Source of the DNA: Candidatus Aenigmatarchaeota archaeon
GTDB taxonomy: Archaea; Aenigmatarchaeota; Aenigmatarchaeia; GW2011-AR5; JACRAC01
DNA length: 64,000 nt
Assembly: GCA_016187395.1 (NCBI GenBank)
Contig: JACPJV010000006.1
Coordinates: forward strand, 62,345 to 126,344
Reading direction: 5' to 3'
Shown here: one piece after another, positions 1 to 64,000 of the stretch
Layout: each line of letters begins with the position of its first letter
Numbering within the stretch: position 1 is the first letter of the stretch
Notes under the pieces: generated by a model
The model's database searches: none
What the model was told of the DNA's origin: nothing
What the model saw: the letters and a program-made list of their open reading frames with translations, nothing else
Translations under genes and position numbers: made by a program

Positions 1-292
1 GGCAATCTCCCCCAGCCGCTATAATCTTCTCTTTCGCTTTTTGCGAAAAGGCAAAGGAGAAAACACGCACCGCTTTTGTAATCTCGCCGCTGCCTAGGAC
101 TTTCCAGGGCACGATGATGTTTGTACTTTCTTGGGCAGCGTGCTCCAAGGCGTGCAGGTTGACCTCCTCTTTTGCACGGCGCGGTTTCTGCAGTATTTTT
201 GCTATAGCTGCGTATTCCTTGACCTTGCTTTTCCTTAATTGCACTATGAGCTTCTTCAGCTCCGGGTTCGTAGGTCCTGTCGGATGGGGCAT
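1..292 (-). CDS. rpl18e: ribosomal protein L18e (partial; C-terminal end lies beyond window start)
   Basis: Reverse-strand translation from ATG at 292 gives MPHPTGPTNPELKKLIVQLRK...NIIVPWKVLGSGEITKAVRVFSFAFSQKAKEKIIAAGGDC, matching the archaeal L18e pattern (VLG.G.L...AF.FS..A..KI..AGG.C). Not in the supplied ORF track because it is truncated by the window edge. Confidence 0.7.
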   Translation of the reverse strand, partial: MPHPTGPTNPELKKLIVQLRKSKVKEYAAIAKILQKPRRAKEEVNLHALEHAAQESTNIIVPWKVLGSGEITKAVRVFSFAFSQKAKEKIIAAGGDC

Positions 293-337
293 GATATCAC
301 CGAATTACCTTTCAATTTCCTCAACAACTTATTAAAA

Positions 338-395
338 TGCCTTTTCTTCGCATTTATAGTGCTACAAGGAATAAATTATTTCCTTGTTTCACATT
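338..395. repeat. short palindromic repeat, copy A of 'tatagtgNtNcaaggaata...ttccttgtttcac' family
   Basis: tatagtgctacaaggaataaattatttccttgtttcac. Contains perfect hairpin caaggaata/tatttccttg. Related copies at 9476, 29364, 44921, 51511. Confidence 0.6.
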
Positions 396-795
396 ATTCT
401 ATTTCCAATGTGCCTTCCTTGAAGTTTATATGAAGATTGAAATTTTTCAGGAAAGACAGACCAAGCAATCCGTCCACATAACTTCTGGACGGCAGATCAT
501 GAACAATAGCTCTTATAGTCCTGGCTTCCTTATCAAGTACCCTTACTATTTCTAGATTCACAAGAGGGACTTTCTCAACACCGCTCGCCGTTACAGTTTC
601 AATTCTTTCCTTTGAAAGTTCCGGTTTTAATTCCAGAATTTCAGCCACTTCCCAAGGAATCATCACGTAAGTCGCTCCTGTGTCCAAGGCCATACGGATC
701 TTTTTACGGATACCTTTATTCCCAATGAATACATCCAAAACGATAACAGAAGAGTCTTTATCAAAAAGATATTTTGACATGAAAAGCCACCGCAT
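394..795 (-). CDS. retropepsin-like aspartic peptidase (clan AA)
   Basis: 133-aa ORF with ALDTGAT active-site motif and downstream G-rich flap-like segment typical of retroviral-type single-domain aspartyl proteases. Confidence 0.5.
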   Translation of the reverse strand: MRWLFMSKYLFDKDSSVIVLDVFIGNKGIRKKIRMALDTGATYVMIPWEVAEILELKPELSKERIETVTASGVEKVPLVNLEIVRVLDKEARTIRAIVHDLPSRSYVDGLLGLSFLKNFNLHINFKEGTLEIE

Positions 796-1024
796 ATCCC
801 TTTTTAGGAATCTCGCCTGTATAGAAATGGTATGTATATTTGGATCTCTCTTCTTTCATTGCTTTGTACGTTTCGTCCCTGTTCTTGCTGTGTGCAAGTA
901 CCTTAATTTCTACAGGCTCACCTTTTTCATTTTCCTTCAGAACTTCTGCCAGCACCCACTCGTCTTTGTACAGCTTTTTGACTTCTTCGGTTTTCATGAT
1001 ACCACAAAAAATCTTCTCCTGCAA
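761..1024 (-). CDS. hypothetical small protein (87 aa), overlaps 3' end of protease gene
   Basis: ORF only. Lys/Glu-rich, no recognised motif. Overlaps 394..795 by 35 nt on the same strand. Confidence 0.3.
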   Translation of the reverse strand: MQEKIFCGIMKTEEVKKLYKDEWVLAEVLKENEKGEPVEIKVLAHSKNRDETYKAMKEERSKYTYHFYTGEIPKKGYAVAFHVKISF

Positions 1025-1045
1025 CGTATTAAAAGTATTCTCCCG

Positions 1046-1507
1046 ATGAAAAGTATGGTCTTTTACAATCCGATGACAGCGGAAGTTGGCAGCAAGCCCA
1101 CGCTAGTTTATCCTAGCAAGAGTGCGGAGAAGGCATTTGACAGAAGAGACAGGGGATGCGTTGAGCGCCATCTTCAGGGGCTGGCCGACCTGCACAAAGG
1201 CCTGATAACTCCGGATACTGAATATCTATTGACAATAGCCTGGGAAAATTCTGGAGACAGGATGGTTGATTTGTGGATATATTCCAAAGTTGATAGCTAT
1301 GGCTTTGGCCCTCTTATAGACCAGAAAACTTTCAGGGAAAATGTAAGAGACAATGGCATAGGAGTGGCGTGCGGGAATTCTGTTGTTCTTCTCGGAAGGG
1401 AAGAGGAGCATAGGGTTGCCAGAGGTGACCTGAAAAAATATCTGCATGGCGAAAGACCTGAGCTTCCAGCGCGGTTAAGATTGAATGAGAATTTCTATTT
1501 AGAATAG
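1046..1507 (+). CDS. hypothetical protein (~153 aa)
   Basis: Internal ATG (MKSMVFYNPMTAEV...) of the 680..1507 frame. The upstream part of that frame overlaps two minus-strand genes and is rejected. Confidence 0.35.
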   Translation: MKSMVFYNPMTAEVGSKPTLVYPSKSAEKAFDRRDRGCVERHLQGLADLHKGLITPDTEYLLTIAWENSGDRMVDLWIYSKVDSYGFGPLIDQKTFRENVRDNGIGVACGNSVVLLGREEEHRVARGDLKKYLHGERPELPARLRLNENFYLE

Positions 1508-1555
1508 ATTGCTTTATAGCGGCTCTTTATAATCTTTCTTCGCAAACTATTCCTT

Positions 1556-1727
1556 GCAGGGGTGCCCGAGTCTGGAAAATTCACAGAAAAGGGGCAGGTG
1601 TTAAATGAAATTAACTGCCAAACTTAAGAATATCTTAAGTTTTGAGTTTGCTTTCATGCAAACTGTGATAATGAGATATCCTGTGGCTTAGTGCCTTCGA
1701 GGGTTCAAATCCCTTCCCCTGCACTCT
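1556..1727 (+). tRNA. intron-containing class-II tRNA, probably tRNA-Leu(UAA); ~72-nt intron after anticodon-loop position 37 and an over-long D-loop region (possible second small intron)
   Basis: 5' GCAGGGG-UG-CCCG-AGUCUGG... and 3' ...CCUGUGGCUUAGUGCCUUC-GAGGG-UUCAAAU-CCCUU-CCCCUGC-A form a perfect 7-bp acceptor stem, canonical T-arm (GTTCAAAT) and a Leu-like variable arm. The candidate anticodon loop is G-U-UAA-A + A flanking a ~72-nt insert. No CCA encoded. Confidence 0.55.
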
Positions 1728-1760
1728 TAAGATTTGTTCTGCTGATAGTTATCAGTTTAT

Positions 1761-2321
1761 ATGGCGAGTATTTTTTCAATTCGATTTATCAGGGACGCAG
1801 CGAGAGGCAGGAAAAGAATACTAGATGCTGGCTGCGGAAACGGGGTTCAGGCACTTTACCTGGCCAGACTCTATCCAGAAGCTTTGATTCATGGGTATGA
1901 CATTTCTCCCGAAGCAATTGAGAGGGCAAATAGGTATAAACAAAGCCGTGAAGTTCCTAACGCCTGTTTTTCAGTGTCCTCCCATGACAGTTTCGAGCCT
2001 CCCGACAAAATGGATATGATTTATGCAAGCGGCAGCCTTGTGGGAGAGCACGAGATACCTGGAACTGAAGAGCCTCTTTTAGAGGGAGAAGAAATTGTGA
2101 AACGGAGGCTTTCAAGGTTTAGAGAGATGCTTTCGCACGAAGGGATTTTGGCAATTTTGTGGTGCGCAGCTGACGATGCCAACAACAGGCTCAGAAAACT
2201 GGCCGAGGGTTGCGACTTGGCTTACAGAGATGCAAGGACAGGAGACGTGGTATCTTACAAAGAGGACAGCGGCAAAATTATATGCAGATATGCATTGGTT
2301 TTCTGGGCTCTGAATAAATAA
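1761..2321 (+). CDS. class I SAM-dependent methyltransferase
   Basis: Motif I ILDAGCGNG followed by acidic motif II (IHGYDIS). Confidence 0.7.
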   Translation: MASIFSIRFIRDAARGRKRILDAGCGNGVQALYLARLYPEALIHGYDISPEAIERANRYKQSREVPNACFSVSSHDSFEPPDKMDMIYASGSLVGEHEIPGTEEPLLEGEEIVKRRLSRFREMLSHEGILAILWCAADDANNRLRKLAEGCDLAYRDARTGDVVSYKEDSGKIICRYALVFWALNK

Positions 2322-2333
2322 TTATTGTCACCC

Positions 2334-2615
2334 TCACATCTCCCACTCCGGCTTTCTTGGCTTTCTGAGCTCCCTGCATTCCAGGAGGGCGTCGTAAGCG
2401 AAGGCAAGAGAAATGACAAGGCTCGGCATAAGGAGCAGGGTGCTGACCTGATTGACTGCCTCCTGCGGCACGGTAAGGCTCAATGCTGCCATGGAAATGG
2501 ATCCTGCGACAAGCAGGATTCCGAAGACGATGCGCTTGCCGTTGTATACGTAGCCAAGTCCCCAAACGAAGAAGTTGAGGATTGCAGCAATCAAAGGCCG
2601 CCTTTTGAATTTCAT
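2334..2615 (-). CDS. small membrane protein, TM2-domain-like
   Basis: Two hydrophobic helices. WGLGYVYNGK motif resembles the TM2/NINE small membrane protein family. Start taken at internal MKFKRR. Confidence 0.4.
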   Translation of the reverse strand: MKFKRRPLIAAILNFFVWGLGYVYNGKRIVFGILLVAGSISMAALSLTVPQEAVNQVSTLLLMPSLVISLAFAYDALLECRELRKPRKPEWEM

Positions 2616-2703
2616 GAAGGAATCTGGAGGGGAAATTTTAAATAAGAACAATCAGTATCTTGAATTTCGTCAGAGATTTATAGTTCTGAATCGTATATGT
2701 TAA

Positions 2704-3834
2704 ATGCCGCCTGCGCAGACCGATTCGCCGGAGCCTTATTTTGAAGAAAGGATGAGAGGATTCACGTTAGACGGTCGCGAGGTTAGGGATCGCTTTTACC
2801 CCAGCCGCATGTCTGCCTACGGCCTTGCGAAATCCCTCTGCGTTGGCTATGTGGAAAGAAGAGACATTTTTGAACAACGTCTTGCTGAAAGATTCTTTTC
2901 TTACATCGACGAGACGCTTAAGTTAAAAAGCCTTCAGGATAGGAAGCCGACAAAGGAGGAAAGAAAAAGGTACAAGGCATTTGCACAGGCATTCAAGGCG
3001 GTTTTTCAGGCTAATGTGGAGTCGCTTGCCCGCTCGGCTTTGAGGGACAACTATGTAGATGCAGAGTCATATTCAAGACCTGGCGTGTGTTATGAATTTA
3101 ATTTTGGTTATGTTACCGTGCCTCTTGCTGATAGTGAACGTCAGCTAAATTCCGCGATATTCAACAGGCGTGTGCAGAATATCATCAACAGGCTTGCAGA
3201 AAGCCCGGGGTTCAGGACTGTATGTGAAGATTTTATGCTGGTGCAGGAATTAAAGGACGACCCCGAACGCTTTGGAGAGCTTGAAAGGCTCTGCATTCCG
3301 GTTCTCCGGAGATTTGTTGCAACCCACCGCACCAGAGAGTTTGCTTCCAATGACCTGTATCAGGAAGGGTTGCTGGTTGTATGGAGGTCTGCGCAAAGCT
3401 ATGAGGGCAGGAACTTCGCCCGCTTCAGCACGATGGTAAAAGCAGGACTTCATAATAAGTTTTCTAATCTGATGGAGTATTCTATGGCTGACAAAAGAAG
3501 GATAAACCGCGTTGCCTTCAGAATCGGCTCAGGAAATCCTGACGATTCCTATATGGCGCAGAAATGCGACGAGGCTGCTTTCCGTGCCTGGGATATGGAA
3601 CAGAGAGAGCAAAGGGTAAACGGACATTTCGATCCCTTTGCAACCGCTCCATTATCGGATTTGTTCCATCTTCATCCTCGCGTAGAATATTTTGGCGGAG
3701 GGTCTGACTCGGAGTCAGATTGTGAGATTGAAGCGGTTTCCCTGGAGACGAATGAAGTAGTTACAGACGCAAATTTCCCTCATCTGAATGAATATCCGGT
3801 AAGCACGTGGGGAAAGAAGCTGGAGGCAGAATGA
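2704..3834 (+). CDS. hypothetical protein with sigma-70 region-2-like (ECF-like) segment
   Basis: Segment NDLYQEGLLVVWRSAQSYEGRNFARFSTMVKAGLHN matches the DLxQExFLxAWRxxxxFxGxSxFSTWLxxIARN pattern of sigma-70/ECF region 2. No recognisable region 4. Start uncertain. Confidence 0.45.
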   Translation: MPPAQTDSPEPYFEERMRGFTLDGREVRDRFYPSRMSAYGLAKSLCVGYVERRDIFEQRLAERFFSYIDETLKLKSLQDRKPTKEERKRYKAFAQAFKAVFQANVESLARSALRDNYVDAESYSRPGVCYEFNFGYVTVPLADSERQLNSAIFNRRVQNIINRLAESPGFRTVCEDFMLVQELKDDPERFGELERLCIPVLRRFVATHRTREFASNDLYQEGLLVVWRSAQSYEGRNFARFSTMVKAGLHNKFSNLMEYSMADKRRINRVAFRIGSGNPDDSYMAQKCDEAAFRAWDMEQREQRVNGHFDPFATAPLSDLFHLHPRVEYFGGGSDSESDCEIEAVSLETNEVVTDANFPHLNEYPVSTWGKKLEAE

Positions 3835-3885
3835 GCATAAGTCTTTGATACAAAGGTTTTAAATAATCTTCGGCTTCCTGTATTT

Positions 3886-4242
3886 TTGATGTCTATGTTA
3901 GCAAATGCCCAAAGATTTGAGCGCTTTTTGGCAAGAAGGGGAAGCTTCAGGGTACAATGCCCTCGACAAGAACGCGGACGTGTCTTCACAAGACGTAAGT
4001 ATGATGTGTTTTTGGATGGCGAGAAGATCGGCGTTTATACAGAGGTTGAAGGGAGATTTCTAAGCGGCGGGATGACATCCGAAGGCATAATTTCGCAGGT
4101 TTTTGAAGGGCGCGTACCGGGTTATGAATTTTCGACCCCTCAAATAGTTCTTGAATATTCACGGGATAAAGGTACGGGATTTCCTGCAGGAACAAGAACA
4201 TCTTCGCGGAAAGACGGGCATGCGTCAATACCATTTCCCTAA
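3886..4242 (+). CDS. hypothetical protein (118 aa)
   Basis: ORF only. Basic N-terminus. Confidence 0.3.
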   Translation: MMSMLANAQRFERFLARRGSFRVQCPRQERGRVFTRRKYDVFLDGEKIGVYTEVEGRFLSGGMTSEGIISQVFEGRVPGYEFSTPQIVLEYSRDKGTGFPAGTRTSSRKDGHASIPFP

Positions 4243-4857
4243 TCACAACTCCTTCCTGACTAATTTTGCGAATTCCTTTGCGCGCTCTTCTATGATATCT
4301 AAAGCGCGTATGAACACATCAGCCCCCGAAAGTCCTGTTGTTGACTCTATGTTGAATGTAAAACCACCGCCGCCTTTTGAATACCCTATTGTTGCTGCCT
4401 GATGCTTGGCGTGGTTTTTGCCTATTCCAAGCCTTGCAACTGCCACGAGATCGACATTTTGCCCTTCCAGAAGCTCTGCTATAGGTATTTTCATGTCATC
4501 CGGCTGCACGTGCTTGTCGTCGCTTTCCATGTCTCCGGAATAGACCGTGGAAGGGCCGTTCTTTTTCAGCCTCAGCTTTGCAGTGCAGTTGCTGCATCCC
4601 TTTCCTCCGCATTTGCACTCTTCTGAAAGCTGATAGCCGTTTGGCCATTTGAGCGGAATCATTGCAAGCCTGTGGGCCAGAATCTCGTCGACAAGCCCTG
4701 AATTGTTAACCGTGATATCGACGTAGTCGACAGCCATCACTGGAATTTCGCTGTAAGCTACGCGCCTTAGCGCATTCGCAAAGCCTGCGCTTATGTCCTT
4801 TACAGAAACCTTCAATATTTTTCCTTTATTCTTGACAACATTTACTTCCATGATCAT
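4243..4857 (-). CDS. rpoD: DNA-directed RNA polymerase subunit D (Rpo3), archaeal, with Fe-S cluster cysteines
   Basis: 204 aa. Rpb3/RpoA-insert fold signature (VDYVDITVNNSGLVDEILAHRLAMIPL). Cys cluster CKCGGKGCSNC typical of archaeal subunit D 4Fe-4S domain. Lies downstream of rps11 as in the archaeal operon. Confidence 0.85.
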   Translation of the reverse strand: MIMEVNVVKNKGKILKVSVKDISAGFANALRRVAYSEIPVMAVDYVDITVNNSGLVDEILAHRLAMIPLKWPNGYQLSEECKCGGKGCSNCTAKLRLKKNGPSTVYSGDMESDDKHVQPDDMKIPIAELLEGQNVDLVAVARLGIGKNHAKHQAATIGYSKGGGGFTFNIESTTGLSGADVFIRALDIIEERAKEFAKLVRKEL

Positions 4858-4937
4858 TACCTCAACCTCCTTTTTGCAGGATTATTATTAAAGGTTTCTG
4901 ATACCGCTCTTTTGATCTGCTGTTGTTTTGCCTTACT

Positions 4938-5327
4938 TTACACTCTTCTTCCTCTCCTGCCTCCCTTCTTTCTGCTGCTATCGTGTGAAATAGGGGTCGT
5001 CTCTTCTATCGAGATTATTTTAAAACCTGCTCGTGCAAGCGCCCTGACAGCGGGCTGTGCGCCCTGCCCGGGTATCCTGGACTTGTTATGGCCCGGAGCG
5101 CGTATCCTGATATGAAGGCCTGTTATTCCTGCGTTCTTTGCAGCGTCTGCCGCTTTTTGCGCGGCGCGCATTGCAACAAACGGCTTGCCTTTCATCATGT
5201 CGCGGTCTGTAACCATTCCCCCTGATATAATGCTTATCGTCTCGCAGCCTGTTATATCGGTTATATGTATTATTGTGTTATTAACAGACGAGTATATCCG
5301 CGCAACTCCGATCTTATCCTTCATCAT
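4938..5327 (-). CDS. rps11: 30S ribosomal protein S11 (uS11)
   Basis: 129 aa. [21 protein letters not shown]...[14 protein letters not shown] pattern. Confidence 0.9.
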
Positions 5328-5354
5328 CGTAACACACCTCGTTCACTTTCGATC

Positions 5355-5837
5355 TCACGATGCCTCCTTTTTAATTTCATATGCCCTGGAAGATTCCACG
5401 CTTCCTTCAAGCCCGGCAGGCACTATATAACCCGGCCATTCAACGACCTTTCCGCCCACTTTGACGTGGCCGTGCACGATCATTTGCCTTGCCTCTTTAA
5501 GGCTTTTCGCAACCCCTTTTTTATGGACAATTGTCTCCAGCCGGCGGGATAAAAGATCTTCAAGCTTAAGGCTGAGCACGTCCTCAGGATTGTTCACTGT
5601 TATTCCCATCTTCCTGAGCCTCTGCATCATCTCCTCTTTCAGCTTAGGGTTTGATTCTACCAAAAGATCGCGAGCCCTTTGCCTGAAGATTCTTACAACC
5701 GCTTCTGCCTTCCATATCTCCTTTTTTCTGCGAAGCCCGTATTTTTTCATCATGGATTTTTCATTCGTTATCCTATTCTTGTCATAAGGCTTCAGCGGCC
5801 TTGAATATTTCCTTCTATGCCTTCTTGGATGACCCAT
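5355..5837 (-). CDS. rps4: 30S ribosomal protein S4 (uS4)
   Basis: 160 aa. N-terminal GHPRRHRRKYSRP and S4 RNA-binding domain (RRLETIVHKKGVAKSLKEARQMIVHGHVKVGG). Confidence 0.85.
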   Translation of the reverse strand: MGHPRRHRRKYSRPLKPYDKNRITNEKSMMKKYGLRRKKEIWKAEAVVRIFRQRARDLLVESNPKLKEEMMQRLRKMGITVNNPEDVLSLKLEDLLSRRLETIVHKKGVAKSLKEARQMIVHGHVKVGGKVVEWPGYIVPAGLEGSVESSRAYEIKKEAS

Positions 5838-6124
5838 ATATCATTCACCATTGAACTGCCGCCCTCAGCTCGCCTCACTGCGGTCGAAGTGTAAATTTCT
5901 TCCTTGTTCGGCGGCTTCGCTTGGCGGATGACCCATACGAAACACACCTCACGTTTTGCCAATGCAAAATGATTTGCCAGAATGCAAACCGACGAACCTT
6001 CGGTTCGTCCATTCACTCGCAAATCCGTTCACTTTCAAACGTGCATACACTTTCGCCTTCTTGCATTTGCTTCTTTCAGATCCTCAGACTTCTTTCCTGC
6101 TTTATTTTTTCCCATGTTGCCCAG

Positions 6125-6685
6125 CTATTTTTTATCAGCAGGCTTTGGCGCAGGCTTGGCTTCGGCAGGCTTTGCTGCTGGCTGGGCGGCCTTCTTTACA
6201 ACGCCTACAGTGCGCCCGCCTCCTCCTGAGCGCGTCCTCTGCCCGCGCACAGGCAATCCCAGCTCGTGCCTTACTCCGCGGTATGCACGGATGCTTTTCA
6301 AAAAGTTAATATCGTTCATTTTCTGAAGCTTAAGCCTGTCTCCGTAAAAATGCATGTCTGCGCCTGTCTCAATGCTCTTGCGCCGGTTTAACATCCATCC
6401 CGGCAGTTGCGGATTTTGCAAAAAGGATTCTACGGCTTTGATCTCGTCCGGCGTAAGGTCGGATATTCTCTTGTTCGGATCAATGCCTGTTTTTGCGCAA
6501 AGTGCGCTTGAAAATGAATAGCCAATGCCCTTGATTCCCTTAAGGGCGTAGCGAACCCGCAGTGCGCTGTTGATATCTGTATTGGCAATTCTGAGATAAC
6601 TTCTCGTGTCCTTTTTCTCAATCTTCTTATGCTTCTGATCCTTTGCCTCATTTTTGTCAATCTCTGCCATCGCAACCAACCTCAC
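6125..6685 (-). CDS. rps13: 30S ribosomal protein S13 (uS13) with Lys/Ala/Pro-rich C-terminal tail
   Basis: LRIANTDINSALRVRYALKGIKGIGYSFSSALCAKTGIDPNKRISDLTPDE matches uS13. True start may be the internal MAEIDKNE (6670). Confidence 0.85.
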   Translation of the reverse strand: MRLVAMAEIDKNEAKDQKHKKIEKKDTRSYLRIANTDINSALRVRYALKGIKGIGYSFSSALCAKTGIDPNKRISDLTPDEIKAVESFLQNPQLPGWMLNRRKSIETGADMHFYGDRLKLQKMNDINFLKSIRAYRGVRHELGLPVRGQRTRSGGGGRTVGVVKKAAQPAAKPAEAKPAPKPADKK

Positions 6686-7197
6686 AATAACTTGAGAATA
6701 AAGGATTTAAATGTGGCGAAGTCATTAAGGCAAAGGATAAGGTTGTCGATTAGTTGTCGGTGAAAAGGCAGGATAAAGGTCGAATGAATTTGACTCCTTC
6801 CGTCCTTCAAGCCGTAGGTAAGACAAAAATCAGTAGAAATGGAATATGCCAAAAAAATAGCTTTCCTTTTCCATTTAATTTTTCCTGTAATCTCTATTTG
6901 CTATCTTCGGAAGCCTCCTCTTAAAGCCCACGGCTTTAGCCGTGGGATAAGATATGGAAGGCTTCCGAGATGCTTTGCTCCGAGAAACCCCCGACTTTAG
7001 GTGGGGGAGAATACAGAGCAAATCATCTCCTCGTCCACTTCAGTTTTTTTGCAGACGTGCCTCTGAGGGAAAAGGACTCGCATTTCCCGGAGCAGAACCA
7101 GAGCGGCTTTCCGTGCCCGCTGACGAAAAGCTTGCCTGTTCCCTGTTCTATGCTGGCTGAACAAAAGGAGCATTTTGGCATGGGTATCACGAGATGA

Positions 7198-7509
7198 ATG
7201 GATAGTAAGGCTTATAAAAATGCCGTGAAGATGAATTTCATGAAATCAATAAAGGAACTGAAGAATCCAGATATCATTGAGATAAATGGACAGAAGTTTC
7301 AGGTCGTTGAGAATACGAGTGTTCATTATGATACAAAGAAAAAAGAACTTGTCATGGCACTGTATCTTGTAAGGGAAGGAGAAAGGAAGATAACACCGAA
7401 ATACAGACTGGAATATTTTCATGACAGACCTGATGAAATCAGATTTTTCATTTTTGACGAGAATTCAAAGAACTGGAAGGAAGAGAAAATAGAATCTGTT
7501 AATTTCTGA
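7198..7509 (+). CDS. hypothetical protein (103 aa)
   Basis: ORF only. Lys/Glu-rich. Preceded by the conserved structured leader described in findings. Confidence 0.35.
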   Translation: MDSKAYKNAVKMNFMKSIKELKNPDIIEINGQKFQVVENTSVHYDTKKKELVMALYLVREGERKITPKYRLEYFHDRPDEIRFFIFDENSKNWKEEKIESVNF

Positions 7510-7516
7510 TCTTTGC

Positions 7517-7726
7517 TCATCTCCTTCCAAAACTGCCTGTGCTTTCCATCTCTGTCTCCCTGAGCATCAGGATATCGCCCAAACGCACAGGACCAATGAC
7601 ATTCCTGGTCAGTATCTTTCCTTCGTCCTTGCCCTGGCTAACCCTGCACTTAATGCGCGTAACGCCCTTTGCGCCCATTCTTCCTATAATATCAATGACT
7701 TCAGCCGGAGTTGCATCGTCTGGCAT
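7517..7726 (-). CDS. rps28e: 30S ribosomal protein S28e
   Basis: Internal start [59 protein letters not shown] matches S28e. Downstream of L7Ae as in the archaeal L7Ae-S28e-L24e operon. No L24e ORF was found. Confidence 0.8.
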
Positions 7727-7787
7727 AGAAACACACCTCACGATTTGCCGCATGCAAATCGTGCATTCATCCTGACACCTCAAAAAA

Positions 7788-8120
7788 CTAATTTCCTTTT
7801 TCGACAGCTGCCAACACTTCGTCGAGCTGCTTTTTGGCTTCTCCGGGCTTTGCGACTGCAATGGTTGAGCAGCCGACATCGATGCCGGCAGCACGGCCAA
7901 GCTCTGACTTCGTAGGCACCTTTACAAACGCGATCTTCTTTTCATTGCACAAAACCGGCAGATGCATCACAATCTCCGGCGGATCCACGTCATCTGCTGC
8001 GATCACAAGCTTTGCCTCGCCACGCTCTATCGACTTGGTAACTTCATTTACGCCGCGCCTTATCTTGCCCGTGTCTCTTGCTACCTCAACCACCTCCAGT
8101 ATGTCTTTGTCTTTCGTCAT
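7788..8120 (-). CDS. rpl7ae: 50S ribosomal protein L7Ae (K-turn binding)
   Basis: 110 aa. [25 protein letters not shown]...ELGRAAG matches the L7Ae/L30e family. Confidence 0.85.
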
Positions 8121-8181
8121 AGGTTCATCTCACTATTTCAGGGTTGCGAAGGTATTTAAATTTAGTTGCCATGCCTTATGC

Positions 8182-8367
8182 ATGAAACCAGGAAAAACAA
8201 AGTTCTGGAAGGTGAAATGCACGCAGTGCAGGAACGAGCAGGTAATATTCAGCAAGGCATCGATTCACGTGAAATGCCTTGTATGCGATTCTATCCTGGC
8301 GTACCCAAAGGGCGGCATTGCAGAATTAGCAAAGGGCAAGACAGAACTCCTGCAGGAGATGTCATAA
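8182..8367 (+). CDS. rps27e: 30S ribosomal protein S27e (C4 zinc finger)
   Basis: 61 aa. FWKVKCTQCRNEQVIF...HVKCLVCDSILAYPKGG matches S27e. Start at internal ATG 8182 of the 7834..8367 frame. Confidence 0.8.
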   Translation: MKPGKTKFWKVKCTQCRNEQVIFSKASIHVKCLVCDSILAYPKGGIAELAKGKTELLQEMS

Positions 8368-8597
8368 ATCCCTTTCTTTGGAAAGAAAGGTCTTTATTAA
8401 ACCCCAAAGAAATATTCGGAAGTATCTTCCGATGATTTGCTCCCTCTCGGAGAAGTTTGCAACCGCTGGAAGTAAGGGTGATTGATAAGTATTCTTCTTT
8501 TCATTAAACATCCATTGAGATTTTTCCTTTAATATTTTCCTTTGTTTTTCCCTCCTTTGTTTTTTATTTTAATACTCTTTTGCACCTATTTCTCGGT

Positions 8598-9347
8598 ATG
8601 CCGCATAAAAGAGGGGAGCCACGGATTGGGGAAATAGTGATATGCACTATAGGCAAGATCAACCCTAATTCTGCGTATTGCGAGCTGAAGGAATATGAAA
8701 AGAAGGAGGCGCTTATCCACATAAGCGAGGTCAGCAGCGGATGGATTCGGGATATAAGGCACTTCCTCAAAGAGGGGAAGGATGTTGCCGCTGTTGTCCT
8801 GAGGACGAGCCCTCTGGAGCTTTCTATAAAACGCGTGAACGTGAAGAAAAGGTCTGATAAAATAAAAGAATGGAATCTGGAAAAGCGCGCGGAAAAAATG
8901 CTTGCAAACATTGCAAAGGAGAAGGGAATTTCACTCGAGAAGGCTTACGAGGAAATAGGCTACAATCTTCAGGAGACTTTCGGCACTTTGTATGCTGCAT
9001 TCAAAGAGGCTGTGCAAAGGCCTGACAGGCTTAAAAGATACGCAGGGGACTGGTTCGAAGATATATGCAAAACTGCAAAAAAGGAGATAGGCGAAAAGCA
9101 GTATGAATTCAAGGCAGAACTTATCCTTCAATCATTAGATCCTGACGGGATTGCAAAGATAAAGGATGTCCTGCGCAAGGTTCAAAAGGAGGGATTTTCC
9201 GTCAAATACATAGCTGCCCCGAGATACATGGTCCTTATGAAATCCAAGGATCCCAAGAAAGCCAGGAAGGAAATGGAAGAGAAGCTGGCAAGGCTTTCAT
9301 CCAATGCCAACGGGTTGAAATTCAAATTTAATATTTTGAATCAATAA
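8598..9347 (+). CDS. eif2a: translation initiation factor 2 subunit alpha (aIF2-alpha)
   Basis: N-terminal S1 domain (PRIGEIVICTIGKINPNSAYCELKEY...ALIHISEVSSGWIRDIRHF). Canonical S27e-aIF2alpha-Nop10 gene order. Confidence 0.85.
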   Translation: MPHKRGEPRIGEIVICTIGKINPNSAYCELKEYEKKEALIHISEVSSGWIRDIRHFLKEGKDVAAVVLRTSPLELSIKRVNVKKRSDKIKEWNLEKRAEKMLANIAKEKGISLEKAYEEIGYNLQETFGTLYAAFKEAVQRPDRLKRYAGDWFEDICKTAKKEIGEKQYEFKAELILQSLDPDGIAKIKDVLRKVQKEGFSVKYIAAPRYMVLMKSKDPKKARKEMEEKLARLSSNANGLKFKFNILNQ

Positions 9348-9360
9348 TTAGGCTGGTTTT

Positions 9361-9474
9361 ATGATACTGCGTTATTGTTCCAAATGCAAGGATTACTGCA
9401 TATCATTCGTATGCCCGAGATGCGGATTAAGCACCCGCAGCGCGCATCCGACGAAGTTCAGGATGAAAGTTTGA
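9361..9474 (+). CDS. nop10: H/ACA ribonucleoprotein complex subunit Nop10
   Basis: 37-aa zinc-ribbon MILRYCSKCKDYCISFVCPRCGLSTRSAHPTKFRMKV. Typical position after aIF2-alpha. Below the ORF-track length cutoff. Confidence 0.75.
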   Translation: MILRYCSKCKDYCISFVCPRCGLSTRSAHPTKFRMKV

Positions 9475-9475
9475 T

Positions 9476-9626
9476 TATAGTGATGCAAGGAATACAAGAA
9501 TGAGCAAAGCTCATTCTGTACAGCAGGAACTTCGTTCCTGCTTGTAAATCAGGATATAATATTTCCTTGCTCACTATATGTGAACCAACAAGTATCATAT
9601 CGGGATTATTTTGTTGCTTCACTATA
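9476..9626. repeat. MITE-like palindromic repeat element, copy B (~150 nt)
   Basis: Bounded by tatagtgatgcaaggaata ... tccttgctcactata and gtgaaccaa...ttg.ttcactata inverted repeats. ~85% identical over ~85 nt to 51529-51609. Contains nested hairpins aatgagcaaagctcatt and caggaacttcgttcctg. Confidence 0.65.
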
Positions 9627-10130
9627 TTCCAGATTCAGAACCCAGCAGTTCAAGCTTTCATCAAATCTGAAGCCGCTTCTTTTTGCTGTCACATCATATC
9701 TCATTCTTAATCTTTCCTGTCTTTTGCCGCTATAATCATCCCAATATCTGTTGTCCTCTGCCTTCTGAACCCTTATCTGCTTGAAACTGTTTGCAGATGT
9801 CCAATCTACCGCAATTCTCAGAAGCATCCTTTCCCATCGAATTTGTTTGAGGTCTTCCATCTCTCCAAACGCTCCCTGTATCTGCCTTATGATAATATAA
9901 TCATTTTCTGCATCGAATGCAAGGAAGGCTATAGAACGGTTTCCATTCCTCTTCAGTACAAAGCCGTAGGGCGCATCCATATGCATAAATGTTGCGTGAC
10001 CGTTTGGTCCGTGAAACCTAAGGGAATACCTCGATGGATTCAGATCCCTGCTCCTTGAAAATTCCGCCAAATAACTTGCTGCCTCTGCAAAAGACCTTCC
10101 ATCAAAATCCGATAAAACTCTTGACAGCAC
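9606..10130 (-). CDS. hypothetical protein (174 aa)
   Basis: ORF only. Its 3' end abuts repeat copy B. Confidence 0.4.
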   Translation of the reverse strand: MLSRVLSDFDGRSFAEAASYLAEFSRSRDLNPSRYSLRFHGPNGHATFMHMDAPYGFVLKRNGNRSIAFLAFDAENDYIIIRQIQGAFGEMEDLKQIRWERMLLRIAVDWTSANSFKQIRVQKAEDNRYWDDYSGKRQERLRMRYDVTAKRSGFRFDESLNCWVLNLEYSEATK

Positions 10131-10182
10131 AATGAATCTTATTCAAAAAATCTTTAATAGTGCGCAAACAAAAGAATAATTA

Positions 10183-10950
10183 ATGAAAACCAACATCAAG
10201 GTTCTTGAAAAGGTAAAATTTAAAAACCCCATACTGGTTGAAGGGCTTCCTGGCATAGGCAATGTTGGAAGGGTTGCAGCAGGCTATATGATTTCGCAGC
10301 TGAAGATGAAAAAATTTGCAGAGCTGTACTCCCCTCACTTCCTTCCGCTTGTCATAATGCAGCCGAACGGCGTGGCTGTCTCGTTGAAAAACGAGTTCTA
10401 CTACGTGAAAAACAAGAAGAACGACATAATCGTCCTGACAGGCGACACGCAAAGCATATCTCCGGAAGGCCACTATGATGTCTGCGAGAATATCCTTGAC
10501 TTTTCGCAGTCGCTTGGCGTAAAAACCGTGATCGCCCTTGGCGGTTTTGCAGAAGGAAAACCGGTAAGCGATCCTAAAATCATCGGCGCAGTCAATGACA
10601 AAGCATTGCTGAAAAAATACAACAAGTACGACATAAAGTTTGCCAAAGACCAGATGGTCGGCACAATCATAGGAGCTTCCGGGCTTTTGCTGGGCCTCGG
10701 GGCTGCGAGAGGGATGGAGGGCATAGCGCTTCTCGGCCAGACCATGGGATTCCCGCTTGTTACAGATCCCAAGGCGGCTGACCGCATATTGCAGGTTATT
10801 TCAAGGATACTCAAGGTAACCATAGACCTTTCAAAGCTCGAGAATATAATATCAGAGATGGATGACCACCTGAAGAAAACGGACATTATCCACAGGCAGA
10901 CTTTGGATCAATTAACAAAACAGAAAGAGGACGTGAGATACATAGGTTGA
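10183..10950 (+). CDS. PAC2-family proteasome assembly chaperone (PbaA/PbaB-like)
   Basis: N-terminal LVEGLPGIGNVGRVA motif and length/architecture of archaeal PAC2 (ATP-grasp-like) proteins. Confidence 0.6.
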   Translation: MKTNIKVLEKVKFKNPILVEGLPGIGNVGRVAAGYMISQLKMKKFAELYSPHFLPLVIMQPNGVAVSLKNEFYYVKNKKNDIIVLTGDTQSISPEGHYDVCENILDFSQSLGVKTVIALGGFAEGKPVSDPKIIGAVNDKALLKKYNKYDIKFAKDQMVGTIIGASGLLLGLGAARGMEGIALLGQTMGFPLVTDPKAADRILQVISRILKVTIDLSKLENIISEMDDHLKKTDIIHRQTLDQLTKQKEDVRYIG

Positions 10951-11010
10951 AGATTTTTGCGCATTATCCTTCCCACCGACGGCTTTTATTCTTTCCTCTG
11001 AAGTTTATTT

Positions 11011-13146
11011 ATGGGATTGCCCGGGAACGCAAGAATGCATGGATCATTGCTGCGCAACGCCAGGTCTGCGCTTCTGGCCGGGACTGCGCTTCTGGCCGGG
11101 CATGCGCAGGGACAGGAAATCAAGCCTGTCTACGCGCTGAAACAACCAAAGGGCTGCATTTCACTGGAAAGGGAGCTGGGAAACTTTCCAAAAAGCCCTG
11201 CTACTCTGGAAGAGATGAATCTTGCATACAGGAGGCTGGAAAATTCTCATGCTGGCAGAGAAGTCAGGTACGAAGCCGGAGACGGAGAACTGGTGGTGAG
11301 AAGAAACGGAAATGGCGCATTCGACAACTGGGCAGTTATTGGAGATGACCAAAGAAGACTGCGGGGAGAGGCGAATTACTTTGAAGGCGGGAATGCAGTA
11401 AAATGCAGTTCGACGGGGGAAAGCTGCACTCCCATGGGATCGGAAAAATTTCCGCTAAGCGATAAAATTCCTTTAAACCAGCCTGCGGATTCTATTATAT
11501 TCGGCAGGCTTGCAGAGGAAATAGAGGGGTTTGCAGAAATAATGAAAACAGAAGGCGATGGACGTAGCTATGCAGAATTTTGGAAAGGAACGGCGGCTTA
11601 CAAAGGACGTGCTGCGGATGTGTTTGAATTCAAGGCAGGCTCGAGGTTTGATCCTGCCAGGGATTCTTTTTACTACGAGAGACTGGGACTGGAAACGCTT
11701 GACCAATGCGCATGGGTCTATCTGGACAGGGAAACCGGGGTTCCTCTTGTAATTTCTGCGCGCATTATGTCTTTCGGAACAGACACAAGGACTACTGGTG
11801 TAAGACCGTACAAGGAAGCACTGAATTCTGCTGAATCTTCCCGGCCTGCTGAAGGCGAAAAGAAAGAATGCATTCCTGACGGCACAATCGCCTGGCTTGA
11901 ATACCTGTCTCCTGAGCAGAGGTTTGGGGCAGGGGTAAGGGGATTCATAAAAGGGATAAAAGGGCTGTTCGACTGGGGCGATGAAAGCACCGGCGCTCCC
12001 ATGACGCGCGTTGAGGCGCCGGACGGAAGATCGTGGTCTTTTGAAGGTGTGGCGCCGCTTGGCTTCTCGCCTGACGGTTCCAATCTTTATGCAATCAGTG
12101 CCCGTTATGACGAGCGCAATCCCGGAGATAATAACCCGCAGCTGTTTCTTGCAGAGCTTGACAGGAATGCAGGCGTGAGGGAAATCCAGATGCCTGTGGA
12201 CTATGTGCTTGCCATAGGATATGGTCACCAAACTCATAACAGCCAGATTGGAAGAAATCTTGTTACAAGGTCAGGGTGCCTTGTGGTAAAGGCAGAGGAG
12301 GGTCACGGCAGGACAGACCTGCTTTCGTACAAGCATGACGAACCTGACGGCGAGGCGAAATGGAAAAGGCTTACCGAGCGCGGTATAGTTACAAACTTCT
12401 CTGTTGCAGAAAATTCAGATAAAGTATGCTACCTTCTCCAGGAAGAAAGGCAGAGGGTTTTCTGCGCAGACCTTGACGGGGAATGCAGGGCAAACTTCGC
12501 CAGCACGTATCGCCTGATCCTTCCTAAAGGCTATGAAATCAGTGAATATGCCAATATCACAATCTCTCCTGACGGAAGCATGGGTGCTATTACTGCATTC
12601 ACCACGCCTGTCAGTGGCGGTGAACTTATAGGCGATGAGGATATATTCACATTTTCTTTGCCTGACGACCCGCGCGTTTTTGTTCCGACACGTACAAGAA
12701 CCGAACCAGCAGGGCATCTTTTCGACCGCATTTCGACAGGCAGGATACCTCTAAGCATAAACGAGACTGGAAGAAGAGTTCTGGAAGAAGCAACGTACAA
12801 CCAGAATGCATGGCGCGGAAGGCCTATGCAAATGACGGATTCCGGGGAAATTATTTTTACTGACGACGGGCAGATATATGCTGCTGATGCCTTTCATGGC
12901 GACGCACCCCGTGCGGTCGCGCCATCGCCGGCAAAAATGCTCTCCTACCCGTTTGTTTCGGAAGAAGGCATATTTTTCCATTCCATTGACAAGCCTGTCG
13001 GCCTTGCAGTGAAAGCAATGGAAGAGGATTATTCCTTTGAATTTCCGGGGAGTATCAGGTACATCAGCGTTTCAGGCAACAGAGAAACAGAGGTCAGGAA
13101 GATACGCGGGATATCCCCTCTTTTCATCGTATTTGACGGAAAATGA
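11011..13146 (+). CDS. secreted/lipoprotein-like protein with PD40/TolB-like beta-propeller repeats (711 aa)
   Basis: Hydrophobic N-terminus (ALLAGTALLAGHAQG). Repeated SPDGS-type motifs (SPDGSNLYAIS, SPDGSMGAIT). Start uncertain (overlapping 10947..11348 frame rejected). Confidence 0.45.
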   Translation: MGLPGNARMHGSLLRNARSALLAGTALLAGHAQGQEIKPVYALKQPKGCISLERELGNFPKSPATLEEMNLAYRRLENSHAGREVRYEAGDGELVVRRNGNGAFDNWAVIGDDQRRLRGEANYFEGGNAVKCSSTGESCTPMGSEKFPLSDKIPLNQPADSIIFGRLAEEIEGFAEIMKTEGDGRSYAEFWKGTAAYKGRAADVFEFKAGSRFDPARDSFYYERLGLETLDQCAWVYLDRETGVPLVISARIMSFGTDTRTTGVRPYKEALNSAESSRPAEGEKKECIPDGTIAWLEYLSPEQRFGAGVRGFIKGIKGLFDWGDESTGAPMTRVEAPDGRSWSFEGVAPLGFSPDGSNLYAISARYDERNPGDNNPQLFLAELDRNAGVREIQMPVDYVLAIGYGHQTHNSQIGRNLVTRSGCLVVKAEEGHGRTDLLSYKHDEPDGEAKWKRLTERGIVTNFSVAENSDKVCYLLQEERQRVFCADLDGECRANFASTYRLILPKGYEISEYANITISPDGSMGAITAFTTPVSGGELIGDEDIFTFSLPDDPRVFVPTRTRTEPAGHLFDRISTGRIPLSINETGRRVLEEATYNQNAWRGRPMQMTDSGEIIFTDDGQIYAADAFHGDAPRAVAPSPAKMLSYPFVSEEGIFFHSIDKPVGLAVKAMEEDYSFEFPGSIRYISVSGNRETEVRKIRGISPLFIVFDGK

Positions 13147-13188
13147 TGCATGCAGCAGATTTATTTGACCGAGAATCTTCTTTAGTGC

Positions 13189-14160
13189 ATGGACGACTAT
13201 GGAAATCTGAGCGTTGTTTTTGCTGTTATTATGTCCGTGATAATTCTGATAATCGCGGTTCCTGTGTTCTTGCGCGCCTCAAGCGCCGGCCTGAATGAAA
13301 CGAGAACAGACGTGGAACTGCCTGAAGCAGGACTTATAGAAATGAAGGGCAGGGATTCAAAGGTTACTTACACTATGAACGAGAATAACATAAAATACAG
13401 GGTTGATGCTGACCTGCAATTAAAATCTGAAAGGAACGAGCAGATAATTTTTGTTATAAGATTCAAGGGAATGGAGATTGCAGCTCCGTGCATATCCGCG
13501 GGGGGCTTTGCGGAAATCCCGTGCAGCCTTCCTTCAGATGGATCTGCCCACGATTTTCGAATAACAGCGGACTTTGAAGGCTCCTATTCCAGCATTCCTC
13601 CGATAATCAATCTTTCTGCCTACTCATCTACAAGCGAATGGCCAAAGGCTGCAGGCACGCAGGGCGTCCTGAATTTCGAGCCAGAGGGGCAGCAGTTTAT
13701 CGTCGGCCACTATTCTGCGTTTGTGGTTGAGAGGGCTCTGGCTGAAATAGAGACCAGAGTCATTGACGTACCGACCGGCCTGGCGAAATACAAGGTCACG
13801 GTGAAGTGCGTGAATGACTTTTCCAAGATAATCAAGATGGATATAGGCGAAAAGCAGAGGGTGCCTTTTTACTGCAACGGAGAGATAAGCGTAGAAATAC
13901 CAGGGGAAAACAAGATAAGAATAGCGACGAGGAACGGAGACGAATGGCATGGAACAGGGGAGAAGATAGACGTATACGCATGGAGGGTTTTTGACGGATT
14001 TGACTGCGGAGGATTCACTGATGCATACTCACCGTTTTCAGTCTCAGCTGCGCTGAGGGATGAGCAGTGCCTGAATCACTTTATAGACACGGAGATCATC
14101 CAGTCTCCTTTAGGAGATGGGTATGACAGCAATCTGGATTTGCTTCCACTGGTGGGATAG
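13189..14160 (+). CDS. membrane-anchored secreted protein (N-terminal TM helix; 323 aa)
   Basis: N-terminal hydrophobic helix VVFAVIMSVIILIIAVPVFL, then Cys-containing extracytoplasmic region. No known domain recognised. Confidence 0.4.
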   Translation: MDDYGNLSVVFAVIMSVIILIIAVPVFLRASSAGLNETRTDVELPEAGLIEMKGRDSKVTYTMNENNIKYRVDADLQLKSERNEQIIFVIRFKGMEIAAPCISAGGFAEIPCSLPSDGSAHDFRITADFEGSYSSIPPIINLSAYSSTSEWPKAAGTQGVLNFEPEGQQFIVGHYSAFVVERALAEIETRVIDVPTGLAKYKVTVKCVNDFSKIIKMDIGEKQRVPFYCNGEISVEIPGENKIRIATRNGDEWHGTGEKIDVYAWRVFDGFDCGGFTDAYSPFSVSAALRDEQCLNHFIDTEIIQSPLGDGYDSNLDLLPLVG

Positions 14161-14721
14161 ATGCAGCTAAACATGGCTTATAGTGCTATATTGTTTGTTG
14201 TTCTGGCAGCGATAGCGTTTGTTATAATGAGCAACACCTCCGTTTTAGCCAAGGACAAGCCTGACATTTACGGCAGCGGCATAGCGACTGTGCACGCATC
14301 ATTCCTGGCTTCAGAGCTGCCTCAATGCAGCAAAACCCCAAGCGGAGCTCTTTACAGGCTTTCAATAACAGTTGATGCGACGATAGAAGACCCCGGGAAA
14401 AGATCCGGAGATATAGTAATGCTTGCAGAGTATCCGGAGCTTAACGAAATAAAAATCCAGCCTCTTGCCGATTCAGTCAGCATGAACGACGGATTTATGC
14501 AGGGAATATTTCGGATAAATCTTGGCGGAAGCAACACTCCTGAAGAAGGCAACAGGATAAACGTGGCGTTCTTTTTTAGCGAGCCCTGCACGTATACTGA
14601 TACAGGCGTTTCAACTGGAGGGGGTTTTCCAGCGATAAGCCTCGGCAACTTCATAAATACCTGTCGCGACTCGTTTTTGGGAATGCAAAGAATAGATTTG
14701 CCTGCTATCAGCTGCCCTTGA
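14161..14721 (+). CDS. membrane-anchored secreted protein (186 aa)
   Basis: N-terminal TM helix (AILFVVLAAIAFVIMS). Start codon abuts stop of previous gene. Confidence 0.4.
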   Translation: MQLNMAYSAILFVVLAAIAFVIMSNTSVLAKDKPDIYGSGIATVHASFLASELPQCSKTPSGALYRLSITVDATIEDPGKRSGDIVMLAEYPELNEIKIQPLADSVSMNDGFMQGIFRINLGGSNTPEEGNRINVAFFFSEPCTYTDTGVSTGGGFPAISLGNFINTCRDSFLGMQRIDLPAISCP

Positions 14722-14733
14722 CGGTGAATATCT

Positions 14734-14904
14734 ATGGGAATCAAAGAGATGGCTGCAGGAAGGCCTGCGGAAATAGCGCTGATAATACTGGTTTTGCTGA
14801 TAATCATAGTGATAGTTACGGGCCTGATAACTTCTCCGGGAGGCGCAACTGACATACGCGATTTTATCGTGTCGATAACCCGCGGTGCGACTAACTTTGG
14901 CTGA
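14734..14904 (+). CDS. small single-pass membrane protein (~56 aa)
   Basis: MGIKEMAAGRPAEIALIILVLLIIIVIVTGL... Below the ORF-track cutoff. Confidence 0.3.
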   Translation: MGIKEMAAGRPAEIALIILVLLIIIVIVTGLITSPGGATDIRDFIVSITRGATNFG

Positions 14905-15170
14905 ATGAAATGGAATTTATAGCTCTGTAGAAAACCTTGTCGAAATGATGATCACCTATACTCCCCGCCTACAATGCGAATCGAAGATTCGCATGTACAG
15001 TGAAGAGCGGAATTCTTCTCGTACAGAAGAAATCTTTGATTCCTTCCTGTAAAGGCAGAGTTTTTATGGGGAGGCTTCCGACGATAAGATAGAGGGAACA
15101 GAATATACTTTTCCATCAGAAAAAGAAAGTTTTCAGACAACATTACATTGAAGGCTTGATTCTTCTGGAA

Positions 15171-15314
15171 TCATCTGATTCCAGAAACGAATTCTTTGAA
15201 CCTGTCGATCACCGAATCTACTCCAGGAACTATCCCTCCAAGAAGCATGAGCGCTATTGCAAGAACTATGACGAATATGACAATTGCAACCAGTACCGAG
15301 GTTACCTGAACCAT
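15171..15314 (-). CDS. small single-pass membrane protein (~47 aa)
   Basis: Internal start MVQVTSVLVAIVIFVIVLAIALMLLGG. The longer 92-aa frame has an implausible N-terminus. Confidence 0.3.
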   Translation of the reverse strand: MVQVTSVLVAIVIFVIVLAIALMLLGGIVPGVDSVIDRFKEFVSGIR

Positions 15315-15677
15315 TGACAGTAGAATGGATTGCCGGATTAAAATGCTTTTTGCTGTTTCGGTTGGTTGTATTAACCTAAGGTATGAACAAATAGGAAGCC
15401 TCCTGCAAACTGGTGAGGCTTGGAAGATGAATGGACGGTTGCTTCGCAACCGTCAATCTGCATCCCGGCTGTTTCAACCCCCGAAATTACCTTCTGGCAA
15501 GGAAACAGCCAAGAGGCAACCGGACTGATGAGCAATCGTATAAATTCACTCATCAGTCATTCTGCATCGTGAGGCGGCATTTACAAAATGCCTCCCTACT
15601 TTTTGATTCAATGAAATCATACGCTAAGTTAACAGAACCCTAACACCAAGATCGAAGGCTTATTGTTTCATCTCGCG

Positions 15678-16082
15678 TCAGCATTCACAGGAGCCGTAGG
15701 TTTCTCTTGTTGCAGGATGCTCCCTGACTTTTCTGCAGAAGTCAAGCCAGTTATCTATCACTGGCCTGAATGATTGCAAGTAATCGCAGGCATTGCCGCG
15801 AACTACGCAGCCGCCGCCGCAGTTTTCCAGGCATACCAGGTACGCGCCTTCCTCAACGCCATAAAGATTCTCGCAGGCATTAAGCCATGAAGGATATTCC
15901 CTTGCAAGGTTTATACTTGCACGATCCGGATTGCTGCATATGGCTGCGCAGCCGCTCCGGAATTCCTTCTCAAGAGTGGCGCGGTCGAAGAAAGACAGGC
16001 CGCTGAGAAGGAAATAGGTCAAGACCGCTATCACCAGCGCTGCCATTACAATTATGACCACTCCTTTTATTGCCAATGCCAT
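15678..16082 (-). CDS. Cys-rich secreted protein with archaeal class-III (type IV pilin-like) signal-peptide candidate
   Basis: Internal start MALAIKG|VVIIVMAALVIAVLTYFLL: K-G followed by ~20 hydrophobic residues fits the prepilin-peptidase pattern. Mature part has 11 Cys. Immediately downstream of the giant gene. Confidence 0.4.
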   Translation of the reverse strand: MALAIKGVVIIVMAALVIAVLTYFLLSGLSFFDRATLEKEFRSGCAAICSNPDRASINLAREYPSWLNACENLYGVEEGAYLVCLENCGGGCVVRGNACDYLQSFRPVIDNWLDFCRKVREHPATRETYGSCEC

Positions 16083-16120
16083 CGAAACACACCTCCCGAT
16101 TCGCTGCATCCACTTGCACG

Positions 16121-19100
16121 CTAGCTTCTCTTATATTCAATCCACAGCCTTATTTTTTCGCGGTTGATTAATATTACTATCACCACGATGATCACTATTG
16201 CAATCACTGCTGCTAATGCCCATGGAAACTCTCCCTGCGCAGCTCCTCCTGCGCCCTGATCTCCTGCCAGCCCTATCCTGGTGCCGTATACGCGGAGCTC
16301 AAATATCTTCACTATGCTCCTGTCTGCACGCTCTGCCTCATCTATGTTTATGCGCACCCATCTTGCGGTTGCAGGCCCGAAGTATGTGACGTTCCAGTCA
16401 CGCTCGTATTGAGCATTATCTACGTCAGCGACCTCGAGGTATGTGCTGTCGTCTTTGCTGACCTCTATTGAAAAGGACCTGGGCCTGTCTATCTGGGAGT
16501 ATATTCCTATACCATTCACAGACATTTCCTGCGACAGGTCAACCTTTATCCATGCCGGAAGGGGAGATTCCCAGAACGTGGAAGGGTCGCTGTCTATCGC
16601 AAGCGTAGGCCCAAAGCCTGCTGCAGATGACTTGGCAAAGGCATTTGCTATTGAAAGCGAAAGACCTGCAGGCTCATAAAAATCTTGGGCTCCGCCGCAT
16701 ATGATTGTTCCCGTCTCTGAGCATATCAGAGGCTCGCTGTACGTGCTTCCGTAAACGCCTATTGAAATAGATTTTGGATCTGAATCTGAAAAGTCTGCCT
16801 GATATGACATGCTTTCTGCATAGAGCCTTTGAGACTGCACGCCGCTTACAGATATTACAGTATAATTTCCTCCTGTCCTGACTGCCTGGACGCTTGCAAC
16901 ATACTTCTGTTTCACAGGATCAAATACGCACGTGGATTTTTCTATGGTTATGCCGCATCCTTCCTGTGAAGGCGTGCATGCAGGCATCGTGTTTTCCCTG
17001 CAGCATACTGTTCCTGCAGTGCACGTGCCTTCTCTCTGCTCTCTGTCCAGGCACAGCTGTACATTGTCCGTGCATGACGGCAGGCATGTATATGCGCAGC
17101 CGCCTCCTGGGGGTGTAACGACAAGCTGCTGCACAGCGCTGGTGGATGAGGAGCCTGCGCTATCCCGGGCAGACACGTACCATGTATACGATCCCGGGTT
17201 CTTGCCAACCGCAGCTGTGCAGGAATATCCTGCTCCGTCACGCGACATTGTACACAGCTTTTCACTGCATATTGAGTCAAGGCACGCTTCTGCGCGGGTT
17301 ATGTTGTCTGATTCCGCATCCCTAAGCTCTGCGTAGAATTTCACGCTGCCTCCCTGCTGAACAGAAGAAGGCTCTGCCCTTGCGTTTGCTATCGCAGGTG
17401 CCAGGTTTCCCTGCCCTTCTGTGATTATTAAAATGCTCTGCTTCTGTTCGCTCTGGTTGTTTATAACTGTAAGCGTCGTGAGCGAGGTTCTCTTTGGCAG
17501 GGATATCTTTGCAACAAGGGAATTTCCTGTCTGGATTGATGCCTGAATCTGCCCTGCACCGCACTGCTTTGTTGAAGATCCTGCCTGCAAGGTTGCAGAT
17601 GCGTTGCTTGTGCAGGATATTGAATATGAATCTGAGAAGCCTGTGTTTGTTATTGTAATCTCATGATCGACTGGCGCTGACACGGTTTTCTGCTCTGATG
17701 ATGGCTGCAACAGAAAGTCGTAGTTGTTTACAGCAACAAAAACAGATCCCAGGAATGTGCTGGTGGTTCCTGCTTTTGCTATGACACATAGCCAGTAGCT
17801 CTTGTCAGCAAAGCTGGCGGTGTTCCAGGCTGCTGTGTAGGTTTTTTTGTCTCCGGATCCTTCAGCCTGCATGGAGAACAGAGGTGCGCCTGCGCACTGC
17901 CGGGAGTTTGCAGAAACAGAGAAGTCAATTTCATCAAAGGTTCCGCGTATGACTGCTTCCACCGAGGCTGTGCCTGAAAGAACTGCCCCTTCCCGGGGCG
18001 ACACTATGCTGGTTTCAGGCGCTGTTACTGTGAAGCTCATTCCTACATTCTTTGATGAAAACTCAGGAGCCTGTTCGCATTCCTGCTCAGAGATTGCCGA
18101 GGCAAGGTCGCCGTGAACCGTGCATGAATTGATTGTCCACGTCCCTGCGCTGTCGAGGAATATTGGTATTTCTACTGGTGTTTCACCTGATCTGAACAGT
18201 GTGCAGGAGGATTTTGGCTCGACCATTGTCCCATCACTTCGCGCAACCTCGCATGAAGCGAAACCGCGGTAATCCTCTCCAAACGAATTTGCCACAGACA
18301 TGGATATCTTTGCTGTTTCACCGACGAATGTACCGGGCGGTACTATGCCCAATATCTCCAGCCCTGGAATGCCTATGCAGCTTGTCGCGATGCGCGCCTG
18401 TATCCTTTCTTCTAACGACTCAGTGTCTTCAAGCAGACTTTCAATTGAGCTCTTTGACGGATTCAGCAAGGCTGCGTCCAGCAATTGCAAATGATCTTCG
18501 CGCCATGCGCAGGCTTCCTTCAGTATGTCCGCGCACACGCGCTCGCCTTCGCTGATCCTTCTTGCGACAACAGACGGGCAGTTTTGCACAATAGAGCTCC
18601 AGCGGCTTGCTGCAGATGCCAGCCTTTCTAAGTTATAGAACGGGCACGCGAAGCTGTAATTTACAGATCTATACGACTGTATATTTGTTCCTGTTACGTC
18701 CTCGCCTCTTATGTAGAAATATATATCATCTTCTACGTCTGTCGGGCACGCGACTTCATTATTATAATTGTCCCCGAACACTCCCCTTCCTGTCGGATCT
18801 AATTCAGCAGCACAATCCTTCAAAGTTCCTGAAATGCCTGTTCTCGTTATGCCGCACTGCGACGCAAGGCACTGCTCGGGGGTTGCGCCGCGCCTGCACG
18901 CCCTTACCTCCTGGCCAAAAAGCGTCTGCTCCAGTGCAATATCAACAGACATTTCTGTGGTATTGTCCTTTGGCTGCATGCATGTATAATAGTCAAAACC
19001 GGCGCCGCTTCCAAAGACCGGGCATTTGAATATGCCTGCGTTAAAGCTGCAGTCTGCTGCGCAGCTCTGGCTAGTCTCGCCACGCTCAGGCTCGCACACG

Positions 19101-22100
19101 TAATTGCCGCACCCTTTCACTGGTATGGTTATTTCTGCAACGCCCCGGACTCCTCCGCCAAGCTCTGCTACTACAAACACCTTATGATCGCCGTCAACTG
19201 CAGTGCGCGACGGCGTTATGAAGAGCTCCATCTGCAAAGATTCCTGCGGCCCGAACTCTGCATTTATCTCCTGCAGAAAGTCGTTGCCGAATACAAACTC
19301 AGCTTCCCATCCGTCAGGAACATCAAATTCGACGTTCACGGGGCTTTGTGCCGCGAACTCCGGCGGATTTTCATTCTTCACGGTTATATCAAAGGCGACA
19401 GGCACACGCGGCCTTGCAGGAAGCGAATACCCTTCTGCAAGCTGCCAGCTAACAGAAGGGCGCAGGCTCTGGCTTATCACGTAGGATGAGCAGGCTTGCC
19501 CGCTTATTCCTGTGGTTTTTGCTGTAACGCACCAGTTTATTGAATCGCTTATCTGCGCGCCTGGCGGGGACGCAACTTCTACTTTGAACGACTGGCTGTC
19601 TCCTGAGGCTCCCTTTCTCTGCAACGATACTTCACTGGTATCTGCAGATATGCTCCATCCTGCAGGAATTTCTGACAGGCTTATATCCAATGTCAATGCC
19701 GTGTCTGCCAGGTTGTCTATGCGCACGTCATATTCTGCAGCTTCGCCTGCAGGGGCAAGCATGCGGCCGGGCACGATGGTTATGAGAGGAGCTCCTGGCT
19801 GGTATGCGTAGACCAGAGCTTCATAGTCTGATATCTGCGACAGCGATGAGGAATAAATAGCTCCGGATTCCGACCAGTATATGCGATTTGAATAAACTGC
19901 AATTGAGCTGATATGAGGCCTTCCTATTGCGATTGGAACATCTCCATTACTGCCGCCAGAAAGCGGGTCTGCCGGAGTGCCGTCGCCCGCTATCTTCACG
20001 ATTTTTCCCTTGCCTGTGCCTCCGTTAACTGCTGCGTAAATATCATCGCCAGCCACAAACACGTCATTTATTCCAGCCTTGTTTTTGTATAGAATTTCCT
20101 CAGAGCCGCCGTCTTTGGGGATGCGCTTTACTGAATCGTCCTCGGTATAATATACGAAACGGCTGTCCAGCGCAAGGCCTTTTGCTGACGCACTTGCAAA
20201 CAGGCAATTTGCACCCGCACAGTTCTGTGCGTTGGCATTCAAAACAACGCGCTTTATCTTTCCTCCGTCCAGCCAATATGCATTCTGGTTATCAACTGCC
20301 ACGTGGGTTGCATTGCCGATTCCTCTTGCCATGTCAGAGGGCGTGAATGCATTTTTTGCAGTCTTGCTTATTGCCCCGGCTGCTGCGAAGTATATATTAC
20401 CTGAATCAAGAGCTATGCCGCCCGGCAAGCTGCCTATTGAATAGTCTATCCCTGTTGCTCCGCCAGTGCTTACAGAGCGGAGCCTTCCTTCAGTTGTTGT
20501 GTAATATATGAAATTGTTCTGATCTGTTGCGATGAACAGCGCGTCTGCGGCTATCTCGCTGCTTACAGGTTCAGGCAGCGATTCTGATATCATCGCATAG
20601 CCTGTGTACGTGCCTATGGAGCCGCCTGTCGGGAATACGTTCATGATAAGCTCTTGCTGACCCTTGCTCAGGTCTACGGCGCCAACAGGCTCGCCTGCAG
20701 GCGTTTCAAAGTCAGACGTCCACCCTGAGCCAGGGGCTTCGCCTTGCAGCGCAAATAAATATGGCGCGCAGCCTTGCGGCACAGAGCTGTTTACAACAAG
20801 CGGGTATCCCCATTCGCGGAGCGAGGACTGACTGGCCGATGAAATCTTTGCGCGTATGTCTACGTCCGCATTATTCAGTGACTGGTGGTTCGTCTGCTTC
20901 ACTGTGGAGAATCCCTTGTTGTTAGTTATCCTCACAGATATAGGCCCTGGAGACGAGGACTGCATTGGAACCGCGACGGTGCTGTCAGGATTGACGACCA
21001 CGCTGGCAGCAGGCTCTATGGAAGCGCCTTCTCCTGATATTGCAACGAATCCTGCGCCTGCCTGCGGAGAAAGAACTTCAAGCAGGTATTCAGTAGAGCT
21101 GCTCTGGATTGCAGGCTCTGTGATTGTCAATGCAAACTCAGCTGGCACGCCTTCCGGTGAGCATACCGCGCTTTGGCTAGTAATTGCAGGAGGAGGCCTG
21201 TCCTGCGCTGAAATAACCTCAAGCCCGGGAGAGCTTACTTCAGAGGCAGGCTTTGCCAGGACAAGGTAATTGCCTGGCATTGGCACGACAAACCTGTGCG
21301 TGAACACTCCCTCTGCTCCTGTGAAGTTTGCCTGAATCGTGGAATTCTCAACTACTGTGCCGTTCTGGTCAATGACAATAATGTCAACGTCAGCAGTCTC
21401 AGGCACGATCGCGCCTTCAATTGTGTGGTATTCTGAAGGCAGGGGAAGCACGTGATCTAATTTGCCGACAAGCACCTGCCTTGTGCGGTCGTGCACGCCC
21501 AGAGAGCCGACAGTGTCAAGCTGCTCGCATTTGCCTTCAAAACCTGCGCCAAGCCCGGGCTGCCTGACTGACGAGCGCCGATATATGCTTTCGCCGCGCG
21601 TCAGCAGTTCGCGCATCTGGAAGAAGAACTGGGTCTGGTAGGAGCGCGCAAGCATCTCGTAAGGCCTTGCCCGCGTATCGCGAGTGCCGTAAACAGGCTG
21701 AGGCGGCAGCGGAGAGCCGGCAGGATAGCGCGTGCCGAACTGCAGCTCTGCTTTGTTCTGTAGCAGAGGGTCGAATGTCGCGGGCGTGTCTACAGACGGG
21801 TCGTATGCTAAAGGTTCGTCGGAGAATGAAACTTCAGAAGGCGCTGCAGAAATTGCGTAGAATACCGCAGCAGCTGTTCCTATTGCTATAAGTTCTCCAC
21901 TGCTGTCGTACGCAAACAGAGCTGCTTCTGCAGTTTCAGGGACGAATCCTGGCGGAGAAGTTCCTGAACATGTATTGCTCGTTTCATCTCCAAACAGTTC
22001 TTGAAAACATGCCTCTACTACGGTTTCGTCCTGCACCATTATGGCCTGGTATGAATAACTATCTACGCCAGTCACAGGCAGCCATTCTGCACGTATGGAG

Positions 22101-25100
22101 ACCGTTTCTTCACTTGTTCTGATATCGCGAAAAGCGCTAAGCCTTGTTATTTCTATTTTGCCTAAAGTTTCTTCGCCTAATATTGTCTTCGGAATTCCAT
22201 ACGGCATTGGGTCTACGCTAAAACTTGCCGCAGGCTCGCTCTGTCCGTCCGGAATGATATCTACCATGATCATCGTTGGATTTGATGTCTCGCCTGTTTC
22301 GATTACAGCAGTATTCTCTTCATCAGACATGTATATCGTTTCCGAATACCACTGATACCCCCCGGGATCGTTATAGTATACAACTGCGCTTGCTCCGCCT
22401 GGCTGGCCCCAGTAGAGATTTCTTATGATTATCCTGTCGCTGCCTTCCTCTGTGAATTCAACGCTTCCTAAAACTGAATTATACTTCCTATGAGCTTTTC
22501 CTGTATCCATTCCCAGCCTTGTTGTGGCTAATCTCTCATTTCCGCGCAGCGCGGTTATTTCTATGAGAAGCCTCTCAGGATCGCCGAGCGGAAGCTCCTC
22601 CAGAATTAACTGACCCTGTATCCATCTTTCATTCACGATCTGCGTATAATCCCGATGAATCCCTTTCGGTGTGCTCGTGCTCCATGAAAGATAGTGAACC
22701 TCGTAGCTGTCTGCCTGAGGGTGCGCTCCCCATTTGAAATCCAAATCATACCATTTTCCTGTTAGATCTCTGATAGTAATTCCTTTTTCATAGGTAATCT
22801 TGGTGATTTCAACATTTGGCCACTGCAATCCAGGAGGTGCTGGTTTGGCTGGCGGTACAGGTGGTGACGCAAGGCATGACTTCCACGCATCCCAGTAAGA
22901 CATTATGCCAGGAACGTATTCGCGGGTTTCTGCAGGAGCATCAGCACCTGTCCAGTCACATCCTCCGGAATTGTATCCTGCCAGGGAATTCCGAACGCTG
23001 CCTTCGCAGGCTTCCTTGCCGCTGACAGCTCCGCTAATCAGGGCATCAAAATATCTTACGCCGCATTTTATGTTATCTGCCGGTTCTCCCGGAAAAACGC
23101 CAATATCCTTGCAATACGTATCCCATGTAAGAGATATGGCCGGGTCATTGACTATCTGCATCAGGCCGTGTGCGTTTTTCGGGCTAATTGCATACGGGTT
23201 CCAGCTGCTTTCCCAGCTTATGATGGCTGCTATCAATGCTTTCTGTTCTGTCTCGTTTGTCACAACTTCTTTTAGATTATTCGCATTTTTCAATGCCTCT
23301 TCAATTGCTGTCTCGTAATTATTATAATCACCCCTCTGTTTTGTGCATACCTGCGAAGCAGGAACCCTACTGACTGGCGTGCCGCTGACCTGCGTAAGCT
23401 CCAATTCTGCTGCCCTGCACGTGCGTGTATCCGCTCCTTTGCCTGTAAGGAACGTGTCCATTTCGCCTGCAATCTGCTTTACTTTCTGGTTGTCCAGCGC
23501 TTCAGCAGCTGCGTTGCACTGGTCTACTTTGCCTGACAATGCTCTCCAGTCAGCCCTGTCCTTAAGCCGGTTTATGCATGAATTGAACTGGGTGCATTTT
23601 ATCTTCAGCTCGCTTATTGCGACGCTTTTGAGGTCCCTGGTGCAGTAATACGGATCTGTCAAGGGCTTTGTTGTGCTTACATGGTTTAGGTCGTCGCAGG
23701 AGATGCGGCATTCTCCTTTCACTTCATTTTCTTCTACCTTAAGGCATAACCGCGTATTGTGATCTCTCTGAAAGTCAGGGCTCAGGCATACTTCACACGT
23801 AAGCGTTCCTTCCTGCTCCAGATCTGCAAAAACCTTGTTTTTCTCTATTCCAGTCTGCGTTTCTACCTTAATCCTTTCTCTAACAACAGCAGTGTCTGAT
23901 ATTATCTTTGCGATCTCGCAGCGCTCCCTGTCTCCTCCTGTCACGACTTTCTCTGCCTTGCCTTTGCCTTCTACTGTCTGTCCTTCTCTAGGTGATTGAT
24001 CCAAAGGCACGCATTCCCTGACAACCCTTCCGTCGCTTTTCCAGACCACGTGCGTGCCCCTTGCTTCGACGCATTTCAGGCAATCGCTGCCGAGCTTTGC
24101 AAATTCAGCAGCACTCCACTGCTTTGACAACTCAGACTGGCTTAATCCGCATGAGTTGGCAGAAGAATATTGCTCTGTCGTGATCTCGACCTCGCCGGCA
24201 CTGCATGAATCTGATGACAAGACGCATCTTCCCAGGCCTGTTTTTGGAATGTTTCCACCGCCTGGCAGAGGAACGTAGACGCCGCTGACTCCGGATATCT
24301 GGCCGTTCAATTCCTTGATCGGCGTTGCGCACCACTTGCCCGGAACGATCGGGAATGTAGATGAACACTGCTCTCTGGACGTGACTGATGATTTTCCTTG
24401 CGGGCATATCGGATCTGTCCTTACTGTCTGACCATTTTCAATATACTCACATTTTTTATTGAGAATTGATCCGTCATCGTCTCTGTCGCATATCGGAGTT
24501 GTTACTCTCCTGTCTGTATTATCCACACACGCTATTCCGAACTTATCGACGCTGCTTAGGCACGATGCCAAGGCTCTTGCATTATCCGGGCTTCTTGTCA
24601 GGCATTCGTCGCATGTCTGGGATTGCGACGCTATGGCGCGCTGCGCTGCAGTCCTTCTTTGCGCAGCTTCGTCCTGGATCTGCTCGACCATGCCTGCCAT
24701 TGTGTCCATGAATGACCAGAAGCCTGCGTTTGCCCAGTAAATGTCAAACTTAGACGGCTTCTGGCACGATTCTGCCGCAAGGCTGTAATCTGCAAGGTCG
24801 TAAAGCTGAGTGCTGTGAGCCATTGGCAGGGAGTCGAAGGTCCACCACGTGAATATAATGAACCTGATCTTGCAGAACTGGAAATTGATTCCAAAGAATT
24901 CCTTGATAGGAGTGTTGGCTGTGCAATATTGGGTAGGCACGAGGTCTTTCTGCTCTTGCTGGATCTCTCCTACCGCTACTTTTTTATCCAATTCAAGGTT
25001 ATGGTTTCGCTGCGCGTCTTCTATGGCCTGTATGTAGAGGAAACCGAAAACGCCCTGGAACAGCCTTTGCATGGCTCCGCCGCCACCGAATGCTTCTGTG

Positions 25101-27037
25101 AGCCATCCGTGCACAGAAGATGCGAGAATCGTGGCAAATAATTCATTCTGGTTTATAGATGCAGGGACGTACATATCAACAGTAGGTGGTGCCGGCACAA
25201 CTCCCAGCTTGTCCCTGGACCAGTTGTTCACGCTGTCCAGCGCTTTTGAAAAGCCTTCCAGCATCGTGCCTGATGCAGGCAGCAGCGCCCACGTAGGCTT
25301 GTTGCTGCAGTCATTTCCGATGCAGGGCTCGCACGTGCCGTCTATCTGGTATATGCATAAAGGCTTTGTGCCGCCGCTGCTTTTGAATGTGCGCCTGCTG
25401 ATCGCGCCCTTGACTTCAATTTCCTCGCCTGCGAATGTTGCTGTTGGGGTTACGTTGAAATCTGCTATGAGCATCGTATCAGGAAACGGGTCTATTTCCC
25501 TTAGAACAGGCGAGCCTGTGTAATTGAATTCCAGCCGCAGGACGCGCGCATTCACAGGCACAGACGAGAAATCAAAATATTGCACAAACTCCTTTTGCCC
25601 TGTGCCAAGCTTCTTGTTTACTTCGAATGTCTTGAGTCCTGCGGTAATCTTTGTCAGCGTGATATTATCATTCCTATCCCATGTTTCTAATGAAAGGCCG
25701 AAATGCGGATAATCCTGATCAAATTCTATTGTGCAAAATGCCTGCTTTGCTTTGGCAGACGTTGCGTTAGGCTGCTGATCTGCTTCCTGACCAGATGCCT
25801 CTCTTCCTGGCGGAGCTGTTCCTGGCTGGCCTGTGCCAGGGTTTGGTATAAGGGAGGGTGTTGCAAACTGCGGTAGTGGTGCAGATTCATCGGACGGTGC
25901 AAACTGGAAATAGGAATCCCTGTCCAGGTCAACCAAATGCCACGGGTTCTGGAATGAAATTCCCTGCTGCCTGGAGCGCGGCTCTGCAGGCGGCGCACAC
26001 TGTATGCTCCTGATGCTGATGGGTTTCGGCCCTTCTGTTGGCGGGGAGAATTGCGGCGGCTCGGGCAACAAAGGCTGCTCGCATCTCAGCGTGTCAGGCA
26101 TTGTATAGAATCTGGATAATGTATCATAGGACTGCAGGGATGGCTGGGGTATATATCCCGGCGTGCCCGGATAAAGAGGAGGGTAACTGCTTCCCAACGT
26201 CTGCTGCAAAACCCCGAATATGCGAAGCTGGCTCGGGTAGGGAACAATCCTGTACTCTATCGGAAGCGTGAAATCATTTTGTTCAATTACACTTTTTGGT
26301 ATGAATACGTTTGCTGAAAAAGGGCCTTCGCCGAACGCGGTTGTGCCGCTCACAGAGCCTGGCTGGCCAAATCCCGCGCTGCCAAGCCCGAAGCCGCTGA
26401 GACCTGACTGGGCCGCGCCCAGCTGTCCTGATCCCCTTACATTAACCTGCAATGCCTGCCCTCCGAACCACAGGCCGCGCACTGTTGCAATGTAATAATT
26501 CTGCCCTCCGACCGGCCTGCATTCTTTTTCCACAGGAAGGATGAAGAATAGTCCGAGATCGCGTATGTCATTCCATATGTCGTCTTCAAATTTGTAGCAA
26601 GCGCAAACCAGGGAGGATGTTCCGCACGCCACCTCTGGAAACGGCTCGGCATCTGTGACATACCCTCCGCTGCTGACCTGGTTCGCAGGCGTGCACGTCC
26701 CTCCTCCCTGCGGATAAACGTTTTTCTTGCAGAAGGAGTTGCACGCCAGGTCGCGGCTTATCTCGCAGTAACAGAAAGGCTTTTCCCTTGCGCACAGGGT
26801 AGCATCAGGGTGAAGCTGCTTTGCACCCACGTAATCCCTGGCATCGCTGCAGGAGCCGCCAACACCATAGAGCTGCTGGCAGCCTGTGCCGCACTTTTCG
26901 TCTCCAGGCGGCTGGGCGGCTGGCTGGGCGTATATTGGGGTGCCTAGAAGGAAAAATGCTAATATGACTAACAGCAGCGCTTTTGCAAAACGCATAGTAT
27001 TATTAGAAACCGGGTATAAAAATAGGTTTTCAGACAA
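16121..27037 (-). CDS. giant cell-surface protein (3,638 aa) with SLT lytic-transglycosylase domain, YWTD-like beta-propeller, CARDB/Ig-like repeats, discoidin (F5/8 type C) domain and C-terminal TM anchor
   Basis: Uninterrupted 10.9-kb ORF. N-terminal signal peptide (MRFAKALLLVILAFFLLGTPIYA). Cys-rich N-terminal modules. SLT signature ES-x-WNPYAIS-x5-GLMQ near aa 1275-1295 (nt ~22870-23290). Repeated YWTD/NHL-like blades ending RIYWSE (aa ~2165-2400). FGPTLAIDSDPSTFWESP discoidin domain (aa ~3460-3586). C-terminal hydrophobic helix then basic tail REKIRLWIEYKRS. Confidence 0.85.
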   Translation of the reverse strand: MSENLFLYPVSNNTMRFAKALLLVILAFFLLGTPIYAQPAAQPPGDEKCGTGCQQLYGVGGSCSDARDYVGAKQLHPDATLCAREKPFCYCEISRDLACNSFCKKNVYPQGGGTCTPANQVSSGGYVTDAEPFPEVACGTSSLVCACYKFEDDIWNDIRDLGLFFILPVEKECRPVGGQNYYIATVRGLWFGGQALQVNVRGSGQLGAAQSGLSGFGLGSAGFGQPGSVSGTTAFGEGPFSANVFIPKSVIEQNDFTLPIEYRIVPYPSQLRIFGVLQQTLGSSYPPLYPGTPGYIPQPSLQSYDTLSRFYTMPDTLRCEQPLLPEPPQFSPPTEGPKPISIRSIQCAPPAEPRSRQQGISFQNPWHLVDLDRDSYFQFAPSDESAPLPQFATPSLIPNPGTGQPGTAPPGREASGQEADQQPNATSAKAKQAFCTIEFDQDYPHFGLSLETWDRNDNITLTKITAGLKTFEVNKKLGTGQKEFVQYFDFSSVPVNARVLRLEFNYTGSPVLREIDPFPDTMLIADFNVTPTATFAGEEIEVKGAISRRTFKSSGGTKPLCIYQIDGTCEPCIGNDCSNKPTWALLPASGTMLEGFSKALDSVNNWSRDKLGVVPAPPTVDMYVPASINQNELFATILASSVHGWLTEAFGGGGAMQRLFQGVFGFLYIQAIEDAQRNHNLELDKKVAVGEIQQEQKDLVPTQYCTANTPIKEFFGINFQFCKIRFIIFTWWTFDSLPMAHSTQLYDLADYSLAAESCQKPSKFDIYWANAGFWSFMDTMAGMVEQIQDEAAQRRTAAQRAIASQSQTCDECLTRSPDNARALASCLSSVDKFGIACVDNTDRRVTTPICDRDDDGSILNKKCEYIENGQTVRTDPICPQGKSSVTSREQCSSTFPIVPGKWCATPIKELNGQISGVSGVYVPLPGGGNIPKTGLGRCVLSSDSCSAGEVEITTEQYSSANSCGLSQSELSKQWSAAEFAKLGSDCLKCVEARGTHVVWKSDGRVVRECVPLDQSPREGQTVEGKGKAEKVVTGGDRERCEIAKIISDTAVVRERIKVETQTGIEKNKVFADLEQEGTLTCEVCLSPDFQRDHNTRLCLKVEENEVKGECRISCDDLNHVSTTKPLTDPYYCTRDLKSVAISELKIKCTQFNSCINRLKDRADWRALSGKVDQCNAAAEALDNQKVKQIAGEMDTFLTGKGADTRTCRAAELELTQVSGTPVSRVPASQVCTKQRGDYNNYETAIEEALKNANNLKEVVTNETEQKALIAAIISWESSWNPYAISPKNAHGLMQIVNDPAISLTWDTYCKDIGVFPGEPADNIKCGVRYFDALISGAVSGKEACEGSVRNSLAGYNSGGCDWTGADAPAETREYVPGIMSYWDAWKSCLASPPVPPAKPAPPGLQWPNVEITKITYEKGITIRDLTGKWYDLDFKWGAHPQADSYEVHYLSWSTSTPKGIHRDYTQIVNERWIQGQLILEELPLGDPERLLIEITALRGNERLATTRLGMDTGKAHRKYNSVLGSVEFTEEGSDRIIIRNLYWGQPGGASAVVYYNDPGGYQWYSETIYMSDEENTAVIETGETSNPTMIMVDIIPDGQSEPAASFSVDPMPYGIPKTILGEETLGKIEITRLSAFRDIRTSEETVSIRAEWLPVTGVDSYSYQAIMVQDETVVEACFQELFGDETSNTCSGTSPPGFVPETAEAALFAYDSSGELIAIGTAAAVFYAISAAPSEVSFSDEPLAYDPSVDTPATFDPLLQNKAELQFGTRYPAGSPLPPQPVYGTRDTRARPYEMLARSYQTQFFFQMRELLTRGESIYRRSSVRQPGLGAGFEGKCEQLDTVGSLGVHDRTRQVLVGKLDHVLPLPSEYHTIEGAIVPETADVDIIVIDQNGTVVENSTIQANFTGAEGVFTHRFVVPMPGNYLVLAKPASEVSSPGLEVISAQDRPPPAITSQSAVCSPEGVPAEFALTITEPAIQSSSTEYLLEVLSPQAGAGFVAISGEGASIEPAASVVVNPDSTVAVPMQSSSPGPISVRITNNKGFSTVKQTNHQSLNNADVDIRAKISSASQSSLREWGYPLVVNSSVPQGCAPYLFALQGEAPGSGWTSDFETPAGEPVGAVDLSKGQQELIMNVFPTGGSIGTYTGYAMISESLPEPVSSEIAADALFIATDQNNFIYYTTTEGRLRSVSTGGATGIDYSIGSLPGGIALDSGNIYFAAAGAISKTAKNAFTPSDMARGIGNATHVAVDNQNAYWLDGGKIKRVVLNANAQNCAGANCLFASASAKGLALDSRFVYYTEDDSVKRIPKDGGSEEILYKNKAGINDVFVAGDDIYAAVNGGTGKGKIVKIAGDGTPADPLSGGSNGDVPIAIGRPHISSIAVYSNRIYWSESGAIYSSSLSQISDYEALVYAYQPGAPLITIVPGRMLAPAGEAAEYDVRIDNLADTALTLDISLSEIPAGWSISADTSEVSLQRKGASGDSQSFKVEVASPPGAQISDSINWCVTAKTTGISGQACSSYVISQSLRPSVSWQLAEGYSLPARPRVPVAFDITVKNENPPEFAAQSPVNVEFDVPDGWEAEFVFGNDFLQEINAEFGPQESLQMELFITPSRTAVDGDHKVFVVAELGGGVRGVAEITIPVKGCGNYVCEPERGETSQSCAADCSFNAGIFKCPVFGSGAGFDYYTCMQPKDNTTEMSVDIALEQTLFGQEVRACRRGATPEQCLASQCGITRTGISGTLKDCAAELDPTGRGVFGDNYNNEVACPTDVEDDIYFYIRGEDVTGTNIQSYRSVNYSFACPFYNLERLASAASRWSSIVQNCPSVVARRISEGERVCADILKEACAWREDHLQLLDAALLNPSKSSIESLLEDTESLEERIQARIATSCIGIPGLEILGIVPPGTFVGETAKISMSVANSFGEDYRGFASCEVARSDGTMVEPKSSCTLFRSGETPVEIPIFLDSAGTWTINSCTVHGDLASAISEQECEQAPEFSSKNVGMSFTVTAPETSIVSPREGAVLSGTASVEAVIRGTFDEIDFSVSANSRQCAGAPLFSMQAEGSGDKKTYTAAWNTASFADKSYWLCVIAKAGTTSTFLGSVFVAVNNYDFLLQPSSEQKTVSAPVDHEITITNTGFSDSYSISCTSNASATLQAGSSTKQCGAGQIQASIQTGNSLVAKISLPKRTSLTTLTVINNQSEQKQSILIITEGQGNLAPAIANARAEPSSVQQGGSVKFYAELRDAESDNITRAEACLDSICSEKLCTMSRDGAGYSCTAAVGKNPGSYTWYVSARDSAGSSSTSAVQQLVVTPPGGGCAYTCLPSCTDNVQLCLDREQREGTCTAGTVCCRENTMPACTPSQEGCGITIEKSTCVFDPVKQKYVASVQAVRTGGNYTVISVSGVQSQRLYAESMSYQADFSDSDPKSISIGVYGSTYSEPLICSETGTIICGGAQDFYEPAGLSLSIANAFAKSSAAGFGPTLAIDSDPSTFWESPLPAWIKVDLSQEMSVNGIGIYSQIDRPRSFSIEVSKDDSTYLEVADVDNAQYERDWNVTYFGPATARWVRINIDEAERADRSIVKIFELRVYGTRIGLAGDQGAGGAAQGEFPWALAAVIAIVIIVVIVILINREKIRLWIEYKRS

Positions 27038-27105
27038 TCTTCTTTTCAGACCACCGTGGGCTCAAAGATAGAATTTTTCAGTCTGGATTACTGATTTGGT
27101 TCACA

Positions 27106-28041
27106 TTATCTGGCGTCATGGAGTCTTGCTTGCGATGTTGAATCATCAGAATAGCTGTCCCATATTTCACGGTATGGGTTGTATAGAATGCTGAACTTGT
27201 GCGGAAGCTCTCCGCCACATGGATTTGAGGTTCTTTCACTGTATGGGATTTGCGGCATGACAAACCAGCATTCATTGCTTAAAGCTTCTATTTCTTCAAG
27301 TTTCAGATAGTCTTCGGCAGAAAATACCCCTCTGCCGGGGTCGAAGACCTTGTCCTTGTATCTCACAATTCCATGATTATAAGCAGGGACATCTGGTTCG
27401 CCCACCGCTACTCTAACTCTCACACCACAAAAAAGCGGGACTGGGAAATATTTCCTAAAATTTTCCCGCCTTTTTTCCATAGGATCGCTCATGGAAGAAT
27501 ATTCTACTTCCATGGCGCTTGGAAACGGATAGACATACGCAAAAGTTCCCTCGGGGTAAAATTTAAGTCCATCATACCCAAGCATATCCAGGCATACCTG
27601 GCCGCAGATCCCTCTATTTCCCTGGGAGCGATGTTGAATATGAAAATTCCTGGCTGCTGCCATCTCTAGCTGGAGTTCAGCATGCTCCACAGCTTCCTTT
27701 ACCTCTTTTGAGGTAAGTGCTTCGTAAAGATTCCCTTCGGATAATGCTTCTGGAAAAAGTCTTTCTCTATGAATGAGTGCACTGGAGAATTCATCTATCA
27801 CTATATCAGCACATTCAAAATGCTGCCTGGCTTCGGCAACTTCAGGCACGCTATCCGCGGTTTCCATTGCAGGGAGCGCAGGCGGCGGTGTTCTATTCCT
27901 GCGCCAGCCGCTATAAATCTCGCTGGCAAATCCTGCCGTCCATAGCGCTGCTACTACTGCCGCTGCGCCCAGAAGAATCCTTCTTCCACGGAACCTTTCA
28001 GGCTCTATTCTTTCAACGTGCATAAAATTATGAAGCCGCAA
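27106..28041 (-). CDS. type-II membrane-anchored protein (311 aa), hypothetical
   Basis: N-terminal TM helix (ILLGAAAVVAALWTAGFAS), then soluble domain. Sits between the pilin-like genes and the giant gene. Confidence 0.4.
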   Translation of the reverse strand: MRLHNFMHVERIEPERFRGRRILLGAAAVVAALWTAGFASEIYSGWRRNRTPPPALPAMETADSVPEVAEARQHFECADIVIDEFSSALIHRERLFPEALSEGNLYEALTSKEVKEAVEHAELQLEMAAARNFHIQHRSQGNRGICGQVCLDMLGYDGLKFYPEGTFAYVYPFPSAMEVEYSSMSDPMEKRRENFRKYFPVPLFCGVRVRVAVGEPDVPAYNHGIVRYKDKVFDPGRGVFSAEDYLKLEEIEALSNECWFVMPQIPYSERTSNPCGGELPHKFSILYNPYREIWDSYSDDSTSQARLHDAR

Positions 28042-28057
28042 AGGATAAAAAGATCAA

Positions 28058-28216
28058 TCACCCCCAGATGTTGGTCAGCCAGTCAAAATTGGCGCCTGAG
28101 AATCCTCCCGGATTTATTATGCCTGAACTGTAGAGAAAGTAAACCATCAGTATGACAAGCACGAATATTAACACTGCAAGAAGCCAGTCAAATTCAAGAA
28201 TGCTTCCCTTTGCCAT
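28058..28216 (-). CDS. small membrane protein, pilin-like candidate (~52 aa)
   Basis: MAKGSILEFDWLLAVLIFVLVILMVYFLYSS: short charged N-terminus with K-G, then a hydrophobic helix. Below the ORF cutoff. Confidence 0.3.
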   Translation of the reverse strand: MAKGSILEFDWLLAVLIFVLVILMVYFLYSSGIINPGGFSGANFDWLTNIWG

Positions 28217-28224
28217 TTTAGCAC

Positions 28225-28344
28225 CTATACAATCAAGCCAGGAACGCTTTGCTTTGCGCTTATGACAAGCGATATCCCTATGACTATAAATATCGCTATT
28301 ATGAAAAGCAGCAAGATTATCAGAAATCCCGTGGCGCCTTTCAT
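28225..28344 (-). CDS. small pilin-like protein with class-III signal-peptide candidate (~39 aa)
   Basis: MKGATGFLIILLLFIIAIFIVIGISLVISAKQSVPGLIV: K-G-A-T then a hydrophobic stretch, matching the [KR][GA][ALIFQMVED][ILMVTAS] prepilin pattern. Confidence 0.35.
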   Translation of the reverse strand: MKGATGFLIILLLFIIAIFIVIGISLVISAKQSVPGLIV

Positions 28345-28438
28345 GATATTACTTAGATGCGTTTGTTATAAATGATTTTAGTGAGGCTCAAGGCATTGTT
28401 CCTTGCGTGCTGTAAAGGAATGACGAATCATCGTGCGG

Positions 28439-28834
28439 TCACAACATCTCTTTTATTTCCTCCCTGCTCAGGAGGTTGCGGTGCTTCTGGTCGTCCCAGA
28501 ACTTGCGGACCGCAAAATAGAAGTATTCGTAGAGTGCAGGAATGTCCTTTGCGAGAATTACCACGCCCCTGTCCATGATTTCCGCGCGGATGTAGAGCGG
28601 CAGGTTTTCAAAAATACGCACATCGTACTTTCCGCCAAGCCTCTGCCACACCCTGCTCAGGAGCGCATTCCTGTCTTTGCACTCCGGCGCAACTATCGTG
28701 ACATCTATGTCGCTTCTGGGAGTCGCCTCTCCTGTTGCGTGCGAGCCGAAAAGCATCACTGCCATGATTTCCCTATCCTTTTCCAGAAACGCGAAATCCT
28801 TCTTCAGGATACTCACAATCTTTTTTTCAGCCAT
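28439..28834 (-). CDS. minimal nucleotidyltransferase (MNT, MntA-like antitoxin)
   Basis: GSHATGEATPRSDIDV (GS...D.D) nucleotidyltransferase motif. Overlaps the HEPN gene by 22 nt. Confidence 0.7.
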   Translation of the reverse strand: MAEKKIVSILKKDFAFLEKDREIMAVMLFGSHATGEATPRSDIDVTIVAPECKDRNALLSRVWQRLGGKYDVRIFENLPLYIRAEIMDRGVVILAKDIPALYEYFYFAVRKFWDDQKHRNLLSREEIKEML

Positions 28835-29244
28835 GACTTCACCTCTTTTTCGAACGATTTGAACTCCGGTGAGATTTTTTTGATGGAGCTGAAAGCAGTT
28901 TCCTCGTCAACTGTATTGTACCTGTGAATGAGCACATTCCTCAGGCCATTGGAATCCCTCAGTATGGCCGCTGTTTTTCCTCCTGCAATATTCTTCTCCT
29001 TAAGAAATGTTATGTTGCTGTAGTCGTCCTTTGGAAACGCGCCTTCATCTTTTACAATCATGGCGCAGATGTCTATAGCAGCTTCTGAAAGCTCCTGGAA
29101 TGCCTTGAATATTGCCAGCCGCGTCTTCTCGTTAGCCTCGTCCTTTAGCCATTCTGAAATCTCTGAATACCTCTTTTCCATAAGCTCCAGTTTCTCTTTG
29201 TACCTCGTTGCCCTTGCAGCATCCATGCTATCAATAGTAGCCAT
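28813..29244 (-). CDS. HEPN-domain protein (HepT-like toxin; DUF86)
   Basis: R-x4-H-R-Y motif (RNVLIHRY) near C-terminus. Paired with the MNT gene. Confidence 0.65.
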   Translation of the reverse strand: MATIDSMDAARATRYKEKLELMEKRYSEISEWLKDEANEKTRLAIFKAFQELSEAAIDICAMIVKDEGAFPKDDYSNITFLKEKNIAGGKTAAILRDSNGLRNVLIHRYNTVDEETAFSSIKKISPEFKSFEKEVKSWLKKRL

Positions 29245-29363
29245 GCTTTTTAATATACTAAGGTGGCACTCTATAACAATTCTTTTCAGGCTCTAATTAC
29301 AGGAGGAACTTCGTTCCTCCTTGTATGGGAAAGCACAAATATCATGTTCCGTTTTATTTGTGG

Positions 29364-29410
29364 TTTCACTATATAGTGCTGCAAGGAATAATCATTTTCT
29401 TGTTTCACTC
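29364..29410. repeat. short palindromic repeat, copy C of the 'cactatatagtgctgcaaggaata...ttcttgtttcac' family
   Basis: tttcactatatagtgctgcaaggaataatcattttcttgtttcac immediately 3' of the TadC-like gene. Preceded at 29299-29321 by hairpin caggaggaacttcgttcctcc. Confidence 0.55.
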
Positions 29411-31428
29411 TAGACGTTGAACTGGGTGAGGGGACCGAAGATCAGCAGCGATATCACGGATATGGCTGCGTAGACTATGGGCGATACAAAGAACATGCCT
29501 GAGAGGATTTCAGAACGCCTTATCGGATCTTCGCCTACCTCTACTCCTGAGAGAAGATATCCGTACAAGAACAAGGACTGCGCCACGAAAATAGATACTA
29601 CGACAATAAACTGGAACGGCGTAATGACCAGCTCGCCGAATGCAAAAGAGCCTCCTACAGGCAGCGATGCAAAGCCTGATATCGCGCTTTGCTGGAGCTG
29701 CAGCTGGCCAAGTATTCTTATTATGACGATGGCCATGGTTGCTATAACGCCTGATATAAGAGGCGTGAGGACATATGCCTGAAACTTTATAGAGTTTGTA
29801 ACGCCATGCATTGACCTTTGCACGTATTCCTGCGTATTATGAAGGTCTTTCAAATAGCGCGATATGGACAGCATTGCCGTTCCTGCGTTTGCAGGGCCTT
29901 TTTTGGCTGCCTCTGTTATAGCCTTCATCACAGATTCGATAAGCGTGGATGGGTAGAATCTTATCGCGCCCTGCTCTTTGTCGAAGAATGCCTGCTCAAA
30001 CGTCATCGAGAATTTCTGCATGTTCTGTGCTGCGCGAAGGAACAATTCCCTTATCTTGAGCCCCTCCATCCTTTGTATAGACTCTATCATGGCTTTTTCT
30101 ATAGGCACTCCCGACCTGATTCGCGTGCCCAGCTGGAACAAAGCCTCCTTGAACTCATCTTCTATGGATCTTATGTCTTCCCGCAGCTTCGAACGGCCGC
30201 GGCTTATCAGGAGAAAATAGGTTCCCGGCGCAAGCGTTATTGCCAGCGTGAACAAGAGCGCTGAAAGAACAGAGAAACTGAGGACTGATGTCCCGCCAGC
30301 TTCGACAAAGCCGGCGGTTTCGCTTTCCTGGCATACAATTTTTCCAGCCTGCTCTGTGCACGCAAGGCCTGCACTATAAAGAAATAACGCAAGTGCTGCA
30401 AGAATTATCCCGACCAGAAAAGCCACGGCTGCTGCAGATACAAGCCTTTTGCCCATGTAGAATTTTCCGGGAGGCGGCAGCCTGGGGTGCCTGCTGACAT
30501 CTATCTTGCTGAATGTCACGGGCCTTTTTTCCAGGATGCTTGCCATGAGGAAGAAAAGCATTATCGGCAGGAGTATGTCGTACATCACAAGAAGGGGGAC
30601 AGGCCCTACGGAAAGGAATATTGATATCACAGGAAAAAGAACGAGCCCCATCACAGGCAATATGAGGCCCATTGCGTTCACAGCCATCAGCGGCATGCGC
30701 AGGTTTGATATGTAATTCTGGGATGTCTCCTTGTTTCCGCTAAGGACTATCCTGACAGCCTCGTCCAGCAATGAGTGGAATCTTGCCCCGCTCTGCCTGG
30801 TTGAATTTATGATAAGGCCCACGGCCTCCCCGAACTCCCTGTTCCCTTTCCATTTTTCAGAGTAATCCAGCAGCGCATCCTCAACGCTGAGATAATTTCC
30901 AACACGCACATCCCACAGGAGTTTTGCAAGCTCTACCTGCATTCCGGCTGTTGTGTTTCTCGCTGCAAATTCTACAGCACCTTCCAGGCTTGGCGTGTTT
31001 CGCATGTAGATTACCATGTACAGGATTGCGGAAATCATGTCTGCTCCCACTGTCATTTCGTACCTCTTCTTGAGCCTCCTGGGCGCTGTATAGAAATAAT
31101 AAGCAGCTGCAATGCCTGCCAGCGATATGGACGTTACAAAAAGGATGTCCAGCGCCATTCCAGCAAAGGCTGCAATTATGTAGATTATCACGGGCACAAA
31201 GGAAAGGATTGCAGTAAGTGCTGTGAGAGACGCAACGTCCCTGGGCTTTATGTTAAGATGGGCGAATTCTATCGCTCCCTCCAACCGCTTGTTTTTTGTA
31301 TCTATTTTGAGAAAACTTCCCGCCCTTCTTGCAAGCCTTTCATAAAACGTGTCTTCCCTTATCTTAACAGGGCTGCGAAACTCCCTGTAAGACTCTGAAA
31401 TTATATCCTGCTCCGGCACCGGAATCAA
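29410..31428 (-). CDS. type IV pilus/archaellum-family membrane platform protein (TadC/FlaJ/GspF-like)
   Basis: 672-aa polytopic protein with two GspF-like cytoplasmic helical domains, each followed by TM segments. Directly downstream of the secretion ATPase. Confidence 0.65.
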   Translation of the reverse strand: MIPVPEQDIISESYREFRSPVKIREDTFYERLARRAGSFLKIDTKNKRLEGAIEFAHLNIKPRDVASLTALTAILSFVPVIIYIIAAFAGMALDILFVTSISLAGIAAAYYFYTAPRRLKKRYEMTVGADMISAILYMVIYMRNTPSLEGAVEFAARNTTAGMQVELAKLLWDVRVGNYLSVEDALLDYSEKWKGNREFGEAVGLIINSTRQSGARFHSLLDEAVRIVLSGNKETSQNYISNLRMPLMAVNAMGLILPVMGLVLFPVISIFLSVGPVPLLVMYDILLPIMLFFLMASILEKRPVTFSKIDVSRHPRLPPPGKFYMGKRLVSAAAVAFLVGIILAALALFLYSAGLACTEQAGKIVCQESETAGFVEAGGTSVLSFSVLSALLFTLAITLAPGTYFLLISRGRSKLREDIRSIEDEFKEALFQLGTRIRSGVPIEKAMIESIQRMEGLKIRELFLRAAQNMQKFSMTFEQAFFDKEQGAIRFYPSTLIESVMKAITEAAKKGPANAGTAMLSISRYLKDLHNTQEYVQRSMHGVTNSIKFQAYVLTPLISGVIATMAIVIIRILGQLQLQQSAISGFASLPVGGSFAFGELVITPFQFIVVVSIFVAQSLFLYGYLLSGVEVGEDPIRRSEILSGMFFVSPIVYAAISVISLLIFGPLTQFNV

Positions 31429-31501
31429 CCTTAATAATAATTGATTTTGGGGGTATATAGATTGTCTGGCAGAAATATACTATTCGAATTTCCATCCTCT
31501 C

Positions 31502-34500
31502 TTATACCCTAATCATATAATCCTTCAGCCAGACACTCCACCTCTTGTATATCTCTGGGCTGTCCAAAGTTCCGGATTCCCTCAGAACTTCATCCATTGC
31601 AGTATGAAAGGCGGAATTGCTTTTCACCATTGATTCTGCCTCGATCAGCTCAGGCTTGCGCTTTCCTTCCTCAGCAAGCGTATGCAAGATGCGGGAACGT
31701 AAATTCACGTTGTCCCAGACTGCTTCCCAGTTCAGGCTCCACTCCTTGACTCTTGATGCAATATTGTTCAGCACTTCGGATTCTCCTGTCAGCAGGGTCT
31801 GCGTGGGTTTTAGCTTGTCTTCAGCTGCATTGTACTGCATCAGAGGCACGAATCCATTCTCCTGCAGAGGATCCTTTTGCCAGTGCTTCCGGACTTCGGT
31901 TATCTCGACGATCCTCCGGAACGTTCTCAGGCCATCCGGAGACCGCAGGGTGTTTGCGATTATCACTATGTCCGTTGCCTTGAACGAGGTGGGAGGAACG
32001 CCCAGATCATTAACAACGCGGTCAAAGACGCCGTATGCAGACTCGCCGTGTATGGTTCCTGCCACCACGTTTGCCAGAGCTCCTATCCTCATTGCCTCAT
32101 ATAACGCAAGCGCCTCGCGGCTGCGGACCTCACCTACTATCAGGGCTGAATCTCCCAGACGCAGCGCTGTGCGCAATGCCTCTTCTGCAGGCAGCTCTGT
32201 TTCTATGCGCGTTATAACCGATCGAGACTTCAATCTTTCAACGTTGAATCCTATATCGCGAAGAGAGTTGACAGGCAGCTCTAGAGTGTCTTCCACCGTA
32301 ATCACCCTCACGTTGGGCATTATCTGCACCATGCAGCTGCCCAGGAAGGATGTATTATGCGCTATTATGCCGTTTGCCACAAAATTCGGGCTGCCCTCCA
32401 CTTCGATATCATAGACAAACTCCTCTTCGGGTTTAATGTGCTCTATCTTTGCTATCTTGTCCCAGAATATATCAGAATCCGCAAGCTGCTTTATCATTTT
32501 TATGTTCCTTTCGGCCTCGCTGATTTCTCTGCATATTATTTCCAGTCCTTTGCATATGCCCTCCACAATCTTCAGCCGTGGCCGTCTGTATCTGCCTCTT
32601 GCTATTCCGGAAATAGTTCCTACGCTTATTCCTGATGCCTCTCCCATGCGCTTATGCGATATTAATTGCACGGCATGCCTGAGTGAGTTGAGCATTTTTG
32701 TTTCGTCGGAAATTTCTGCTCTCATACCGAAATATCCGAGAATTTTTCCCGATGTTTCGGGTCGCGGATCCGGACATCCTTTCTTGTATTTTTTGAATAT
32801 TCGTGCGCTTATCCCTGCTCTTCCGGCAGCTTCTGCAAGATTTGCGGGCAAAGGATTGTCTTTAACAAGATTTGCGAGCATCCTGGTTTTGCGCGCATAC
32901 TCGGTTAAATCATAATGCAAACTATAAATCAGGCTTAAATTATGCAGCCTTCTTTCCGCAAGAGATACGAATTTTCCCAGCTTTTTTCTTCCAAAAGAAC
33001 AAGTTTCGTTGCAATATACCCAAAACTCCCCGTGGGTTTCTATCTCCAGTGCCTTTATTGTTTTCTTCACAACAGCGCCTACGCCGGGCACTGTATCCAC
33101 GTTTGTGTAATGTCCCTTTCTGATTTTCCCGATTTTGGACTGCAATATAGCATGCTTTCTCGGGTGCAAAAATCCTATTTCCCGCGCGAAAATGTCAATG
33201 TTTTCGCCTGTAATCATGATTCTATGATATTCCTTTCCCTTCACAATCTTAGGTTTCAGAAAGCTTATTATTCCGAATTTTAGAAGCATAAGCTGCATTT
33301 TCTGTGCAACATCGCGGCTTGCTGTAGCGAATTCTATGCCCCTGTCTCCTACGCTACCGTCGCAATCGAAATATGCGCGTATGAATCTGCTTGTATTTTC
33401 TTTGCTCATTCCCAGCGTCCATGATGGCAATACGAAGTTTTCTGACTTCTTTCCGATGGGGAAGCCAAAAACCGATCTGAAAACCTTTGCCAAAGCATTC
33501 GACCGTATGACAACCATAGGCGAACGCTTTTTCGGGAAATTTGTACTTGGATCATGCCCGAAACATTTTTTCATCAGTAATCCAGCCCTGTTTCTCATTT
33601 CTTCCACGGTATTGAAGAATGCCACTTCTGCCATATCCACATGGCCATCACCTGCCAGATAACCAAGGAGCTCTGCGAGTTCGGGGGTAATCTTCTTAGG
33701 CACTTTGACTGCAAAGCCGGCTGTCTTGCTTTTTATCCACAATTCTTCCGGAGAAGCTTTCAGCAGGCTTAGAGGCACTGCCTTTGCTTTCTCATCCATT
33801 TTGACATAAATGCCTTCTTCGTGCTGCAAGGGCGCTAAATCGAAATTCTCAAAACTGTTGGCGTGGGGGAGCATCCTCGCAGCGGCTATGCAGCTTCCTT
33901 CGCAAAGCATTTCGGCTCTGATTTCCTTTATTCCGTTATCAACAGTAAAATAGATGTGTTCCGGGGTTGTTGTTATTGTCCTTCCAGAAGCTGTTTTTAT
34001 CCTAATAAGTTTTTTCGGCGCTCTTCTCTTATATAATGCCTTTACCTTATGCTTTTTCATTCTCATATCCTCTCCAAGAGAAGTTACGTGCAAATCATCT
34101 GGAGTGCAAAGAAAACCATCCTCGGTGTTGATTGCCTTTTCCTTTATTTGGTATTCTACTATATCCTTAATCTTAACAAGCTCGCCGTTTCCCATAGAGA
34201 TTATGCTGTTTCCCTCTACACACTTTCCGCTGCTGCGCGTACCTGCCACGAGGATGGTCCGTGCGCCGTCAATCAGAAACCATATAAGCCCTGCGCTGAA
34301 GGCATCAAGCATCTTTGTATTTATGAAAAGGGGCAGTGTCCAGGGTTTTTGCCTGAACCGCCTAAGTGCGAAGGCAATGCCGTCCGGCGACAGCGGCCTT
34401 GTTATCGCAGCTACTCTGGCGCGACCTCCCTTCACTTCTATTTCTGTATCCAGGACAGGGTTTGCCTCGTCCAGCGGCCTTCCGCTCTGTATCCTGAAAC

Positions 34501-35641
34501 GCGTTGCCCATGCCTCTGCATCACTGGCGCTCGGATAAATGTTTGTTATACAGTCTCCAAATTCTGCGTGACGGATGAATACAGGAATTGCACCGACAGG
34601 GGAGTTTATGAGGATGTCCTGGATATTTTCATCTGCCAGCAATATTTCTATTATGCCCATTCCTGCTGTGTACCTTGCAAGTATGTTAGCAAGCCTCTGC
34701 ATCCCCTGCTCATCAATATCCTTGTTCTCGGTCTGGGATATGTCCCTGATAAGATCCACGGCAAGGTTGAACATGTTTTTGCGGAAAAGATCGGGCTCTG
34801 CTAATTCTGCTTCAGACGGCTCGTGCGCCCCTATGTACCTTCTGGCTCTTTCCAGAATTTCATATTCCTCGTAATTCATATTGAACTCTCCTGCTGACAG
34901 GTGATAGAATCTCTCCACCTTTCCTGCGATGCGAAATATTGAAATTATGGCGTCGCCGACCCTGTAGCGGTCGATGAGCTCTGCGTTTTCCGGAAAGCTT
35001 GTCTCCAGCCTCGTATACATGAAAGTAGGCCTCGTTGAGGGTCGGAACAGCTTTCTATAGATCGTCCTTCCCCTTATTTTCAGCTCCCTTGCGCGCTTTA
35101 TCATTGCGGTTTCCTCGAACATCTTTCGAAGGGGCATGAGGACTTTCAGCAAATAGTGAGTAAAACAGACGCGACATGCGTTCTTGTCGCCACCCTTTGT
35201 TTCCTCTATATCTTCGCCTTCTTTCAGCTTTTTGATTTTATGCTTTATCATCCTCGTTTCTCTTACAACTGTGAGGTATGCAGAAACAGGGTCGTATTTT
35301 ATGTTTTCTATTGCTGCCCTGATCTTTGCAAAGGCGTTGGGAAGATAATCCTCGCAATACGAGCCTTTCAGTATGTTTTTCAGCGAGATGAAATTCTGCT
35401 TTCTTATTTCCTCTATCAGGCCGGCTATTTCGAAGAGCATCCTGCACTCTTCATCGCTATACGTGTATTCGCGTGCCTCTGCGACAACGGTTATCCTCGG
35501 CTCTGCCTTTATTTCCAGGATTTTACTTATGAGAGCGCCCATGCTGGGAGCGTAATCCTCGAAGCTTTGCCCGTACGGCACGTTGATTACAAGCCTTTTC
35601 GAATAAGGATCGTAGTCTATGCTGAATCTGCCCAATGCCAT
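31502..35641 (-). CDS. FlaI/VirB11/TadA-family secretion ATPase interrupted by a LAGLIDADG intein in the Walker A loop
   Basis: N-extein ends ...ILVAGTRSSGK and C-extein starts TSFLGSCMVQIMP..., reconstituting the P-loop GTRSSGKT. Intervening 624 aa begin with Cys and end ...VANGIIAHN, with two LAGLIDADG motifs (LLGYLAGDGHV; FIRAYFDCDGSV). Confidence 0.8.
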   Translation of the reverse strand: MALGRFSIDYDPYSKRLVINVPYGQSFEDYAPSMGALISKILEIKAEPRITVVAEAREYTYSDEECRMLFEIAGLIEEIRKQNFISLKNILKGSYCEDYLPNAFAKIRAAIENIKYDPVSAYLTVVRETRMIKHKIKKLKEGEDIEETKGGDKNACRVCFTHYLLKVLMPLRKMFEETAMIKRARELKIRGRTIYRKLFRPSTRPTFMYTRLETSFPENAELIDRYRVGDAIISIFRIAGKVERFYHLSAGEFNMNYEEYEILERARRYIGAHEPSEAELAEPDLFRKNMFNLAVDLIRDISQTENKDIDEQGMQRLANILARYTAGMGIIEILLADENIQDILINSPVGAIPVFIRHAEFGDCITNIYPSASDAEAWATRFRIQSGRPLDEANPVLDTEIEVKGGRARVAAITRPLSPDGIAFALRRFRQKPWTLPLFINTKMLDAFSAGLIWFLIDGARTILVAGTRSSGKCVEGNSIISMGNGELVKIKDIVEYQIKEKAINTEDGFLCTPDDLHVTSLGEDMRMKKHKVKALYKRRAPKKLIRIKTASGRTITTTPEHIYFTVDNGIKEIRAEMLCEGSCIAAARMLPHANSFENFDLAPLQHEEGIYVKMDEKAKAVPLSLLKASPEELWIKSKTAGFAVKVPKKITPELAELLGYLAGDGHVDMAEVAFFNTVEEMRNRAGLLMKKCFGHDPSTNFPKKRSPMVVIRSNALAKVFRSVFGFPIGKKSENFVLPSWTLGMSKENTSRFIRAYFDCDGSVGDRGIEFATASRDVAQKMQLMLLKFGIISFLKPKIVKGKEYHRIMITGENIDIFAREIGFLHPRKHAILQSKIGKIRKGHYTNVDTVPGVGAVVKKTIKALEIETHGEFWVYCNETCSFGRKKLGKFVSLAERRLHNLSLIYSLHYDLTEYARKTRMLANLVKDNPLPANLAEAAGRAGISARIFKKYKKGCPDPRPETSGKILGYFGMRAEISDETKMLNSLRHAVQLISHKRMGEASGISVGTISGIARGRYRRPRLKIVEGICKGLEIICREISEAERNIKMIKQLADSDIFWDKIAKIEHIKPEEEFVYDIEVEGSPNFVANGIIAHNTSFLGSCMVQIMPNVRVITVEDTLELPVNSLRDIGFNVERLKSRSVITRIETELPAEEALRTALRLGDSALIVGEVRSREALALYEAMRIGALANVVAGTIHGESAYGVFDRVVNDLGVPPTSFKATDIVIIANTLRSPDGLRTFRRIVEITEVRKHWQKDPLQENGFVPLMQYNAAEDKLKPTQTLLTGESEVLNNIASRVKEWSLNWEAVWDNVNLRSRILHTLAEEGKRKPELIEAESMVKSNSAFHTAMDEVLRESGTLDSPEIYKRWSVWLKDYMIRV
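32354..34225 (-). other. intein (624 aa) with LAGLIDADG homing-endonuclease domain, inserted in the ATPase P-loop
   Basis: Codon boundaries checked on the nucleotide sequence: Cys codon tgt at 34223-34225 (minus strand), terminal Asn codon at 32354-32356, followed by Thr (+1 nucleophile). Confidence 0.75.
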
Positions 35642-35712
35642 AATTTAATTATGCAAAGGCGGTATAAAATTGTTTTAAAACGACTTTTATGATCCTAATC
35701 TATAGTTTTTAC

Positions 35713-36438
35713 ATGGTTCTGAAACGCACGGCAGTTATAACAGGCGGCAGCGAAGGGATAGGACTTGCCACAGCCTTTGCATTCATGCAAGAGGGTTGCA
35801 GAGTAGCTATATGCGCCAGAAATCAGAAGAGGTTACGAGCTGCAAAGGAACGGCTTGCAAGAACCGGTGATGTTCTTGCGGTAAGGTGCGATGTCGGGAA
35901 AAGCGGTGAAGTGAAAAAATTTATTTCTACAGTAAAGGAAAACTTTGGCAAAATAGACTTTTTAATCAACAATGCTGGCGTGCTGCTTGTAAAGGAATTT
36001 GCGAGAACAAGCGAGGAAGAATGGAACTCTGTCTTAGACACTAACCTTAACGGGATTTTCCTCGTGACAAAGCATGCGCTTCCGATTATGCAGAAGAACG
36101 GGGTTATTGTCAATGTATCATCAGGCGCCGGGAAGCGCGGCTTTGCGCATCTGACAGCTTACTGCGCGTCAAAGTTTGCAGTCATAGGACTCACAGAATC
36201 CCTTGCAGATGAATTAAAAGACAGGATAAAGGTTTATGCCGTATGCCCGGGAGGCGTTAATACAAAGATGTATCACTCTGCCTGGCCTGGAACGAATCCG
36301 CATAGCCTTTTGCAGCCTGAACATATAGCGGCAAAAATTCTGCAATTGTGCCTGAAGCAAAAAGCCAGAAGCGGATCAGCTATTGAGATTTACAATATTC
36401 GCGATGCCGTGGAGTACGTGAAAGAACGCTGGCTGTAG
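35713..36438 (+). CDS. SDR-family oxidoreductase (3-oxoacyl-ACP reductase-like)
   Basis: TGGSEGIG Rossmann motif, NNAG, and catalytic S...YxxxK (YCASK). Confidence 0.8.
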   Translation: MVLKRTAVITGGSEGIGLATAFAFMQEGCRVAICARNQKRLRAAKERLARTGDVLAVRCDVGKSGEVKKFISTVKENFGKIDFLINNAGVLLVKEFARTSEEEWNSVLDTNLNGIFLVTKHALPIMQKNGVIVNVSSGAGKRGFAHLTAYCASKFAVIGLTESLADELKDRIKVYAVCPGGVNTKMYHSAWPGTNPHSLLQPEHIAAKILQLCLKQKARSGSAIEIYNIRDAVEYVKERWL

Positions 36439-36478
36439 CGTGAATCTGTATTTATATTAATGCCCCAAGATTTTACTC

Positions 36479-37072
36479 ATGATGCCCAAAGAGAATGACC
36501 CTAATGCTGTCAGGGAAGCTGTGCTTTGCCTGAAAAGAGGCGGCGTTGTGATTTATCCCACTGAAACAGCGTACGGCATGGGCGTGGATGCAACCAATGC
36601 GAGAGCAAGAAGAAAAATCTACAGAATAAAAAGGCGTTTTGCATGGAAGAAACTTTCGCTGATAGTTGCAAGCAACGCAATGGCGTCCCGATACATACGC
36701 CTGGACAGCGCGGCCAAGAAGCTGATGAGAAGTTTCATGCCAGGCCCTCTCACAATAATTTGCGATGCGAAGCGCTCCGGCAATATTGGAAAGGATGTGG
36801 CTTTTCGCATACCGCGCCAGAAATTCGCCCTGCGCATGGTTCGCGCGTTTGGAAAACCCGTGACCGCAACAAGCGCTAACCTGTCTGGAAAAAGCCCTGT
36901 ATATGAAATGAATAAAATAAAGCGCATTTTCCTGAACAAGGCTGACCTCATCGTGGATGGGGGTAATTTGCCCCGCAGGGCTGTCTCCACAATCTATGAC
37001 GTACGCAGGGGCAGGATCTTGCGAAAGGGGCCTATAAGCAGGAAGGACATAGCTAGGGCGCTGGAAAGGTGA
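36479..37072 (+). CDS. tsaC: L-threonylcarbamoyladenylate synthase (YrdC/TsaC/Sua5 family)
   Basis: VIYPTETAYGMGVDATN and SANLSGK motifs of the YrdC fold. Confidence 0.75.
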   Translation: MMPKENDPNAVREAVLCLKRGGVVIYPTETAYGMGVDATNARARRKIYRIKRRFAWKKLSLIVASNAMASRYIRLDSAAKKLMRSFMPGPLTIICDAKRSGNIGKDVAFRIPRQKFALRMVRAFGKPVTATSANLSGKSPVYEMNKIKRIFLNKADLIVDGGNLPRRAVSTIYDVRRGRILRKGPISRKDIARALER

Positions 37073-37097
37073 AAATTCAAAGGAAAAACAGAAAAAC

Positions 37098-37832
37098 TTA
37101 TTTCTTCTGCGTCAGAGCGAGAATCCCGCCGATAATACCGAGGATGCTTCCTATCACTAAGCCGCCGCCTCCAAGGAGCCCTACGATGGAGAAGACAAGC
37201 ACTATTATACCGCCTGTCCTCATGTCTCCCTTGTTCATCTTCCAGGCGCCGAACAGCACAAGCAAGGCAAATATTATGACAACTGCTGACAGCGCTCCGA
37301 GAAGACCTGTGACTGCCCCTGCTCCGGGCACTGCTGAAGCCAGCGTTGCCCCGATTGCCAGCGTGGCAAGCCCCTGCACCAAAATTAGCAGGCCCCCTAT
37401 CAGCGACAGGATAAATGGTGCGTTTGCCATTGAATCACTCCGATTATTTGGGTTGCCGGATTTATATAGCAATTCTGATGTGCTGTAATTCCCGTGCCTT
37501 GCTATTTTTATGACCTTTATCTTGTGCTTCTTTGCATAACCAACGCAGTCTTCCGGCAAAATCTGATCATATCCTAATGCGATAATCTGCGGCTTCTCTT
37601 CCTTTACTGTGGCAACAAAGCTGTCCGGCTTGCCAATAATCACTTTATCCGCTATATGCAGCTCTTCCACGGCTTTTTTCCTGTCTCCCTGCGGGCGCGC
37701 GTAGGGCTTCTTGTTGTGGCTGTCGTTTGCAATCACAACAACCAATTCGCCAAGTTTCTTTGCCTCCCTGAGGAAAAACAAATGTCCTTTGTGAATCAAA
37801 TTAAACTTTCCGCCGCAGAGGACTTTGATCAT
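37098..37832 (-). CDS. cytidylyltransferase-fold nucleotidyltransferase (RibL/FAD-synthetase-like) fused in-frame to a Gly-rich polytopic membrane domain
   Basis: N-terminal CGGKFNLIHKGHL (HxGH) nucleotidyltransferase motif over ~135 aa. From MANAPFILSLIGGLL onward, ~110 aa of glycine-zipper TM helices with no intervening stop. These may be two genes (second start 37427). Confidence 0.5.
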   Translation of the reverse strand: MIKVLCGGKFNLIHKGHLFFLREAKKLGELVVVIANDSHNKKPYARPQGDRKKAVEELHIADKVIIGKPDSFVATVKEEKPQIIALGYDQILPEDCVGYAKKHKIKVIKIARHGNYSTSELLYKSGNPNNRSDSMANAPFILSLIGGLLILVQGLATLAIGATLASAVPGAGAVTGLLGALSAVVIIFALLVLFGAWKMNKGDMRTGGIIVLVFSIVGLLGGGGLVIGSILGIIGGILALTQKK

Positions 37833-37862
37833 AAACTACAATTGAAAGAAGCGATTAAAAGC

Positions 37863-38048
37863 CTATTTTCTTACCACCATGTTTATTATTGTGCCGCATT
37901 TCTTGCATACAACCATTTCATGGTACAGCAACCCCGTTGATACCAATTCCAAGTCTGTTCCTTTCAGCATTTTCTTGCATGAAGGACATTTCCCCACTTC
38001 TTTATCTTTAAAGCTAAGCCCGAGCAATCCTTTGGACATATGAGTCAT
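37863..38048 (-). CDS. zinc-ribbon small protein
   Basis: CPSC...CKKCG four-Cys arrangement in 61 aa. Confidence 0.35.
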   Translation of the reverse strand: MTHMSKGLLGLSFKDKEVGKCPSCKKMLKGTDLELVSTGLLYHEMVVCKKCGTIINMVVRK

Positions 38049-38078
38049 CTATTAATGGCCTATGGGAGTTTTTATTTG

Positions 38079-38474
38079 TCACTGTTCAGGCGGCCTGAAA
38101 AGCCTCTCAGGCACAGGCTCCTCAAAGCACGTGACATTCTCAAAGGAATTCCCGAGGGCGCCTTCCCGGATGGATCCTCCTATTATCGGTGGTATAGTCG
38201 TGACTTTCTGCGAGTTGTTAAACCAAACATAGGCGCTGTCGTCCTTTGTTATTATTGAGTACGATGTTGACTCCTGCGAGGCTATCTCAGTTCTTATGTT
38301 TTCATCTGCTATGTAATAATTCACAATGACATTGCCTTCAGTCTTCTCGCAGTGCAGGCTTAGTCCTGACTCAAACGCGTCGCGCATTGTTTCGAATTTC
38401 AATGGCGCAACCTGGCCTATGCAACCTGATGCCAATATGGCGATAATAATTGCGGCAGCAATCGATGATTTCAT
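38079..38474 (-). CDS. secreted lipoprotein-like protein (131 aa)
   Basis: Signal peptide MKSSIAAAIIIAILASGC with lipobox-like Cys. Confidence 0.4.
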   Translation of the reverse strand: MKSSIAAAIIIAILASGCIGQVAPLKFETMRDAFESGLSLHCEKTEGNVIVNYYIADENIRTEIASQESTSYSIITKDDSAYVWFNNSQKVTTIPPIIGGSIREGALGNSFENVTCFEEPVPERLFRPPEQ

Positions 38475-38503
38475 AGAATGGTAGAATACCGAGAATATTT
38501 AAA

Positions 38504-40165
38504 TTATCTGTGGGTGAAGACTGCTGTCACTTTTGATTTTGATATTCTTTCCAGCCTGCAGAATCCAAAGCGTTCGAACTGTATAACTTCATTTTTCTTT
38601 GCAAGCTTTGCTATGCCAGGCTCCCCAAAGCCGCTTAGCGTCCCTTCTGGCATTATCACGTTCACTTTTATATTATCCCCTGCAGGCACCCAGTGGATTC
38701 TCTGGATGCTCTTGTTCTCTGTTCCGGTGACCTTTGCTCTCTCTTCAAGAACAACATTGCAGAATCCCATTAACCTCACTTCGCTGCCCGAGAACCTTTC
38801 AAGATCGCCTTTTTCAACAAAAATTTTGCCCTCTGCCTTGATTTTCCTGAAGCCCATGTCTACCTCCGGATGCAGCCTTAGCTTTGCTTCCCTTACAGGC
38901 ACTTTGTCGAGAGTTATTTTTGCAGGATTTTCGATGAAAAAGAAACGCTTTGCCTCAGCATCTATAATCTTGCGGTTGTAGGCAGCAAGATTCTCAAAAG
39001 CAACAGCGCTGTCCGATGACGTTGCTCCGATGCTTACTATAAGCCGCCGCAGAGCGTCGGGCTGAAAGCCGCGTCTTCGCAGCGACTGCAATGTTGCCAA
39101 GCGCGGGTCATCCCACCCTGCAAAATTTTTCTGCAGTATGCCCTCTCTGATAAGGGACTTGCTCATGACCATGCCCTGCAATGAAAGACGACCCAGGATC
39201 TTTACGTGGGGGTAATGCCATCCAAAGGCCTTGTAGAGATAGCGCTGCTTCGCTTCGTTGGTCGCATGCTCCTGGCCGCGGATTATATGCGTTATGCCAA
39301 GCAGATGATCATCTATAGCAGAAGCGAAATTGAACAAAGGCCATATCTTTGCTTTTGAGAAAGGATGCGCCGGCTTGTCCACGATGCGAAAAGCAGGCCA
39401 ATCCCGCACAGCAGGGTTCTTGTCCTGCATGTCTGTTTTTACGCGTAAAACAGCCTTGCCCTCTTTGTAAGAGCCTTTTTTCATCTTGTTCCAACGTTCT
39501 GCATTGCTTTTCTTTGCCAAATCCCTGCACCCGCACGCCTCTCCTTCGTCCCTCTTTTTTTTCCAGCTTTCTCCGCTGCACGTGCATACATACGCCGCTC
39601 CAATCTTCACAGCCTCATCCGCGTATTTTTCATAAATCTTCAGCCGCTTCGATGCTATGAACTCTCTTTGAATTATTATTCCGAGCCACTTCAGGTCTTC
39701 CCTAATCCATTTGTAGAATCTCTTTTCAGGCACCTTTACCTTCGGGTCTGTGTCGTCGAAACGCAGGATTAATTTCCCGCCATAGCGCTTGGCATATTCG
39801 TCGCTTATGATTGCGGGGCGTGCGTTGCCCAGATGCAATGCTCCGTCCGGGTTAGGGGCAAAGCGCAGGATTACCTTTTTCCTTTCAGCGCTTGGCAGCG
39901 ATGGCAGCCCCTCCTTCTCTTTTTTTTCAGGCACAAGGGGCTCCTCAAGCTTTTCAAGAAGCTTTTTCTGTTCCTCCACGCTGAGGGCATTCACTTCATC
40001 AACAACCTCGTCCACGACGCCGCGCGCCTCCTGAACTTTTTTTCGCAGCTCTGGCTCTGCTGCAAGCATCTTGCCTAAAACGCTGTCAGCGCGCGCCTCG
40101 CCGCCGTGATGGACGGCGTTCTGGAGGGCGTATCTTTTGGCAAGGGTCTGCAGATCTTTTGGCAT
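38504..40165 (-). CDS. gltX: glutamyl-tRNA synthetase, archaeal type
   Basis: HLGNARPA (HIGH-class motif) and VMSKSL (KMSKS) motifs. 553 aa. Confidence 0.9.
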   Translation of the reverse strand: MPKDLQTLAKRYALQNAVHHGGEARADSVLGKMLAAEPELRKKVQEARGVVDEVVDEVNALSVEEQKKLLEKLEEPLVPEKKEKEGLPSLPSAERKKVILRFAPNPDGALHLGNARPAIISDEYAKRYGGKLILRFDDTDPKVKVPEKRFYKWIREDLKWLGIIIQREFIASKRLKIYEKYADEAVKIGAAYVCTCSGESWKKKRDEGEACGCRDLAKKSNAERWNKMKKGSYKEGKAVLRVKTDMQDKNPAVRDWPAFRIVDKPAHPFSKAKIWPLFNFASAIDDHLLGITHIIRGQEHATNEAKQRYLYKAFGWHYPHVKILGRLSLQGMVMSKSLIREGILQKNFAGWDDPRLATLQSLRRRGFQPDALRRLIVSIGATSSDSAVAFENLAAYNRKIIDAEAKRFFFIENPAKITLDKVPVREAKLRLHPEVDMGFRKIKAEGKIFVEKGDLERFSGSEVRLMGFCNVVLEERAKVTGTENKSIQRIHWVPAGDNIKVNVIMPEGTLSGFGEPGIAKLAKKNEVIQFERFGFCRLERISKSKVTAVFTHR

Positions 40166-40239
40166 AAGTTATCCTTGGGATTGGAAGATTAAAATGGCTA
40201 TTTATTTGTTTGGTTCGTATATGGATATAGGATGATAGC

Positions 40240-40392
40240 ATGAAAAGTAAAAACGGGTTCAAAGATGAAGAAGAATTCAAAAAGGCGACGGGTATGACGC
40301 CAGTAGAGTTTGCTAGATTTATCAGGGAAAAGTCTATCAAGGATGTAGAAGCTGAGATTAAGCGGTTAAAGCGAAGAAAGAAATTTTATTAG
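40240..40392 (+). CDS. hypothetical small basic protein (50 aa), convergent with and overlapping the PIN gene
   Basis: MKSKNGFKDEEEFKKATGMTPVEFARFIREKSIKDVEAEIKRLKRRKKFY. Below the ORF cutoff. Possible RHH/antitoxin-like but on the opposite strand. Confidence 0.25.
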   Translation: MKSKNGFKDEEEFKKATGMTPVEFARFIREKSIKDVEAEIKRLKRRKKFY

Positions 40393-40860
40393 CACTGCTT
40401 TTTCTTTGATGAATCCAGGGGTTCTTAATTTATGTTTCTCATTAATTTCTTTGTAGATCCTTACGATATATTCATTTGCCATGGTCTTTCTGTTGAATGT
40501 CCCGATAGCTGAAAGAGCAGCTGCCGATGAGCCAGCTACTATTCGGAAATCGTCAATCATTTTCTTTGCCCTCTTCTTTCCAAACTGCCTTCCAACTGCG
40601 TCGAAGTATTCTGTTGTCAATGACGATACAAATGGGGTCAGACCTATTTTTCCTCCTGCAGAAAGGTTATAGAGTTCCTTCAGCCTTTCAGCATCTTCCT
40701 TCTTGCCGATTCTCCTGAGATGAAATGCAGCACTGTCAATTTCTTTTTCAATTACCAAGGAAGACATCATGACAGCCTTCTTCGCAGCCTCTCTAATTTC
40801 ATCTTCAAGCTCTTTGTCTGCAATGGCATTTATGTAAACAGAAGTGTCTATTAGTATCAT
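40366..40860 (-). CDS. PIN-domain protein (VapC-like)
   Basis: N-terminal MILIDTSVYINAI with conserved Asp. 164 aa. Confidence 0.5.
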   Translation of the reverse strand: MILIDTSVYINAIADKELEDEIREAAKKAVMMSSLVIEKEIDSAAFHLRRIGKKEDAERLKELYNLSAGGKIGLTPFVSSLTTEYFDAVGRQFGKKRAKKMIDDFRIVAGSSAAALSAIGTFNRKTMANEYIVRIYKEINEKHKLRTPGFIKEKAVLIKFLSSL

Positions 40861-41020
40861 GGAATTATTCTTGGAATGAGGGGATTAAAATGACTATCGT
40901 GCAAACAGATGTGTCCTTCAATTGGTTGGACTGAGATGATACAAAATTGGAAAAGAATAGATGCCTTCTTCCTTTACTTCCGGACATGCAAATTTTAATC
41001 TTACGGTGCCAATTCATATC

Positions 41021-41827
41021 ATGCCTGTAAACGCAACAATCGAATATTTCAAGGCAGAAGAGAGGTACCTGAACGCCAGAACAATTGAGGAAAGGATATC
41101 AGCACTAGAAGAGATGATACGTCTTCTGCCGAAGCACAAAGGCACGTCCAATGTGCTAGCACAGCTAAATGCAAGGATGTCGAAGCTGAAAAAAGAGGCT
41201 GTTAAAAAGAGAAAAAAAGGCGGCCGTGCTGCAGGCGTGCAGAAGGAGGGAGAGGCGCAGGTGTGCCTTATCGGAAAAACAATGACAGGTAAATCTTTGA
41301 TTCTAAGAAAGATAACGAACGCAAAACCAGAATTAGCTACGCATCCGTACACAACTACAAAGCCTGAGGTCGGAATGATGAACTGGTTTGGAGTCCAGAT
41401 ACAGATAGTCGAGCTGCCTTCAACAATGGAGCACAGGTTTCTTTCCATCGCAAAAACAGCGGAATTAATTTTGATCGTTGCCAGCGATGAAGAGGGAGAA
41501 GAGGATATCAGGAAAATTTTGAAGGATAATTTCATTCGCACAAAGACTGTTACGGCAAATCCCGGCGAGGATGAGGATAAAATAAAAGAAAAATTGTGGT
41601 CCGCACTTGACATGATTCTCGTTTATACAAAGAAGACCAACACTCCGATGGCACTGCAGAAAGGAAGCACTGTACGCGATTTCTGCAGTCGCATACACAA
41701 GGATTTCCTGAGAAACTTCCGGTTTGCAATCGTTCTGCGGAATGTCGGGAGCAGAAAACGGAGAATAAAAGCCGGGCTTCATTACAAACTTCAAGAAGGT
41801 GATGCGGTGGAAGTTTATGCAAAATAG
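41021..41827 (+). CDS. DRG/Obg-family GTP-binding protein with C-terminal TGS domain
   Basis: G1 motif VCLIGKTMTGKS. C-terminal TVRDFCSRIHKDFLRNFRFAIV...GDAVEV resembles the DRG TGS domain. N-terminal helical segment. Confidence 0.6.
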   Translation: MPVNATIEYFKAEERYLNARTIEERISALEEMIRLLPKHKGTSNVLAQLNARMSKLKKEAVKKRKKGGRAAGVQKEGEAQVCLIGKTMTGKSLILRKITNAKPELATHPYTTTKPEVGMMNWFGVQIQIVELPSTMEHRFLSIAKTAELILIVASDEEGEEDIRKILKDNFIRTKTVTANPGEDEDKIKEKLWSALDMILVYTKKTNTPMALQKGSTVRDFCSRIHKDFLRNFRFAIVLRNVGSRKRRIKAGLHYKLQEGDAVEVYAK

Positions 41828-41848
41828 AAGACAGGGTGTAATATGTAA

Positions 41849-42454
41849 ATGATGGCGCAAAAATTTTACTACAAGGGTCTTGTTTTGAACATACCTGAAG
41901 GCGTATACGCTCCTTCAGAGGACTCGCTTCTTTTTGCAGAGACATTGGAAAATATGCAGCTAAAAGGCATTAAGGTGTTGGAAATTGGAACAGGCTCTGG
42001 ATTTCTTGCAATCTTGGCTGCGAGAAAAAATGCGAAGGTAGATGCATGCGATATCAACCCTATAGCTGTGAAAGCTGCAAGAAAGAATGCGGAAGCAAAC
42101 GGAGCTGTATTTCGTGCATTTGTTTCAGACCTTTTCAAGAACGTGAAAGGACGATATGAGATTATAATATTCAATCCGCCCTACCTTCCTGAAGATGAGG
42201 AAGATGAAATTGCCGGCAGAAGCATGCAATATTCTGGCGGCAGGCACGGAAATAAAATCATAAAGAAATTTCTGGATGGCGCGAAAAGGCACCTGAATAA
42301 GGATGGAAGAATATTGATCGTTATTTCATCCTTGACAAAGCACGTTGGAATGAAAAAATATGGATTTGAAACCAGGGTTATTGGAAAAAGGAAAATGTGG
42401 TTCGAGGAGCTGCTTTTGATGGAATTGACTATAAAAAGAAATATGCCGATTTAA
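41849..42454 (+). CDS. HemK-related N5-glutamine methyltransferase (Mtq2-like)
   Basis: VLEIGTGSGFLAI SAM motif and NPPY motif (IIFNPPYLP). Confidence 0.7.
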   Translation: MMAQKFYYKGLVLNIPEGVYAPSEDSLLFAETLENMQLKGIKVLEIGTGSGFLAILAARKNAKVDACDINPIAVKAARKNAEANGAVFRAFVSDLFKNVKGRYEIIIFNPPYLPEDEEDEIAGRSMQYSGGRHGNKIIKKFLDGAKRHLNKDGRILIVISSLTKHVGMKKYGFETRVIGKRKMWFEELLLMELTIKRNMPI

Positions 42455-42457
42455 TTC

Positions 42458-42757
42458 ATGGTTGATCTTCCGATAGATATAACAGGACTGTTCCCTGCCG
42501 GCGTTGGCATAGCACCGGTCGCACTTATCATAGGATTCATAGCGTTCATACTTGTTTTCAAGACAATACTCGGCTTTCTGAAGAATATACTTATCGTGGC
42601 TGTTGCATCTGCTGCATTTCCTTTTGTTCTTGTTTACATCGGGTACTCGATGCCAATAACCTTCTCTTCAATAACAGGATTTGTGATCCTCGGCATTTTG
42701 TTGTACGCAGCGCTTTCGGTTTTTAAATTTGCAGCGCGCATTGCAGGTAAAAAATAG
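42458..42757 (+). CDS. small polytopic membrane protein (99 aa)
   Basis: Three predicted TM helices. ORF only. Confidence 0.4.
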   Translation: MVDLPIDITGLFPAGVGIAPVALIIGFIAFILVFKTILGFLKNILIVAVASAAFPFVLVYIGYSMPITFSSITGFVILGILLYAALSVFKFAARIAGKK

Positions 42758-42769
42758 TTTTAAATAGCG

Positions 42770-43957
42770 ATGATTTTTATTATTGAAAGATGGTTTTTTA
42801 TGTTCGTAGCATTGCAGCAGGATGTTTTTGGAGCTATAATCTGGATGGTAGTGCTCTTCGGATTCTTCATAATGTACCCGCGACTGATGCTCTCGCAGGC
42901 GATATGGCAACTGGAGCAGTCTGCCCGAAAATTAGAGGCTATGTCCGACAGGGCGAACGTACTGGCCACGAAGAAAAGCGGAAACAGAAATGCAAAGAAG
43001 GACATAGACAGATTCACTGAGTTTTTCGTGATAGAGCCGAGCTCCCTGGATCCTTTTGGCATCGTGAGAAAGATAGACCAGCTCATAAGGCAGACAGAAA
43101 ACAGGTTCCATGAATTTACTGACTCTATAGCAAAAGGGAAAAGCTGGCAGGAAAAGCGCGAGCTTGATTATGCCCTGCGCGCTGCGATAGGCCTGAAGCA
43201 GCTTGCAAAGATCGTGAGGCATTTCGTGGAGATGAGCAAGAAGTTCAAGAACTGGCAGCTTGCACTGCTGATACGCATGCAGATGCCTCTGATTGAAAAG
43301 ATTGCAGAAGGCGAATTCAAGGGTGCACAGGCTTTCATGAATGGCTGGCCTGTAGGCGATTCCATAGGGCCTCTTATCGCTGTTTCGTTCCTTAAAAAAT
43401 CAAAGCCGATTGCAGAGGATGTCGTTGCCGGAGAAGAGACTATAGAAGGGAGAAGATGCGTGATCTTGAAGGCATCGGGTCCTGTACCATCCCTTGGAAG
43501 GATAGATGAAGCTATTGAGCGGATTTTCAAAAAGCACAAGATCGCGCATGTTGTGACCATAGACGCAGCGCAGAAGCTCGAAGGCGAAAAAAGCGGCTCT
43601 GTTGCAGAAGGCGTTGGCTTTGCAATGGGAGGCATAGGACAGAGGGAGATAATAGAAAACACACTTCTGCCGAAGAAGATGCCCATAGATTCTATCGCCA
43701 TAAAGGTTGGGATGGAAGAAGCCATAATGCCGATGCTGATGGGCATTTATAATGCGGTTCAAGAGGGACAGGAGGCCGTGAAGCGCTCTGTTCGCCGTGT
43801 GCCTAAAGGAAAGAAGATTCTTGTCATAGGCGTTGGCAACTCTTGCGGCATACCGAACGACAATAAAAACCTCGATAGCGTGAAAAAGATAGTGCAGAAA
43901 TTAAATGCAAAGATGATCAAAGAGGAAAAAGAATCCAAGAAAGGAGGCTGGTTCTAG
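42770..43957 (+). CDS. membrane-associated protein, possibly DUF1512 family
   Basis: N-terminal TM helices then ~330-aa soluble region. Family assignment from memory of archaeal DUF1512 architecture; weak. Confidence 0.35.
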   Translation: MIFIIERWFFMFVALQQDVFGAIIWMVVLFGFFIMYPRLMLSQAIWQLEQSARKLEAMSDRANVLATKKSGNRNAKKDIDRFTEFFVIEPSSLDPFGIVRKIDQLIRQTENRFHEFTDSIAKGKSWQEKRELDYALRAAIGLKQLAKIVRHFVEMSKKFKNWQLALLIRMQMPLIEKIAEGEFKGAQAFMNGWPVGDSIGPLIAVSFLKKSKPIAEDVVAGEETIEGRRCVILKASGPVPSLGRIDEAIERIFKKHKIAHVVTIDAAQKLEGEKSGSVAEGVGFAMGGIGQREIIENTLLPKKMPIDSIAIKVGMEEAIMPMLMGIYNAVQEGQEAVKRSVRRVPKGKKILVIGVGNSCGIPNDNKNLDSVKKIVQKLNAKMIKEEKESKKGGWF

Positions 43958-43974
43958 ATTTAATTTATTCAGTT

Positions 43975-44170
43975 CTATAGAAATCCTTGCCGAAATTATT
44001 AGGAAGCCACCTTCGAAATCTTAGCGTGGCTTGGAAGGCGAATGGACGTTAGTGAATGGACGGTGGATGAATGGACATTCCTGCAGGAATGTCAGTTTGT
44101 GTTCGCTGCAGAAAGTGTCGTTTGCCTCCGCTGCAGGAACGTCAGTTTGTAGCTCGAAGCTGCCGGGCTA
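43975..44170. repeat. intergenic direct repeats (gaatggac x3; ctgcaggaaYgtcagtttgt x2)
   Basis: cgaatggacgttagtgaatggacggtggatgaatggac and two copies of ctgcaggaa[t/c]gtcagtttgt within 120 nt. Confidence 0.6.
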
Positions 44171-44200
44171 ATGAAGCAACATTCCCCTAACCGGGCATTT

Positions 44201-44822
44201 CTACAAAGCCAAAATAACATCATGGATTTTCAAGATGTCATAGGCCAGCATGGACAAGTCTGCGAAGAAGGCGTGGTATTCCATTTCTCCCTGCATACCC
44301 GCTTCTGGCAGCTGCCTCTGCCTGTCCAGCAACCTCTCCAGCTCCTTCAGGAACGTATGTTCCGGAATGTATGCTTCCTTCATCTGCACGGCCGTTGCCA
44401 TCGGCTTTTGGCCTAAAAACATAGTTAGGGTCTCCATCATCAAAGGTTACATACGGTTCGCCAAGCCGTATCGGCTTGTCTCCTTGTCCACGGCGAACTA
44501 CAAGAAGCTGTTGAACCTCGTATATACGAACCATTCCGTCTCCTAAAGGAAACTCCCCAATGTCTCTGGAACTCTGTTCAAATCTTTCTATTTCATGGCC
44601 TTCATATCCGTCTTCTACGTCCCCGAAGCATGTGATGTAATAATCGCCATCAGGCGCTTCTATATGTATAACCTCTTCAAGAAAACGTCCATACTTCAGC
44701 TCGTCAAGTATCCCAACCAGTCTTCCCCCGGAAATTCTCAGAGGAACTACCCTGGGTAAGCCTCCAAATACCGCATCAGGAATTCCGCGAACCCTGTGTA
44801 TGCTAGGTTTAACTAGTCTCAT
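44201..44822 (-). pseudogene. hypothetical protein gene split by a +/-1 frameshift at a T5 run (~44415)
   Basis: The 194-aa frame turns into Gly/Ala/Arg low-complexity after ...DPNYVFRPK. The overlapping 80-aa frame continues as a plausible C-terminus (...KEAYIPEHTFLKELERLL...). The switch is at gttttt (44415-44419). Confidence 0.4.
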
Positions 44823-44987
44823 TTTAATTACCTGCTTCTTGTAACTCGCGGCACGTTAAGTACTTTTTGTTAATCCAGCAACTATTTTGCAGATTTTCGT
44901 TTGTAGGTTACTGAGTAGGTTATAGTGATGCAAGGAGAACAAACCTAGATAGTAAAATTATATACCGCCCCAAACCTTCTATTTACC

Positions 44988-45686
44988 ATGGCTGAAGTTT
45001 TTGTGCCATTGGCAATATCGCTTTTATTAGGAATAATAAGCCTTTTCAGCGACAGGCTTGTGAATAGATTCGAGAAATATCATGAAGAGCTGATGAGCCT
45101 CTCTGCAGGCATATTGATTACAATAATACTCATGGCTTTCATCGGCGTCATAGCCGGCGGAGCAGACATCTTTGGCAGCATCGTCTATCTCTATCTTGCC
45201 ATGGGGTTTGTGATATTCCACACAGCAGAAAAATACGTTTACAAGCACGTGCCAAGCAGCATGATGAAGCACATAAGGAAAGAATTGAATCAAATGCACC
45301 TGTTCGGCTTTGCCGTGGATCACATCATCATGGGGATGTTCCTTGTAATGTTGTGGTTCCTGCATTCCTTAACAGTTCTGTATATTCTGGTCGTGCCGTT
45401 TATAATCCACGTGGTCGCATCTGCCCACCCAATAAGGCATCTGGGAATGAAGCTGCATGAGTTATGGACTAACATTACGCTTGCGCTGTCAATACCGTTT
45501 GGATCGCTTGTTGCGCTGTTCCTTTTGGGGCATCAGGAGGCGTTGTACAGTGTTTTTGCTCTGATAACAGGCACGCTTCTTTACATAGTTGTGAGGGACG
45601 TAACGCCTAAATACAGAAAAGGGAACATCTACTGGTTCTTGATTGGTTTTCTCATAACTGCAGCAGTTCAGGTTATTCTGGTTTAA
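44988..45686 (+). CDS. ZIP-family (ZupT-like) metal-ion transporter candidate
   Basis: 8 predicted TM helices with conserved His/Glu in helices (HTAEKY, GFAVDHIIMG, HVVASAHP). Confidence 0.45.
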   Translation: MAEVFVPLAISLLLGIISLFSDRLVNRFEKYHEELMSLSAGILITIILMAFIGVIAGGADIFGSIVYLYLAMGFVIFHTAEKYVYKHVPSSMMKHIRKELNQMHLFGFAVDHIIMGMFLVMLWFLHSLTVLYILVVPFIIHVVASAHPIRHLGMKLHELWTNITLALSIPFGSLVALFLLGHQEALYSVFALITGTLLYIVVRDVTPKYRKGNIYWFLIGFLITAAVQVILV

Positions 45687-46059
45687 GGCTGGTAAGCAGA
45701 ACTACATAGGTTTTCATCAGAATAAATTCAAAAAGTTTATAGAAAAGAATACTTCGTCTGGCTCCAGAGAGTGCATATCTAGCCCTTGCTCGACAGCTTG
45801 TGCTTTTTCACAAAGGTCCAGATCCTCTTTGTCATTTCGCTAGGCGCGATAGGATGGCTGCCGAAAATTTCCTCAGCTGTCTCGGTTCGTCCCTTGAAGC
45901 TTATCTGATATCCACCAAATGCTTTCTTTGCCATGCGAAAACTTGCAAAGAAGCGTATAAAAAGGCTTCAGGGGATCGTGAATTATGAGCTTTCAGTAGG
46001 CACAAGATACAGAATCCAAGTCCCATTAGGTATTTAAATTCTAGGCTTCTAAAACTGAA

Positions 46060-46191
46060 TATGGGAATGATTACCATATCAAAAGAGGAGTATGAACATC
46101 TAAAGAAAATCGAAGAATTAGACAGAGAGCTCTTGGAGGACATAGCCCACGGAATAAAGGACATTCTTTCTGGTAAAGTAAAAGAAGTTTA
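46060..46191 (+). CDS. small helical protein (43 aa), antitoxin-like
   Basis: MGMITISKEEYEHLKKIEELDRELLEDIAHGIKDILSGKVKEV. Convergent with the RelE-like gene. Below the cutoff. Confidence 0.25.
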
Positions 46192-46521
46192 AAGTTCCCT
46201 TAGAATTTTATCTATTTCCTCTTTGTAAACTTTTAGATTCGAAACAATAAAATCTATGTCCCGCTGCTGTGCTTTCTTGTCCGTTATGGTGACTAGGAAT
46301 ACAACAAAATGCTCCTCGTAAACCAAGAACAAAAGCCTGCGTCCATCAAATTTCTTCTCCCTGAAAAATCTATAGCCCAAGGGCTTCCCGCTGAAAGGCT
46401 CACTCTTGAGGTGCTGCTCAAATTTCTCGATTCTCGCAATTTCTGATTTGTCAAGTTTCCGGAGTTTCCTGTCGTACCATTCAGAGCGAAAAACACGACA
46501 ATCCATAATACTTTCATTCAT
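46189..46521 (-). CDS. RelE/ParE-superfamily toxin-like protein
   Basis: 110 aa. ...GYRFFREKKFDGRRLLFLVYEEHFVVFLVTITDKKAQQ resembles the RelE/ParE fold C-terminal pattern. Confidence 0.4.
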   Translation of the reverse strand: MNESIMDCRVFRSEWYDRKLRKLDKSEIARIEKFEQHLKSEPFSGKPLGYRFFREKKFDGRRLLFLVYEEHFVVFLVTITDKKAQQRDIDFIVSNLKVYKEEIDKILREL

Positions 46522-46558
46522 AAGCGTCTTTTAATTCATCTTTTCCTGCCTGACTCCA

Positions 46559-46777
46559 TCAACCCCTGGCAGTCAGGAAGTCCTTGATTATAAGTATTAC
46601 AGCCACCAGCAGAAGCAGCCATCCCAGCATCGTGGTTACGTCATTCCTTATGCCGAATATCAGCGACAGCGAAACAATGACTACAGCAGCGTTGAACGCG
46701 AACCATTGTATCATACCATTTTCCAGAGCAATCCAGCGGATTAAAAGCTCCCCTTCAACCTTATCCATGCTTTTCAA
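46559..46777 (-). CDS. small two-helix membrane protein (72 aa)
   Basis: Hydrophobic segments. Overlaps start of the glycosylase gene by ~10 nt. Confidence 0.3.
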   Translation of the reverse strand: MKSMDKVEGELLIRWIALENGMIQWFAFNAAVVIVSLSLIFGIRNDVTTMLGWLLLLVAVILIIKDFLTARG

Positions 46778-47519
46778 TATTTACCGCTCCTTGCTTTCAC
46801 ATTTCGGCCCCCAGAACTGGTGGCCAGCGGAAGGAGGCTTTCAGCCAAGGGAATGGGAAATCTGCATAGGCGCTATTCTCACCCAGAACACGAACTGGAA
46901 GAACGTTGAGAAGGCATTGGCAAACCTGAAAGAGGCAAAGGCATTGTCTCCAGAAGGCATAGCACAAATGAATGTTGCGAAAATTGCGAAGCTCATACGG
47001 CCAAGTGGATATTTCCGGCAGAAAGCCAAGCGTCTTAAAGAATTTGCAAAATTTGTGCTTTCTTTCCCCGGCTTTAATGAATTTTTAGATAGTATAACTC
47101 GTGAGCAACTTCTACAAGCCAATGGCATAGGCAGGGAAACAGCAGACAGCATTTTACTTTATGCTTGCAACCGCCCTGTATTTGTCATAGATGCGTACAC
47201 AAGAAGAATTTTATCCAGAATAGGAATGATAGACGAAAGCCTGGATTACGACGACATCCGCCTTTATCTTGAATATCAGCTAGGCTCTGCTGACGATGCG
47301 AGAAGGTTTTCAGCGCTTAAGGAAAAGGAAATTGTGCAATTATACAACGAATTCCACGCCCTGCTTGTCGCGCTTGGAAAAAACATCTGCACAAAGAGCG
47401 AGCCTGCTTGCGGCGAATGCCCTATCAGCGATCACTGCAGGCATGGCGCAAAGGCTTTGGGCAAGCCCGCTCCTTCCTTTGACAGCCGCGGCTCGCTGGC
47501 GGTTCTGGGAGGGCATTGA
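46767..47519 (+). CDS. nth: HhH-GPD DNA glycosylase (endonuclease III-like) with C-terminal 4Fe-4S cluster
   Basis: Helix-hairpin-helix LQANGIGRETADSILLYA with catalytic Asp (VIDAYTRRIL), and C-x6-C-x2-C-x5-C (CTKSEPACGECPISDHC). Confidence 0.7.
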   Translation: MLFNIYRSLLSHFGPQNWWPAEGGFQPREWEICIGAILTQNTNWKNVEKALANLKEAKALSPEGIAQMNVAKIAKLIRPSGYFRQKAKRLKEFAKFVLSFPGFNEFLDSITREQLLQANGIGRETADSILLYACNRPVFVIDAYTRRILSRIGMIDESLDYDDIRLYLEYQLGSADDARRFSALKEKEIVQLYNEFHALLVALGKNICTKSEPACGECPISDHCRHGAKALGKPAPSFDSRGSLAVLGGH

Positions 47520-47733
47520 AGAAGCAGAAATCAACAAATCAAAGAAAAATGAGGAAAGCAAAGGATGCAACGTTCAATTCTCCGCTCTATGGTATTACCA
47601 TATCATACCAACATTTTCCATACTAATCTCGTCTATACTGAACTGCTTTTGTATATTATCCAATTAGGAAATAATATGATGCCTATTTAAGGATGCGTGT
47701 AATGTTATTTCCCATCTTATGGGGTAATTAGAT

Positions 47734-48189
47734 ATGACAGAAAAGAAAAAGTTGAAGGAAAGAATAGCAGAGGAAATGTTGGAAGACTACGGCGGCGCCT
47801 TGGAGCGGAACTTTGAACTGGCACAGAAAGTCATGCGGCTCACCCGCGACGGGAGGGTCCATATAACCATTGACAAATCGAAGCTTACGGGCAAGGAGCT
47901 AATCCAGCTCTACCTCATCGGAAAACTGTACGCCAAGGAAGGCGGCATAGTGGAAAGCGCCGCCGTTTCCAACAAGGAGCTGATGGAGGAGCTTGGGATT
48001 GTGCAGGGCTCTGTATTACCATGGACAAAGGAGCTTCGCGATGCTGGCAGGATAAAACCTACAGCAAGCGGCGTCCACGAAATACATCTCCATGTGGTCG
48101 AGGGCTTCCTGAAGAGCATCCTTTCAAAACTGAAGAGCATCCTTTCAAAACTTGGGGGTAGTGATCATGTCACAGACAGTCGAGGATAG
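47734..48189 (+). CDS. hypothetical protein (151 aa) with internal exact 21-nt tandem duplication
   Basis: LKSILSKLKSILSKL encoded by ctgaagagcatcctttcaaaa x2 (48108-48149). wHTH-like middle region. Confidence 0.4.
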   Translation: MTEKKKLKERIAEEMLEDYGGALERNFELAQKVMRLTRDGRVHITIDKSKLTGKELIQLYLIGKLYAKEGGIVESAAVSNKELMEELGIVQGSVLPWTKELRDAGRIKPTASGVHEIHLHVVEGFLKSILSKLKSILSKLGGSDHVTDSRG

Positions 48190-48571
48190 ACTCAATCATT
48201 TAGAAGAGCGTGTACAGAAGCTTGAGGCTATGCTTCAGCAAAAGCCCCCTGTTGGGGCTGCAGTCGAGAGGAAACTTTCTCTGACTGAGTTTCTGAGATC
48301 CAAGAATCCCAAGAACCATGTGGAGACGATAGTTTGCATGAGTTATTATCTGGAAAAGTTTCGAAACAAGGCTGCATTCACACGCAAGGATATTGACGCA
48401 TGCTACTCCGAAGCCCGTCAGACGAAGCCAAAGAATATATCGGACCTGATAGGCAAAGCAGCGCAGCGGGGGCTTGTAATGATGGCCGATGATGCGCCAT
48501 CCGGAGTTGCAAAAGCGTGGGTTCTGACTACCAGCGGCCTTGATTTCGTCGAAGGTCTGAAGGCAACATAA
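48167..48571 (+). CDS. hypothetical coiled-coil/wHTH-like protein (~134 aa)
   Basis: N-terminal heptad region (RLNHLEERVQKLEAMLQQ). Start at MSQTV. Confidence 0.4.
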   Translation: MSQTVEDRLNHLEERVQKLEAMLQQKPPVGAAVERKLSLTEFLRSKNPKNHVETIVCMSYYLEKFRNKAAFTRKDIDACYSEARQTKPKNISDLIGKAAQRGLVMMADDAPSGVAKAWVLTTSGLDFVEGLKAT

Positions 48572-48585
48572 CAAAAGGTGTTGAT

Positions 48586-49386
48586 ATGGAACTTTCAATT
48601 GAGATCGTTAAAGCTCTGCACGAAAGTGGCTTAGACAGACAGACCGTCGAGAACATGCTATCACACTATAGGAAGATGCGATGGGAATACGCGATGGCGG
48701 ACCACGAAGCCGTCGGGATGCATGCAGGTAAATTCTGCGAAAATGCATCCAACCTAGTACTTTCAATACTTACTGGCCAAATGGAAGAAAGGCCACAGTT
48801 GGGCAATGTTCTAACCAAAATAGACAAGGCGCAACCCAATACTCAGGTCGATGATATGATACGAGTAACAATACCGAGGATGCTTCGTGCCGTGTACGAG
48901 CTACGAAGCAAACGTGGAACTGTTCATGTCAATCTCAGAATGAAAGTCAATGAAATTGATTCCAAGCTAACCCTCGATATCTGCAGCTGGATTCTAGCCG
49001 AGTTCCTGAGAGTTTACCACTCCTCTGATATGGACATAGCCTGGAAGCTTATTGATAGAGTGTCCAAAGTTCAGCTTCCATTCATAGATGAATATAGAGG
49101 AAAGAAGCTGATAATGAACGCCAAATTATCTGTTCCAGAAGAGGTCCTGCTTCACCTCATAAATGCGGGCGTCGAGGTACCGGTTGATGAACTTATCAAA
49201 TGGATACCCAATGCCGATAGGAACCACGTCCTAACGGTTCTTCGACAGCTACACGACAAGCGATTGGTTCACTACGATGAAGGATTTGCAAAGATAACGC
49301 CTCTTGGTGCTACAGAGGCCGGTAGACTGATTTCGGAACTCCAGCCCACCCCTACTGATCTTAAAGAACTGAACTCAAATAAATAA
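48586..49386 (+). CDS. hypothetical protein (266 aa) with C-terminal winged-helix-like region
   Basis: ...NHVLTVLRQLHDKRLVHYDEGFAKITPLGATEAGRL. No catalytic motif recognised. Confidence 0.4.
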   Translation: MELSIEIVKALHESGLDRQTVENMLSHYRKMRWEYAMADHEAVGMHAGKFCENASNLVLSILTGQMEERPQLGNVLTKIDKAQPNTQVDDMIRVTIPRMLRAVYELRSKRGTVHVNLRMKVNEIDSKLTLDICSWILAEFLRVYHSSDMDIAWKLIDRVSKVQLPFIDEYRGKKLIMNAKLSVPEEVLLHLINAGVEVPVDELIKWIPNADRNHVLTVLRQLHDKRLVHYDEGFAKITPLGATEAGRLISELQPTPTDLKELNSNK

Positions 49387-49400
49387 TTCGAGGTATTCAC

Positions 49401-49637
49401 ATGTCCCGCCTTCCAACCGTTTCCGGCAAAGAGATGATAAAATTTCTCTGCAATAAAAGAGGATTTCGCCTTGACAGGCAGAGAGGCAGCCATGCTATTG
49501 TGAAGGGCATGATTGGAGGGAAGGAAGTAGCCATACCAGTTCCGCTATACGATGAAATTTCCATTGGCGTGAGGAAAGATATTATTGCATGTGCAGGGAT
49601 GAGTGAGGAAGAATTTATCAGAGAATTCAGGCGATAG
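49401..49637 (+). CDS. hicA: HicA-family toxin (mRNA interferase)
   Basis: KEMIKFLCNKRGFRLDRQRGSHAIV matches the HicA/YcfA pattern (..GW.....GSHH). Confidence 0.7.
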   Translation: MSRLPTVSGKEMIKFLCNKRGFRLDRQRGSHAIVKGMIGGKEVAIPVPLYDEISIGVRKDIIACAGMSEEEFIREFRR

Positions 49638-49854
49638 TTTTCTTGCGCGCTTCTACATCAATCCAGCCATAGTGGAGATCTTTCACTTCCTCGACATTCT
49701 CATTCGTCGCCTCCAGATAAAGCTCCACAGCCTCTTCAAGCATTTTTACCGCTTCCTCTTCTGTCTTGCCCTGCGTAGTAACAGGCAATGTAAGGCATCT
49801 GATGGTAAACCACCTGCCTTCCCTTACAATTGCATAGGGAATTTTTGCTTTCAT
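49627..49854 (-). CDS. hicB: HicB-family antitoxin (UPF0150 N-terminal domain)
   Basis: MKAKIPYAIVREGRWFTIRCLTLPVTTQGKTEEEAVKMLEEAVELYLE matches the HicB N-domain. Internal start used because the longer 102-aa frame reads through the tRNA-Lys 3' end. Confidence 0.7.
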   Translation of the reverse strand: MKAKIPYAIVREGRWFTIRCLTLPVTTQGKTEEEAVKMLEEAVELYLEATNENVEEVKDLHYGWIDVEARKKTIA

Positions 49855-49888
49855 AATAATCGTTGTTTTAGCAAAATATATAAGCTTA

Positions 49889-50035
49889 GTGGGCCTGACG
49901 GGATTTGAACCCGCAACATCTTGCTTAAGAGGCAAGCGCTCTATTCCCTCCGTTCCCTTCCATCCCTTTCTTTGGGGTTCTCCAAGACCTTTCTTTCGGG
50001 AAAGAAAGGGATTGGACCAGGTTGAGCTACAGGCC
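49889..50035 (-). tRNA. tRNA-Lys(CUU) with a ~73-nt intron in the D-loop (non-canonical position ~20/21)
   Basis: Minus-strand read GGGCCUG-UA-GCUC-AACCUGGU[intron]A-GAGC-G-CUUGC-CUCUUAA-GCAAG-AUGUU-GCGGG-UUCAAAU-CCCGU-CAGGCCC-A. All four stems pair (one G-U in T-stem), U33 present, anticodon CUU. Intron contains hairpin CCUUUCUUUCCCGAAAGAAAGG. No CCA encoded. Confidence 0.8.
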
Positions 50036-50104
50036 CTTGGATGGAGAATAGGGAATTAGAAGATATTAAAATCATAGAGGTGATTTTCTATTCAGTGTGA
50101 TTTC

Positions 50105-50824
50105 ATGAAGCTGAAAGAAGAATTGATGAATTTTGAATACAGAGAAATAATACTGCCTTTGCAGGAAATTTTCCCCCAAATCAATATAGAAAAAATAAAG
50201 AGGCAATTTTTACCTCTTAAATATTACAACCCTTACAAAACTATTTTTGCAGTTGCATGCGAACTATGGAACGGTGGATATCAATCTATATTTACAAGTT
50301 CTGGTTTTTACGATACTAAGTTTGAGGTATTTTCAGGCCACTGTCACCAGTGCACCCCGGCATTAGGATTGGTTCTTAAGGCGCTTGGATTTGAAAGAGT
50401 CTCTTACCTAGAATGTTTCCGTGTCAGAGAACATTTTCCAAAAACAGGAATAATAGAGCAGGTACCGCCAACAGAGGAACCCAACCAAGAAGTGCGTGAA
50501 GAGTTCTGCAGCATAGGCCGCATTCCTTATTGCTGTCTTGAGGTTGTTATAGACGGCCAGCCACACTATCTGACAGGCAAGCACTTTAAGTCACAAAGCA
50601 GCGGAGCAATTGCCCTGCTTACACCGGTATGCTATAGGGATTTTGTTGGAGTGTTCAGACATCAGGACGATCCGAGTAAAAGCGGCATTTACCTAAAACC
50701 GATAGTCCCAGAAAACAATCCAGATGAAATAGATTTTTCTAGGCGCATCGTGTGGATGAAACAGACTGCAAAAGACCCTGCGCCGGAATATTTTGCAACA
50801 TTCCTGCGCATGCATCTTCAATGA
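50105..50824 (+). CDS. hypothetical protein, possible transglutaminase-like cysteine peptidase core
   Basis: FSGHCHQCTPALGLVLKALGFERVSY resembles the G.C....A.....L[RK]A.G[IF] motif of transglutaminase-like domains. Weak. Confidence 0.3.
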   Translation: MKLKEELMNFEYREIILPLQEIFPQINIEKIKRQFLPLKYYNPYKTIFAVACELWNGGYQSIFTSSGFYDTKFEVFSGHCHQCTPALGLVLKALGFERVSYLECFRVREHFPKTGIIEQVPPTEEPNQEVREEFCSIGRIPYCCLEVVIDGQPHYLTGKHFKSQSSGAIALLTPVCYRDFVGVFRHQDDPSKSGIYLKPIVPENNPDEIDFSRRIVWMKQTAKDPAPEYFATFLRMHLQ

Positions 50825-51492
50825 TTTCTCCTGAAATGGTGCATGTATTTGTGCCTGAATGCGTAGAGAACATAAGCAACGCATATGATGATGCTTACAG
50901 CTATGATATTTTCCAAAATATTCAGTTGGGTTGCAAAGCTGGTGTAAGTTGAACCTAAACTCCATCCCATAAATGCCAGGATAAACGTCCTTGGTATAGA
51001 GCCTATTAGCGTAGAAAGAGCATACTTCCACTTGTTGAGCCTGAGAACGCCTGACGTAAGCGAGACCAGTGCTATGGGGAAAAACGGTATTGCCCTTAGT
51101 ACTGTTATTGTTATCCAGGTTTTTCTCGTGTCCTTGAACCTTTTCTCTGTTTTCTCCACATCCTTCCAGCCAAATCCAAGGAATTTTTCAAATCTGGTTA
51201 CAGTCGCCTTGCCGCCGTAATACCCGATAAAGTAGACGAAGAACGACCCTATGGTTGAAGCTATCGAGGCAGGTATCACGATGAGAAAAAATATCTGAGT
51301 CAGAGCCTCGCCGATGCTTATGCCGGCGGGGATCAGGATGAAGCTGGCTCCCATTATCACAAGCGGAGAAGGTATGGGAACAAACACCTCTTCTATAATG
51401 ACTGCAACAAACACGCTCAAAGGGCCGTAAGTCTGGACTAATAAAAATATCCATTGCATTATACCTTCGAAGTATTCCAGAACCATTAGCAT
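50818..51492 (-). CDS. DedA/VTT-domain membrane protein
   Basis: GYYGGKATV...FGW... and RAIPFFPIALVSLTSG motifs of the DedA family. 5-6 TM helices. Confidence 0.7.
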   Translation of the reverse strand: MLMVLEYFEGIMQWIFLLVQTYGPLSVFVAVIIEEVFVPIPSPLVIMGASFILIPAGISIGEALTQIFFLIVIPASIASTIGSFFVYFIGYYGGKATVTRFEKFLGFGWKDVEKTEKRFKDTRKTWITITVLRAIPFFPIALVSLTSGVLRLNKWKYALSTLIGSIPRTFILAFMGWSLGSTYTSFATQLNILENIIAVSIIICVAYVLYAFRHKYMHHFRRNH

Positions 51493-51510
51493 AATTGAAA
51501 AAGCAAGTTA

Positions 51511-51609
51511 TATAGTCATGCAAGGAATAAATCAGGATATAATACTTCCTTGCTGACTATATGTGAACCAAATAGTATCATATCCTGATTATTTATTTGG
51601 TTCACTATA
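51511..51609. repeat. MITE-like palindromic repeat element, copy E (~100 nt)
   Basis: tatagtcatgcaaggaata...ttccttgctgactatatgtgaaccaaatagtatcatatcctgattatttatttggttcactata. Homologous to 9548-9626. Lies immediately 3' of gene 51626..52444. Confidence 0.65.
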
Positions 51610-51625
51610 AGTACATATGACGATG

Positions 51626-52444
51626 CTAAGAAGCGCCTTCATCGTTTCTTGCTATAGGATGATACCGTGCATCGCGCTTCTTCATCTTTTCTGTGGCAAT
51701 TCTGAAGAAATCCCCGTATGCCATTATGGGATCATTAAACTCGCCAAGCAAAAACATTGCGTTCACAATGCAGTTTCCAAGGGCAACCAAAACTCTATAT
51801 TGTGGAAAACTCATGAATTCTCTTTCAGAATAATCAAATTTCAGATGATCGTCGATTGCATCAAGTTCTTCTTCAATGTTATGATCTGTCCTCGTAAGAA
51901 GCAGGAACCTTCTTGCATGCGTCCTGGTAGGATCGTGTCCCTTCGTTTTTTCTCTATGCGTCTGGTTAATAGCTTCTATTTCCCTCAGCCATGTTGCAAA
52001 AAGTTTCTTCTGGTCATGTGATCTTGATGGGTCATGGATAAATACAGGCCGGGTCCTGTATTCAAGGGACCTGTAATAGATGCTAAGAAGCATTATTTCG
52101 AGGGGTATACGACCGTCAAAGATATCCGAGTCATCCTCTACAAATTGCGGGCACATAATAAGCGCCATATTTGCAAAATCCCCTATTTCAGTGATGGCTT
52201 CTTCCGCGTAACGCTGAAGATGTTCTCTCCTTATTACGCGGAAATACCTGTTCAGAGCTCTTTTGGCTTCTAAATATTCTGATGCCATCTTGTCTTTAAG
52301 CTCGTTTGCTGTATACCTATCTCTCGCTCTCACTCCCTGATCATAAGCAGTTCTCTCCCATTCAGAAAACAGCGGATAAAGCCTGTCTACAGCAGGATCA
52401 TCAAGTATCCTGAGAACTCTTCTTCTTAGCTGTCGCTGTTCCAT
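51626..52444 (-). CDS. hypothetical protein (272 aa)
   Basis: ORF only. Helical, Arg/Glu-rich. Confidence 0.4.
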   Translation of the reverse strand: MEQRQLRRRVLRILDDPAVDRLYPLFSEWERTAYDQGVRARDRYTANELKDKMASEYLEAKRALNRYFRVIRREHLQRYAEEAITEIGDFANMALIMCPQFVEDDSDIFDGRIPLEIMLLSIYYRSLEYRTRPVFIHDPSRSHDQKKLFATWLREIEAINQTHREKTKGHDPTRTHARRFLLLTRTDHNIEEELDAIDDHLKFDYSEREFMSFPQYRVLVALGNCIVNAMFLLGEFNDPIMAYGDFFRIATEKMKKRDARYHPIARNDEGAS

Positions 52445-52477
52445 TATCCATCTTTCAGAAGAAAATTATTAAACCCT

Positions 52478-52810
52478 TTGAATGCTCTTGCTCCAAGAAA
52501 GGCATTTAAGTGCAGCAAGCATAAACTGGTTATGATAGAAGAAATAGTAAAGAACCCTGAAATCAGCGGAGGCCGCGCCATAATAAAAGACACGAGAATC
52601 TGCGTCATGGATGTGGTTGAAGCGCATTATGTTTTAGGTTACGCTCCAGAAAAGATAGCTAAAGAATTTGGCACAGGCGTTTCCAAAGTTTTTTCAGCTC
52701 TGGCTTATTACCATGAACACCGAGAGGAGATAGAGAAGGACATAAGAGAGAACAAGAAGATTCTGCTAGAGAAACTTCATTCAAGCAAACTTCTAGAAAT
52801 AACAAGGTAG
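52478..52810 (+). CDS. DUF433-family protein (antitoxin-like partner of DUF5615)
   Basis: ISGGRAIIKDTRICVMDVVE matches the DUF433 core. Confidence 0.55.
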   Translation: MNALAPRKAFKCSKHKLVMIEEIVKNPEISGGRAIIKDTRICVMDVVEAHYVLGYAPEKIAKEFGTGVSKVFSALAYYHEHREEIEKDIRENKKILLEKLHSSKLLEITR

Positions 52811-52815
52811 ATATA

Positions 52816-53142
52816 GTGAAAACAAAATTCCTTGCCGATGAGCATATCTTTCTTTCATCTGTTGAGCATCTCAAAGTTCTCGGAGTCGACATCAGATCCG
52901 TTCAGGAGGCAGACCTGAGGGCCAAGAGTGACAGGGAAGTTCTGCAGGCAGCCGCTAGTGATGGCAGGGTCCTCGTGACCAACGATTCCGATTTTCTCAA
53001 TATAGCTGAGGAAATACAACATGCAGGAATAATTTTCCTGACGCGTCCAATGAACACAGGCGAGTTAATCAGAGAAATTCATAAGATTTCACTTATCTAC
53101 TCAGCCGAAGATCTGAAGAATGGAATTATCTATATGTCTTAA
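52816..53142 (+). CDS. DUF5615-family PIN-like (Mut7-C-like) nuclease candidate
   Basis: FLADEHIF...VLVTNDSDF pattern. Immediately downstream of the DUF433 gene (classic pairing). Confidence 0.55.
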   Translation: MKTKFLADEHIFLSSVEHLKVLGVDIRSVQEADLRAKSDREVLQAAASDGRVLVTNDSDFLNIAEEIQHAGIIFLTRPMNTGELIREIHKISLIYSAEDLKNGIIYMS

Positions 53143-54370
53143 CAAGAATCTGTTTCATCAGCCTGCTTTCTTTCCGGTAGCGCCACATCGGTAGCTGTAG
53201 CCTGTTTTCCAGGTAATTTAATGCGCTCTGCACATCCGCGAATTCTTTCGGCCGTGATTCCAAAGCGCGCCTCGCGCTCTCCCTCACCAGCCAGACGCCT
53301 GTAGGCACGTAGCCGGAATAACTCTCCCTGAACACAATCGCACCCGCCTGCCTCTGCATCTGCTGCAATTTTTCAGCCACAGCGAGGCGGCACGCATAGT
53401 AGCAGCCGCCTATCTGCGCGTAGTTCTTTCGGCCTTCATGCTTTTCATAATCAGAAAATAACATCTGTTCGTTGCCAAAAATGCCCAAAAACGCCTCAAG
53501 AAATTCATACTGCCATGTGGCAGGCGTGAGAAGAATTGCAAAATAGTTCTTGAAGCCGTAGAATTCATATAATTGGAATGCATCCAGAACGCTATTTTGT
53601 TTTATTTCCGCAATTAATCTTTTGCCAATCGTATCATCCACTGCCGTAATCGACCATCTGGTCGGCACAAGCCTGCGGCGCTTCGCCGTGCCAAATGCGC
53701 CCGTGCTGAACGCCTTCTGGATTGTACTAATCATCAAGCCTTTTTCATACAAATTGGTAACAGCATCCGCAGCCTTCAGATCCGTGTCGTAATGCATTTT
53801 TCCCAATTGCACATCCATTTTAGCATTTGTGAAATCCACTTCCTTTATCGGAGCGCTAGGCCCGAAAGGCTGCATTTCTTCATTGAAAAAAGTGCCGCGA
53901 GGTTTTTTTGTGAAAGATGCCTGCATTTCCACTGAGTTTTTCGCTAGCGCGACTTCACGCATCTGTTCCACAAAGGAATCCTGTACATCTGTGATTTCAG
54001 CAACATGCATGCCGCGAACCAGTTGCATGCGGAATGATATTACATCAGCAACGCTGCTGGCATTTTGCAGCCATGCCTCAGGAGTATCCATAGCAGCAGT
54101 ATCCCCGTGAATAGGCGGCAGCAATGGGCCTAAAAAAACCTTTGGATAACCGAACCTGCCTACAAAAATGGAAGGAGGCGAGGCGCCTTCTATATGCTCT
54201 CCAAACTCCTGTTTCGCATAGAATTTCGGCGTGAGCCTTTCCAGATAGCGCGCCTTGCCGCGGAACATGGCCATACCCCAGAAGAAAGTGCTTTCTAAGA
54301 ATAAATAGAATTCGCTCATAGAAAATAGAGCATCAGAAAATAGTATTGCAATTCTTGCTTTCAAGTACAA
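53126..54370 (-). CDS. Nre-family (DUF650/DUF651) DNA-repair-associated protein candidate
   Basis: Architecture and PSIFVGRFGYPKVFLGPL motif recalled from archaeal NreA. Start uncertain. Confidence 0.4.
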   Translation of the reverse strand: MYLKARIAILFSDALFSMSEFYLFLESTFFWGMAMFRGKARYLERLTPKFYAKQEFGEHIEGASPPSIFVGRFGYPKVFLGPLLPPIHGDTAAMDTPEAWLQNASSVADVISFRMQLVRGMHVAEITDVQDSFVEQMREVALAKNSVEMQASFTKKPRGTFFNEEMQPFGPSAPIKEVDFTNAKMDVQLGKMHYDTDLKAADAVTNLYEKGLMISTIQKAFSTGAFGTAKRRRLVPTRWSITAVDDTIGKRLIAEIKQNSVLDAFQLYEFYGFKNYFAILLTPATWQYEFLEAFLGIFGNEQMLFSDYEKHEGRKNYAQIGGCYYACRLAVAEKLQQMQRQAGAIVFRESYSGYVPTGVWLVRESARRALESRPKEFADVQSALNYLENRLQLPMWRYRKESRLMKQILVKTYR

Positions 54371-54518
54371 AGATGAAATGCAATTACTTTTTCAGTTTCT
54401 CCTTGACGAAGTCATCCCACTTTCTAACTCTGCCTTCCTTTATGGCTTTTTCACTTTCCTTTATCTGTTCCATGAGATCCTTATCGCTAAGAACCTCTAT
54501 ATATAAATTTACTTCGAG

Positions 54519-55016
54519 CTATGCAAATATCATTCTGCCGCTTTCTAAGTCATAGTCAAACGGCGTGCGTGTTTCAAGGAAAAGAAAATTTAGATGCACA
54601 AAACCGCTTATGTGCACATTACCATCTTCCAGAAATCGCAGGAAATTCTGGGCTTCAACATCAGTCATAGGTATCTGCACAGTCCTTTCTATCCTCTGGC
54701 TAGGTTCCAATGAAAGGCTTTTGATGAGCGTAGATCCCGTCGAATTTGTGAAGGTAAGAACAACGTCAAAATTTTGTACCGTGATCCTTCTCTCTGTTGG
54801 ATTCTGGGCAGAGTATTCCACAGAGATAAAAACCTCATCCTCTCCGCTGTTTGATAGCCTCCATTTTCCAAAGCCGAACTCAGCAGAAGCAAAGTCGCTT
54901 TTCTGCGAATTATATTGGTTGTATCCGTAGATAATTCCTGCAACCAATATGATTACAATAAAAGCAACAAGTGCCTTGTCGAAGCTTTTCATAAACATGC
55001 CTCTTGCAGAAATCAT
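54519..55016 (-). CDS. membrane-anchored hypothetical protein (165 aa)
   Basis: N-terminal TM helix, then beta-rich region. 4-nt overlap (ATGA) with the upstream L37e gene. Confidence 0.4.
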
Positions 55017-55246
55017 ATCTTCTTTGCGTGGACAGTTTTCACCTTCTTATGACCAGGAGTCAAGAACTTTCTTTTACTTCTGTTAACAGGCTTCCATTTC
55101 CATGCGTGTTTATACATGCGCGCGCTTTTGCCAAAGCCGCACGCGCTGCACTTCTTGTGCTGGATATGGTAAGAATGCCTTCCGCACCTCCGGCAGCGTA
55201 TATGGCTTATTTTATTATGCCTTCCGAAGCTTGGGGTGCCTTTCAT
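55013..55246 (-). CDS. rpl37e: 50S ribosomal protein L37e (C4 zinc ribbon) with C-terminal extension
   Basis: [38 protein letters not shown] matches L37e (GT.SFGKR.NKTH..CRRCG...YH.QK..C..CG). Confidence 0.75.
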
Positions 55247-55590
55247 GAAAATCACCTTCAGACTCTAAGATTTCATATTCAAAGGTTTTTATAGGCGGAA
55301 GCCTCCACATAAAACCTCCGCTTTTAATGCAAACCAACTTAATAAACGGCATATGATATGTTGGTTTGCAGTATGCTGAACAACTAAACCATATGGCGAT
55401 TATTTAGTTGTTCAAGCATAAGCGGAGGATACAAGGAGGAACAACGTTCCTCCTGTACAGCAGGAGCTATGCTCCTGCTTGTATGCTACAGAAGGCTTCC
55501 GACATGCTTTGCAAGCATGAATCGAAGATTCATGCTGCACCGCAAGAGCTTCGCTCTTGCTTGTGCTCAAAGAAACCCACGCCTTTAGGC

Positions 55591-56463
55591 ATGGGAGTAT
55601 ACGGAGCAAATCATATGGATATGCAAAAGGAAGGCGCAACAGAAGCGCATCGCGAAAGAAGCGCGAAAACAGCAGCTGCTTCAAAGGCTTATAACATTTA
55701 TAAACTTTTCGGTGATAACAATTTAGTGACAGTTATGACAACAGCTACTTTGCCTGAACTGACCGGGAATCTTGTCGTGCCAGCTGCCGCAGGCAGCTAT
55801 CCTGCATTGGGCGCAGCCTACAGGCACGAAGGTTCTTCCATCGATTACTCACCATGGCTTGTAAGAACAGGCAAAAACTATTATGGCTCCAAAGCAGAAA
55901 TCCCGGAAGGCATAAGGATGTCCACGGCAGCTGAAGAGCTTGCTCTGCAGCTTGCCCTGGAGAAAGCAGGCAACGACCCAAGAAATGCAGAAGTTTTCAA
56001 CGACCTTTTCGCCAGAAATGAAGAGAAATATTACGCATGGCAATGGACAGAAACAGGGCTCCGCGTGCCAAAGGGCCGCAAGCCTGATGCTTATGAAACT
56101 GATGCGCAGGGCAGAAAATACTGGCAGCGAATATTGCTTATTGGCGACCAGGAAATAGGCGACTTCCCTGTTCCAGAAGGCAATGGAATGGTAATTGTCG
56201 AATGGGACGAGGTTTCCGGACTGCCCAGAGTAACAGAGCAAATAGCTTATCCTCACGAGCCATACACAACACATTTCTGGTTTAATCCTAATCCTGATAA
56301 AGACAAATTATCAGGTCACTACGACGTTGCCATCGGGCGCAGGGGCGCCTGGCCTCACGGTGTGGACGCCAGGTGCCTGAGCGTCGATGCGTCCTACGGG
56401 CGCTGGGATGCGGATTCCGACGGCGGGCTTCCGCCCTGTTCGGGGGTCGCTTCCGCAGATTGA
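55591..56463 (+). CDS. DGR target protein (variable C-terminus; CLec-like VR ending ...GRW.A.SDGG)
   Basis: The last ~40 codons contain the variable repeat (56326-56435). Start uncertain (ATG at 55591 or 55615/55621). The longer frame from 55408 is rejected because it spans an intergenic hairpin array. Confidence 0.6.
   Translation: MGVYGANHMDMQKEGATEAHRERSAKTAAASKAYNIYKLFGDNNLVTVMTTATLPELTGNLVVPAAAGSYPALGAAYRHEGSSIDYSPWLVRTGKNYYGSKAEIPEGIRMSTAAEELALQLALEKAGNDPRNAEVFNDLFARNEEKYYAWQWTETGLRVPKGRKPDAYETDAQGRKYWQRILLIGDQEIGDFPVPEGNGMVIVEWDEVSGLPRVTEQIAYPHEPYTTHFWFNPNPDKDKLSGHYDVAIGRRGAWPHGVDARCLSVDASYGRWDADSDGGLPPCSGVASAD
56326..56435 (+). repeat. DGR variable repeat (VR) followed by GC hairpin (IMH-like)
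   Basis: Aligns to the TR with 12/12 cleanly alignable substitutions at TR adenines. Immediately followed by GGCGG-gctt-CCGCC hairpin absent from the TR. Confidence 0.75.
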
Positions 56464-56846
56464 GAAAGAGCTTGCAAGAATAAATCCAAAGGAAGTTGAG
56501 GAAGCGCTCCTGCAAAGAATGAGAAAGGATTTCAGAGAAACGCCTTTTCCGGAATTTCTGGCGAAGTATAAATTATAAATACTGAAGTTTGTTCTAATTT
56601 ATTGTCTTGGCCAACGCCGGTTGCATATCAAAAGATTGGCGCCAAAAAAGCCTGTCCCAAAGCACCAGTCGCATGTGCATCGGCGACCCCGAACTACATG
56701 CCTGTTCGTAGATGAAGCTGTGTTTTGGCATAGCTTATGACATGAAATACAGCAGCGATAGCTGGTAAAGGCAGAAGTTGATTTTGCCTCGAACGCTAAA
56801 GCTGCAGTGGGGCAGGCATTTGCTGCCTTTGGCGGGCAGGCTACAA

Positions 56847-57042
56847 GTTGCCATCGGGCGCAGGAGCAACTGGCATCACGGTGAGGATAGCAATTGGGTT
56901 TCAATTGCCAGCATATACGCCAGGTGCCTGAACGTCAATCTGCTGAAGGTTCTCGATTTTCAGCAGAGCGCAGATGCGAACTACGGGCGCTGGAATGCGA
57001 AATCGTTTCAAAACGACGCAAATTCCAACGACGGCTTCCGCC
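56847..57042 (+). repeat. DGR template repeat (TR), adenine-rich (many AAC/AAT codons in frame)
   Basis: gttgccatcgggcgcaggAgcAActggcAtcacggtgAgga...cgccaggtgcctgaAcgtcAat...gcgAActacgggcgctggAatgcgAaAtc... Contains three in-frame blocks (30, 36, ~18 nt) absent from the VR. Confidence 0.75.
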
Positions 57043-57069
57043 AATAGTTCTGGCTGGCCAAGACTCATA

Positions 57070-58131
57070 ATGAAATCTTACAGCAATCTGTATGGTCAGC
57101 TATGCTCTATGGAGAATCTGAAGCTGGCGTACAAAAAGGCGCGGAAAAGCAAAGTCTCCAGGTGGTATGTTAAGGAATTTGAAACGGATTTAAGCCGGAA
57201 TCTGTTGCAGTTGCAAAAAGAATTGCAGGAGATGAGCTATGAGCCAAGACCGCTAACACAATTTGTAATCAAAGACCCGAAAACGCGGATAATCTCCGCC
57301 TCCAATTTCCGCGACAGAGTTGTTCATCACGCTTTATGCAACATTATAGAACCAATTTTCGATAAAATATTCATATACGATTCTTATGCCAACAGAAAAG
57401 GCAAAGGCACGCACGCAGCGTTGAAGAGATTTGATTGTTTCAGGCGAAAGGTTTCTCAGAATGGCAGATTATTGCCAAACGCCAGAGACAACAACCAAGT
57501 TTTTGGTTATGCATTGAAGGCAGACGTAAAGCACTATTTCGATTCAGTGGACCACGAGGTAATGATGCAGATAATAAGAAGGAAAATCAAGGATGAGAGC
57601 GTCCTCTGGCTGATAAGGAAAATTCTGGATAATCACAATTGCAAAACACCGGGCAAAGGCATGCCCATAGGCAATTTGACAAGCCAGTTCTTTGCAAACG
57701 TGTATCTGAATGAACTGGATTATTTTGTAAAGCATCATCTCAATGCCAAATACTATGTTCGTTACGTTGACGATTTTGTCATACTGGATGCCCCAAAGCA
57801 GCGCCTTGAATTCTATAATGCACAAATAAAGGAATTCCTAAAATCAATAAAGCTTGAACTTCACCCGGAAAAATCCAAGGTTATGCCGCTGCATGCCGGA
57901 GTCAAGCTCCTTGGATTCAGGGTTTTCTACAGATACAAACTGCCAAAGAAAAGCAATCTGAGAAGAATAACGAACAGAATAAACGGTTTTATTGATTTGT
58001 ACAGAGAGGGCATTATGGACAAGGCAGAAATTCTTGAACGAGTGGAGGGATGGAATGCCTATGCGATTCATGCAAATACCTATAAGCTAAGAAAGCAGAT
58101 GATGAAAAATTTACGAAAATCTTTGCGATAG
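57070..58131 (+). CDS. DGR-type reverse transcriptase
   Basis: RT motifs: RVVHHALCNIIEPIF, YALKADVKHYFDSVDH (motif A), YVRYVDDFVIL (YxDD), and the DGR-specific IGNLTSQ motif (MPIGNLTSQFFANVYLN). Confidence 0.85.
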   Translation: MKSYSNLYGQLCSMENLKLAYKKARKSKVSRWYVKEFETDLSRNLLQLQKELQEMSYEPRPLTQFVIKDPKTRIISASNFRDRVVHHALCNIIEPIFDKIFIYDSYANRKGKGTHAALKRFDCFRRKVSQNGRLLPNARDNNQVFGYALKADVKHYFDSVDHEVMMQIIRRKIKDESVLWLIRKILDNHNCKTPGKGMPIGNLTSQFFANVYLNELDYFVKHHLNAKYYVRYVDDFVILDAPKQRLEFYNAQIKEFLKSIKLELHPEKSKVMPLHAGVKLLGFRVFYRYKLPKKSNLRRITNRINGFIDLYREGIMDKAEILERVEGWNAYAIHANTYKLRKQMMKNLRKSLR

Positions 58132-58189
58132 TTCTCGTCATCTCATTTTCTTACTCTCCCTTCTCGCCCTTTCTCTGGCGAGAATGCAA

Positions 58190-58468
58190 CTACGCAAGGC
58201 GCTTTTCAATATATTCATCTATTTCCTTTTTCTTGCGCGAGTTGAGGGAAAGCTCAAGCCCGTAGTGCGTAGGCTTCGTAATTACCCATTCGAGTCTGGA
58301 AAGCTCGCTTATCACGTCTTTGAGCACAGACGTGTCGCGTTCATGAGGAGGCAAGCCGCCAACCAGATGGTTGATATTCATGTGTTTATGAGTCCAGCAC
58401 GCGCGGTCATACATTCTTTTTAAGACAGGAAGCTTCATTTTCTCATGCAGGCTTGCCATGCAGACCAA
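58190..58468 (-). CDS. hypothetical protein (92 aa)
   Basis: ORF only. Confidence 0.3.
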   Translation of the reverse strand: MVCMASLHEKMKLPVLKRMYDRACWTHKHMNINHLVGGLPPHERDTSVLKDVISELSRLEWVITKPTHYGLELSLNSRKKKEIDEYIEKRLA

Positions 58469-58528
58469 CTACAAATATATAACTACAAATCGTTAATTCA
58501 AATTAATGAATTGTAGTCTTTAAATAGT

Positions 58529-58891
58529 TTGCATGACAATGGAAAAATGATAGGCATGAAAGACAGCATCTTTGTGAACTATTTTGGCGACAGCCCCCTT
58601 GTGCGTATCCTGAACTTCCTTATCATAAGCAAGGATTTCGACTATTCCATGACTGACATAGCCAAAGGAGCGGGAGTTGGTTGGACCTCTTTCACGCGTG
58701 CATGGAAAATACTCGAGAAGAAAAACGCAATCGTGCAGACTCGTACAATAGGGCGTGCAAAATTGTACAAATTAAACACGGCTGACCCTACCGTGCAAAA
58801 GCTTGTAAAATTGCACTGGGAGATTATAAAGTCCGAGACAGACAAGATTTTTGGGAAGAAGCTTCCGGTAATGGTGCCGGGTAGGGTGTAG
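58529..58891 (+). CDS. winged helix-turn-helix transcriptional regulator candidate
   Basis: SPLVRILNFLI...DYSMTDIAKGAGVGWTSFTRAWKILEKKNAIVQTRTIGRAKLYKLN resembles an archaeal wHTH DNA-binding domain. Confidence 0.45.
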   Translation: MHDNGKMIGMKDSIFVNYFGDSPLVRILNFLIISKDFDYSMTDIAKGAGVGWTSFTRAWKILEKKNAIVQTRTIGRAKLYKLNTADPTVQKLVKLHWEIIKSETDKIFGKKLPVMVPGRV

Positions 58892-59005
58892 AAAAAATTG
58901 GTTCGGAAATTTCACTCCCCCTTCTCAGGCGAGACGTAAGAATGTTATCCCCCGCGCATGAGCAGCATGCCTAATTTAATTGTTTAAAAAGCCAACGAGA
59001 AGTTC

Positions 59006-59449
59006 TCATCTTTTCCCGAAAGGGTCCACGGCATGTATCCACGGGACTTTGATGTCCTTTACGTTTTCCGTGTATAGATTCAGAACGCCATTTTGCTTCA
59101 TCGTCGCAGCCAGAAGCGAATCCCAGTAAGGCATGTTGTATTCATCTGAGATTCTTGCCGCCTCAACAACCGTCTTATGGCTGAAGTCTATCTTCACCCA
59201 TCCGGAAAAATCGACAATGTCGCTAATGAAGTTCAGGGCTTCTTTTTTGGTCAGAAGTTTTTTTGTCGTGGTCACTGAAAAGAACTCTGAGAGATTCTGT
59301 GATGATACAGCAAATATTTCATCACGGGAAAAGCACCTGTCAATGAGCCTCTTTGCTATTGCATGCTTTACGGAGTCTGCAGCGTCGTGGTAGTAAACCA
59401 CAATATTTGTGTCAATTAGAAATAGCTCACCCTCTGTCATAGAGTTCAT
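59006..59449 (-). CDS. vapC: PIN-domain toxin (VapC)
   Basis: LFLIDTNIVVYY N-terminal PIN signature. 147 aa. Confidence 0.65.
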   Translation of the reverse strand: MNSMTEGELFLIDTNIVVYYHDAADSVKHAIAKRLIDRCFSRDEIFAVSSQNLSEFFSVTTTKKLLTKKEALNFISDIVDFSGWVKIDFSHKTVVEAARISDEYNMPYWDSLLAATMKQNGVLNLYTENVKDIKVPWIHAVDPFGKR

Positions 59450-59669
59450 CCCTTTTGAACTTCCAGTTTTTCGGCAGTTTGTACAGGCCTTTTTCGCTTA
59501 GTTTCATCTGTCTTTCTGCTATCTCCTTCTGCTTCTTCTCTTCAGCCCATTTTTCCATGGCCTCTGTGATAGCTCTGCCTAAATCGCCCTTCCTTCCGCC
59601 CTGCTCTTTGACAATTTCCCTGAATTCCTTTTCCACCCTGTCTTCCACTGTTATGGTTATAGTACCCAT
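59427..59669 (-). CDS. vapB: VapB-like antitoxin
   Basis: MGTITITVEDRVEKEFREIV... small DNA-binding-like N-terminus. Overlaps the vapC start by 23 nt. Confidence 0.5.
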   Translation of the reverse strand: MGTITITVEDRVEKEFREIVKEQGGRKGDLGRAITEAMEKWAEEKKQKEIAERQMKLSEKGLYKLPKNWKFKRDELYDRG

Positions 59670-59766
59670 ACGAATCACAGATATACGTAGAAAATGAAAA
59701 TATTTAAAGGTTTCTAAGATGTAAGTTTTTTGGAGAGTTCGCTAACTTTACAGCTCGCAAATGTTT

Positions 59767-60000
59767 TTATCCTTTCTCCCCCTTTTCAGGCGAGACGTAG
59801 AGGATATTGTCCCCGCGAACAAGCAGAGTGCCCAGCTTTATCGTGGATCCGTCTTCATTTGTCTGTTCTGCGCTTTCAAGCCACATATTCAGATGCAGGT
59901 CCAGTGCCTGGAGGATTCCTGATATCTCGGCCCCTTTCTTCAGCTTTATGAGCACCCTCCTTCCCTTCGCGTTGTTCAGAACGTCTATTGGTCTCTCCAT
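59767..60000 (-). CDS. archaeal Sm-like protein (SmAP/LSm)
   Basis: Sm1/Sm2 motifs: VLIKLKKGAEISGILQALDLHLNMWL and KLGTLLVRGDNILYVS. Confidence 0.75.
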   Translation of the reverse strand: MERPIDVLNNAKGRRVLIKLKKGAEISGILQALDLHLNMWLESAEQTNEDGSTIKLGTLLVRGDNILYVSPEKGEKG

Positions 60001-60340
60001 TCAAACCACAAACAAAAATTTCTTATTGCTCTGATGCATATGCATGCTTAAATAAGTTTATGCATACGTGGCTATGTGCCAAAACTAACCTTTCTATATT
60101 TTACAAAACATTAAGGCGGAAAATCGAAGCCTTCTGCTTGTTTGTCGAACCTTGATATGGCTAACAAACGCATTTGATATCGTTTCTAAATAGGAATGAG
60201 TTTTTACATAATCTGCTACTGGATATATCTTTCGAAGTATAGGGTTCTGTCAACTTAGCGCATGATTTCATTGAATCAAGAAGCAGGGAAGCATTTTGTA
60301 GAGGCTTCTATCTATCATACCCTAAGTAAACGCATTCGTC

Positions 60341-60847
60341 CTACTTCATTTTCTTGTAAGCCAGTCCTATTATCGCTACAACCACGATCACTGCGATTAT
60401 ACCAATCAGGGAATCAGCGCTTAATCCCGGCGCAATCCCGCTCAAAAACGGCTGGAAATACTGCCAGCTGGCGTATGCGGCTATGAGAAGAACAGCCAGC
60501 GCAACCATCGCAGGCCATACATCAGTTGTTTGTCCTTCCTTCTTCTTTCCGGGCGAGAATATCTTGTAGATGAACACAACAAAGAACAGTAGGATAAGCA
60601 CTATCGTTACTATCGGCAGCGCCGTCTGCAAAAACGAAAGAAACGGAGAATAACTTGCTGATATCAAGCCGATTACTAATGCGATTAGCGCAAGGATGCG
60701 GCGGTCCGCTTTTTCAACTGCATTCCCCTGTTTATCCTTTTTTACAAACATCCCTGAATAAGAAAGCAGCGCAAAAACCACGGCAAACACGAGCAGAAAC
60801 GCCGACAAGAAAAGCGTCTCTCCGGCAAAAGCAGCATGAAACGGCAT
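60341..60847 (-). CDS. polytopic membrane protein (168 aa), hypothetical
   Basis: 4-5 predicted TM helices. Confidence 0.4.
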   Translation of the reverse strand: MPFHAAFAGETLFLSAFLLVFAVVFALLSYSGMFVKKDKQGNAVEKADRRILALIALVIGLISASYSPFLSFLQTALPIVTIVLILLFFVVFIYKIFSPGKKKEGQTTDVWPAMVALAVLLIAAYASWQYFQPFLSGIAPGLSADSLIGIIAVIVVVAIIGLAYKKMK

Positions 60848-60889
60848 TCAACACACCTCATTCGCTATATCGTCTTGCATATCGTACAC

Positions 60890-61504
60890 CTACATGAATC
60901 TCCTGGCATTGAGAAGCCTTTTCCTCTCACCTTTCAATTCAATCAGCAGTTTTCTAAGCGTATCTGCTTCGTCCTTGCTGCCTGCAGCTCGTGCGCTGAT
61001 CAAATCAGCCTCTGTTTCCCTGATCTCCTCATTTAGTTCCTTCATCCTTCTGTTCGATTCCACATCCAGCCTCGCCTCCAGTCCTGTAGGTATAGGATGC
61101 TCGCCCCTTCTATGCCTATGGCTTAGCTGCAGGGGAAATCCCTGGGCCCTTTCCTGTCTTGGCGCACCGCCTTCACCGCGCCTGAAGTGGCTTGGAATGA
61201 AGTAGAGCAGTCCCAGGACGATTATCAGGAAGAGGAAGTAAGGCCCTGCGAACAGTGCAAAGGCAGCGAACCAGCTGTTTATGACCATGTAGAGGAATAT
61301 TGCCAGGCCAAAGAGCAGCCTTAGCCAGGGCGCGCCGTGCAAGGGCATGCGACCGAGCAGTTGGTAGATGAAGAAAATTATGAATACCATGGGTATGAAG
61401 AAAAACTGCACCACGTCCTGCACAGGGTTGCCTGTGAAGGGCGAGCCCGGGTATTGCTGTATCTGCAGCACTTCCCTGAACAGGATGTACAGGAAATCAG
61501 CCAT
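60890..61504 (-). CDS. membrane protein with C-terminal coiled-coil (204 aa), hypothetical
   Basis: Three TM helices, then a charged heptad-like C-terminus. Confidence 0.4.
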   Translation of the reverse strand: MADFLYILFREVLQIQQYPGSPFTGNPVQDVVQFFFIPMVFIIFFIYQLLGRMPLHGAPWLRLLFGLAIFLYMVINSWFAAFALFAGPYFLFLIIVLGLLYFIPSHFRRGEGGAPRQERAQGFPLQLSHRHRRGEHPIPTGLEARLDVESNRRMKELNEEIRETEADLISARAAGSKDEADTLRKLLIELKGERKRLLNARRFM

Positions 61505-61642
61505 GACTATGCATTGCCTAGGACAATAAAAAGAATATGGATAGTGAACTGATCAAAAAAGCCCCAATAGAAACCTTTAAATACTTGTCGCCTTATCAAT
61601 AAGGTTGGCATTAAAAAGTCACTATTATATAGTAATCAAGAA

Positions 61643-62443
61643 ATGGTGAGAAAAATGGACAAAAAGAACAATGGACCAAAAAGGAGAGAGCCTATAGACG
61701 TCTACCTGGCAGAGCTTGAGGTACATATAGGGGTAAGAGGGCTCGATGAAGACCCGACGTTCGATTCAAGCTGGAGACGTGTCAAAGAGGAAATAGAATC
61801 ATTAAAAGCAAGGGCATTGGGAGACGGTCTTCTGGGATTCGGGCCGCGCAGGGTTTTGGACGCAGACCTTGCAAGGGAAATACCCAGAGCAGTAAGAACA
61901 GGAAGCCCCCTGGCACTAGGTTTCGTAGACGTAGACAAATTTGGAGATTTTAACAACAGATACGGTCACGAAGTAGGCGATCAAGTATTGATAGCAGTGG
62001 GCATGGCAATCAGAAATTCCACACGACCAGAAGACTACCTCTTCAGGCCTGGAGGCGACGAATTGGCATACCTTCTGCCAAGGGCTGACCTGAAAGGAGC
62101 AGAAGTAGTGGCACGAAGAATAAAGGATCATATGGAAGATTATCCGGTGAAGGTTGGAGACAAGAGAATTCCAATTACTCTAAGCCAGGGCGTGACTTAT
62201 TGGGATCCGAAAATACTCCGCACATCCGTATATCCTGGTGAACTTACCCCGGAAATTGTTGAAGGGGTTTCTTCCAGAATCCTCACGCAGGCTGATTTAG
62301 CCGCGTATGCATGCAAGGAAAACGGAAGAGACGGAATATACGCCTGGATAGGCGGAGAGCCTCCAAGGAACAAGGAACTTTTTGATGCCTTGATGAGGGA
62401 AAGACCGGATTTAATGCAAAGCTTCCTCAGGAGGGTTGTATGA
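61643..62443 (+). CDS. GGDEF-domain (diguanylate-cyclase-like) protein with GGDEL variant motif
   Basis: LALGFVDVDKFGDFNNRYGHEVGDQVLIAVGMAI...RPGGDELAYLL follows the GGDEF-domain pattern (D.D.FK.INDTYGH..GD.VL......RYGG[DE]EF). Confidence 0.5.
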   Translation: MVRKMDKKNNGPKRREPIDVYLAELEVHIGVRGLDEDPTFDSSWRRVKEEIESLKARALGDGLLGFGPRRVLDADLAREIPRAVRTGSPLALGFVDVDKFGDFNNRYGHEVGDQVLIAVGMAIRNSTRPEDYLFRPGGDELAYLLPRADLKGAEVVARRIKDHMEDYPVKVGDKRIPITLSQGVTYWDPKILRTSVYPGELTPEIVEGVSSRILTQADLAAYACKENGRDGIYAWIGGEPPRNKELFDALMRERPDLMQSFLRRVV

Positions 62444-62459
62444 AGATTTTAAATAGATT

Positions 62460-62885
62460 TTGGAGTTTGAATTGTATGGGTGTGGTGATATGACTGATGC
62501 AGATAGGGCAGAAGACGCAAGAAAATACGCTGAAAGAGCGTCCGCAGTACTAGAAGAGGATGTTATAGCACATCCATTATATTCTGGAAGGTTTCCTGGG
62601 GAAACAGTGGTAATCAGGGGGTATGAGAGTCTTGATGAAGTTCCCCACGAAGTTGTGTTACAAAAACCGTACGTTATTGCTGATCTGCCAGTTCCTCCAG
62701 GCGAAGTATATGCAGGAACAGCATATACGTACAGGCAGATAGTTGATCTTCTGCTTGACAGACTGGATGAAGAACGGGAATCTATACCGCCAGAGGAAAA
62801 AGTACTGAGAATGAAAGTTTCGGTGATCAAAGCAAAAGAACCCGGAGAAAAGGAAAACCCTGCAGTAGCTGGTGTAAGGGATTAA
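62460..62885 (+). CDS. hypothetical acidic protein (141 aa)
   Basis: ORF only. Confidence 0.3.
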   Translation: MEFELYGCGDMTDADRAEDARKYAERASAVLEEDVIAHPLYSGRFPGETVVIRGYESLDEVPHEVVLQKPYVIADLPVPPGEVYAGTAYTYRQIVDLLLDRLDEERESIPPEEKVLRMKVSVIKAKEPGEKENPAVAGVRD

Positions 62886-62930
62886 TTCATCCCAACACAT
62901 TCCCGCAACCCGCTCTGCGCCATAAGGCTT

Positions 62931-63350
62931 TCATCCAGGCACGCGGAATTTTTCCAAGCTTATGCGCTTTATGCCTCTCACATTGCCAAAATCCGGATCT
63001 TCGGTAAGGATTTCATGGATTCCATGGTTGCGCATCGTTGCCATGTGTATCGAATCCCTTGGCTTCATCTTTTCGTGGCGCATTATTTCCAGCGCATCCA
63101 GAAATATCCCGCGCGTGGCGTTGTAGATTTCAAGGTCAGGAAGAAGAAAGAAACTTTGCGTGGCTATCAGTGCGGATTCCATGCCTATTTGTTTGCGGAG
63201 TTCCCATACAACCTCATCGAAGGTCAGAACAGAGGATGCAGCCTGCAGCTTGCCGCTCTGTACAGCCTGGATCACTTCCCGTGCCCTTTCGCCCTTGGCT
63301 GTGCCTGCACCTGCAGCATATATGAAAACATTCGCATCCAGATAAATCAT
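62931..63350 (-). CDS. vapC: PIN-domain toxin (VapC)
   Basis: Internal start MIYLDANVFIYAAG. Conserved Asp residues. Confidence 0.6.
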   Translation of the reverse strand: MIYLDANVFIYAAGAGTAKGERAREVIQAVQSGKLQAASSVLTFDEVVWELRKQIGMESALIATQSFFLLPDLEIYNATRGIFLDALEIMRHEKMKPRDSIHMATMRNHGIHEILTEDPDFGNVRGIKRISLEKFRVPG

Positions 63351-63426
63351 GACACACCTCATTGCCGCCGAAGGCAGTGAATCGCTATGACCCGCCACCT
63401 CATCAGCTGCTTCGCCTGTTGGCGGT

Positions 63427-63687
63427 TCATCGCACTCCGATTCCTGCCCTTTTTAGTCTTTCCCTGATTTCCTCCTCGTAGGATTCGTCAGGCCTGAGAA
63501 CAAAAGGTTTTTTCGGAAGTTTTCGGAGTATGCCAACTACGTCCACACGCGGCTTTGCAATGACCAGTTTTCCTTCTTCCTCGCGGAAAACCACGCTCGA
63601 CCCTGAATTTATATTGTATTCGTTTCTGAAGACCTTTGGTATCACAACCTGGCCCTTGATGCCCACCTTTGTCCTGATTTCAACCAT
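63427..63687 (-). CDS. vapB: AbrB/MazE/SpoVT-family antitoxin (VapB)
   Basis: GIKGQVVIPKVFR swapped-hairpin motif. Upstream partner of the PIN gene. Confidence 0.6.
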   Translation of the reverse strand: MVEIRTKVGIKGQVVIPKVFRNEYNINSGSSVVFREEEGKLVIAKPRVDVVGILRKLPKKPFVLRPDESYEEEIRERLKRAGIGVR

Positions 63688-63872
63688 CGTTCACACACCT
63701 CACGGTTGCTTGCAGCGGAGGCGAAATGCACGTTGCCGCAGCAACGTGCCATTCACTCGCCGTGCATACGCTTTCATACCTGAGTTATACCAAGTAATAC
63801 TCATGTATCCTTAAATGCTTTTCGGCTAGAATGCAAACTGACGCTCCTGCAGGAGCGTCCATTCTCGCATAC

Positions 63873-64000
63873 TCACCCCATCACGTTCTTCACAATCTCC
63901 TCAGCATCGAATTCCTTCAGGTCTTCGTAGTTTTGTCCAACGCCCAAAAAAAGCACAGGCTTCTTTATCGTGAATGCCGCGCTTATGGCAGCACCGCCTT
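63873..64000 (-). CDS. SRP-family GTPase (FtsY/SRP54) C-terminal fragment; gene continues beyond window end
   Basis: Reverse-strand read ...AFTIKKPVLFLGVGQNYEDLKEFDAEEIVKNVMG* matches the conserved C-terminus of FtsY/SRP54 (P[IV].FIG.GE...DL..FD.E.FV). Confidence 0.5.
   Translation of the reverse strand, partial: GGAAISAAFTIKKPVLFLGVGQNYEDLKEFDAEEIVKNVMG

Follow-up and report, generated by a model that had tools for sequence, protein, structure and literature searches.

A compact rpoD, tRNA-Leu, L18e junction has probably been widened to 3.9 kb by local rearrangement together with piecemeal gene gain, and not by the arrival of one foreign element. In the window (the whole 64,000-nucleotide stretch of DNA analyzed here), a 3.9-kb spacer separates the end of rpoD at 4243 from the start of L18e at 292, and it holds a tRNA-Leu(UAA) gene in addition to seven ORFs. 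A preliminary description had reported an insertion of about 3.9 kb between the two genes, and its coordinates and gene content were correct apart from some corrections: it listed the main genes but omitted a small ORF at 761-997/1024 and a 150-aa ORF at 1055-1507. The features of the junction are as follows.

1-292, minus strand: 5' part of rpl18e (L18e), the full gene (122 aa) extending past the window start (NF003079, 9.5e-27; Ribosomal_L27A, 1e-10)
355-392, minus strand: 38-nt hairpin-containing element, CAAGGAA..TTCCTTG followed by CACTATAAA-like sequence
394-780, minus strand: retropepsin-like (clan AA) aspartic protease, 128 aa (PF13975, gag-asp_proteas, 8e-15; TIGR02281, 1.7e-12; MBI2583178.1)
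761-1024, minus strand: small ORF overlapping the protease gene, 78 aa (ATG 997) or 87 aa (TTG 1024) (PADLOC PDC-M08A)
1055-1507, plus strand: 150-aa ORF of an Aenigmarchaeota family (NCBI HYW25_00800)
1556-1723, plus strand: tRNA-Leu(UAA) with three inferred introns, inverted relative to rpoD; spliced product called by ARAGORN
1576-1586: inferred intron 1 of the tRNA gene, D-loop
1599-1621: inferred intron 2, position 30/31
1629-1677: inferred intron 3, canonical 37/38 position
1761-2321, plus strand: class I SAM-dependent methyltransferase, 186 aa (PF13847, Methyltransf_31, 1.1e-14)
2334-2615, minus strand: small hydrophobic predicted membrane ORF, 93 aa from ATG or 105 aa from TTG at 2651
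2704-3834, plus strand: 376-aa protein of an archaeal (DPANN) family (Sigma70_r2, 21.5 bits; TIGR02937, 4e-5)
3889-4242, plus strand: 117-aa orphan ORF, convergent with rpoD, its stop abutting the rpoD stop (NCBI HYW25_00825)
4243-4857, minus strand: rpoD, RNA polymerase subunit D, 204 aa (NF001988, 2.5e-61; PF01000, PF01193)

The rpoD gene is of the short form without the Fe-S domain and closes an rps13-rps4-rps11-rpoD unit. The complete L18e gene is found on Logan contig L087, where a 137-aa ORF, L13, S9, and a vapBC pair follow it; the small ORF and the small membrane ORF are called there as 78 and 93 aa, respectively. The 137-aa ORF between L18e and L13 and the vapBC pair past S9 are further inserts in the same operon outside the window, and were counted toward piecemeal gene gain. 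The host is a tiny groundwater archaeon (Aenigmarchaeota), and the spacer consists for the most part of accessory genes that belong to its own lineage. The membrane ORF had been labeled “TM2-like,” a label that is not confirmed, as no Pfam match was obtained even at E<=1. The 117-aa ORF had no family match in Pfam, NCBIfam, PHROGs, or PADLOC and no tblastn match across 84 loci at E<0.1, and homologues of the 117-aa, 93-aa, and 78-aa ORFs were not traced in relatives.

Comparison with 73 rpoD loci of relatives revealed none of the spacer's seven ORFs, and the collections searched held no close relative (top rpoD identity 56%). L18e lies beside rpoD in only 35 of these loci and, where the two are adjacent, tRNA-Leu is usually in between; the earlier statement that rpl18e normally comes straight after rpoD in archaea needs qualification. 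From the end of the rpoD match to the L18e start, the distance is about 500-800 nt in compact relatives (Halobacteria, a Methanosarcinales MAG (L017), further metagenome contigs, and the two Aenigmarchaeota L002 and L004) vs. about 4,090 nt here. The order is rpoD, tRNA-Leu(CAG), L18e in Halobacteria and rpoD, intron-bearing tRNA-Leu, L18e in L002, L004, and L017; the halobacterial arrangement reportedly goes back to a description of Haloarcula marismortui from the early 1990s. Since the three genes lie no more than a few hundred bases apart in relatives, the 3.9-kb spacer is a derived expansion. The tRNA-Leu gene also lies directly past rpoD in L001, L049, and L063, and in L001 and L049, which have a short-form rpoD as here, it is on the rpoD strand and L18e is not next. 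Gene order around rpoD is fluid among relatives, with rps13/rps4/rps11 apart from rpoD in L003, L005, and L008 and L18e missing from the 5-10 kb around rpoD in L001, L003, L006, L008, L027, and L049; this fluidity was counted for the rearrangement view.

The unspliced tRNA-Leu(UAA) gene was missed by default ARAGORN and by Rfam, and its inferred introns were located by a deletion scan. With the three inserts removed, ARAGORN run without the intron option calls an 85-nt tRNA-Leu(UAA) with a regular cloverleaf, in agreement with the intron-containing tRNA-Leu-like gene that had been proposed. Archaeal tRNA genes can contain up to three introns, including introns at non-canonical D-loop and anticodon-stem positions (PMC4090602; PMC5829648). 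The rpoD-adjacent orthologues in L001, L002, and L004 have inserts at the same positions and exons that align, and the canonical intron has CTTAAGTTTTGA...ATGAGA(A/T)ATCCTG in common with L001; a further orthologue was recognized in L027 from the T-loop motif and by reading the sequence. Because of this exon and intron homology, the tRNA-Leu gene is the ancestral resident of the rpoD/L18e junction, adjacent to rpoD in origin and inverted here, where it now lies 2.5 kb from rpoD in the opposite orientation.

The ancestral junction would have run rpoD, tRNA-Leu, L18e on a single strand within a few hundred bases, and at least one inversion would have flipped the block bearing the tRNA gene; the search for inverted repeats able to mediate this inversion gave just one 14-nt pair, probably a chance occurrence. 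The operon would now form two transcription units, rps13-rps4-rps11-rpoD, ending convergently against the 117-aa ORF, and (small ORF-protease)-L18e-ORF137-L13-S9, whose promoter may lie either ahead of the protease pair or within 293-393. The 38-nt element, which immediately follows the 3' end of the protease gene and precedes L18e by ~60 nt, is possibly a terminator plus promoter cassette. Its match at 29372-29408 (89% identity, E 8e-5) likewise lies directly 3' of a minus-strand gene, and the rpoD-proximal edge of the spacer has no copy. A repeat copy had been placed at 338-395, of which the portion 355-392 is borne out and the remainder is not.

The genes flanking tRNA-Leu, the methyltransferase and the 150-aa ORF, are both native Aenigmarchaeota genes by homology: their homologues in this group are located within the main (S10/spc-type) ribosomal-protein operon or next to it. 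The methyltransferase, for which the Methyltransf_31 match upholds the original annotation, has homologues of 41-48% identity in a homologous-protein search, one from another Aenigmarchaeota MAG, and in L082 and L083 its homologues occupy a position between L2 and S19. The 150-aa ORF has no Pfam or NCBIfam match but is related (BLASTP 2e-13 and 5e-11) to two paralogues just upstream of L3 on the Aenigmarchaeota contig L082. The ribosomal-protein operons of L082 and L083 also contain many other small non-ribosomal ORFs. The protease, 133 aa if started from an upstream ATG at 795, was correctly described as retropepsin-like, with a DTGA motif readable in its sequence in addition to the gag-asp_proteas match. 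The small ORF overlapping it has no Pfam family; PADLOC assigns the small ORF to PDC-M08A (7e-7) and the protease to PDC-M08B (1.3e-7), and together they match a candidate two-gene defence/toxin-antitoxin-type module, the only part of the spacer that looks like a typical mobile module.

A sigma-70 region 2 had been proposed in the 376-aa protein, and a region-2-like domain is indeed clear at the family level. Taken alone, the protein scores 21.5 bits against Sigma70_r2, below the gathering score of 24 (E 2e-4), but 18 of 45 family members match this profile (best 1.1e-8) and hhalign of the family against sigma-70 region 2 gives 99.4% (E 5.6e-21 over 101 columns). Profiles of regions 3 and 4 match 0 of 45 members, and the region 4 sought alongside region 2 in the suggested HMM search of 2704..3834 was thus not found. 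The domain occupies about residues 179-270 (nt 3238-3513), preceded by an N-terminal domain of unassigned kind (about residues 10-165, ~170 aa) and followed by a C-terminus that is disordered in part and contains the conserved motif NFPHLNE. In an AF2 model (pLDDT 84.8) the top Foldseek matches in the PDB are nearly all sigma chains, but at E>=0.07 and TM<=0.24 none is individually significant, and a sequence-profile search of the PDB found no sigma chain. The family search returned 43 representatives at E<1e-10 plus a tail of genuine Sigma70_r2 proteins; the family (~40 clusters) occurs in archaeal contexts only, always chromosomal, and its named members are DPANN (Woesearchaeota, Aenigmarchaeota). 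Because of this distribution, and because sigma-70-like genes were already reported in DPANN in 2021 (Castelle et al., PMC8204110), the gene is not foreign to this archaeal group, contrary to what had been assumed.

On the reading of the preliminary description, the spacer would be a single integrative element gained by horizontal transfer, with the tRNA gene serving as attachment site and a sigma factor of bacterial type arriving as part of the cargo. The block does adjoin a tRNA gene, its ORFs are missing from relatives' rpoD loci, the PDC-M08-like pair is a horizontally moving kind of module, and the region-2 domain belongs, ultimately, to a bacterial type. However, no integrase or recombinase family was matched among the spacer ORFs (Pfam, NCBIfam), the suggested search for flanking direct (att) repeats and one for tRNA-fragment duplicates found none around the spacer, and the spacer had no phage, plasmid, or IMG/VR matches. 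Its composition is typical, without local deviation (GC 0.448 vs. a mean of 0.467, sd 0.024, in same-size windows; tetranucleotide distance rank 76/121). With the tRNA an ancestral resident, homologues of the methyltransferase and 150-aa ORF in Aenigmarchaeota ribosomal contexts, and the sigma-like family in unrelated housekeeping contexts of other archaeal (DPANN) genomes, acquisition as a single such element is unlikely and the cargo interpretation mostly unsupported. Neither outcome named in advance as contrary to the preliminary description, relatives sharing the genes between rpoD and rpl18e or a missing significant Sigma70_r2 match, was observed. A single old insertion may have occurred, its signatures having since decayed. 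Could the wide spacer instead be the old state of the lineage, and the compact form elsewhere the result of secondary compaction? L001 and L049, with the same short rpoD, have no L18e following rpoD, but they keep tRNA-Leu directly past rpoD and co-oriented with it, in contrast to this genome, and the compact order is common to Halobacteria, the Methanosarcinales MAG, and two Aenigmarchaeota, lineages so distant that an independent origin is unlikely; we therefore consider this very improbable. The source is a metagenome-assembled genome, in which mis-assembly or a binning chimera might have produced the arrangement, but independently assembled Logan contigs from two SRA runs are 100% identical to window positions 3384-6956, 3073-4408, and 3372-1, and these three bridge both junctions and nearly the whole interior, missing only 11 nt within the sigma-like gene. 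Given also the homogeneous composition, an artifact is extremely improbable.

It is similarly hard to believe that the 376-aa protein works as a genuine sigma factor, directing promoter recognition by RNA polymerase, even with its robust family-level homology to region 2, the predominance of sigma chains among its structural matches, and the proximity of such genes to rpoD in this genome and to Spt5/L11 in L045. To our knowledge, a bacterial-type RNA polymerase is not expected in this archaeon. Regions 3 and 4 are absent from the family, and its genes are scattered with no conserved neighbourhood. Within the domain Q220 is invariant, E221 is conserved at >=90%, and W227, Y233, and F241 are kept, residues which by inspection align with region 2.2, the part of bacterial sigmas that binds the core, but the region-2.3 aromatics that melt the -10 element in group-1 sigmas are not visible. 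Moreover, archaeal initiation uses TBP, TFB, and TFE (PMC7289017). Most likely, the region-2-like domain would dock on the RNA polymerase clamp coiled-coil and the protein would be a regulator, not a promoter-specificity sigma.

Among known systems, bacterial group 4 (ECF)/small sigma-70 factors have a homologous region 2, with the QE, W, and F(S)T of regions 2.1-2.2 conserved by inspection, whereas the 376-aa family lacks region 4, has the extra N-terminal domain and a C-terminal tail, and occurs in archaeal genomes without a bacterial-type polymerase and without an anti-sigma partner or conserved neighbor. By description it resembles fam00359, a sigma-70-classified DPANN family, prominent in Woesearchaeota and likewise without anti-sigma factors (PMC8204110), although only some members of the 376-aa family reach the Pfam threshold. 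PDC-M08, a small protein A plus a retropepsin-like protein B, is itself a candidate system only, and the likeness here is by sequence: both components match, and the genes are adjacent, overlapping, and co-directional. With archaeal tRNA-targeting integrative elements (integrase-bearing proviruses, plasmids) the spacer shares a location beside a tRNA gene, but not an integrase, an att duplication of a tRNA segment, or virus/plasmid genes. Set beside the multi-intron tRNA genes of Thermoproteales, Methanopyrus, and DPANN, the inferred introns are nothing unusual for their class. Finally, a compact counterpart of the junction is found in the alpha-operon-equivalent region of Halobacteria, with the same rps13-rps4-rps11-rpoD ... 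tRNA-Leu ... L18e-L13-S9 and a tRNA-Leu resident in the spacer; here, the spacer measures 3.9 kb, as against a few hundred bases there, and holds seven extra ORFs, and the tRNA is inverted, with a UAA instead of a CAG anticodon and three inferred introns.

The 3.9 kb between rpoD and the gene of ribosomal protein L18e is the derived state of a conserved junction, which has been expanded and rearranged, probably piece by piece.

Features of the expanded rpoD-L18e junction and its flanks
292 (start), minus strand: L18e
394-780, minus strand: retropepsin-like protease (PF13975 8e-15, TIGR02281 1.7e-12, LDTGAT in the translation)
761-997/1024, minus strand: small ORF (78/87 aa) overlapping the protease gene
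1055-1507, plus strand: 150-aa ORF
1556-1723, plus strand: tRNA-Leu gene, spliced product called by ARAGORN
1761-2321, plus strand: class I SAM methyltransferase
2334-2615, minus strand: small hydrophobic ORF
2704-3834, plus strand: 376-aa sigma-like ORF (Sigma70_r2, 21.5 bits)
3889-4242, plus strand: 117-aa ORF, its stop abutting the rpoD stop
4243-4857, minus strand: rpoD, short form (204 aa)
4938-5327, minus strand: rps11
5355-5837, minus strand: rps4
6125-6685, minus strand: rps13

Window segments 3384-6956, 3073-4408, and 3372-1 are matched at 100% by three Logan contigs (two sequencing runs), which rules out an assembly artefact, and the 376-aa ORF is identical to the NCBI protein HYW25_00820 from a 127-kb contig of a Candidatus Aenigmarchaeota MAG. 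The preliminary description had recognized the flanks and the content of the spacer but overlooked the 150-aa and 78/87-aa ORFs. Its retropepsin-like protease is secured by both profiles and the catalytic motif, and its "TM2-like" label finds no profile support, as the minus-strand ORF at 2334-2651 gave no match in Pfam or NCBIfam at E<=1. RpoD here has no cysteine-rich Fe-S (ferredoxin-like) insert, as in the related loci L001 and L049; the insert is present in L002, L004, and L017.

Where L18e adjoins rpoD in relatives, its start lies ~500-800 nt past the end of the rpoD match (near residue 160), compared with an equivalent distance of ~4,090 nt in the window, which bears out the unusual spacing originally proposed; judged from gene order, the 3.9-kb spacer is the derived state. 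The accompanying premise that rpl18e normally follows rpoD directly was too general, as the adjacency occurs in some loci but is not universal, L18e being near rpoD in 35 of the 73 loci that were surveyed with seven diverse L18e queries. With these queries, L18e was not found near rpoD in any of the Archaeoglobi-named loci or in most Aenigmarchaeota loci, several of which offer 5-10 kb of downstream sequence. Considering this non-universal adjacency and the separation of rps13/rps4/rps11 from rpoD in the loci L003, L005, and L008, the gene order of the operon is fluid in the phylum. A relative with rpoD identity above 56% was absent from the genome and metagenome collections scanned. Beyond the window start, a Logan contig of the same genome (L087:3454-5509) carries a 137-aa ORF between L18e and L13, and a vapBC toxin-antitoxin pair (PIN and VapB) lies on the opposite strand directly after S9, the position usually taken by rpoN in other archaea.

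The expansion has physically split the operon, with the rps13-rpoD unit now ending convergently against five plus-strand features. Ahead of L18e on its own strand lie the protease pair and then a 101-nt spacer with a hairpin element, and a promoter within this spacer or farther upstream would drive L18e-ORF137-L13-S9. The element is 38 nt long (355-392), with a second copy at 29372-29408 (89% identity), and on the minus strand it reads as a hairpin (CAAGGAA..TTCCTTG) that leads into a CACTATA(A/T)A box. Each copy comes right behind the stop codon of a gene on the minus strand, and the two may be a shared terminator/promoter cassette. On inspection, AT-rich boxes resembling TATA elements precede the tRNA (~1525-1532) and the sigma-like gene (~2676-2682), and both genes would therefore be expected to be expressed from archaeal promoters. 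Upstream of rps13, at 6900-7020 on the minus strand, there is also a structured stretch of two hairpins, at a site occupied by tRNA-Ser in halobacteria and by a tRNA T-loop motif or tRNA call in L001 and L027. Rfam matches this stretch weakly with an H/ACA snoRNA model (21 bits, E 0.88), and it may therefore encode a small RNA of the archaeal H/ACA or another type.

The block had been read as horizontally acquired cargo at a tRNA target, and one part of it does look like a typical horizontally moving module. The small ORF and the retropepsin gene, which are overlapping, adjacent, and co-directional, together match both components of PDC-M08 in PADLOC (PDC-M08A 7e-7; PDC-M08B 1.3e-7), a candidate system only, with a putative anti-phage role. 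Within the block this resemblance is confined to that pair, judging from the sequence, and the remaining evidence mostly speaks against foreign cargo. None of the seven ORFs matched an integrase or recombinase family in Pfam, NCBIfam, or PHROGs, and the whole block had no blastn match in phage and plasmid collections. The att-like repeats that were anticipated did not materialize, with no direct repeat pair found flanking the block and no partial tRNA copy within 293-4243. Nor does composition deviate locally as had been suspected: the GC content of the block is 0.448, compared with 0.467 on average (sd 0.024) in windows of the same size, and its tetranucleotide distance ranks 76 of 121, typical of the window. 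The tRNA, the supposed target, is a resident of the junction, and other genes of the block have native homologues. Those of the methyltransferase (41-48% identity) lie exactly between L2 and S19 in the main ribosomal-protein operon of two Aenigmarchaeota contigs (L082:10001-10564 and L083:2588-3139). This placement, and that beside tRNA-Leu here, suggests a conserved role in the modification of the ribosome or of a translation component. Two homologues of the 150-aa ORF, both in L082, lie immediately upstream of L3, and the ribosomal-protein operons of these two contigs contain many further small non-ribosomal ORFs (NUDIX, MazG, response regulator, and several unknowns). On balance the block is mostly not a mobile element or foreign cargo by these sequence measures. 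In this type of genome such operon interruptions are common, and as a genome feature the block is ordinary. It illustrates how readily DPANN archaea accommodate accessory genes, inversions, and modules of toxin-antitoxin or defence type within highly conserved ribosomal and RNA-polymerase operons, and it cautions that an operon interruption beside a tRNA is not always a mobile element.

The tRNA gene itself was missed by default ARAGORN and by Rfam (E<=1), and ARAGORN with intron search called tRNA-Leu(UAA) only once ~10-12 nt had been cut from the D-loop. The first such model had one 72-nt intron and left a U-U mismatch in the anticodon stem; it was dropped, as relatives favour three introns. 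The inserts of the three-intron model lie in the D-loop (1576-1586), between positions 30 and 31 (1599-1621), and at the canonical 37/38 site (1629-1677). With these removed, an 85-nt product remains that ARAGORN, without the intron option, calls tRNA-Leu(UAA), which upholds the intron-containing tRNA-Leu-like gene first proposed; the product has a class II cloverleaf, a Leu anticodon, and a fully paired anticodon stem (CAGGA/UCCUG). Minimum free energy folds gave exon-intron helices, one of them common to L001, and no clean bulge-helix-bulge motif; such a motif can be drawn by hand at the canonical intron (CUUA/UGAG central helix). A second intron-bearing gene, tRNA-Leu(GAG) with a 51-nt intron, lies at 49889-50036 on the minus strand and is seen only with introns allowed in ARAGORN, which found no intron-less tRNA within the 64-kb window.

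Comparison with relatives places a leucine tRNA repeatedly at this junction. Halobacteria have a same-strand tRNA-Leu(CAG) between rpoD and L18e, an intron-bearing tRNA-Leu holds this position in two Aenigmarchaeota loci (L002, L004) and in a Methanosarcinales MAG (L017), and tRNA-Leu comes directly after rpoD in L001, L027, L049, and L063. The exons align throughout with those of relatives, and inserts recur at the same places: the D-loop inserts of L002 and L004, the insert after CAGG in the window tRNA, L002, and L027, and the canonical intron, in which the window and L001 have CTTAAGTTTTGA...ATGAGA(A/T)ATCCTG in common. As far as gene order and alignment can tell, tRNA-Leu is an ancestral resident of the rpoD junction. 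In the window 2.5 kb separate it from rpoD, which lies on the other strand, and so the tRNA gene has been inverted.

The sigma-like gene is the only part of the block that merits follow-up. The preliminary description assigned a sigma-70 region 2 to the 376-aa protein, which stands at the level of the family but not by the Pfam threshold alone: by itself the protein scores 21.5 bits against Sigma70_r2 where the threshold is 24 (E 2e-4, residues 199-241), with weak matches to TIGR02937 (4e-5) and to phage sigma PHROGs. A starting profile built from the window protein and one homologue from a word search (Woesearchaeota, 39% identity) retrieved 43 proteins at E<1e-10 from 1.8 billion representatives, most of them 340-560 aa long. 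The tail of the same search consists mostly of proteins of 146-264 aa, and eight of ten checked contain a genuine Sigma70_r2, some with region 4; such proteins are picked up by the family profile with library-wide E values of 1e-6 to 1e-4, and two tail proteins cluster with Lactobacillales sigma factors. Among the 45 aligned family members, 18 match Sigma70_r2 (best 1.1e-8), and hhalign joins the family to the short sigma set at 99.4% (E 5.6e-21, 101 columns), a test that is partly circular because that set was itself picked via family-profile matches. Sigma70_r4, the helix-turn-helix region of -35 recognition that was looked for in the 376-aa protein following the preliminary description, gave no match there at E<=1, nor did Sigma70_r3, and neither was matched in any of the 45 family members at E<=0.01.

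Residues Q220, Y233, L249, R265, and W296 are invariant in the family, and conservation reaches at least 90% at E221, W227, F238, and F241. By inspection, the conserved residues appear to match QE..W...F...FST, the pattern of regions 2.1-2.2, whose face contacts the clamp helices of beta-prime. For regions 2.3/2.4, which serve -10 melting and recognition, inspection places TMVKAGLHNKF where group 1 sigmas have YATWW-type aromatics, and ECF sigmas differ there too. An AF2 model from the 45-sequence alignment is confident (pLDDT 84.8), an earlier one from a two-sequence alignment (pLDDT 41) having been discarded. C-terminal of the region-2-like domain it shows a low-confidence linker, helices at 283-306 and 317-323, short strands, and a low-confidence part at 324-339. 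Nearly all of its top 50 Foldseek matches in the PDB are sigma chains, none of them significant (E>=0.07), and a family profile searched against PDB sequences gave spurious uL29 matches only.

The family forms ~40 clusters at 50% identity and has a novel N-terminal domain; a word-indexed protein search with the 45-member profile yielded 4 proteins. Its named members are Woesearchaeota, Aenigmarchaeota, or "archaeon," the scan for it in IMG/VR was empty, and outside the window its six contexts are ordinary stretches of archaeal chromosome that share no neighbour; no conserved neighbour was found in seven contexts. In one of them, L079 (a metagenomic contig, presumed DPANN), a eukaryotic-type topoisomerase I gene at 7225-8277 (Pfam Topoisom_I) is convergent and overlapping with the family member. 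Comparison ruled out a 347-aa ORF upstream in the Woesearchaeota locus L044 as a sigma-like paralogue. P0044, a weak member (E 9e-8, region-2 part only), was left out for its bacterial-looking context, L081, where it lies among FtsA, FtsZ, and formyltransferase genes; the gene called there mismatches the query on translation, and a bacterium with an alternative genetic code may be its source.

The sigma-like gene is, by these comparisons, real and belongs to a little-studied archaeal (DPANN) family, which by inspection appears to keep the core-binding face of the bacterial sigma region-2 domain without the DNA-binding region 4. Residue conservation is the support for our favoured reading, held with low confidence, in which the protein would dock at the clamp coiled-coil of RNA polymerase and serve as a regulator rather than set promoter specificity. 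In archaea the clamp coiled-coil of Rpo1N is the TFE/Spt5 site and the homologous counterpart of the site on bacterial beta-prime where sigma-2 docks; that the family genuinely partners the archaeal RNA polymerase by docking at this site is a long shot in our estimation. If true, no sigma-derived transcription factor would have been seen before to work with a polymerase of archaeal type. Sigma-70-classified genes have been reported in DPANN, chiefly in Woesearchaeota, without anti-sigma factors and with the mechanism given as unknown (Castelle et al. 2021, PMC8204110). Their action beside TBP, TFB, and TFE is the question at hand, and the present family, which may or may not be the fam00359 of that study, offers a concrete, testable candidate that is coherent, seen here only in archaeal (DPANN) genomes, and now provided with a confident structure model.

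Follow-up and report, generated by a model that had tools for sequence, protein, structure and literature searches.

Nested palindromic hairpin repeats beside genes in the chromosome of an Aenigmarchaeota-like archaeon

The window and its hairpin units

The window analysed here, a single stretch of 64,000 nucleotides taken as a whole, is chromosomal DNA of an Aenigmarchaeota-like DPANN archaeon, as judged from its housekeeping gene content and from the relatives of its eIF2-alpha. The archaeal housekeeping genes include those for ribosomal proteins S13, S4, S11 and S27e, RpoD, eIF2-alpha, PAC2, GluRS and Nre, together with a short ORF after eIF2-alpha that was assigned to Nop10 by eye and by synteny with annotated Nop10p in two related contigs (L048, L049). 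All named relatives of the window eIF2-alpha belong to Candidatus Aenigmatarchaeota (DPANN). The closest protein from another organism is just 66% identical, and the same species was otherwise encountered only as short Logan contigs from samples SRR12113420 and SRR12113424.

Several larger features share the window with the repeats described below. One 3638-residue ORF (16121-27037, minus strand) occupies 17% of it, and the archaeal type IV pilus ATPase (T2SSE; 31502-35641, minus strand) is split by an intein with a LAGLIDADG homing-endonuclease domain. A protein with a GGDEF diguanylate-cyclase domain, uncommon in archaea, is encoded at 61643-62443 on the plus strand (Pfam E = 3.7e-28). A complete diversity-generating retroelement lies at 55617-58131, with an RT-16 RNA (56679-56849; Rfam, 67 bits), an RVT_1 reverse transcriptase (56974-58131), and variable and template repeats (VR ~56326-56412, TR ~56847-56999) in which 11 of the 12 mismatches are at template adenines.

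The intergenic DNA holds a family of short palindromic repeats that is real and hitherto undescribed (Table 1). With up to three mismatches allowed, its 19-nt left arm TATAGTGMTGCAAGGAATA matches at 355, 9476, 29372, 44921 and 51511, all on the plus strand; the core is thus found at each of the five sites listed in the original prediction, against 0.03 occurrences expected, and none of 100 shuffles reached five. The extents given for some of these sites had to be revised. The first copy covers 355-396 and not 338-395, the third is a cluster at 29298-29412, the fourth, rightly called partial, amounts to a truncated left arm, and the second (9476-9626), correctly located, is no simple element: it is a doublet, one unit of which is split by an insertion. 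The two long copies, put originally at about 85% identity over some 85 nt, are 89% identical across 82 nt (9545-9626 versus 51528-51609), with the similarity ending abruptly at TATAG...CTATA.

The elements also fold far better than shuffled sequence does, with z-scores between -7 and -9 at the long copies; the short copy (345-402) gives -5.3 and -4.3, and 29290-29416 gives -3.6 on its minus strand. Chance AT-rich palindromes, which would have undone the original prediction, do not account for the family, since folds and counts both lie far beyond those of shuffles. A sixth locus, a diverged doublet with the family loop and with other feet and stems (H1 and H2 in Table 1), was found with a seven-unit profile, which brings the total in 64 kb to nine units and one fragment at six loci. 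No unit (42-51 nt) or doublet (~100 nt) has a plausible ORF. Roughly one tenth of the intergenic DNA of the window consists of nested hairpin modules.

Table 1. Positions of the A, B and H hairpin units and of the C-type hairpins nested in them or adjoining them.
Feature	Position	Strand	Description
A1	355-396	+	Short form, 42 nt, about 10 nt of loop absent; right-terminal TTA at 394-396
A2	9476-9578	+	Long form; left arm 9476-9494, remainder 9547-9578
Nested insertion in A2 loop	9495-9546	+	52 nt; c1 at 9493-9520 (+) and c2 at 9519-9546 (-), each TA-bracketed
B2	9577-9626	-	Inverted unit; TA in common with A2
c3	29298-29325	-	C-type; adjoins B3, TA in common
B3	29324-29373	-	Degenerate inverted unit
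A3	29372-29412	+	Short form, about 10 nt of loop absent; terminal CTA at 29410-29412
A4	44921-44939	+	Truncated left arm, 17/19 to core, without right arm
A5	51511-51561	+	Intact long form, 51 nt
B5	51560-51609	-	Intact inverted unit
H1	55325-55373	+	Diverged; stem GCAAACCAAC/GTTGGTTTGC; family loop kept
H2	55372-55420	-	Diverged inverted unit; doublet with H1
c4/c5	55430-55483		C-type doublet, after H2

The left arm and its flank were confirmed at 99.7-99.8% identity by independent contigs from two samples. Same-species Logan contigs, reached via exact-protein matches, were searched for strain-level empty sites; all four (L033, L034, L045 and L050) terminate within a palindromic module, at ~9505, ~9504, ~51581 and ~9587, and the beginning of L050, at ~14995, coincides with a C-type hairpin, c6. 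Short-read assemblies of this organism are thus broken up at these repeats, which is relevant to the quality of DPANN metagenome-assembled genomes.

Hairpin anatomy, covariation and nesting

The basic unit is a hairpin of 42-51 nt, with feet TA-TAGTGA...TCACTA-TA and a stem of 8-13 bp. Stem sequence varies among copies, with self-complementarity kept, and a bulged base confers polarity on the unit. The loop, AATAATCAGGATATGATAC, is AT-rich and conserved in sequence; A units carry AAATCAGGATATAATAC. The feet of A and B are alike (TATAGTSA...TSAC(T)ATA), their stems are each self-complementary (TGCAAGGAA/TTCCTTGC in A, ACCAAATA/TATTTGGT in B), and the reverse complement of B aligns to A nearly position by position. 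Trained on no more than the two long A units, an HMM detects B2 (E = 0.008) and B5 (E = 0.02) on the minus strand, with model positions 2-48 aligned, and the outer 36-nt arms of one doublet, 51511-51546 and 51574-51609, came out of a repeat search as 78% complementary. B is an inverted A-like unit, so the elements at 9476-9626 and 51511-51609 are abutting inverted doublets with a common TA. The second inverted pair described in the original prediction, GTGAACCAA...TTGGTTCAC, is indeed present at 9580 and 51563, but the anatomy drawn from it, terminal inverted repeats enclosing an inner pair, gives way to two homologous hairpin units in opposite orientation.

Single units exist, but inverted doublets of this kind, directly abutting and with one shared TA, are the commoner form. 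The arrangement is (+)(-) in A2/B2, A5/B5 and H1/H2, with B3/A3 as the sole (-)(+) exception. Unit termini are inverted repeats, TATAGTGA...TCACTATA, and the feet differ by type: TATAGTGA in A and B, TGCAAA in H, and TACAAG in the C-type hairpins described below. The A, B and H units examined are bracketed by TA; TA being self-complementary, these brackets may be stem pairs rather than a duplication.

Paired changes were counted on the five B/H-type units only, because the position of the bulge differs between types and a single MAFFT alignment of A and B therefore has no common consensus structure; the short A units misalign in it. Among the five, 91.5% of cells are standard pairs and nine of the 15 pairs have changed on both sides, a result matched by none of 500 shuffles and approached by no slid register. 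Most of the invariant columns fall in the loop. With a covarying stem around an invariant loop, it is therefore the hairpin and its loop that have been preserved, not the sequence of the stem. The GTGATGC and CTGA-like motifs recall C/D-box sRNAs, a candidate that was rejected: the G or C at position 7 covaries with its partner (GTGA/TCAC versus GTCA/TGAC), which fits a base-paired stem and not conserved C and D boxes.

A second family, here called C-type, consists of 24-nt hairpins of the form TACA-A-G N7, a 3-nt loop, and N7' C-TGTA, with a bulged A. Eight of these lie in the window, including the (+)(-) doublets c1/c2, c4/c5 and c7/c8. Pairing is present in 99% of cells, and compensatory change in eight of 12 pairs (again matched by 0 of 500 shuffles); in c7 the foot TACA/TGTA has become TGCA/TGCA, resembling a paired change. 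The family is also found in the relative with the 66%-identical eIF2-alpha.

The C-type hairpins are directly involved in nesting. The 52-nt insertion in the loop of A2 is a C-type doublet, and its junctions read GGAA-TA-[...]-TA-AATCAGG where the uninterrupted A5 has GGAATAAATCAGG. Taken as a paralogous pair of empty and filled sites, the A5 loop (GGAATAAATC) and A2 (GGAA-TA-[50 nt]-TA-AATC) differ by a 50-nt insert plus a duplication of TA. A second such pair is formed by 6957-7026 (CTT-TG-CTCC) and 55491-55614 (CTT-TG-[CAAG...CTTG]-TG-CTCA), in which TG is duplicated. As read from these alignments, the two independent 2-bp duplications appear to be the clearest sign of transposition here, and they would speak for movement of the co-resident C-type hairpins, not of A and B, for which no clean empty site was found.

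Other small palindromic modules form dense mosaics at 55289-55614, 14970-15100 and 6891-7026. An F module (GGAAGGCTTCCGA...GAGCAAATCAT) is present at 6957-7026 and 55491-55614, and a G module (GGAAGCCTCC...) at 6891-6938, at 15050-15097 (inverted) and at 55289-55326; a TATAG foot at 55290-55294 contains the TAG with which a possible small ORF ends. An inverted-repeat pair at 44069-44104 and 63829-63864 has hairpins with TGCA loops, GGACATTCC-TGCA-GGAATGTC and GACGCTCC-TGCA-GGAGCGTC, whose stems differ and are compensated.

Short hairpins in general are in excess, with 20 in the window versus 1-4 in shuffles and 11 in the related contig L035 versus 0-2; these scans used stems of 7-8 bp, and a threshold of at least 9 bp misses the family. 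Related Aenigmarchaeota have their own species-specific hairpin arrays (L035 at 2293-2873, L036 at 4049-4145, and L048 at 4256, 8989, 14728, 14950 and 16281), so that hairpin modules between genes seem to characterise the lineage as a whole. A Rifle groundwater relative has a repeated composite of 4-5 hairpins, and GCA_016187335.1 (L048) has AAACTTTT-nnn-AAAAGTTT hairpins between genes; at the homologous locus of protein P0103 (L051), no comparable hairpins lie 3' of the gene. MITEs at high density have already been reported for some DPANN genomes (PMC11602168). A scan of sequence collections with the exact pattern TATAGTSMTRCAAGGAATA gave eight matches in genome contigs, 23 in metagenomes and one in viral sequence, with no family copy among them. 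Each was single, in an unrelated organism and otherwise dissimilar to the window, and all were set aside as chance.

Junctions with genes and transcription signals

The placement of the copies 3' of minus-strand genes, a central point of the original prediction, holds at four loci, where the element lies 0-17 nt from a stop codon, with the amendment that at one of them the ORF enters the element by 21 nt. Three units (A1, A3 and B2) adjoin a stop codon via their terminal TA. An aspartyl-protease gene (394-795, minus strand) uses the terminal TTA of A1 as its TAA stop, and a T2SSF/TadC-like gene (29410-31428, minus strand) uses the terminal CTA of A3 as its TAG stop; each time, it is precisely the foot base at odds with the consensus TA-TAGTG that turns TAT into TAA or TAG. 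In B2 the consensus foot is intact, and the ORF at 9606-10130 (minus strand) reads into the right arm of the unit. Homologues of this ORF (P0103 and P0104, 45% identical) stop after ...VLDL, whereas the window protein ends in ...VLNL-EYSEATK, with the YSEATK codons and the stop encoded by B2. The result is a C-terminal extension of seven residues relative to the homologues, one case in which a gene product has already been altered. All three junctions are compatible with an element having entered at a stop-codon TA; in two cases the stop would later have been repaired, and in the third the extension would have been left.

The remaining loci are more varied. An ORF at 51626-52444 (minus strand) has its TAG stop (51626-51628) 17 nt from the right end of B5. 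A2 starts 1 nt after the stop of the plus-strand Nop10 ORF (TGA, 9472-9474), so the A2/B2 doublet fills the gap between convergent genes. A4 is in a divergent region, between genes at 44238-44822 (minus strand) and 44988-45686 (plus strand), and H1/H2 is upstream of a plus-strand gene, with a minus-strand gene starting on its other side (or a possible plus-strand ORF of 96 aa ending there). The spacing between Nop10 and PAC2 is 43-166 nt in four other Aenigmarchaeota loci (L046-L049) versus ~710 nt here, the enlarged gap holding the doublet and an extra ORF; in the relative with the 66%-identical eIF2-alpha, the same gap contains other hairpin modules.

Promoters in this genome have a TTTAATA or TTTATAG box between about -33 and -25 relative to the ATG, so that the mRNAs would have no leader or almost none. 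The start of a VTT-domain gene is 18-24 nt from the left end of A5, and this end, read on the minus strand, is ACTATATA and occupies -30 to -23 relative to the gene's second ATG (51486). Two arrangements may be considered from the positions of these signals: either A5 donates a TATA box to the VTT gene, or the gene is co-transcribed through the doublet.

At the other end of the transcript, no consistent oligo-T tract follows the hairpins: of runs of five or more T, copies 1, 2 and 3 have none, and the single one, a T5 at copy 5, is 10 nt beyond the hairpin as read on the gene strand. A terminator role is thus unsupported by sequence, and a bacterial-type terminator was likewise rejected for hairpins that lack a following U-run. 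With one fragment in a divergent promoter region and one doublet lacking a confirmed upstream gene, the shared terminator proposed originally does not stand as the primary explanation. The hairpins are still likely to be read through in transcription, which would affect 3' ends secondarily. In Rfam the elements were unmatched both at the gathering threshold and at E <= 1, the only matches in the window being the RT-16 RNA and one tRNA.

Some neighbouring transcription and translation signals can be noted in passing. Between 10130 and 10183, a symmetric TATA box, CTTTAATAG (10152-10160), lies ~27-30 nt from both the GTG of the ORF at 9606-10130 (minus strand) and the ATG of PAC2 (10183, plus strand), which suggests a bidirectional promoter common to two leaderless genes. 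Three minus-strand genes, including that for S28e, have in common the leader CGTGAGGTGTGTTTCNATG, with a Shine-Dalgarno-like GAGGTG and a start codon (5939-5960, 7721-7756 and 16077-16112); most other genes of the window look leaderless.

Possible explanations and known relatives

The explanation that we consider probable, if far from certain, is mobility: the repeats would be non-autonomous palindromic elements that move preferentially into TA and persist where they land on stop codons. Of the two alternatives in the original prediction, the mobile miniature element with an insertion preference is accordingly the better supported, yet it is unproven. It is favoured because of the nested insertions with 2-bp duplications, the terminal TAs falling on stop codons, the seven-residue extension and the insertion apparent from synteny; the truncated relic A4 and the short deletion forms A1 and A3 also count for it. 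An enzyme encoded elsewhere in the genome would act in trans, moving modules into TA and duplicating 2 bp. Pfam searches of the ~60 window ORFs, with small ORFs included for Y1_Tnp, found no transposase (DDE/IS630, Y1/RAYT or other). In a tightly packed genome, the insertions that survive would be those into the TA of TAA or TAG stops, or those within other copies, and such selective survival would explain both the modules on stop codons and the nested mosaics with C-type hairpins. The inserted modules would form strong 3' hairpins in transcripts, where they may act as buffers or insulators for adjacent genes, and their TATA-rich ends may furnish a TATA box to a leaderless gene downstream. Seen directly in the sequence are the structure of the repeats, their covariation, the nested insertions and the junctions at stop codons; the chemistry of transposition and any effects on RNA or promoters are inferred.

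DPANN archaea have very small, gene-dense genomes from which selfish DNA would be expected to be purged. Mobile modules, if that is what the repeats are, would show how elements of 24-100 nt can persist in such a genome, with other copies and the TA of stop codons as their landing sites. A counterpoint is that perfect compensation and a conserved loop are equally expected from selection on a functional RNA or DNA hairpin; a further one is that the loci number only six.

One version of that idea, which we regard as unlikely but deserving of attention, is that selection acts on the units as cis-acting RNA structures, for instance 3'-UTR stabilisers, terminators or insulators of closely packed genes; their spread would then be due to duplication or gene conversion rather than transposition, and the loop would be bound by a protein. 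The position of four loci within 0-17 nt of stop codons, the strong compensatory covariation of the stem round a conserved loop, and folds that are very stable on both strands would all be natural for such structures, and unrelated hairpins follow genes in other Aenigmarchaeota as well, for example in L048. The inconsistent oligo-T tracts, oligo-T being the archaeal termination signal, are less easily reconciled with it, as are A4, a half-unit in a divergent promoter region, and H1/H2, which follows only a possible 96-aa ORF and no confirmed gene. The ORF extension made by one copy looks accidental rather than like a designed 3' end, modules are nested with 2-bp duplications, and no Rfam family matches even at E <= 1.

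Selection could also act on the DNA itself, if the units were binding sites for chromatin, topoisomerase or segregation proteins that recognise the loop on an extruded or single-stranded hairpin. Some bacterial REP/BIME sites reportedly have been proposed to play a protein-binding role, no part of the unit is better conserved than the loop, the bulged bases are kept as well, and the copies are scattered 5-22 kb apart. We nevertheless find this very improbable: nothing in the window points to a cognate binding protein, the spacing is irregular, and the nested insertions, stop-codon junctions and truncated copy would be left unexplained.

A small RNA gene in each unit, read on the plus strand from a TATA box of its own (TTATAGTG) and antisense to the 3' end of the minus-strand neighbour, seems to us scarcely credible. 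All five A-type left arms are on the plus strand, but with five arms a common orientation would arise by chance with a probability of 1/16. The sequences TTTATAGT and TTTAATAGTG do resemble real promoters here (those of the gene at 2704 and of PAC2), yet the predicted start site would be inside the hairpin loop. The plus strand of 29290-29416 folds at -43.9 kcal/mol versus -30.1 for the minus strand, owing to G-U pairs, but this asymmetry is confined to one degenerate locus, the other three folding equally on both strands, and again there is no Rfam match. Lastly, chance AT-rich palindromes or an assembly artefact can practically be discounted: assemblers do struggle in palindromes, where the same-species Logan contigs all break, but five matches stand against 0.03 expected, the long copies have z-scores of -7 to -9, and independent assemblies from two samples reproduce the left arm and flank at 99.7-99.8%.

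Among known systems, the family appears to be an archaeal counterpart of the REP, Correia and MITE repeats of bacteria rather than a new kind of system. Bacterial REPs are mobilised by RAYT Y1 transposases. Like REP, BIME and REPIN sequences, the units are short, extragenic, imperfect palindromes, typically just after genes, with a polarity set by a bulge or mismatch; they alternate in orientation, form inverted doublets and mosaics with other small motifs, keep structure over stem sequence, and occur as singlets and degenerate copies beside the doublets. REPINs have been stated to be undetected in archaea (bioRxiv 10.1101/2021.07.10.451892). There are differences, however: the units lack the GTAG or CGTC tag and are longer (42-51 nt), with a large conserved loop and doublets that have no spacer; the nested modules come with 2-bp duplications, which Y1 transposition does not make; and the window ORFs include no RAYT gene.

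The Correia elements (CREE) of Neisseria are similar in being palindromic, ~100-155 nt long, with TATAG...CTATA ends and positions beside genes, and they are likewise flanked by TA. One report (PMC2649163) describes promoters formed by CREE ends together with flanking sequence, to which the ACTATATA box upstream of the VTT gene would be analogous. A published variant of the CREE repeat, tatagtggattaaatttaaatcaggacaa (PMC5039591), has TATAGTG and TAAATCAGGA in common with tatagtgatgcaaggaataaatcaggatat at a 1-nt offset, 19 of 30 positions agreeing in a hand alignment with one gap. The 26-bp Correia inverted repeat is nonetheless absent from the units, which beyond two short blocks are unrelated to it, and the units here self-fold, also occur singly and have covarying stems, whereas CREE are described as unique to Neisseria (PMC5039591). 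The resemblance may thus serve as a lead, not as evidence of homology.

MITEs of the IS630/Tc1-mariner group, such as E. coli MITEEc1/ERIC and Sulfolobus SM1, are small, non-coding and intergenic, with a TA target, a 2-bp duplication and termini of the TA|YAGTG type. The likeness lies in the TA brackets, the 2-bp duplications at the nested C-type doublets, the type of end, and the small, non-coding, intergenic nature of the modules. The latter are far smaller, at 24-51 nt, and their terminal inverted repeats vary with perfect compensation, which would be unexpected for a transposase that binds double-stranded DNA in a sequence-specific manner; in addition, one of the duplications is TG rather than TA, and the window has no IS630-like gene. 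Hairpin elements of organelles also nest and cluster. These elements (sponge RHE, Volvox elements and fungal mitochondrial palindromes) multiply in the intergenic DNA of small compact genomes (PMC2800124, PMC2670323), as the tiny hairpin modules here have proliferated in theirs, but the host domain is unrelated and there is no sequence similarity. Integron attC sites were considered and rejected on account of copies 5-22 kb apart with housekeeping genes between them (ribosomal proteins, RpoD, GluRS), no GTTRRRY cores and no integrase, and CRISPR, ORB sites of replication origins and dif sites on account of spacing, copy arrangement and absent core motifs.

In layout the family is like BIMEs and REPINs, and in its ends and 2-bp duplications it is like IS630 and Correia elements. 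A more daring version of the mobile reading, which we put forward as an improbable one, is that the family is the first archaeal counterpart of REPINs and BIMEs: hairpins recognised by structure, with loop and bulge kept and the stem at liberty to covary, which a dedicated single-copy enzyme would copy as inverted doublets within a reduced DPANN genome, stop-codon TAs offering a safe place to land. The TATAGTG...TAAATCAGGA motif common to the ends might in that case indicate the class of enzyme that moves Correia elements, for which we know of no transposase identified so far in Neisseria. Should a cognate enzyme be found, the covarying stem and conserved loop would offer a clean system for the study of structure-specific DNA recognition in archaea.

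Three further sets of small sequences in the window can be recorded. A 66-nt repeat, ACAAAATGC.TCCCT.CTT.TTGATTCAATGAAATCAT.CGCTAAGTT.ACAGAACCCTA, is present in two inverted copies 44.6 kb apart (15577-15642, plus strand; 60240-60305, minus strand) that are 89% identical, and could be a small RNA or a conserved gene end. The one tRNA match in Rfam (49890-49957, minus strand) is marginal, at 33 bits versus a gathering score of 29, and ARAGORN found no tRNA in the window. A hairpin of the form CCTTTCTT(T)-nnnn-(A)AAGAAAGG lies beside this marginal tRNA (49988-50009) and again after the S27e gene (8371-8390), and a similar hairpin adjoins the S28e gene in the relative L035.

Follow-up and report, generated by a model that had tools for sequence, protein, structure and literature searches.

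The 64,000-nucleotide stretch of DNA analysed here (the window) encodes, on its minus strand, a predicted giant surface protein of 3,624 amino acids which contains a lytic transglycosylase domain. Sequence and structure comparisons confirm that amino acids 1225–1383 (22847..23323, minus strand) constitute a genuine family-1 SLT/GH23 domain with intact catalytic motifs and predicted activity. New here is that the SLT domain lies within a cassette which the only detectable homologue (P0003) of the surrounding scaffold lacks, and that it belongs to a different phylum and an apparently different scaffold from those of the published DPANN SLT proteins.

The open reading frame of 3,638 codons given in the preliminary description (16121..27037, minus strand) exists when counted from a TTG at 27037, which adds 14 codons to those that follow an ATG at 26995. 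The ATG is more likely to be the start of the giant gene (16121..26995, minus strand; stop codon 16121–16123), and the 3,624 amino acid product which it specifies has the same sequence as NCBI MBI2583204.1, a protein of a Candidatus Aenigmarchaeota MAG. A TATA-like box (TTTTTATA; 27015..27022, minus strand), recognized from the sequence only, has its 3' end 19 nt upstream of this ATG, a position which suggests that the transcript may be leaderless or near-leaderless, of the archaeal kind. The genes on both sides of the giant gene in the window are archaeal (aIF2-alpha, PAC2, Nre, DUF1512 and a FlaI-like ATPase) and, together with the NCBI label, uphold the archaeal origin assumed earlier.

Several other features of the neighbourhood deserve mention. 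The FlaI-like ATPase gene and T2SSF-like platform genes are situated 2.4–8.6 kb upstream, and this proximity is the sole ground for supposing a functional link to them. Small N-terminally hydrophobic neighbours (13189–14160, 14161–14721, ~14734–14900 and 15678–16109) were considered as archaeal type IV pilins and rejected for want of Pfam support, including Class_IIIsignal; the pilin-like look of these products is an impression. The window also encodes a reverse transcriptase with an Rfam RT-16 RNA. A DGR targeting the giant gene was likewise rejected, since the sole TR/VR pair puts the variable repeat in ORF 55408–56463.

The preliminary description had noted an SLT catalytic signature at about amino acids 1275–1295 (near nt 23200). 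This motif, ESSWNPYAISPKNAHGLMQ, is located at amino acids 1276–1294 when numbered from the TTG and 1262–1280 when numbered from the ATG (nt 23212..23156). The region around it (ca. 1250–1390) gives significant SLT/GH23 matches: Pfam SLT (PF01464) reaches 45.6 bits where its gathering score is 21.3 (E=6e-12; amino acids 1262–1359, TTG numbering), the NCBIfam models for MltC, MltF, Slt70 and EmtA match the same residues, and phmmer against the PDB finds MltC (E=2.7e-5) with the ES and GLMQ motifs aligned. Given these matches the signature is no chance resemblance. The SLT motifs are, in ATG numbering, E1262-S, G1277-L-M-Q1280, N1308..G1312, A-G-Y1341-N-S-G1344 and E1356-T-R-E-Y1360-V, and all four catalytic motifs of the family-1 lytic transglycosylases are present. 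Similarity extends across the whole domain, ETREYV included, to a bacterial Sel1-SLT protein (35% identity).

In an alignment of the nearest SLT domains E1262-S1263 is invariant (122/122 relatives), and none of the invariant columns (E, S, S, A, G, Q, Y, G) is altered in the archaeal domain. Since the sole full-length homologue is without an SLT domain, conservation of the catalytic glutamate, a check called for in the preliminary description, could be assessed on domain relatives only; among these it is complete. The structure model, built with the 122-sequence alignment (single-sequence AF2 of amino acids 1180–1420 gave a pLDDT of 40.7), predicts with high confidence a lysozyme-like alpha-helical GH23 fold. 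It matches Slt70 and MltE, the two enzymes with which comparison had been suggested, as well as MltC and LtgA, and the codon of the predicted catalytic residue, Glu1262 (23210..23212, minus strand), corresponds to the C-terminal end of model helix 29–44.

The nearest SLT domains, defined as the best 150 matches among 1.84 billion representatives, are 33–48% identical to the archaeal domain and occur in small proteins whose contigs are of ordinary bacterial or phage-like character. They include no clear nearest clade that would point to a donor lineage. One might suppose that the GH23 module acts, as a hydrolase or in lysozyme-like fashion, on a beta-1,4-GlcNAc polymer other than murein, such as chitin, chito-oligosaccharides, or the glycans of an archaeal envelope or S-layer. 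We consider this rather improbable: the family-1 motif set (ES, GLMQ, AYNxG, ETRxYV) is exact, the best matches, whether by sequence or by structure, are without exception murein transglycosylases, and the best 150 domains resemble those of small SLT proteins of the ordinary kind in bacteria or phages. The six that were scanned are all Pfam SLT, and 128 of the 149 matches listed have the pattern E[ST]...G[LIVM]MQ.

The predicted topology would place this domain outside the cell. A Sec-type signal peptide (amino acids 1–23, MRFAKALLLVILAFFLLGTPIYA, followed by QP; 26927..26995, minus strand) is recognizable from its hydropathy and n/h/c-region pattern, and a C-terminal transmembrane helix (amino acids 3590–3612) precedes a basic cytoplasmic tail, EKIRLWIEYKRS (16124..16228, minus strand for helix and tail). 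Both the signal peptide and the anchor with its tail had been claimed before, and the hydropathy plot, with an N-terminal hydrophobic signal-like segment and one transmembrane segment, agrees. The tail motif is kept in P0003 as RLRLWWSYVRG. A PGF-CTERM sorting signal is absent, the C-terminus (GEFPWALAAV...) having no PGF motif and matching no CTERM model in NCBIfam. The giant protein is predicted to be type-I anchored on the cell surface of this DPANN archaeon, a member of the Aenigmarchaeota, with about 3,560 residues projecting outward.

The scaffold on which the domain is carried is shared with P0003 (MEM7817286.1), a 3,049 amino acid "discoidin domain-containing protein" of the Candidatus Aenigmatarchaeota MAG GCA_039090635.1. 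The N-terminus of P0003 is cut by the contig end, and a tandem paralogue of 3,437 amino acids is found beside it. By BLASTP P0003 and the giant protein are 31% identical over amino acids 1757–3623 of the latter (~1,870 residues) and 24–26% identical over 479–799; phmmer extends the N-terminal homology to residue 960. Like the giant protein, P0003 has propeller-like, Cys-rich, Ig-like and discoidin modules, a transmembrane anchor, the tail motif and a small Cys-rich downstream gene. In our window the latter (15678..16109, minus strand) begins 11 nt past the stop of the giant gene and specifies a 143 amino acid protein with an N-terminal transmembrane segment and a Cys-rich domain; it is 40% identical to the product of the gene following P0003 (in L001), so that the pairing of giant and small gene is conserved. 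Taken together, the two collinear proteins appear to define a previously undescribed discoidin-anchored surface-protein scaffold of the Aenigmarchaeota. An exhaustive HMMER search with amino acids 690–1889 gave no giant SLT protein and no SLT match of more than 1,055 amino acids in the best 150, the one giant found being P0003, which is SLT-less. No relatives were found in GTDB species-representative genomes or JGI metagenome contigs, and k-mer-indexed protein searches with the whole protein or a profile returned the protein itself, one weak SLT match, or discoidin-only matches.

Most of the modules named in the preliminary description are recognizable in this scaffold. Its first block (amino acids 479–960; 24116..25561, minus strand), conserved with P0003, gave no match to a known domain. 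Amino acids ~2150–2395 (19811..20548, minus strand), conserved in P0003 and in the second paralogue, probably form a six-bladed YWTD/NHL-like beta-propeller, with six recognizable blade motifs of the phi-Y-phi-x-(D/E)-like type. The Pfam models Ldl_recept_b and NHL do not match this region, but a three-sequence profile of amino acids ~2136–2405 matches, in the PDB, the YWTD propellers of LRP2 (E=3e-13) and LRP6 (2e-8), and the NHL propellers of PknD and Pizza6 (1e-8 to 3e-6; PknD 3e-6), in keeping with the YWTD-like propeller originally proposed. The Ig/CARDB-like repeats fared less evenly: an NPCBM_assoc/NEW3 (CARDB-like) beta-sandwich (amino acids 2548–2611; 19163..19354, minus strand) exceeds the Pfam threshold, with a second matched stretch reported, and the Ig-like Big_7 (amino acids 2993–3067; 17795..18019, minus strand) is borderline, its 23.7 bits falling just short of the 24.1 cutoff. 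The discoidin, or F5_F8 type C, carbohydrate-binding domain (amino acids 3456–3555; 16331..16630, minus strand) exceeds its thresholds in the Pfam scan (56.3 bits versus 28.2; PF22633, 48 bits versus 27.8); it is membrane-proximal, about 35 residues before the anchor, and conserved in P0003. The N-terminal Cys enrichment is real (amino acids 1–200) and recurs at 800–1400 and 2600–3400. Self-BLASTP revealed no internal sequence repeats. For the remaining ~2,500 residues PDB sequence searches gave nothing significant.

Comparison with P0003 delimits a lineage-specific cassette of 796 amino acids (961–1756; 21728..24115, minus strand), in which a Cys-rich segment and the SLT domain are accompanied by three beta-rich modules at amino acids 1395–1745 that are FN3-like by eye. 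P0003 has in its place 382 unrelated residues, helix-rich by eye. The SLT region is therefore cassette-like, present in the giant protein and absent from P0003. As the source is a MAG and the homologue is without the cassette, we considered an assembly or binning artefact, in which an SLT fragment of bacterial origin had been inserted into an archaeal ORF, or a contig from a bacterium had been assigned to the archaeal bin. The G+C content of the cassette (0.46–0.49), set against 0.50–0.57 in the flanking scaffold, might be read in the same sense, but the average of the whole window is the same (~0.46), and the part richer in G+C is the scaffold; for the same reason base composition is not diagnostic of horizontal transfer, and that argument was rejected. 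Furthermore, the 10.9-kb reading frame is open across both cassette junctions, archaeal marker genes flank the giant gene on the same contig, and no closely resembling bacterial source was found, the closest bacterial match among those listed being 48% identical. Archaeal genes on both sides, together with a scaffold homologue found only in an Aenigmatarchaeota MAG, exclude a binned-in bacterial gene, and an artefact of any of these kinds is extremely unlikely.

The absence of the whole cassette from the sole scaffold homologue also bears on whether the domain does catalytic work at all. Its chief use might be adhesion, as a murein "grip" with little or no catalytic activity, or it might be an evolutionary passenger of no great importance. 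That it is buried in the middle of the protein, away from the distal tip, would accord with this, and so would the asparagines that replace two otherwise highly conserved residues, glycine at 1274 and, in the GLMQLMP motif, proline at 1283. Retention of all invariant and catalytic residues would not be expected of a decaying or purely binding domain, and the SLT fold is predicted with high confidence; we regard the grip or passenger as quite unlikely.

From the identity of the domain we infer an enzymatic activity, a substrate, a bacterial partner and a biological role for the giant protein. Our preferred reading, which we hold to be reasonably probable, is that of a contact-dependent adhesin-enzyme which nicks bacterial peptidoglycan. 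The lectin and propeller-like modules would keep the archaeon attached to a bacterial cell, and Glu1262 of the SLT module, as the single acid/base catalyst, would cleave the beta-1,4 MurNAc-GlcNAc bond to yield 1,6-anhydroMurNAc. In consequence a bacterium, be it host, prey or competitor, might have its peptidoglycan locally opened or thinned or, alternatively, muropeptides might be released from cell-wall debris. Several observations count against this reading. No peptidoglycan-binding modules (LysM, SPOR, PG_binding, SH3b) were recognized by Pfam next to the SLT domain; about 70% of the protein lacks a domain assignable by Pfam or PDB searches; and, since the closest homologue manages without it, the SLT domain is not essential to the core role of the scaffold. 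Lastly, we know of no host for any member of the Aenigmarchaeota, nor did we find one in the literature that was searched.

The preliminary description had offered pseudomurein as an alternative target, which would be that of a methanogen host. By established chemistry, pseudomurein has beta-1,3 linkages and is resistant to lysozyme, its known lysins are endoisopeptidases, and its N-acetyl-L-talosaminuronic acid bears a carboxylate at C6. As there is no C6-OH, the intramolecular 1,6-anhydro reaction of the lytic transglycosylases cannot occur. Pseudomurein is thus a chemically unlikely substrate, and we assign this alternative a very low probability, even though those DPANN with known hosts associate with other archaea. 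Pseudomurein has also been the speculated target of SLT-like regions in the Archaeovorins of Omnitrophota (bioRxiv 10.1101/2023.11.21.568195).

We raise more tentatively, as a possibility that we ourselves hold doubtful, that the Aenigmarchaeota include lineages living or preying on bacteria, and that a murein-cutting cassette of bacterial or phage derivation has been independently plugged into their lineage-specific adhesin scaffold. If this were true, presence of the cassette in one homologue and its absence from the other would mark it as a modular, swappable host-range or attack module, there would be convergence with the SLT giants of the Woese- and Pacearchaeota, and a handle would be gained for finding archaeon-on-bacterium symbioses. 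Because the SLT domain is small (about 160 amino acids) and well predicted, its action is directly testable on sacculi.

The bacterial family-1 lytic transglycosylases, among them MltC, Slt70 and MltE/EmtA of E. coli, Slt and MltF of P. aeruginosa and LtgA of Neisseria, are periplasmic or outer-membrane enzymes of 20–70 kDa which remodel the cell's own wall. By comparison, the archaeal SLT domain is one module of a 3,624 amino acid surface protein in an organism without murein, and it has none of the bacterial accessory domains (superhelical U/L domains, DUF3393, ABC-type binding domain). The SPEARE giant proteins of nanohaloarchaea combine serine protease, adhesion and restriction-endonuclease domains; neither a protease nor an endonuclease domain of this type was found in our protein by Pfam or NCBIfam. 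The Archaeovorins of Omnitrophota and further giants of predatory or episymbiotic ultrasmall bacteria (10,000–85,000 amino acids, with many enzymatic domains) are, like the giant protein, multi-domain proteins of small-celled, host-dependent organisms. Some of these bacterial proteins have SLT-like and discoidin domains and have been proposed to bind and degrade the cell wall of a partner (West-Roberts et al. 2023, bioRxiv 10.1101/2023.11.21.568195). They are, however, much larger, and the likeness seen here is one of domain types only. The predatory lysozymes and lytic transglycosylases of Bdellovibrio (DslA, Bd0314, and an MltA-like secreted lytic transglycosylase; PMC10127604) are small, secreted and bacterial, whereas ours is one module of an anchored archaeal giant.

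The nearest parallels are within the DPANN. SLT proteins were first noticed there by Rinke (2013) and Castelle (2015), and large extracellular examples of up to ~3,000 amino acids have been described in Woese- and Pacearchaeota by Castelle 2021 (PMC8204110, fam00969), Vigneron 2022 (PMC9723730) and Zhang 2024 (PMC10936187), with the same inference of bacterial cell-wall binding or degradation and possibly bacterial hosts; bacterial hosts for some DPANN are explicitly raised as an open question in PMC8204110. The earlier remark that the domain combination could not be placed in a described family consequently appears to hold for scaffold and phylum and not for the class of large extracellular SLT proteins, and, since both the notion and proteins of this class had already been published over 2013–2021, the value of the present case is incremental. 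To our knowledge every known DPANN host is an archaeon, and an intact, predicted surface-displayed murein-cleaving domain is one of rather few hints, at the level of sequence, that a partner may be bacterial. The giant protein shares with fam00969 its DPANN origin, very large size, predicted extracellular location and bacterial-type SLT/GH23 domain; it differs in coming from the Aenigmarchaeota, fam00969 being described as specific to Woese- and Pacearchaeota. As none of the best 150 matches to amino acids 690–1889 is a giant SLT protein, the scaffold, judged through this search, appears unrelated to fam00969 and its SLT domain was probably acquired independently of the Woese- and Pacearchaeota proteins. 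With the Aenigmarchaeota the bacterial-partner hypothesis would then reach a third phylum, and acquisition of the domain would look convergent.

The minus-strand ORF at 16121..27037 is confirmed, and no other in the region comes near it in length. The preliminary description gave it 3,638 codons, which is its length from the first in-frame start, a TTG; the ATG at nt 26995, 14 codons downstream, is the more likely start for three reasons: it coincides with the first residue of the Sec-type signal sequence (MRFAKALLLVILAFFLLGTPIYA, then QP); the end of a TATA-like element (TTTTTATA) is 19 nt away on its upstream side; and the 3,624 aa encoded from it match NCBI MBI2583204.1 ([quoted passage not shown]), which is borne on a 127-kb contig, at every residue. 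As had been noticed, there is a signal peptide and a C-terminal anchor (a hydrophobic helix at aa 3590-3612, then a 12-residue basic tail); hydropathy analysis found no other strongly hydrophobic segment, which points to a predicted ectodomain of ~3,560 aa tethered by its C-terminus. Archaeal marker genes flank the giant gene on both sides within the 64-kb window. These are aIF2-alpha, PAC2, the Nre N and C domains, DUF1512, class-I GluRS and an intein-interrupted FlaI/TadA-like ATPase; such neighbors and the NCBI label exclude a stray bacterial contig.

The SLT motif that drew attention to this protein (ESSWNPYAISPKNAHGLMQ) is located at aa 1262-1280 (nt 23212..23156). A significant SLT/GH23 match was found at ~1250-1390: Pfam SLT (PF01464) scores 45.6 bits (E=6e-12; gathering score 21.3), the NCBIfam models MltC, MltF, Slt70 and EmtA match the same residues, and phmmer against PDB sequences recovers MltC (E=2.7e-5), MltE and Slt70 in alignments that pair up both the catalytic Glu-Ser and GLMQ. 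A bacterial Sel1-SLT protein shows 35% identity across the entire domain, including ADNIKxG, AYNxG and ETREYV. When the archaeal domain was aligned with the 121 nearest domains, the column of the catalytic E1262 was invariant, and the archaeal sequence also kept every other invariant residue (S1263, S1271, A1275, G1277, Q1280, Y1341, G1344) and the near-invariant N1308, G1312, N1342, T1357 and Y1360. Among the highly conserved positions the archaeal domain deviates at just two, both non-catalytic, with N in place of G at 1274 and N in place of P at 1283. An AlphaFold2 model based on this alignment is confident (mean pLDDT 86.9, pTM 0.82) and was used in place of a single-sequence run (pLDDT 40.7). 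All 50 Foldseek matches listed from the PDB are GH23 enzymes. The model matches Slt70, MltE, MltC and LtgA, and after these come the GH23 chitinase (12.1), DslA of Bdellovibrio (11.2) and g-type lysozyme (10.8). In the model Glu1262 is at a helix C-terminus, the position expected for the catalytic Glu of lytic transglycosylases. Overall, the SLT domain is genuine and appears to be catalytically competent. Given these matches, the conserved Glu1262 and the model, neither of the two results that the preliminary description had named against itself (want of an SLT/GH23 match, loss of the Glu in homologs) was obtained. Domain identity, intact motifs, GH23 fold and outward topology support its core, a giant exported archaeal protein with an SLT domain.

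It is reasonable to infer a function from these sequence features. We think it fairly probable that the protein is a contact-dependent adhesin-enzyme acting on bacterial peptidoglycan, with activity, substrate and partner all deduced. The anchored ectodomain would bind its partner via lectin and propeller modules, and the SLT module would cut the MurNAc-(beta-1,4)-GlcNAc bonds as family-1 lytic transglycosylases do, using a single Glu and forming a 1,6-anhydro product. The good structural matches to GH23 chitinase and g-lysozyme would also suit a GlcNAc polymer other than murein, but the motifs as a set are those of lytic transglycosylases and we consider such a substrate unlikely. Pseudomurein, the other target first suggested, is highly improbable on chemical grounds, since its bonds are beta-1,3 and its talosaminuronic acid has no C6 hydroxyl.

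Sequence comparison yields almost no relatives of the giant protein. K-mer-indexed searches covering 5.8 billion clusters matched only the protein itself, and scans of GTDB representative genomes and JGI metagenome contigs gave no relatives. An exhaustive HMMER search with aa 690-1889 as query, covering 1.84 billion representative proteins, produced 378 matches at E<=1e-3; among the 150 listed, all were confined to the SLT-domain region except the protein itself and one scaffold relative, P0003 (MEM7817286.1; 3,049 aa), from another Ca. Aenigmatarchaeota MAG, its N-terminus cut by the contig end. The two are collinear, and BLASTP puts their identity at 31% for aa 1757-3623 and 24-26% for aa 479-799; the more sensitive phmmer carried the N-terminal homology on from aa 705 to aa 960. 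The C-terminal discoidin domain, TM helix and tail motif are common to both.

The SLT domain was not found in P0003. In sensitive pairwise alignment the homology ends at aa 960 and restarts at aa ~1757; the 796 residues between contain the SLT domain and its flanking modules, and 382 unrelated residues stand in their place in P0003. This break puts the SLT domain in what is, on alignment, a lineage-specific cassette within a conserved scaffold. A homolog that does without the domain might suggest a mainly binding or dispensable module, but the catalytic residues are fully conserved, which argues against decay and makes this quite unlikely. That the cassette is an assembly chimera is scarcely credible: the reading frame is unbroken over 10.9 kb, the GC content of the cassette is like that of the genome, and among the matches listed none from bacteria exceeds 48% identity. 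Since the cassette GC (0.46-0.49) equals the window average, the scaffold being GC-richer, composition is uninformative on recent transfer. The nearest SLT domains (33-48% identical) occur in small proteins on ordinary bacterial or phage-like contigs; none of the best 150 of 378 matches is longer than 1,055 aa, and no donor clade can be named from them.

Elsewhere in the protein, the reported discoidin (F5_F8 type C) domain is at aa 3456-3555, ~35 residues ahead of the membrane anchor. For the Ig/CARDB-like modules, one NPCBM_assoc/NEW3 (CARDB-like) match is above threshold but Big_7, Big_13 and PKD are borderline. The region described as YWTD-like (aa ~2150-2395) has no Pfam match. A profile of this region and its two homologs matches propellers of the YWTD type in LRP2 (E=3e-13) and LRP6 (2e-8) and also of the NHL type in PknD/Pizza6; a predicted six-bladed propeller is thus well supported, but its subclass is not. 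Self-BLASTP detected no internal repeats. About 70% of the sequence has no match in Pfam or PDB sequences, including aa 24-960, the Cys-rich segment ahead of the SLT domain, and three beta-rich modules after that domain, FN3-like by eye.

The giant gene is followed, 11 nt downstream, by a gene for a 143-aa Cys-rich membrane protein (15678-16109, -), and a homolog (40% identity) comes after the P0003 gene, the pairing being kept at that locus (L001). There a second giant gene lies in tandem (10373->19163 on JAWCPN010000003.1 of GCA_039090635.1; 3,437 aa, discoidin at the C-terminus), so giant surface-protein genes are arrayed in that MAG. This paralog resembles the window protein, at 23% identity, in the propeller and Ig region only, and no SLT domain occurs in its first 2,930 aa. 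In the window, 2.4-8.6 kb upstream of the giant gene and on the same strand (within 29410-35641, -), are the FlaI/TadA-like type IV filament ATPase, which is 1,379 aa long and whose intein carries LAGLIDADG and HTH modules, and a T2SSF-like membrane platform protein (672 aa), linked to the giant protein by proximity only. A HepT-like ribonuclease toxin (28813-29244, -; 79.6 bits) separates them from the giant-gene region. Small or medium proteins clustered around the giant gene, at 13189-14160, 14161-14721 and ~14734-14900 (+) and at 27106-28041 (-), like that at 15678-16109, each have one N-terminal hydrophobic segment; they look pilin- or anchor-like, for which Pfam gave no support. The nearby divergent 711-aa ORF (11011-13146, +) matches no family and opens with a hydrophobic, signal-like segment.

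The segment 55408-58131 (+) looks like a diversity-generating retroelement (DGR). Its 41-nt variable (56326-56366) and template (56847-56887) repeats differ at 5 positions, each an adenine in the copy adjacent to the reverse transcriptase; DGR repeats are usually longer, and the flanks show poor similarity. The variable copy is found ~100 nt ahead of the stop of a 351-aa ORF without family match (55408-56463), and the giant gene was accordingly rejected as target; an Rfam RT-16 RNA (56679-56849) and the reverse transcriptase ORF (56974-58131) belong to the putative element. Repeat families of 50-80 nt, 64-89% identical and with short palindromic hairpins in them, are scattered through the window (9492-9627, 29271-29374, 51528-51610 and 55429-55483, the last within ORF 55408-56463), with a further pair at 6976-7026 and 55564-55614; MITE-like elements, terminators and regulatory elements are all possible identities for these repeats. 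A protein with a GGDEF diguanylate-cyclase domain is encoded at 61643-62443 (+; 98.8 bits); c-di-GMP signalling proteins are uncommon in archaea. A 376-aa ORF (2704-3834, +) has a sub-threshold sigma-70 region 2/ECF sigma factor match (Pfam 21.5 bits vs 24; TIGR02937 23.3 vs 42.9); Rinke and colleagues are said to have reported bacterial-type sigma factors in DPANN in 2013. A tRNA at 49890-49957 (-) was found by Rfam (33 bits) and not by ARAGORN.

Large SLT proteins of DPANN were noted in three genomes by Rinke 2013 and Castelle 2015 (as cited in PMC8204110), and Castelle 2021 defined fam00969, whose proteins reach 3,000 aa, termed it Woese- and Pacearchaeota-specific, and proposed bacterial wall binding or degradation, with bacteria as possible hosts (PMC8204110). 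A "vampiristic" lifestyle was proposed for Woesearchaeota MAGs with "large lytic murein transglycosylase" genes (Vigneron 2022, PMC9723730), three ODZ DPANN MAGs carry a large SLT gene (Zhang 2024, PMC10936187), and the giant Archaeovorins of Omnitrophota contain SLT-like regions (bioRxiv 10.1101/2023.11.21.568195). For SLT proteins in Aenigmarchaeota no report was found in the literature searched, an absence which is not proof. The present protein would work like these large extracellular DPANN proteins. In contrast to fam00969, described from Woese- and Pacearchaeota, it comes from Aenigmarchaeota, the sole detectable relative of its scaffold is an SLT-less Aenigmatarchaeota protein, and no giant SLT protein is among the nearest matches of its domain (best 150 of 378). 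It is probably outside that family, being set apart by the description of fam00969 rather than by its sequences. The statement that the architecture belongs to no described family is half right, in that scaffold and phylum are new but the concept had already been described for DPANN.
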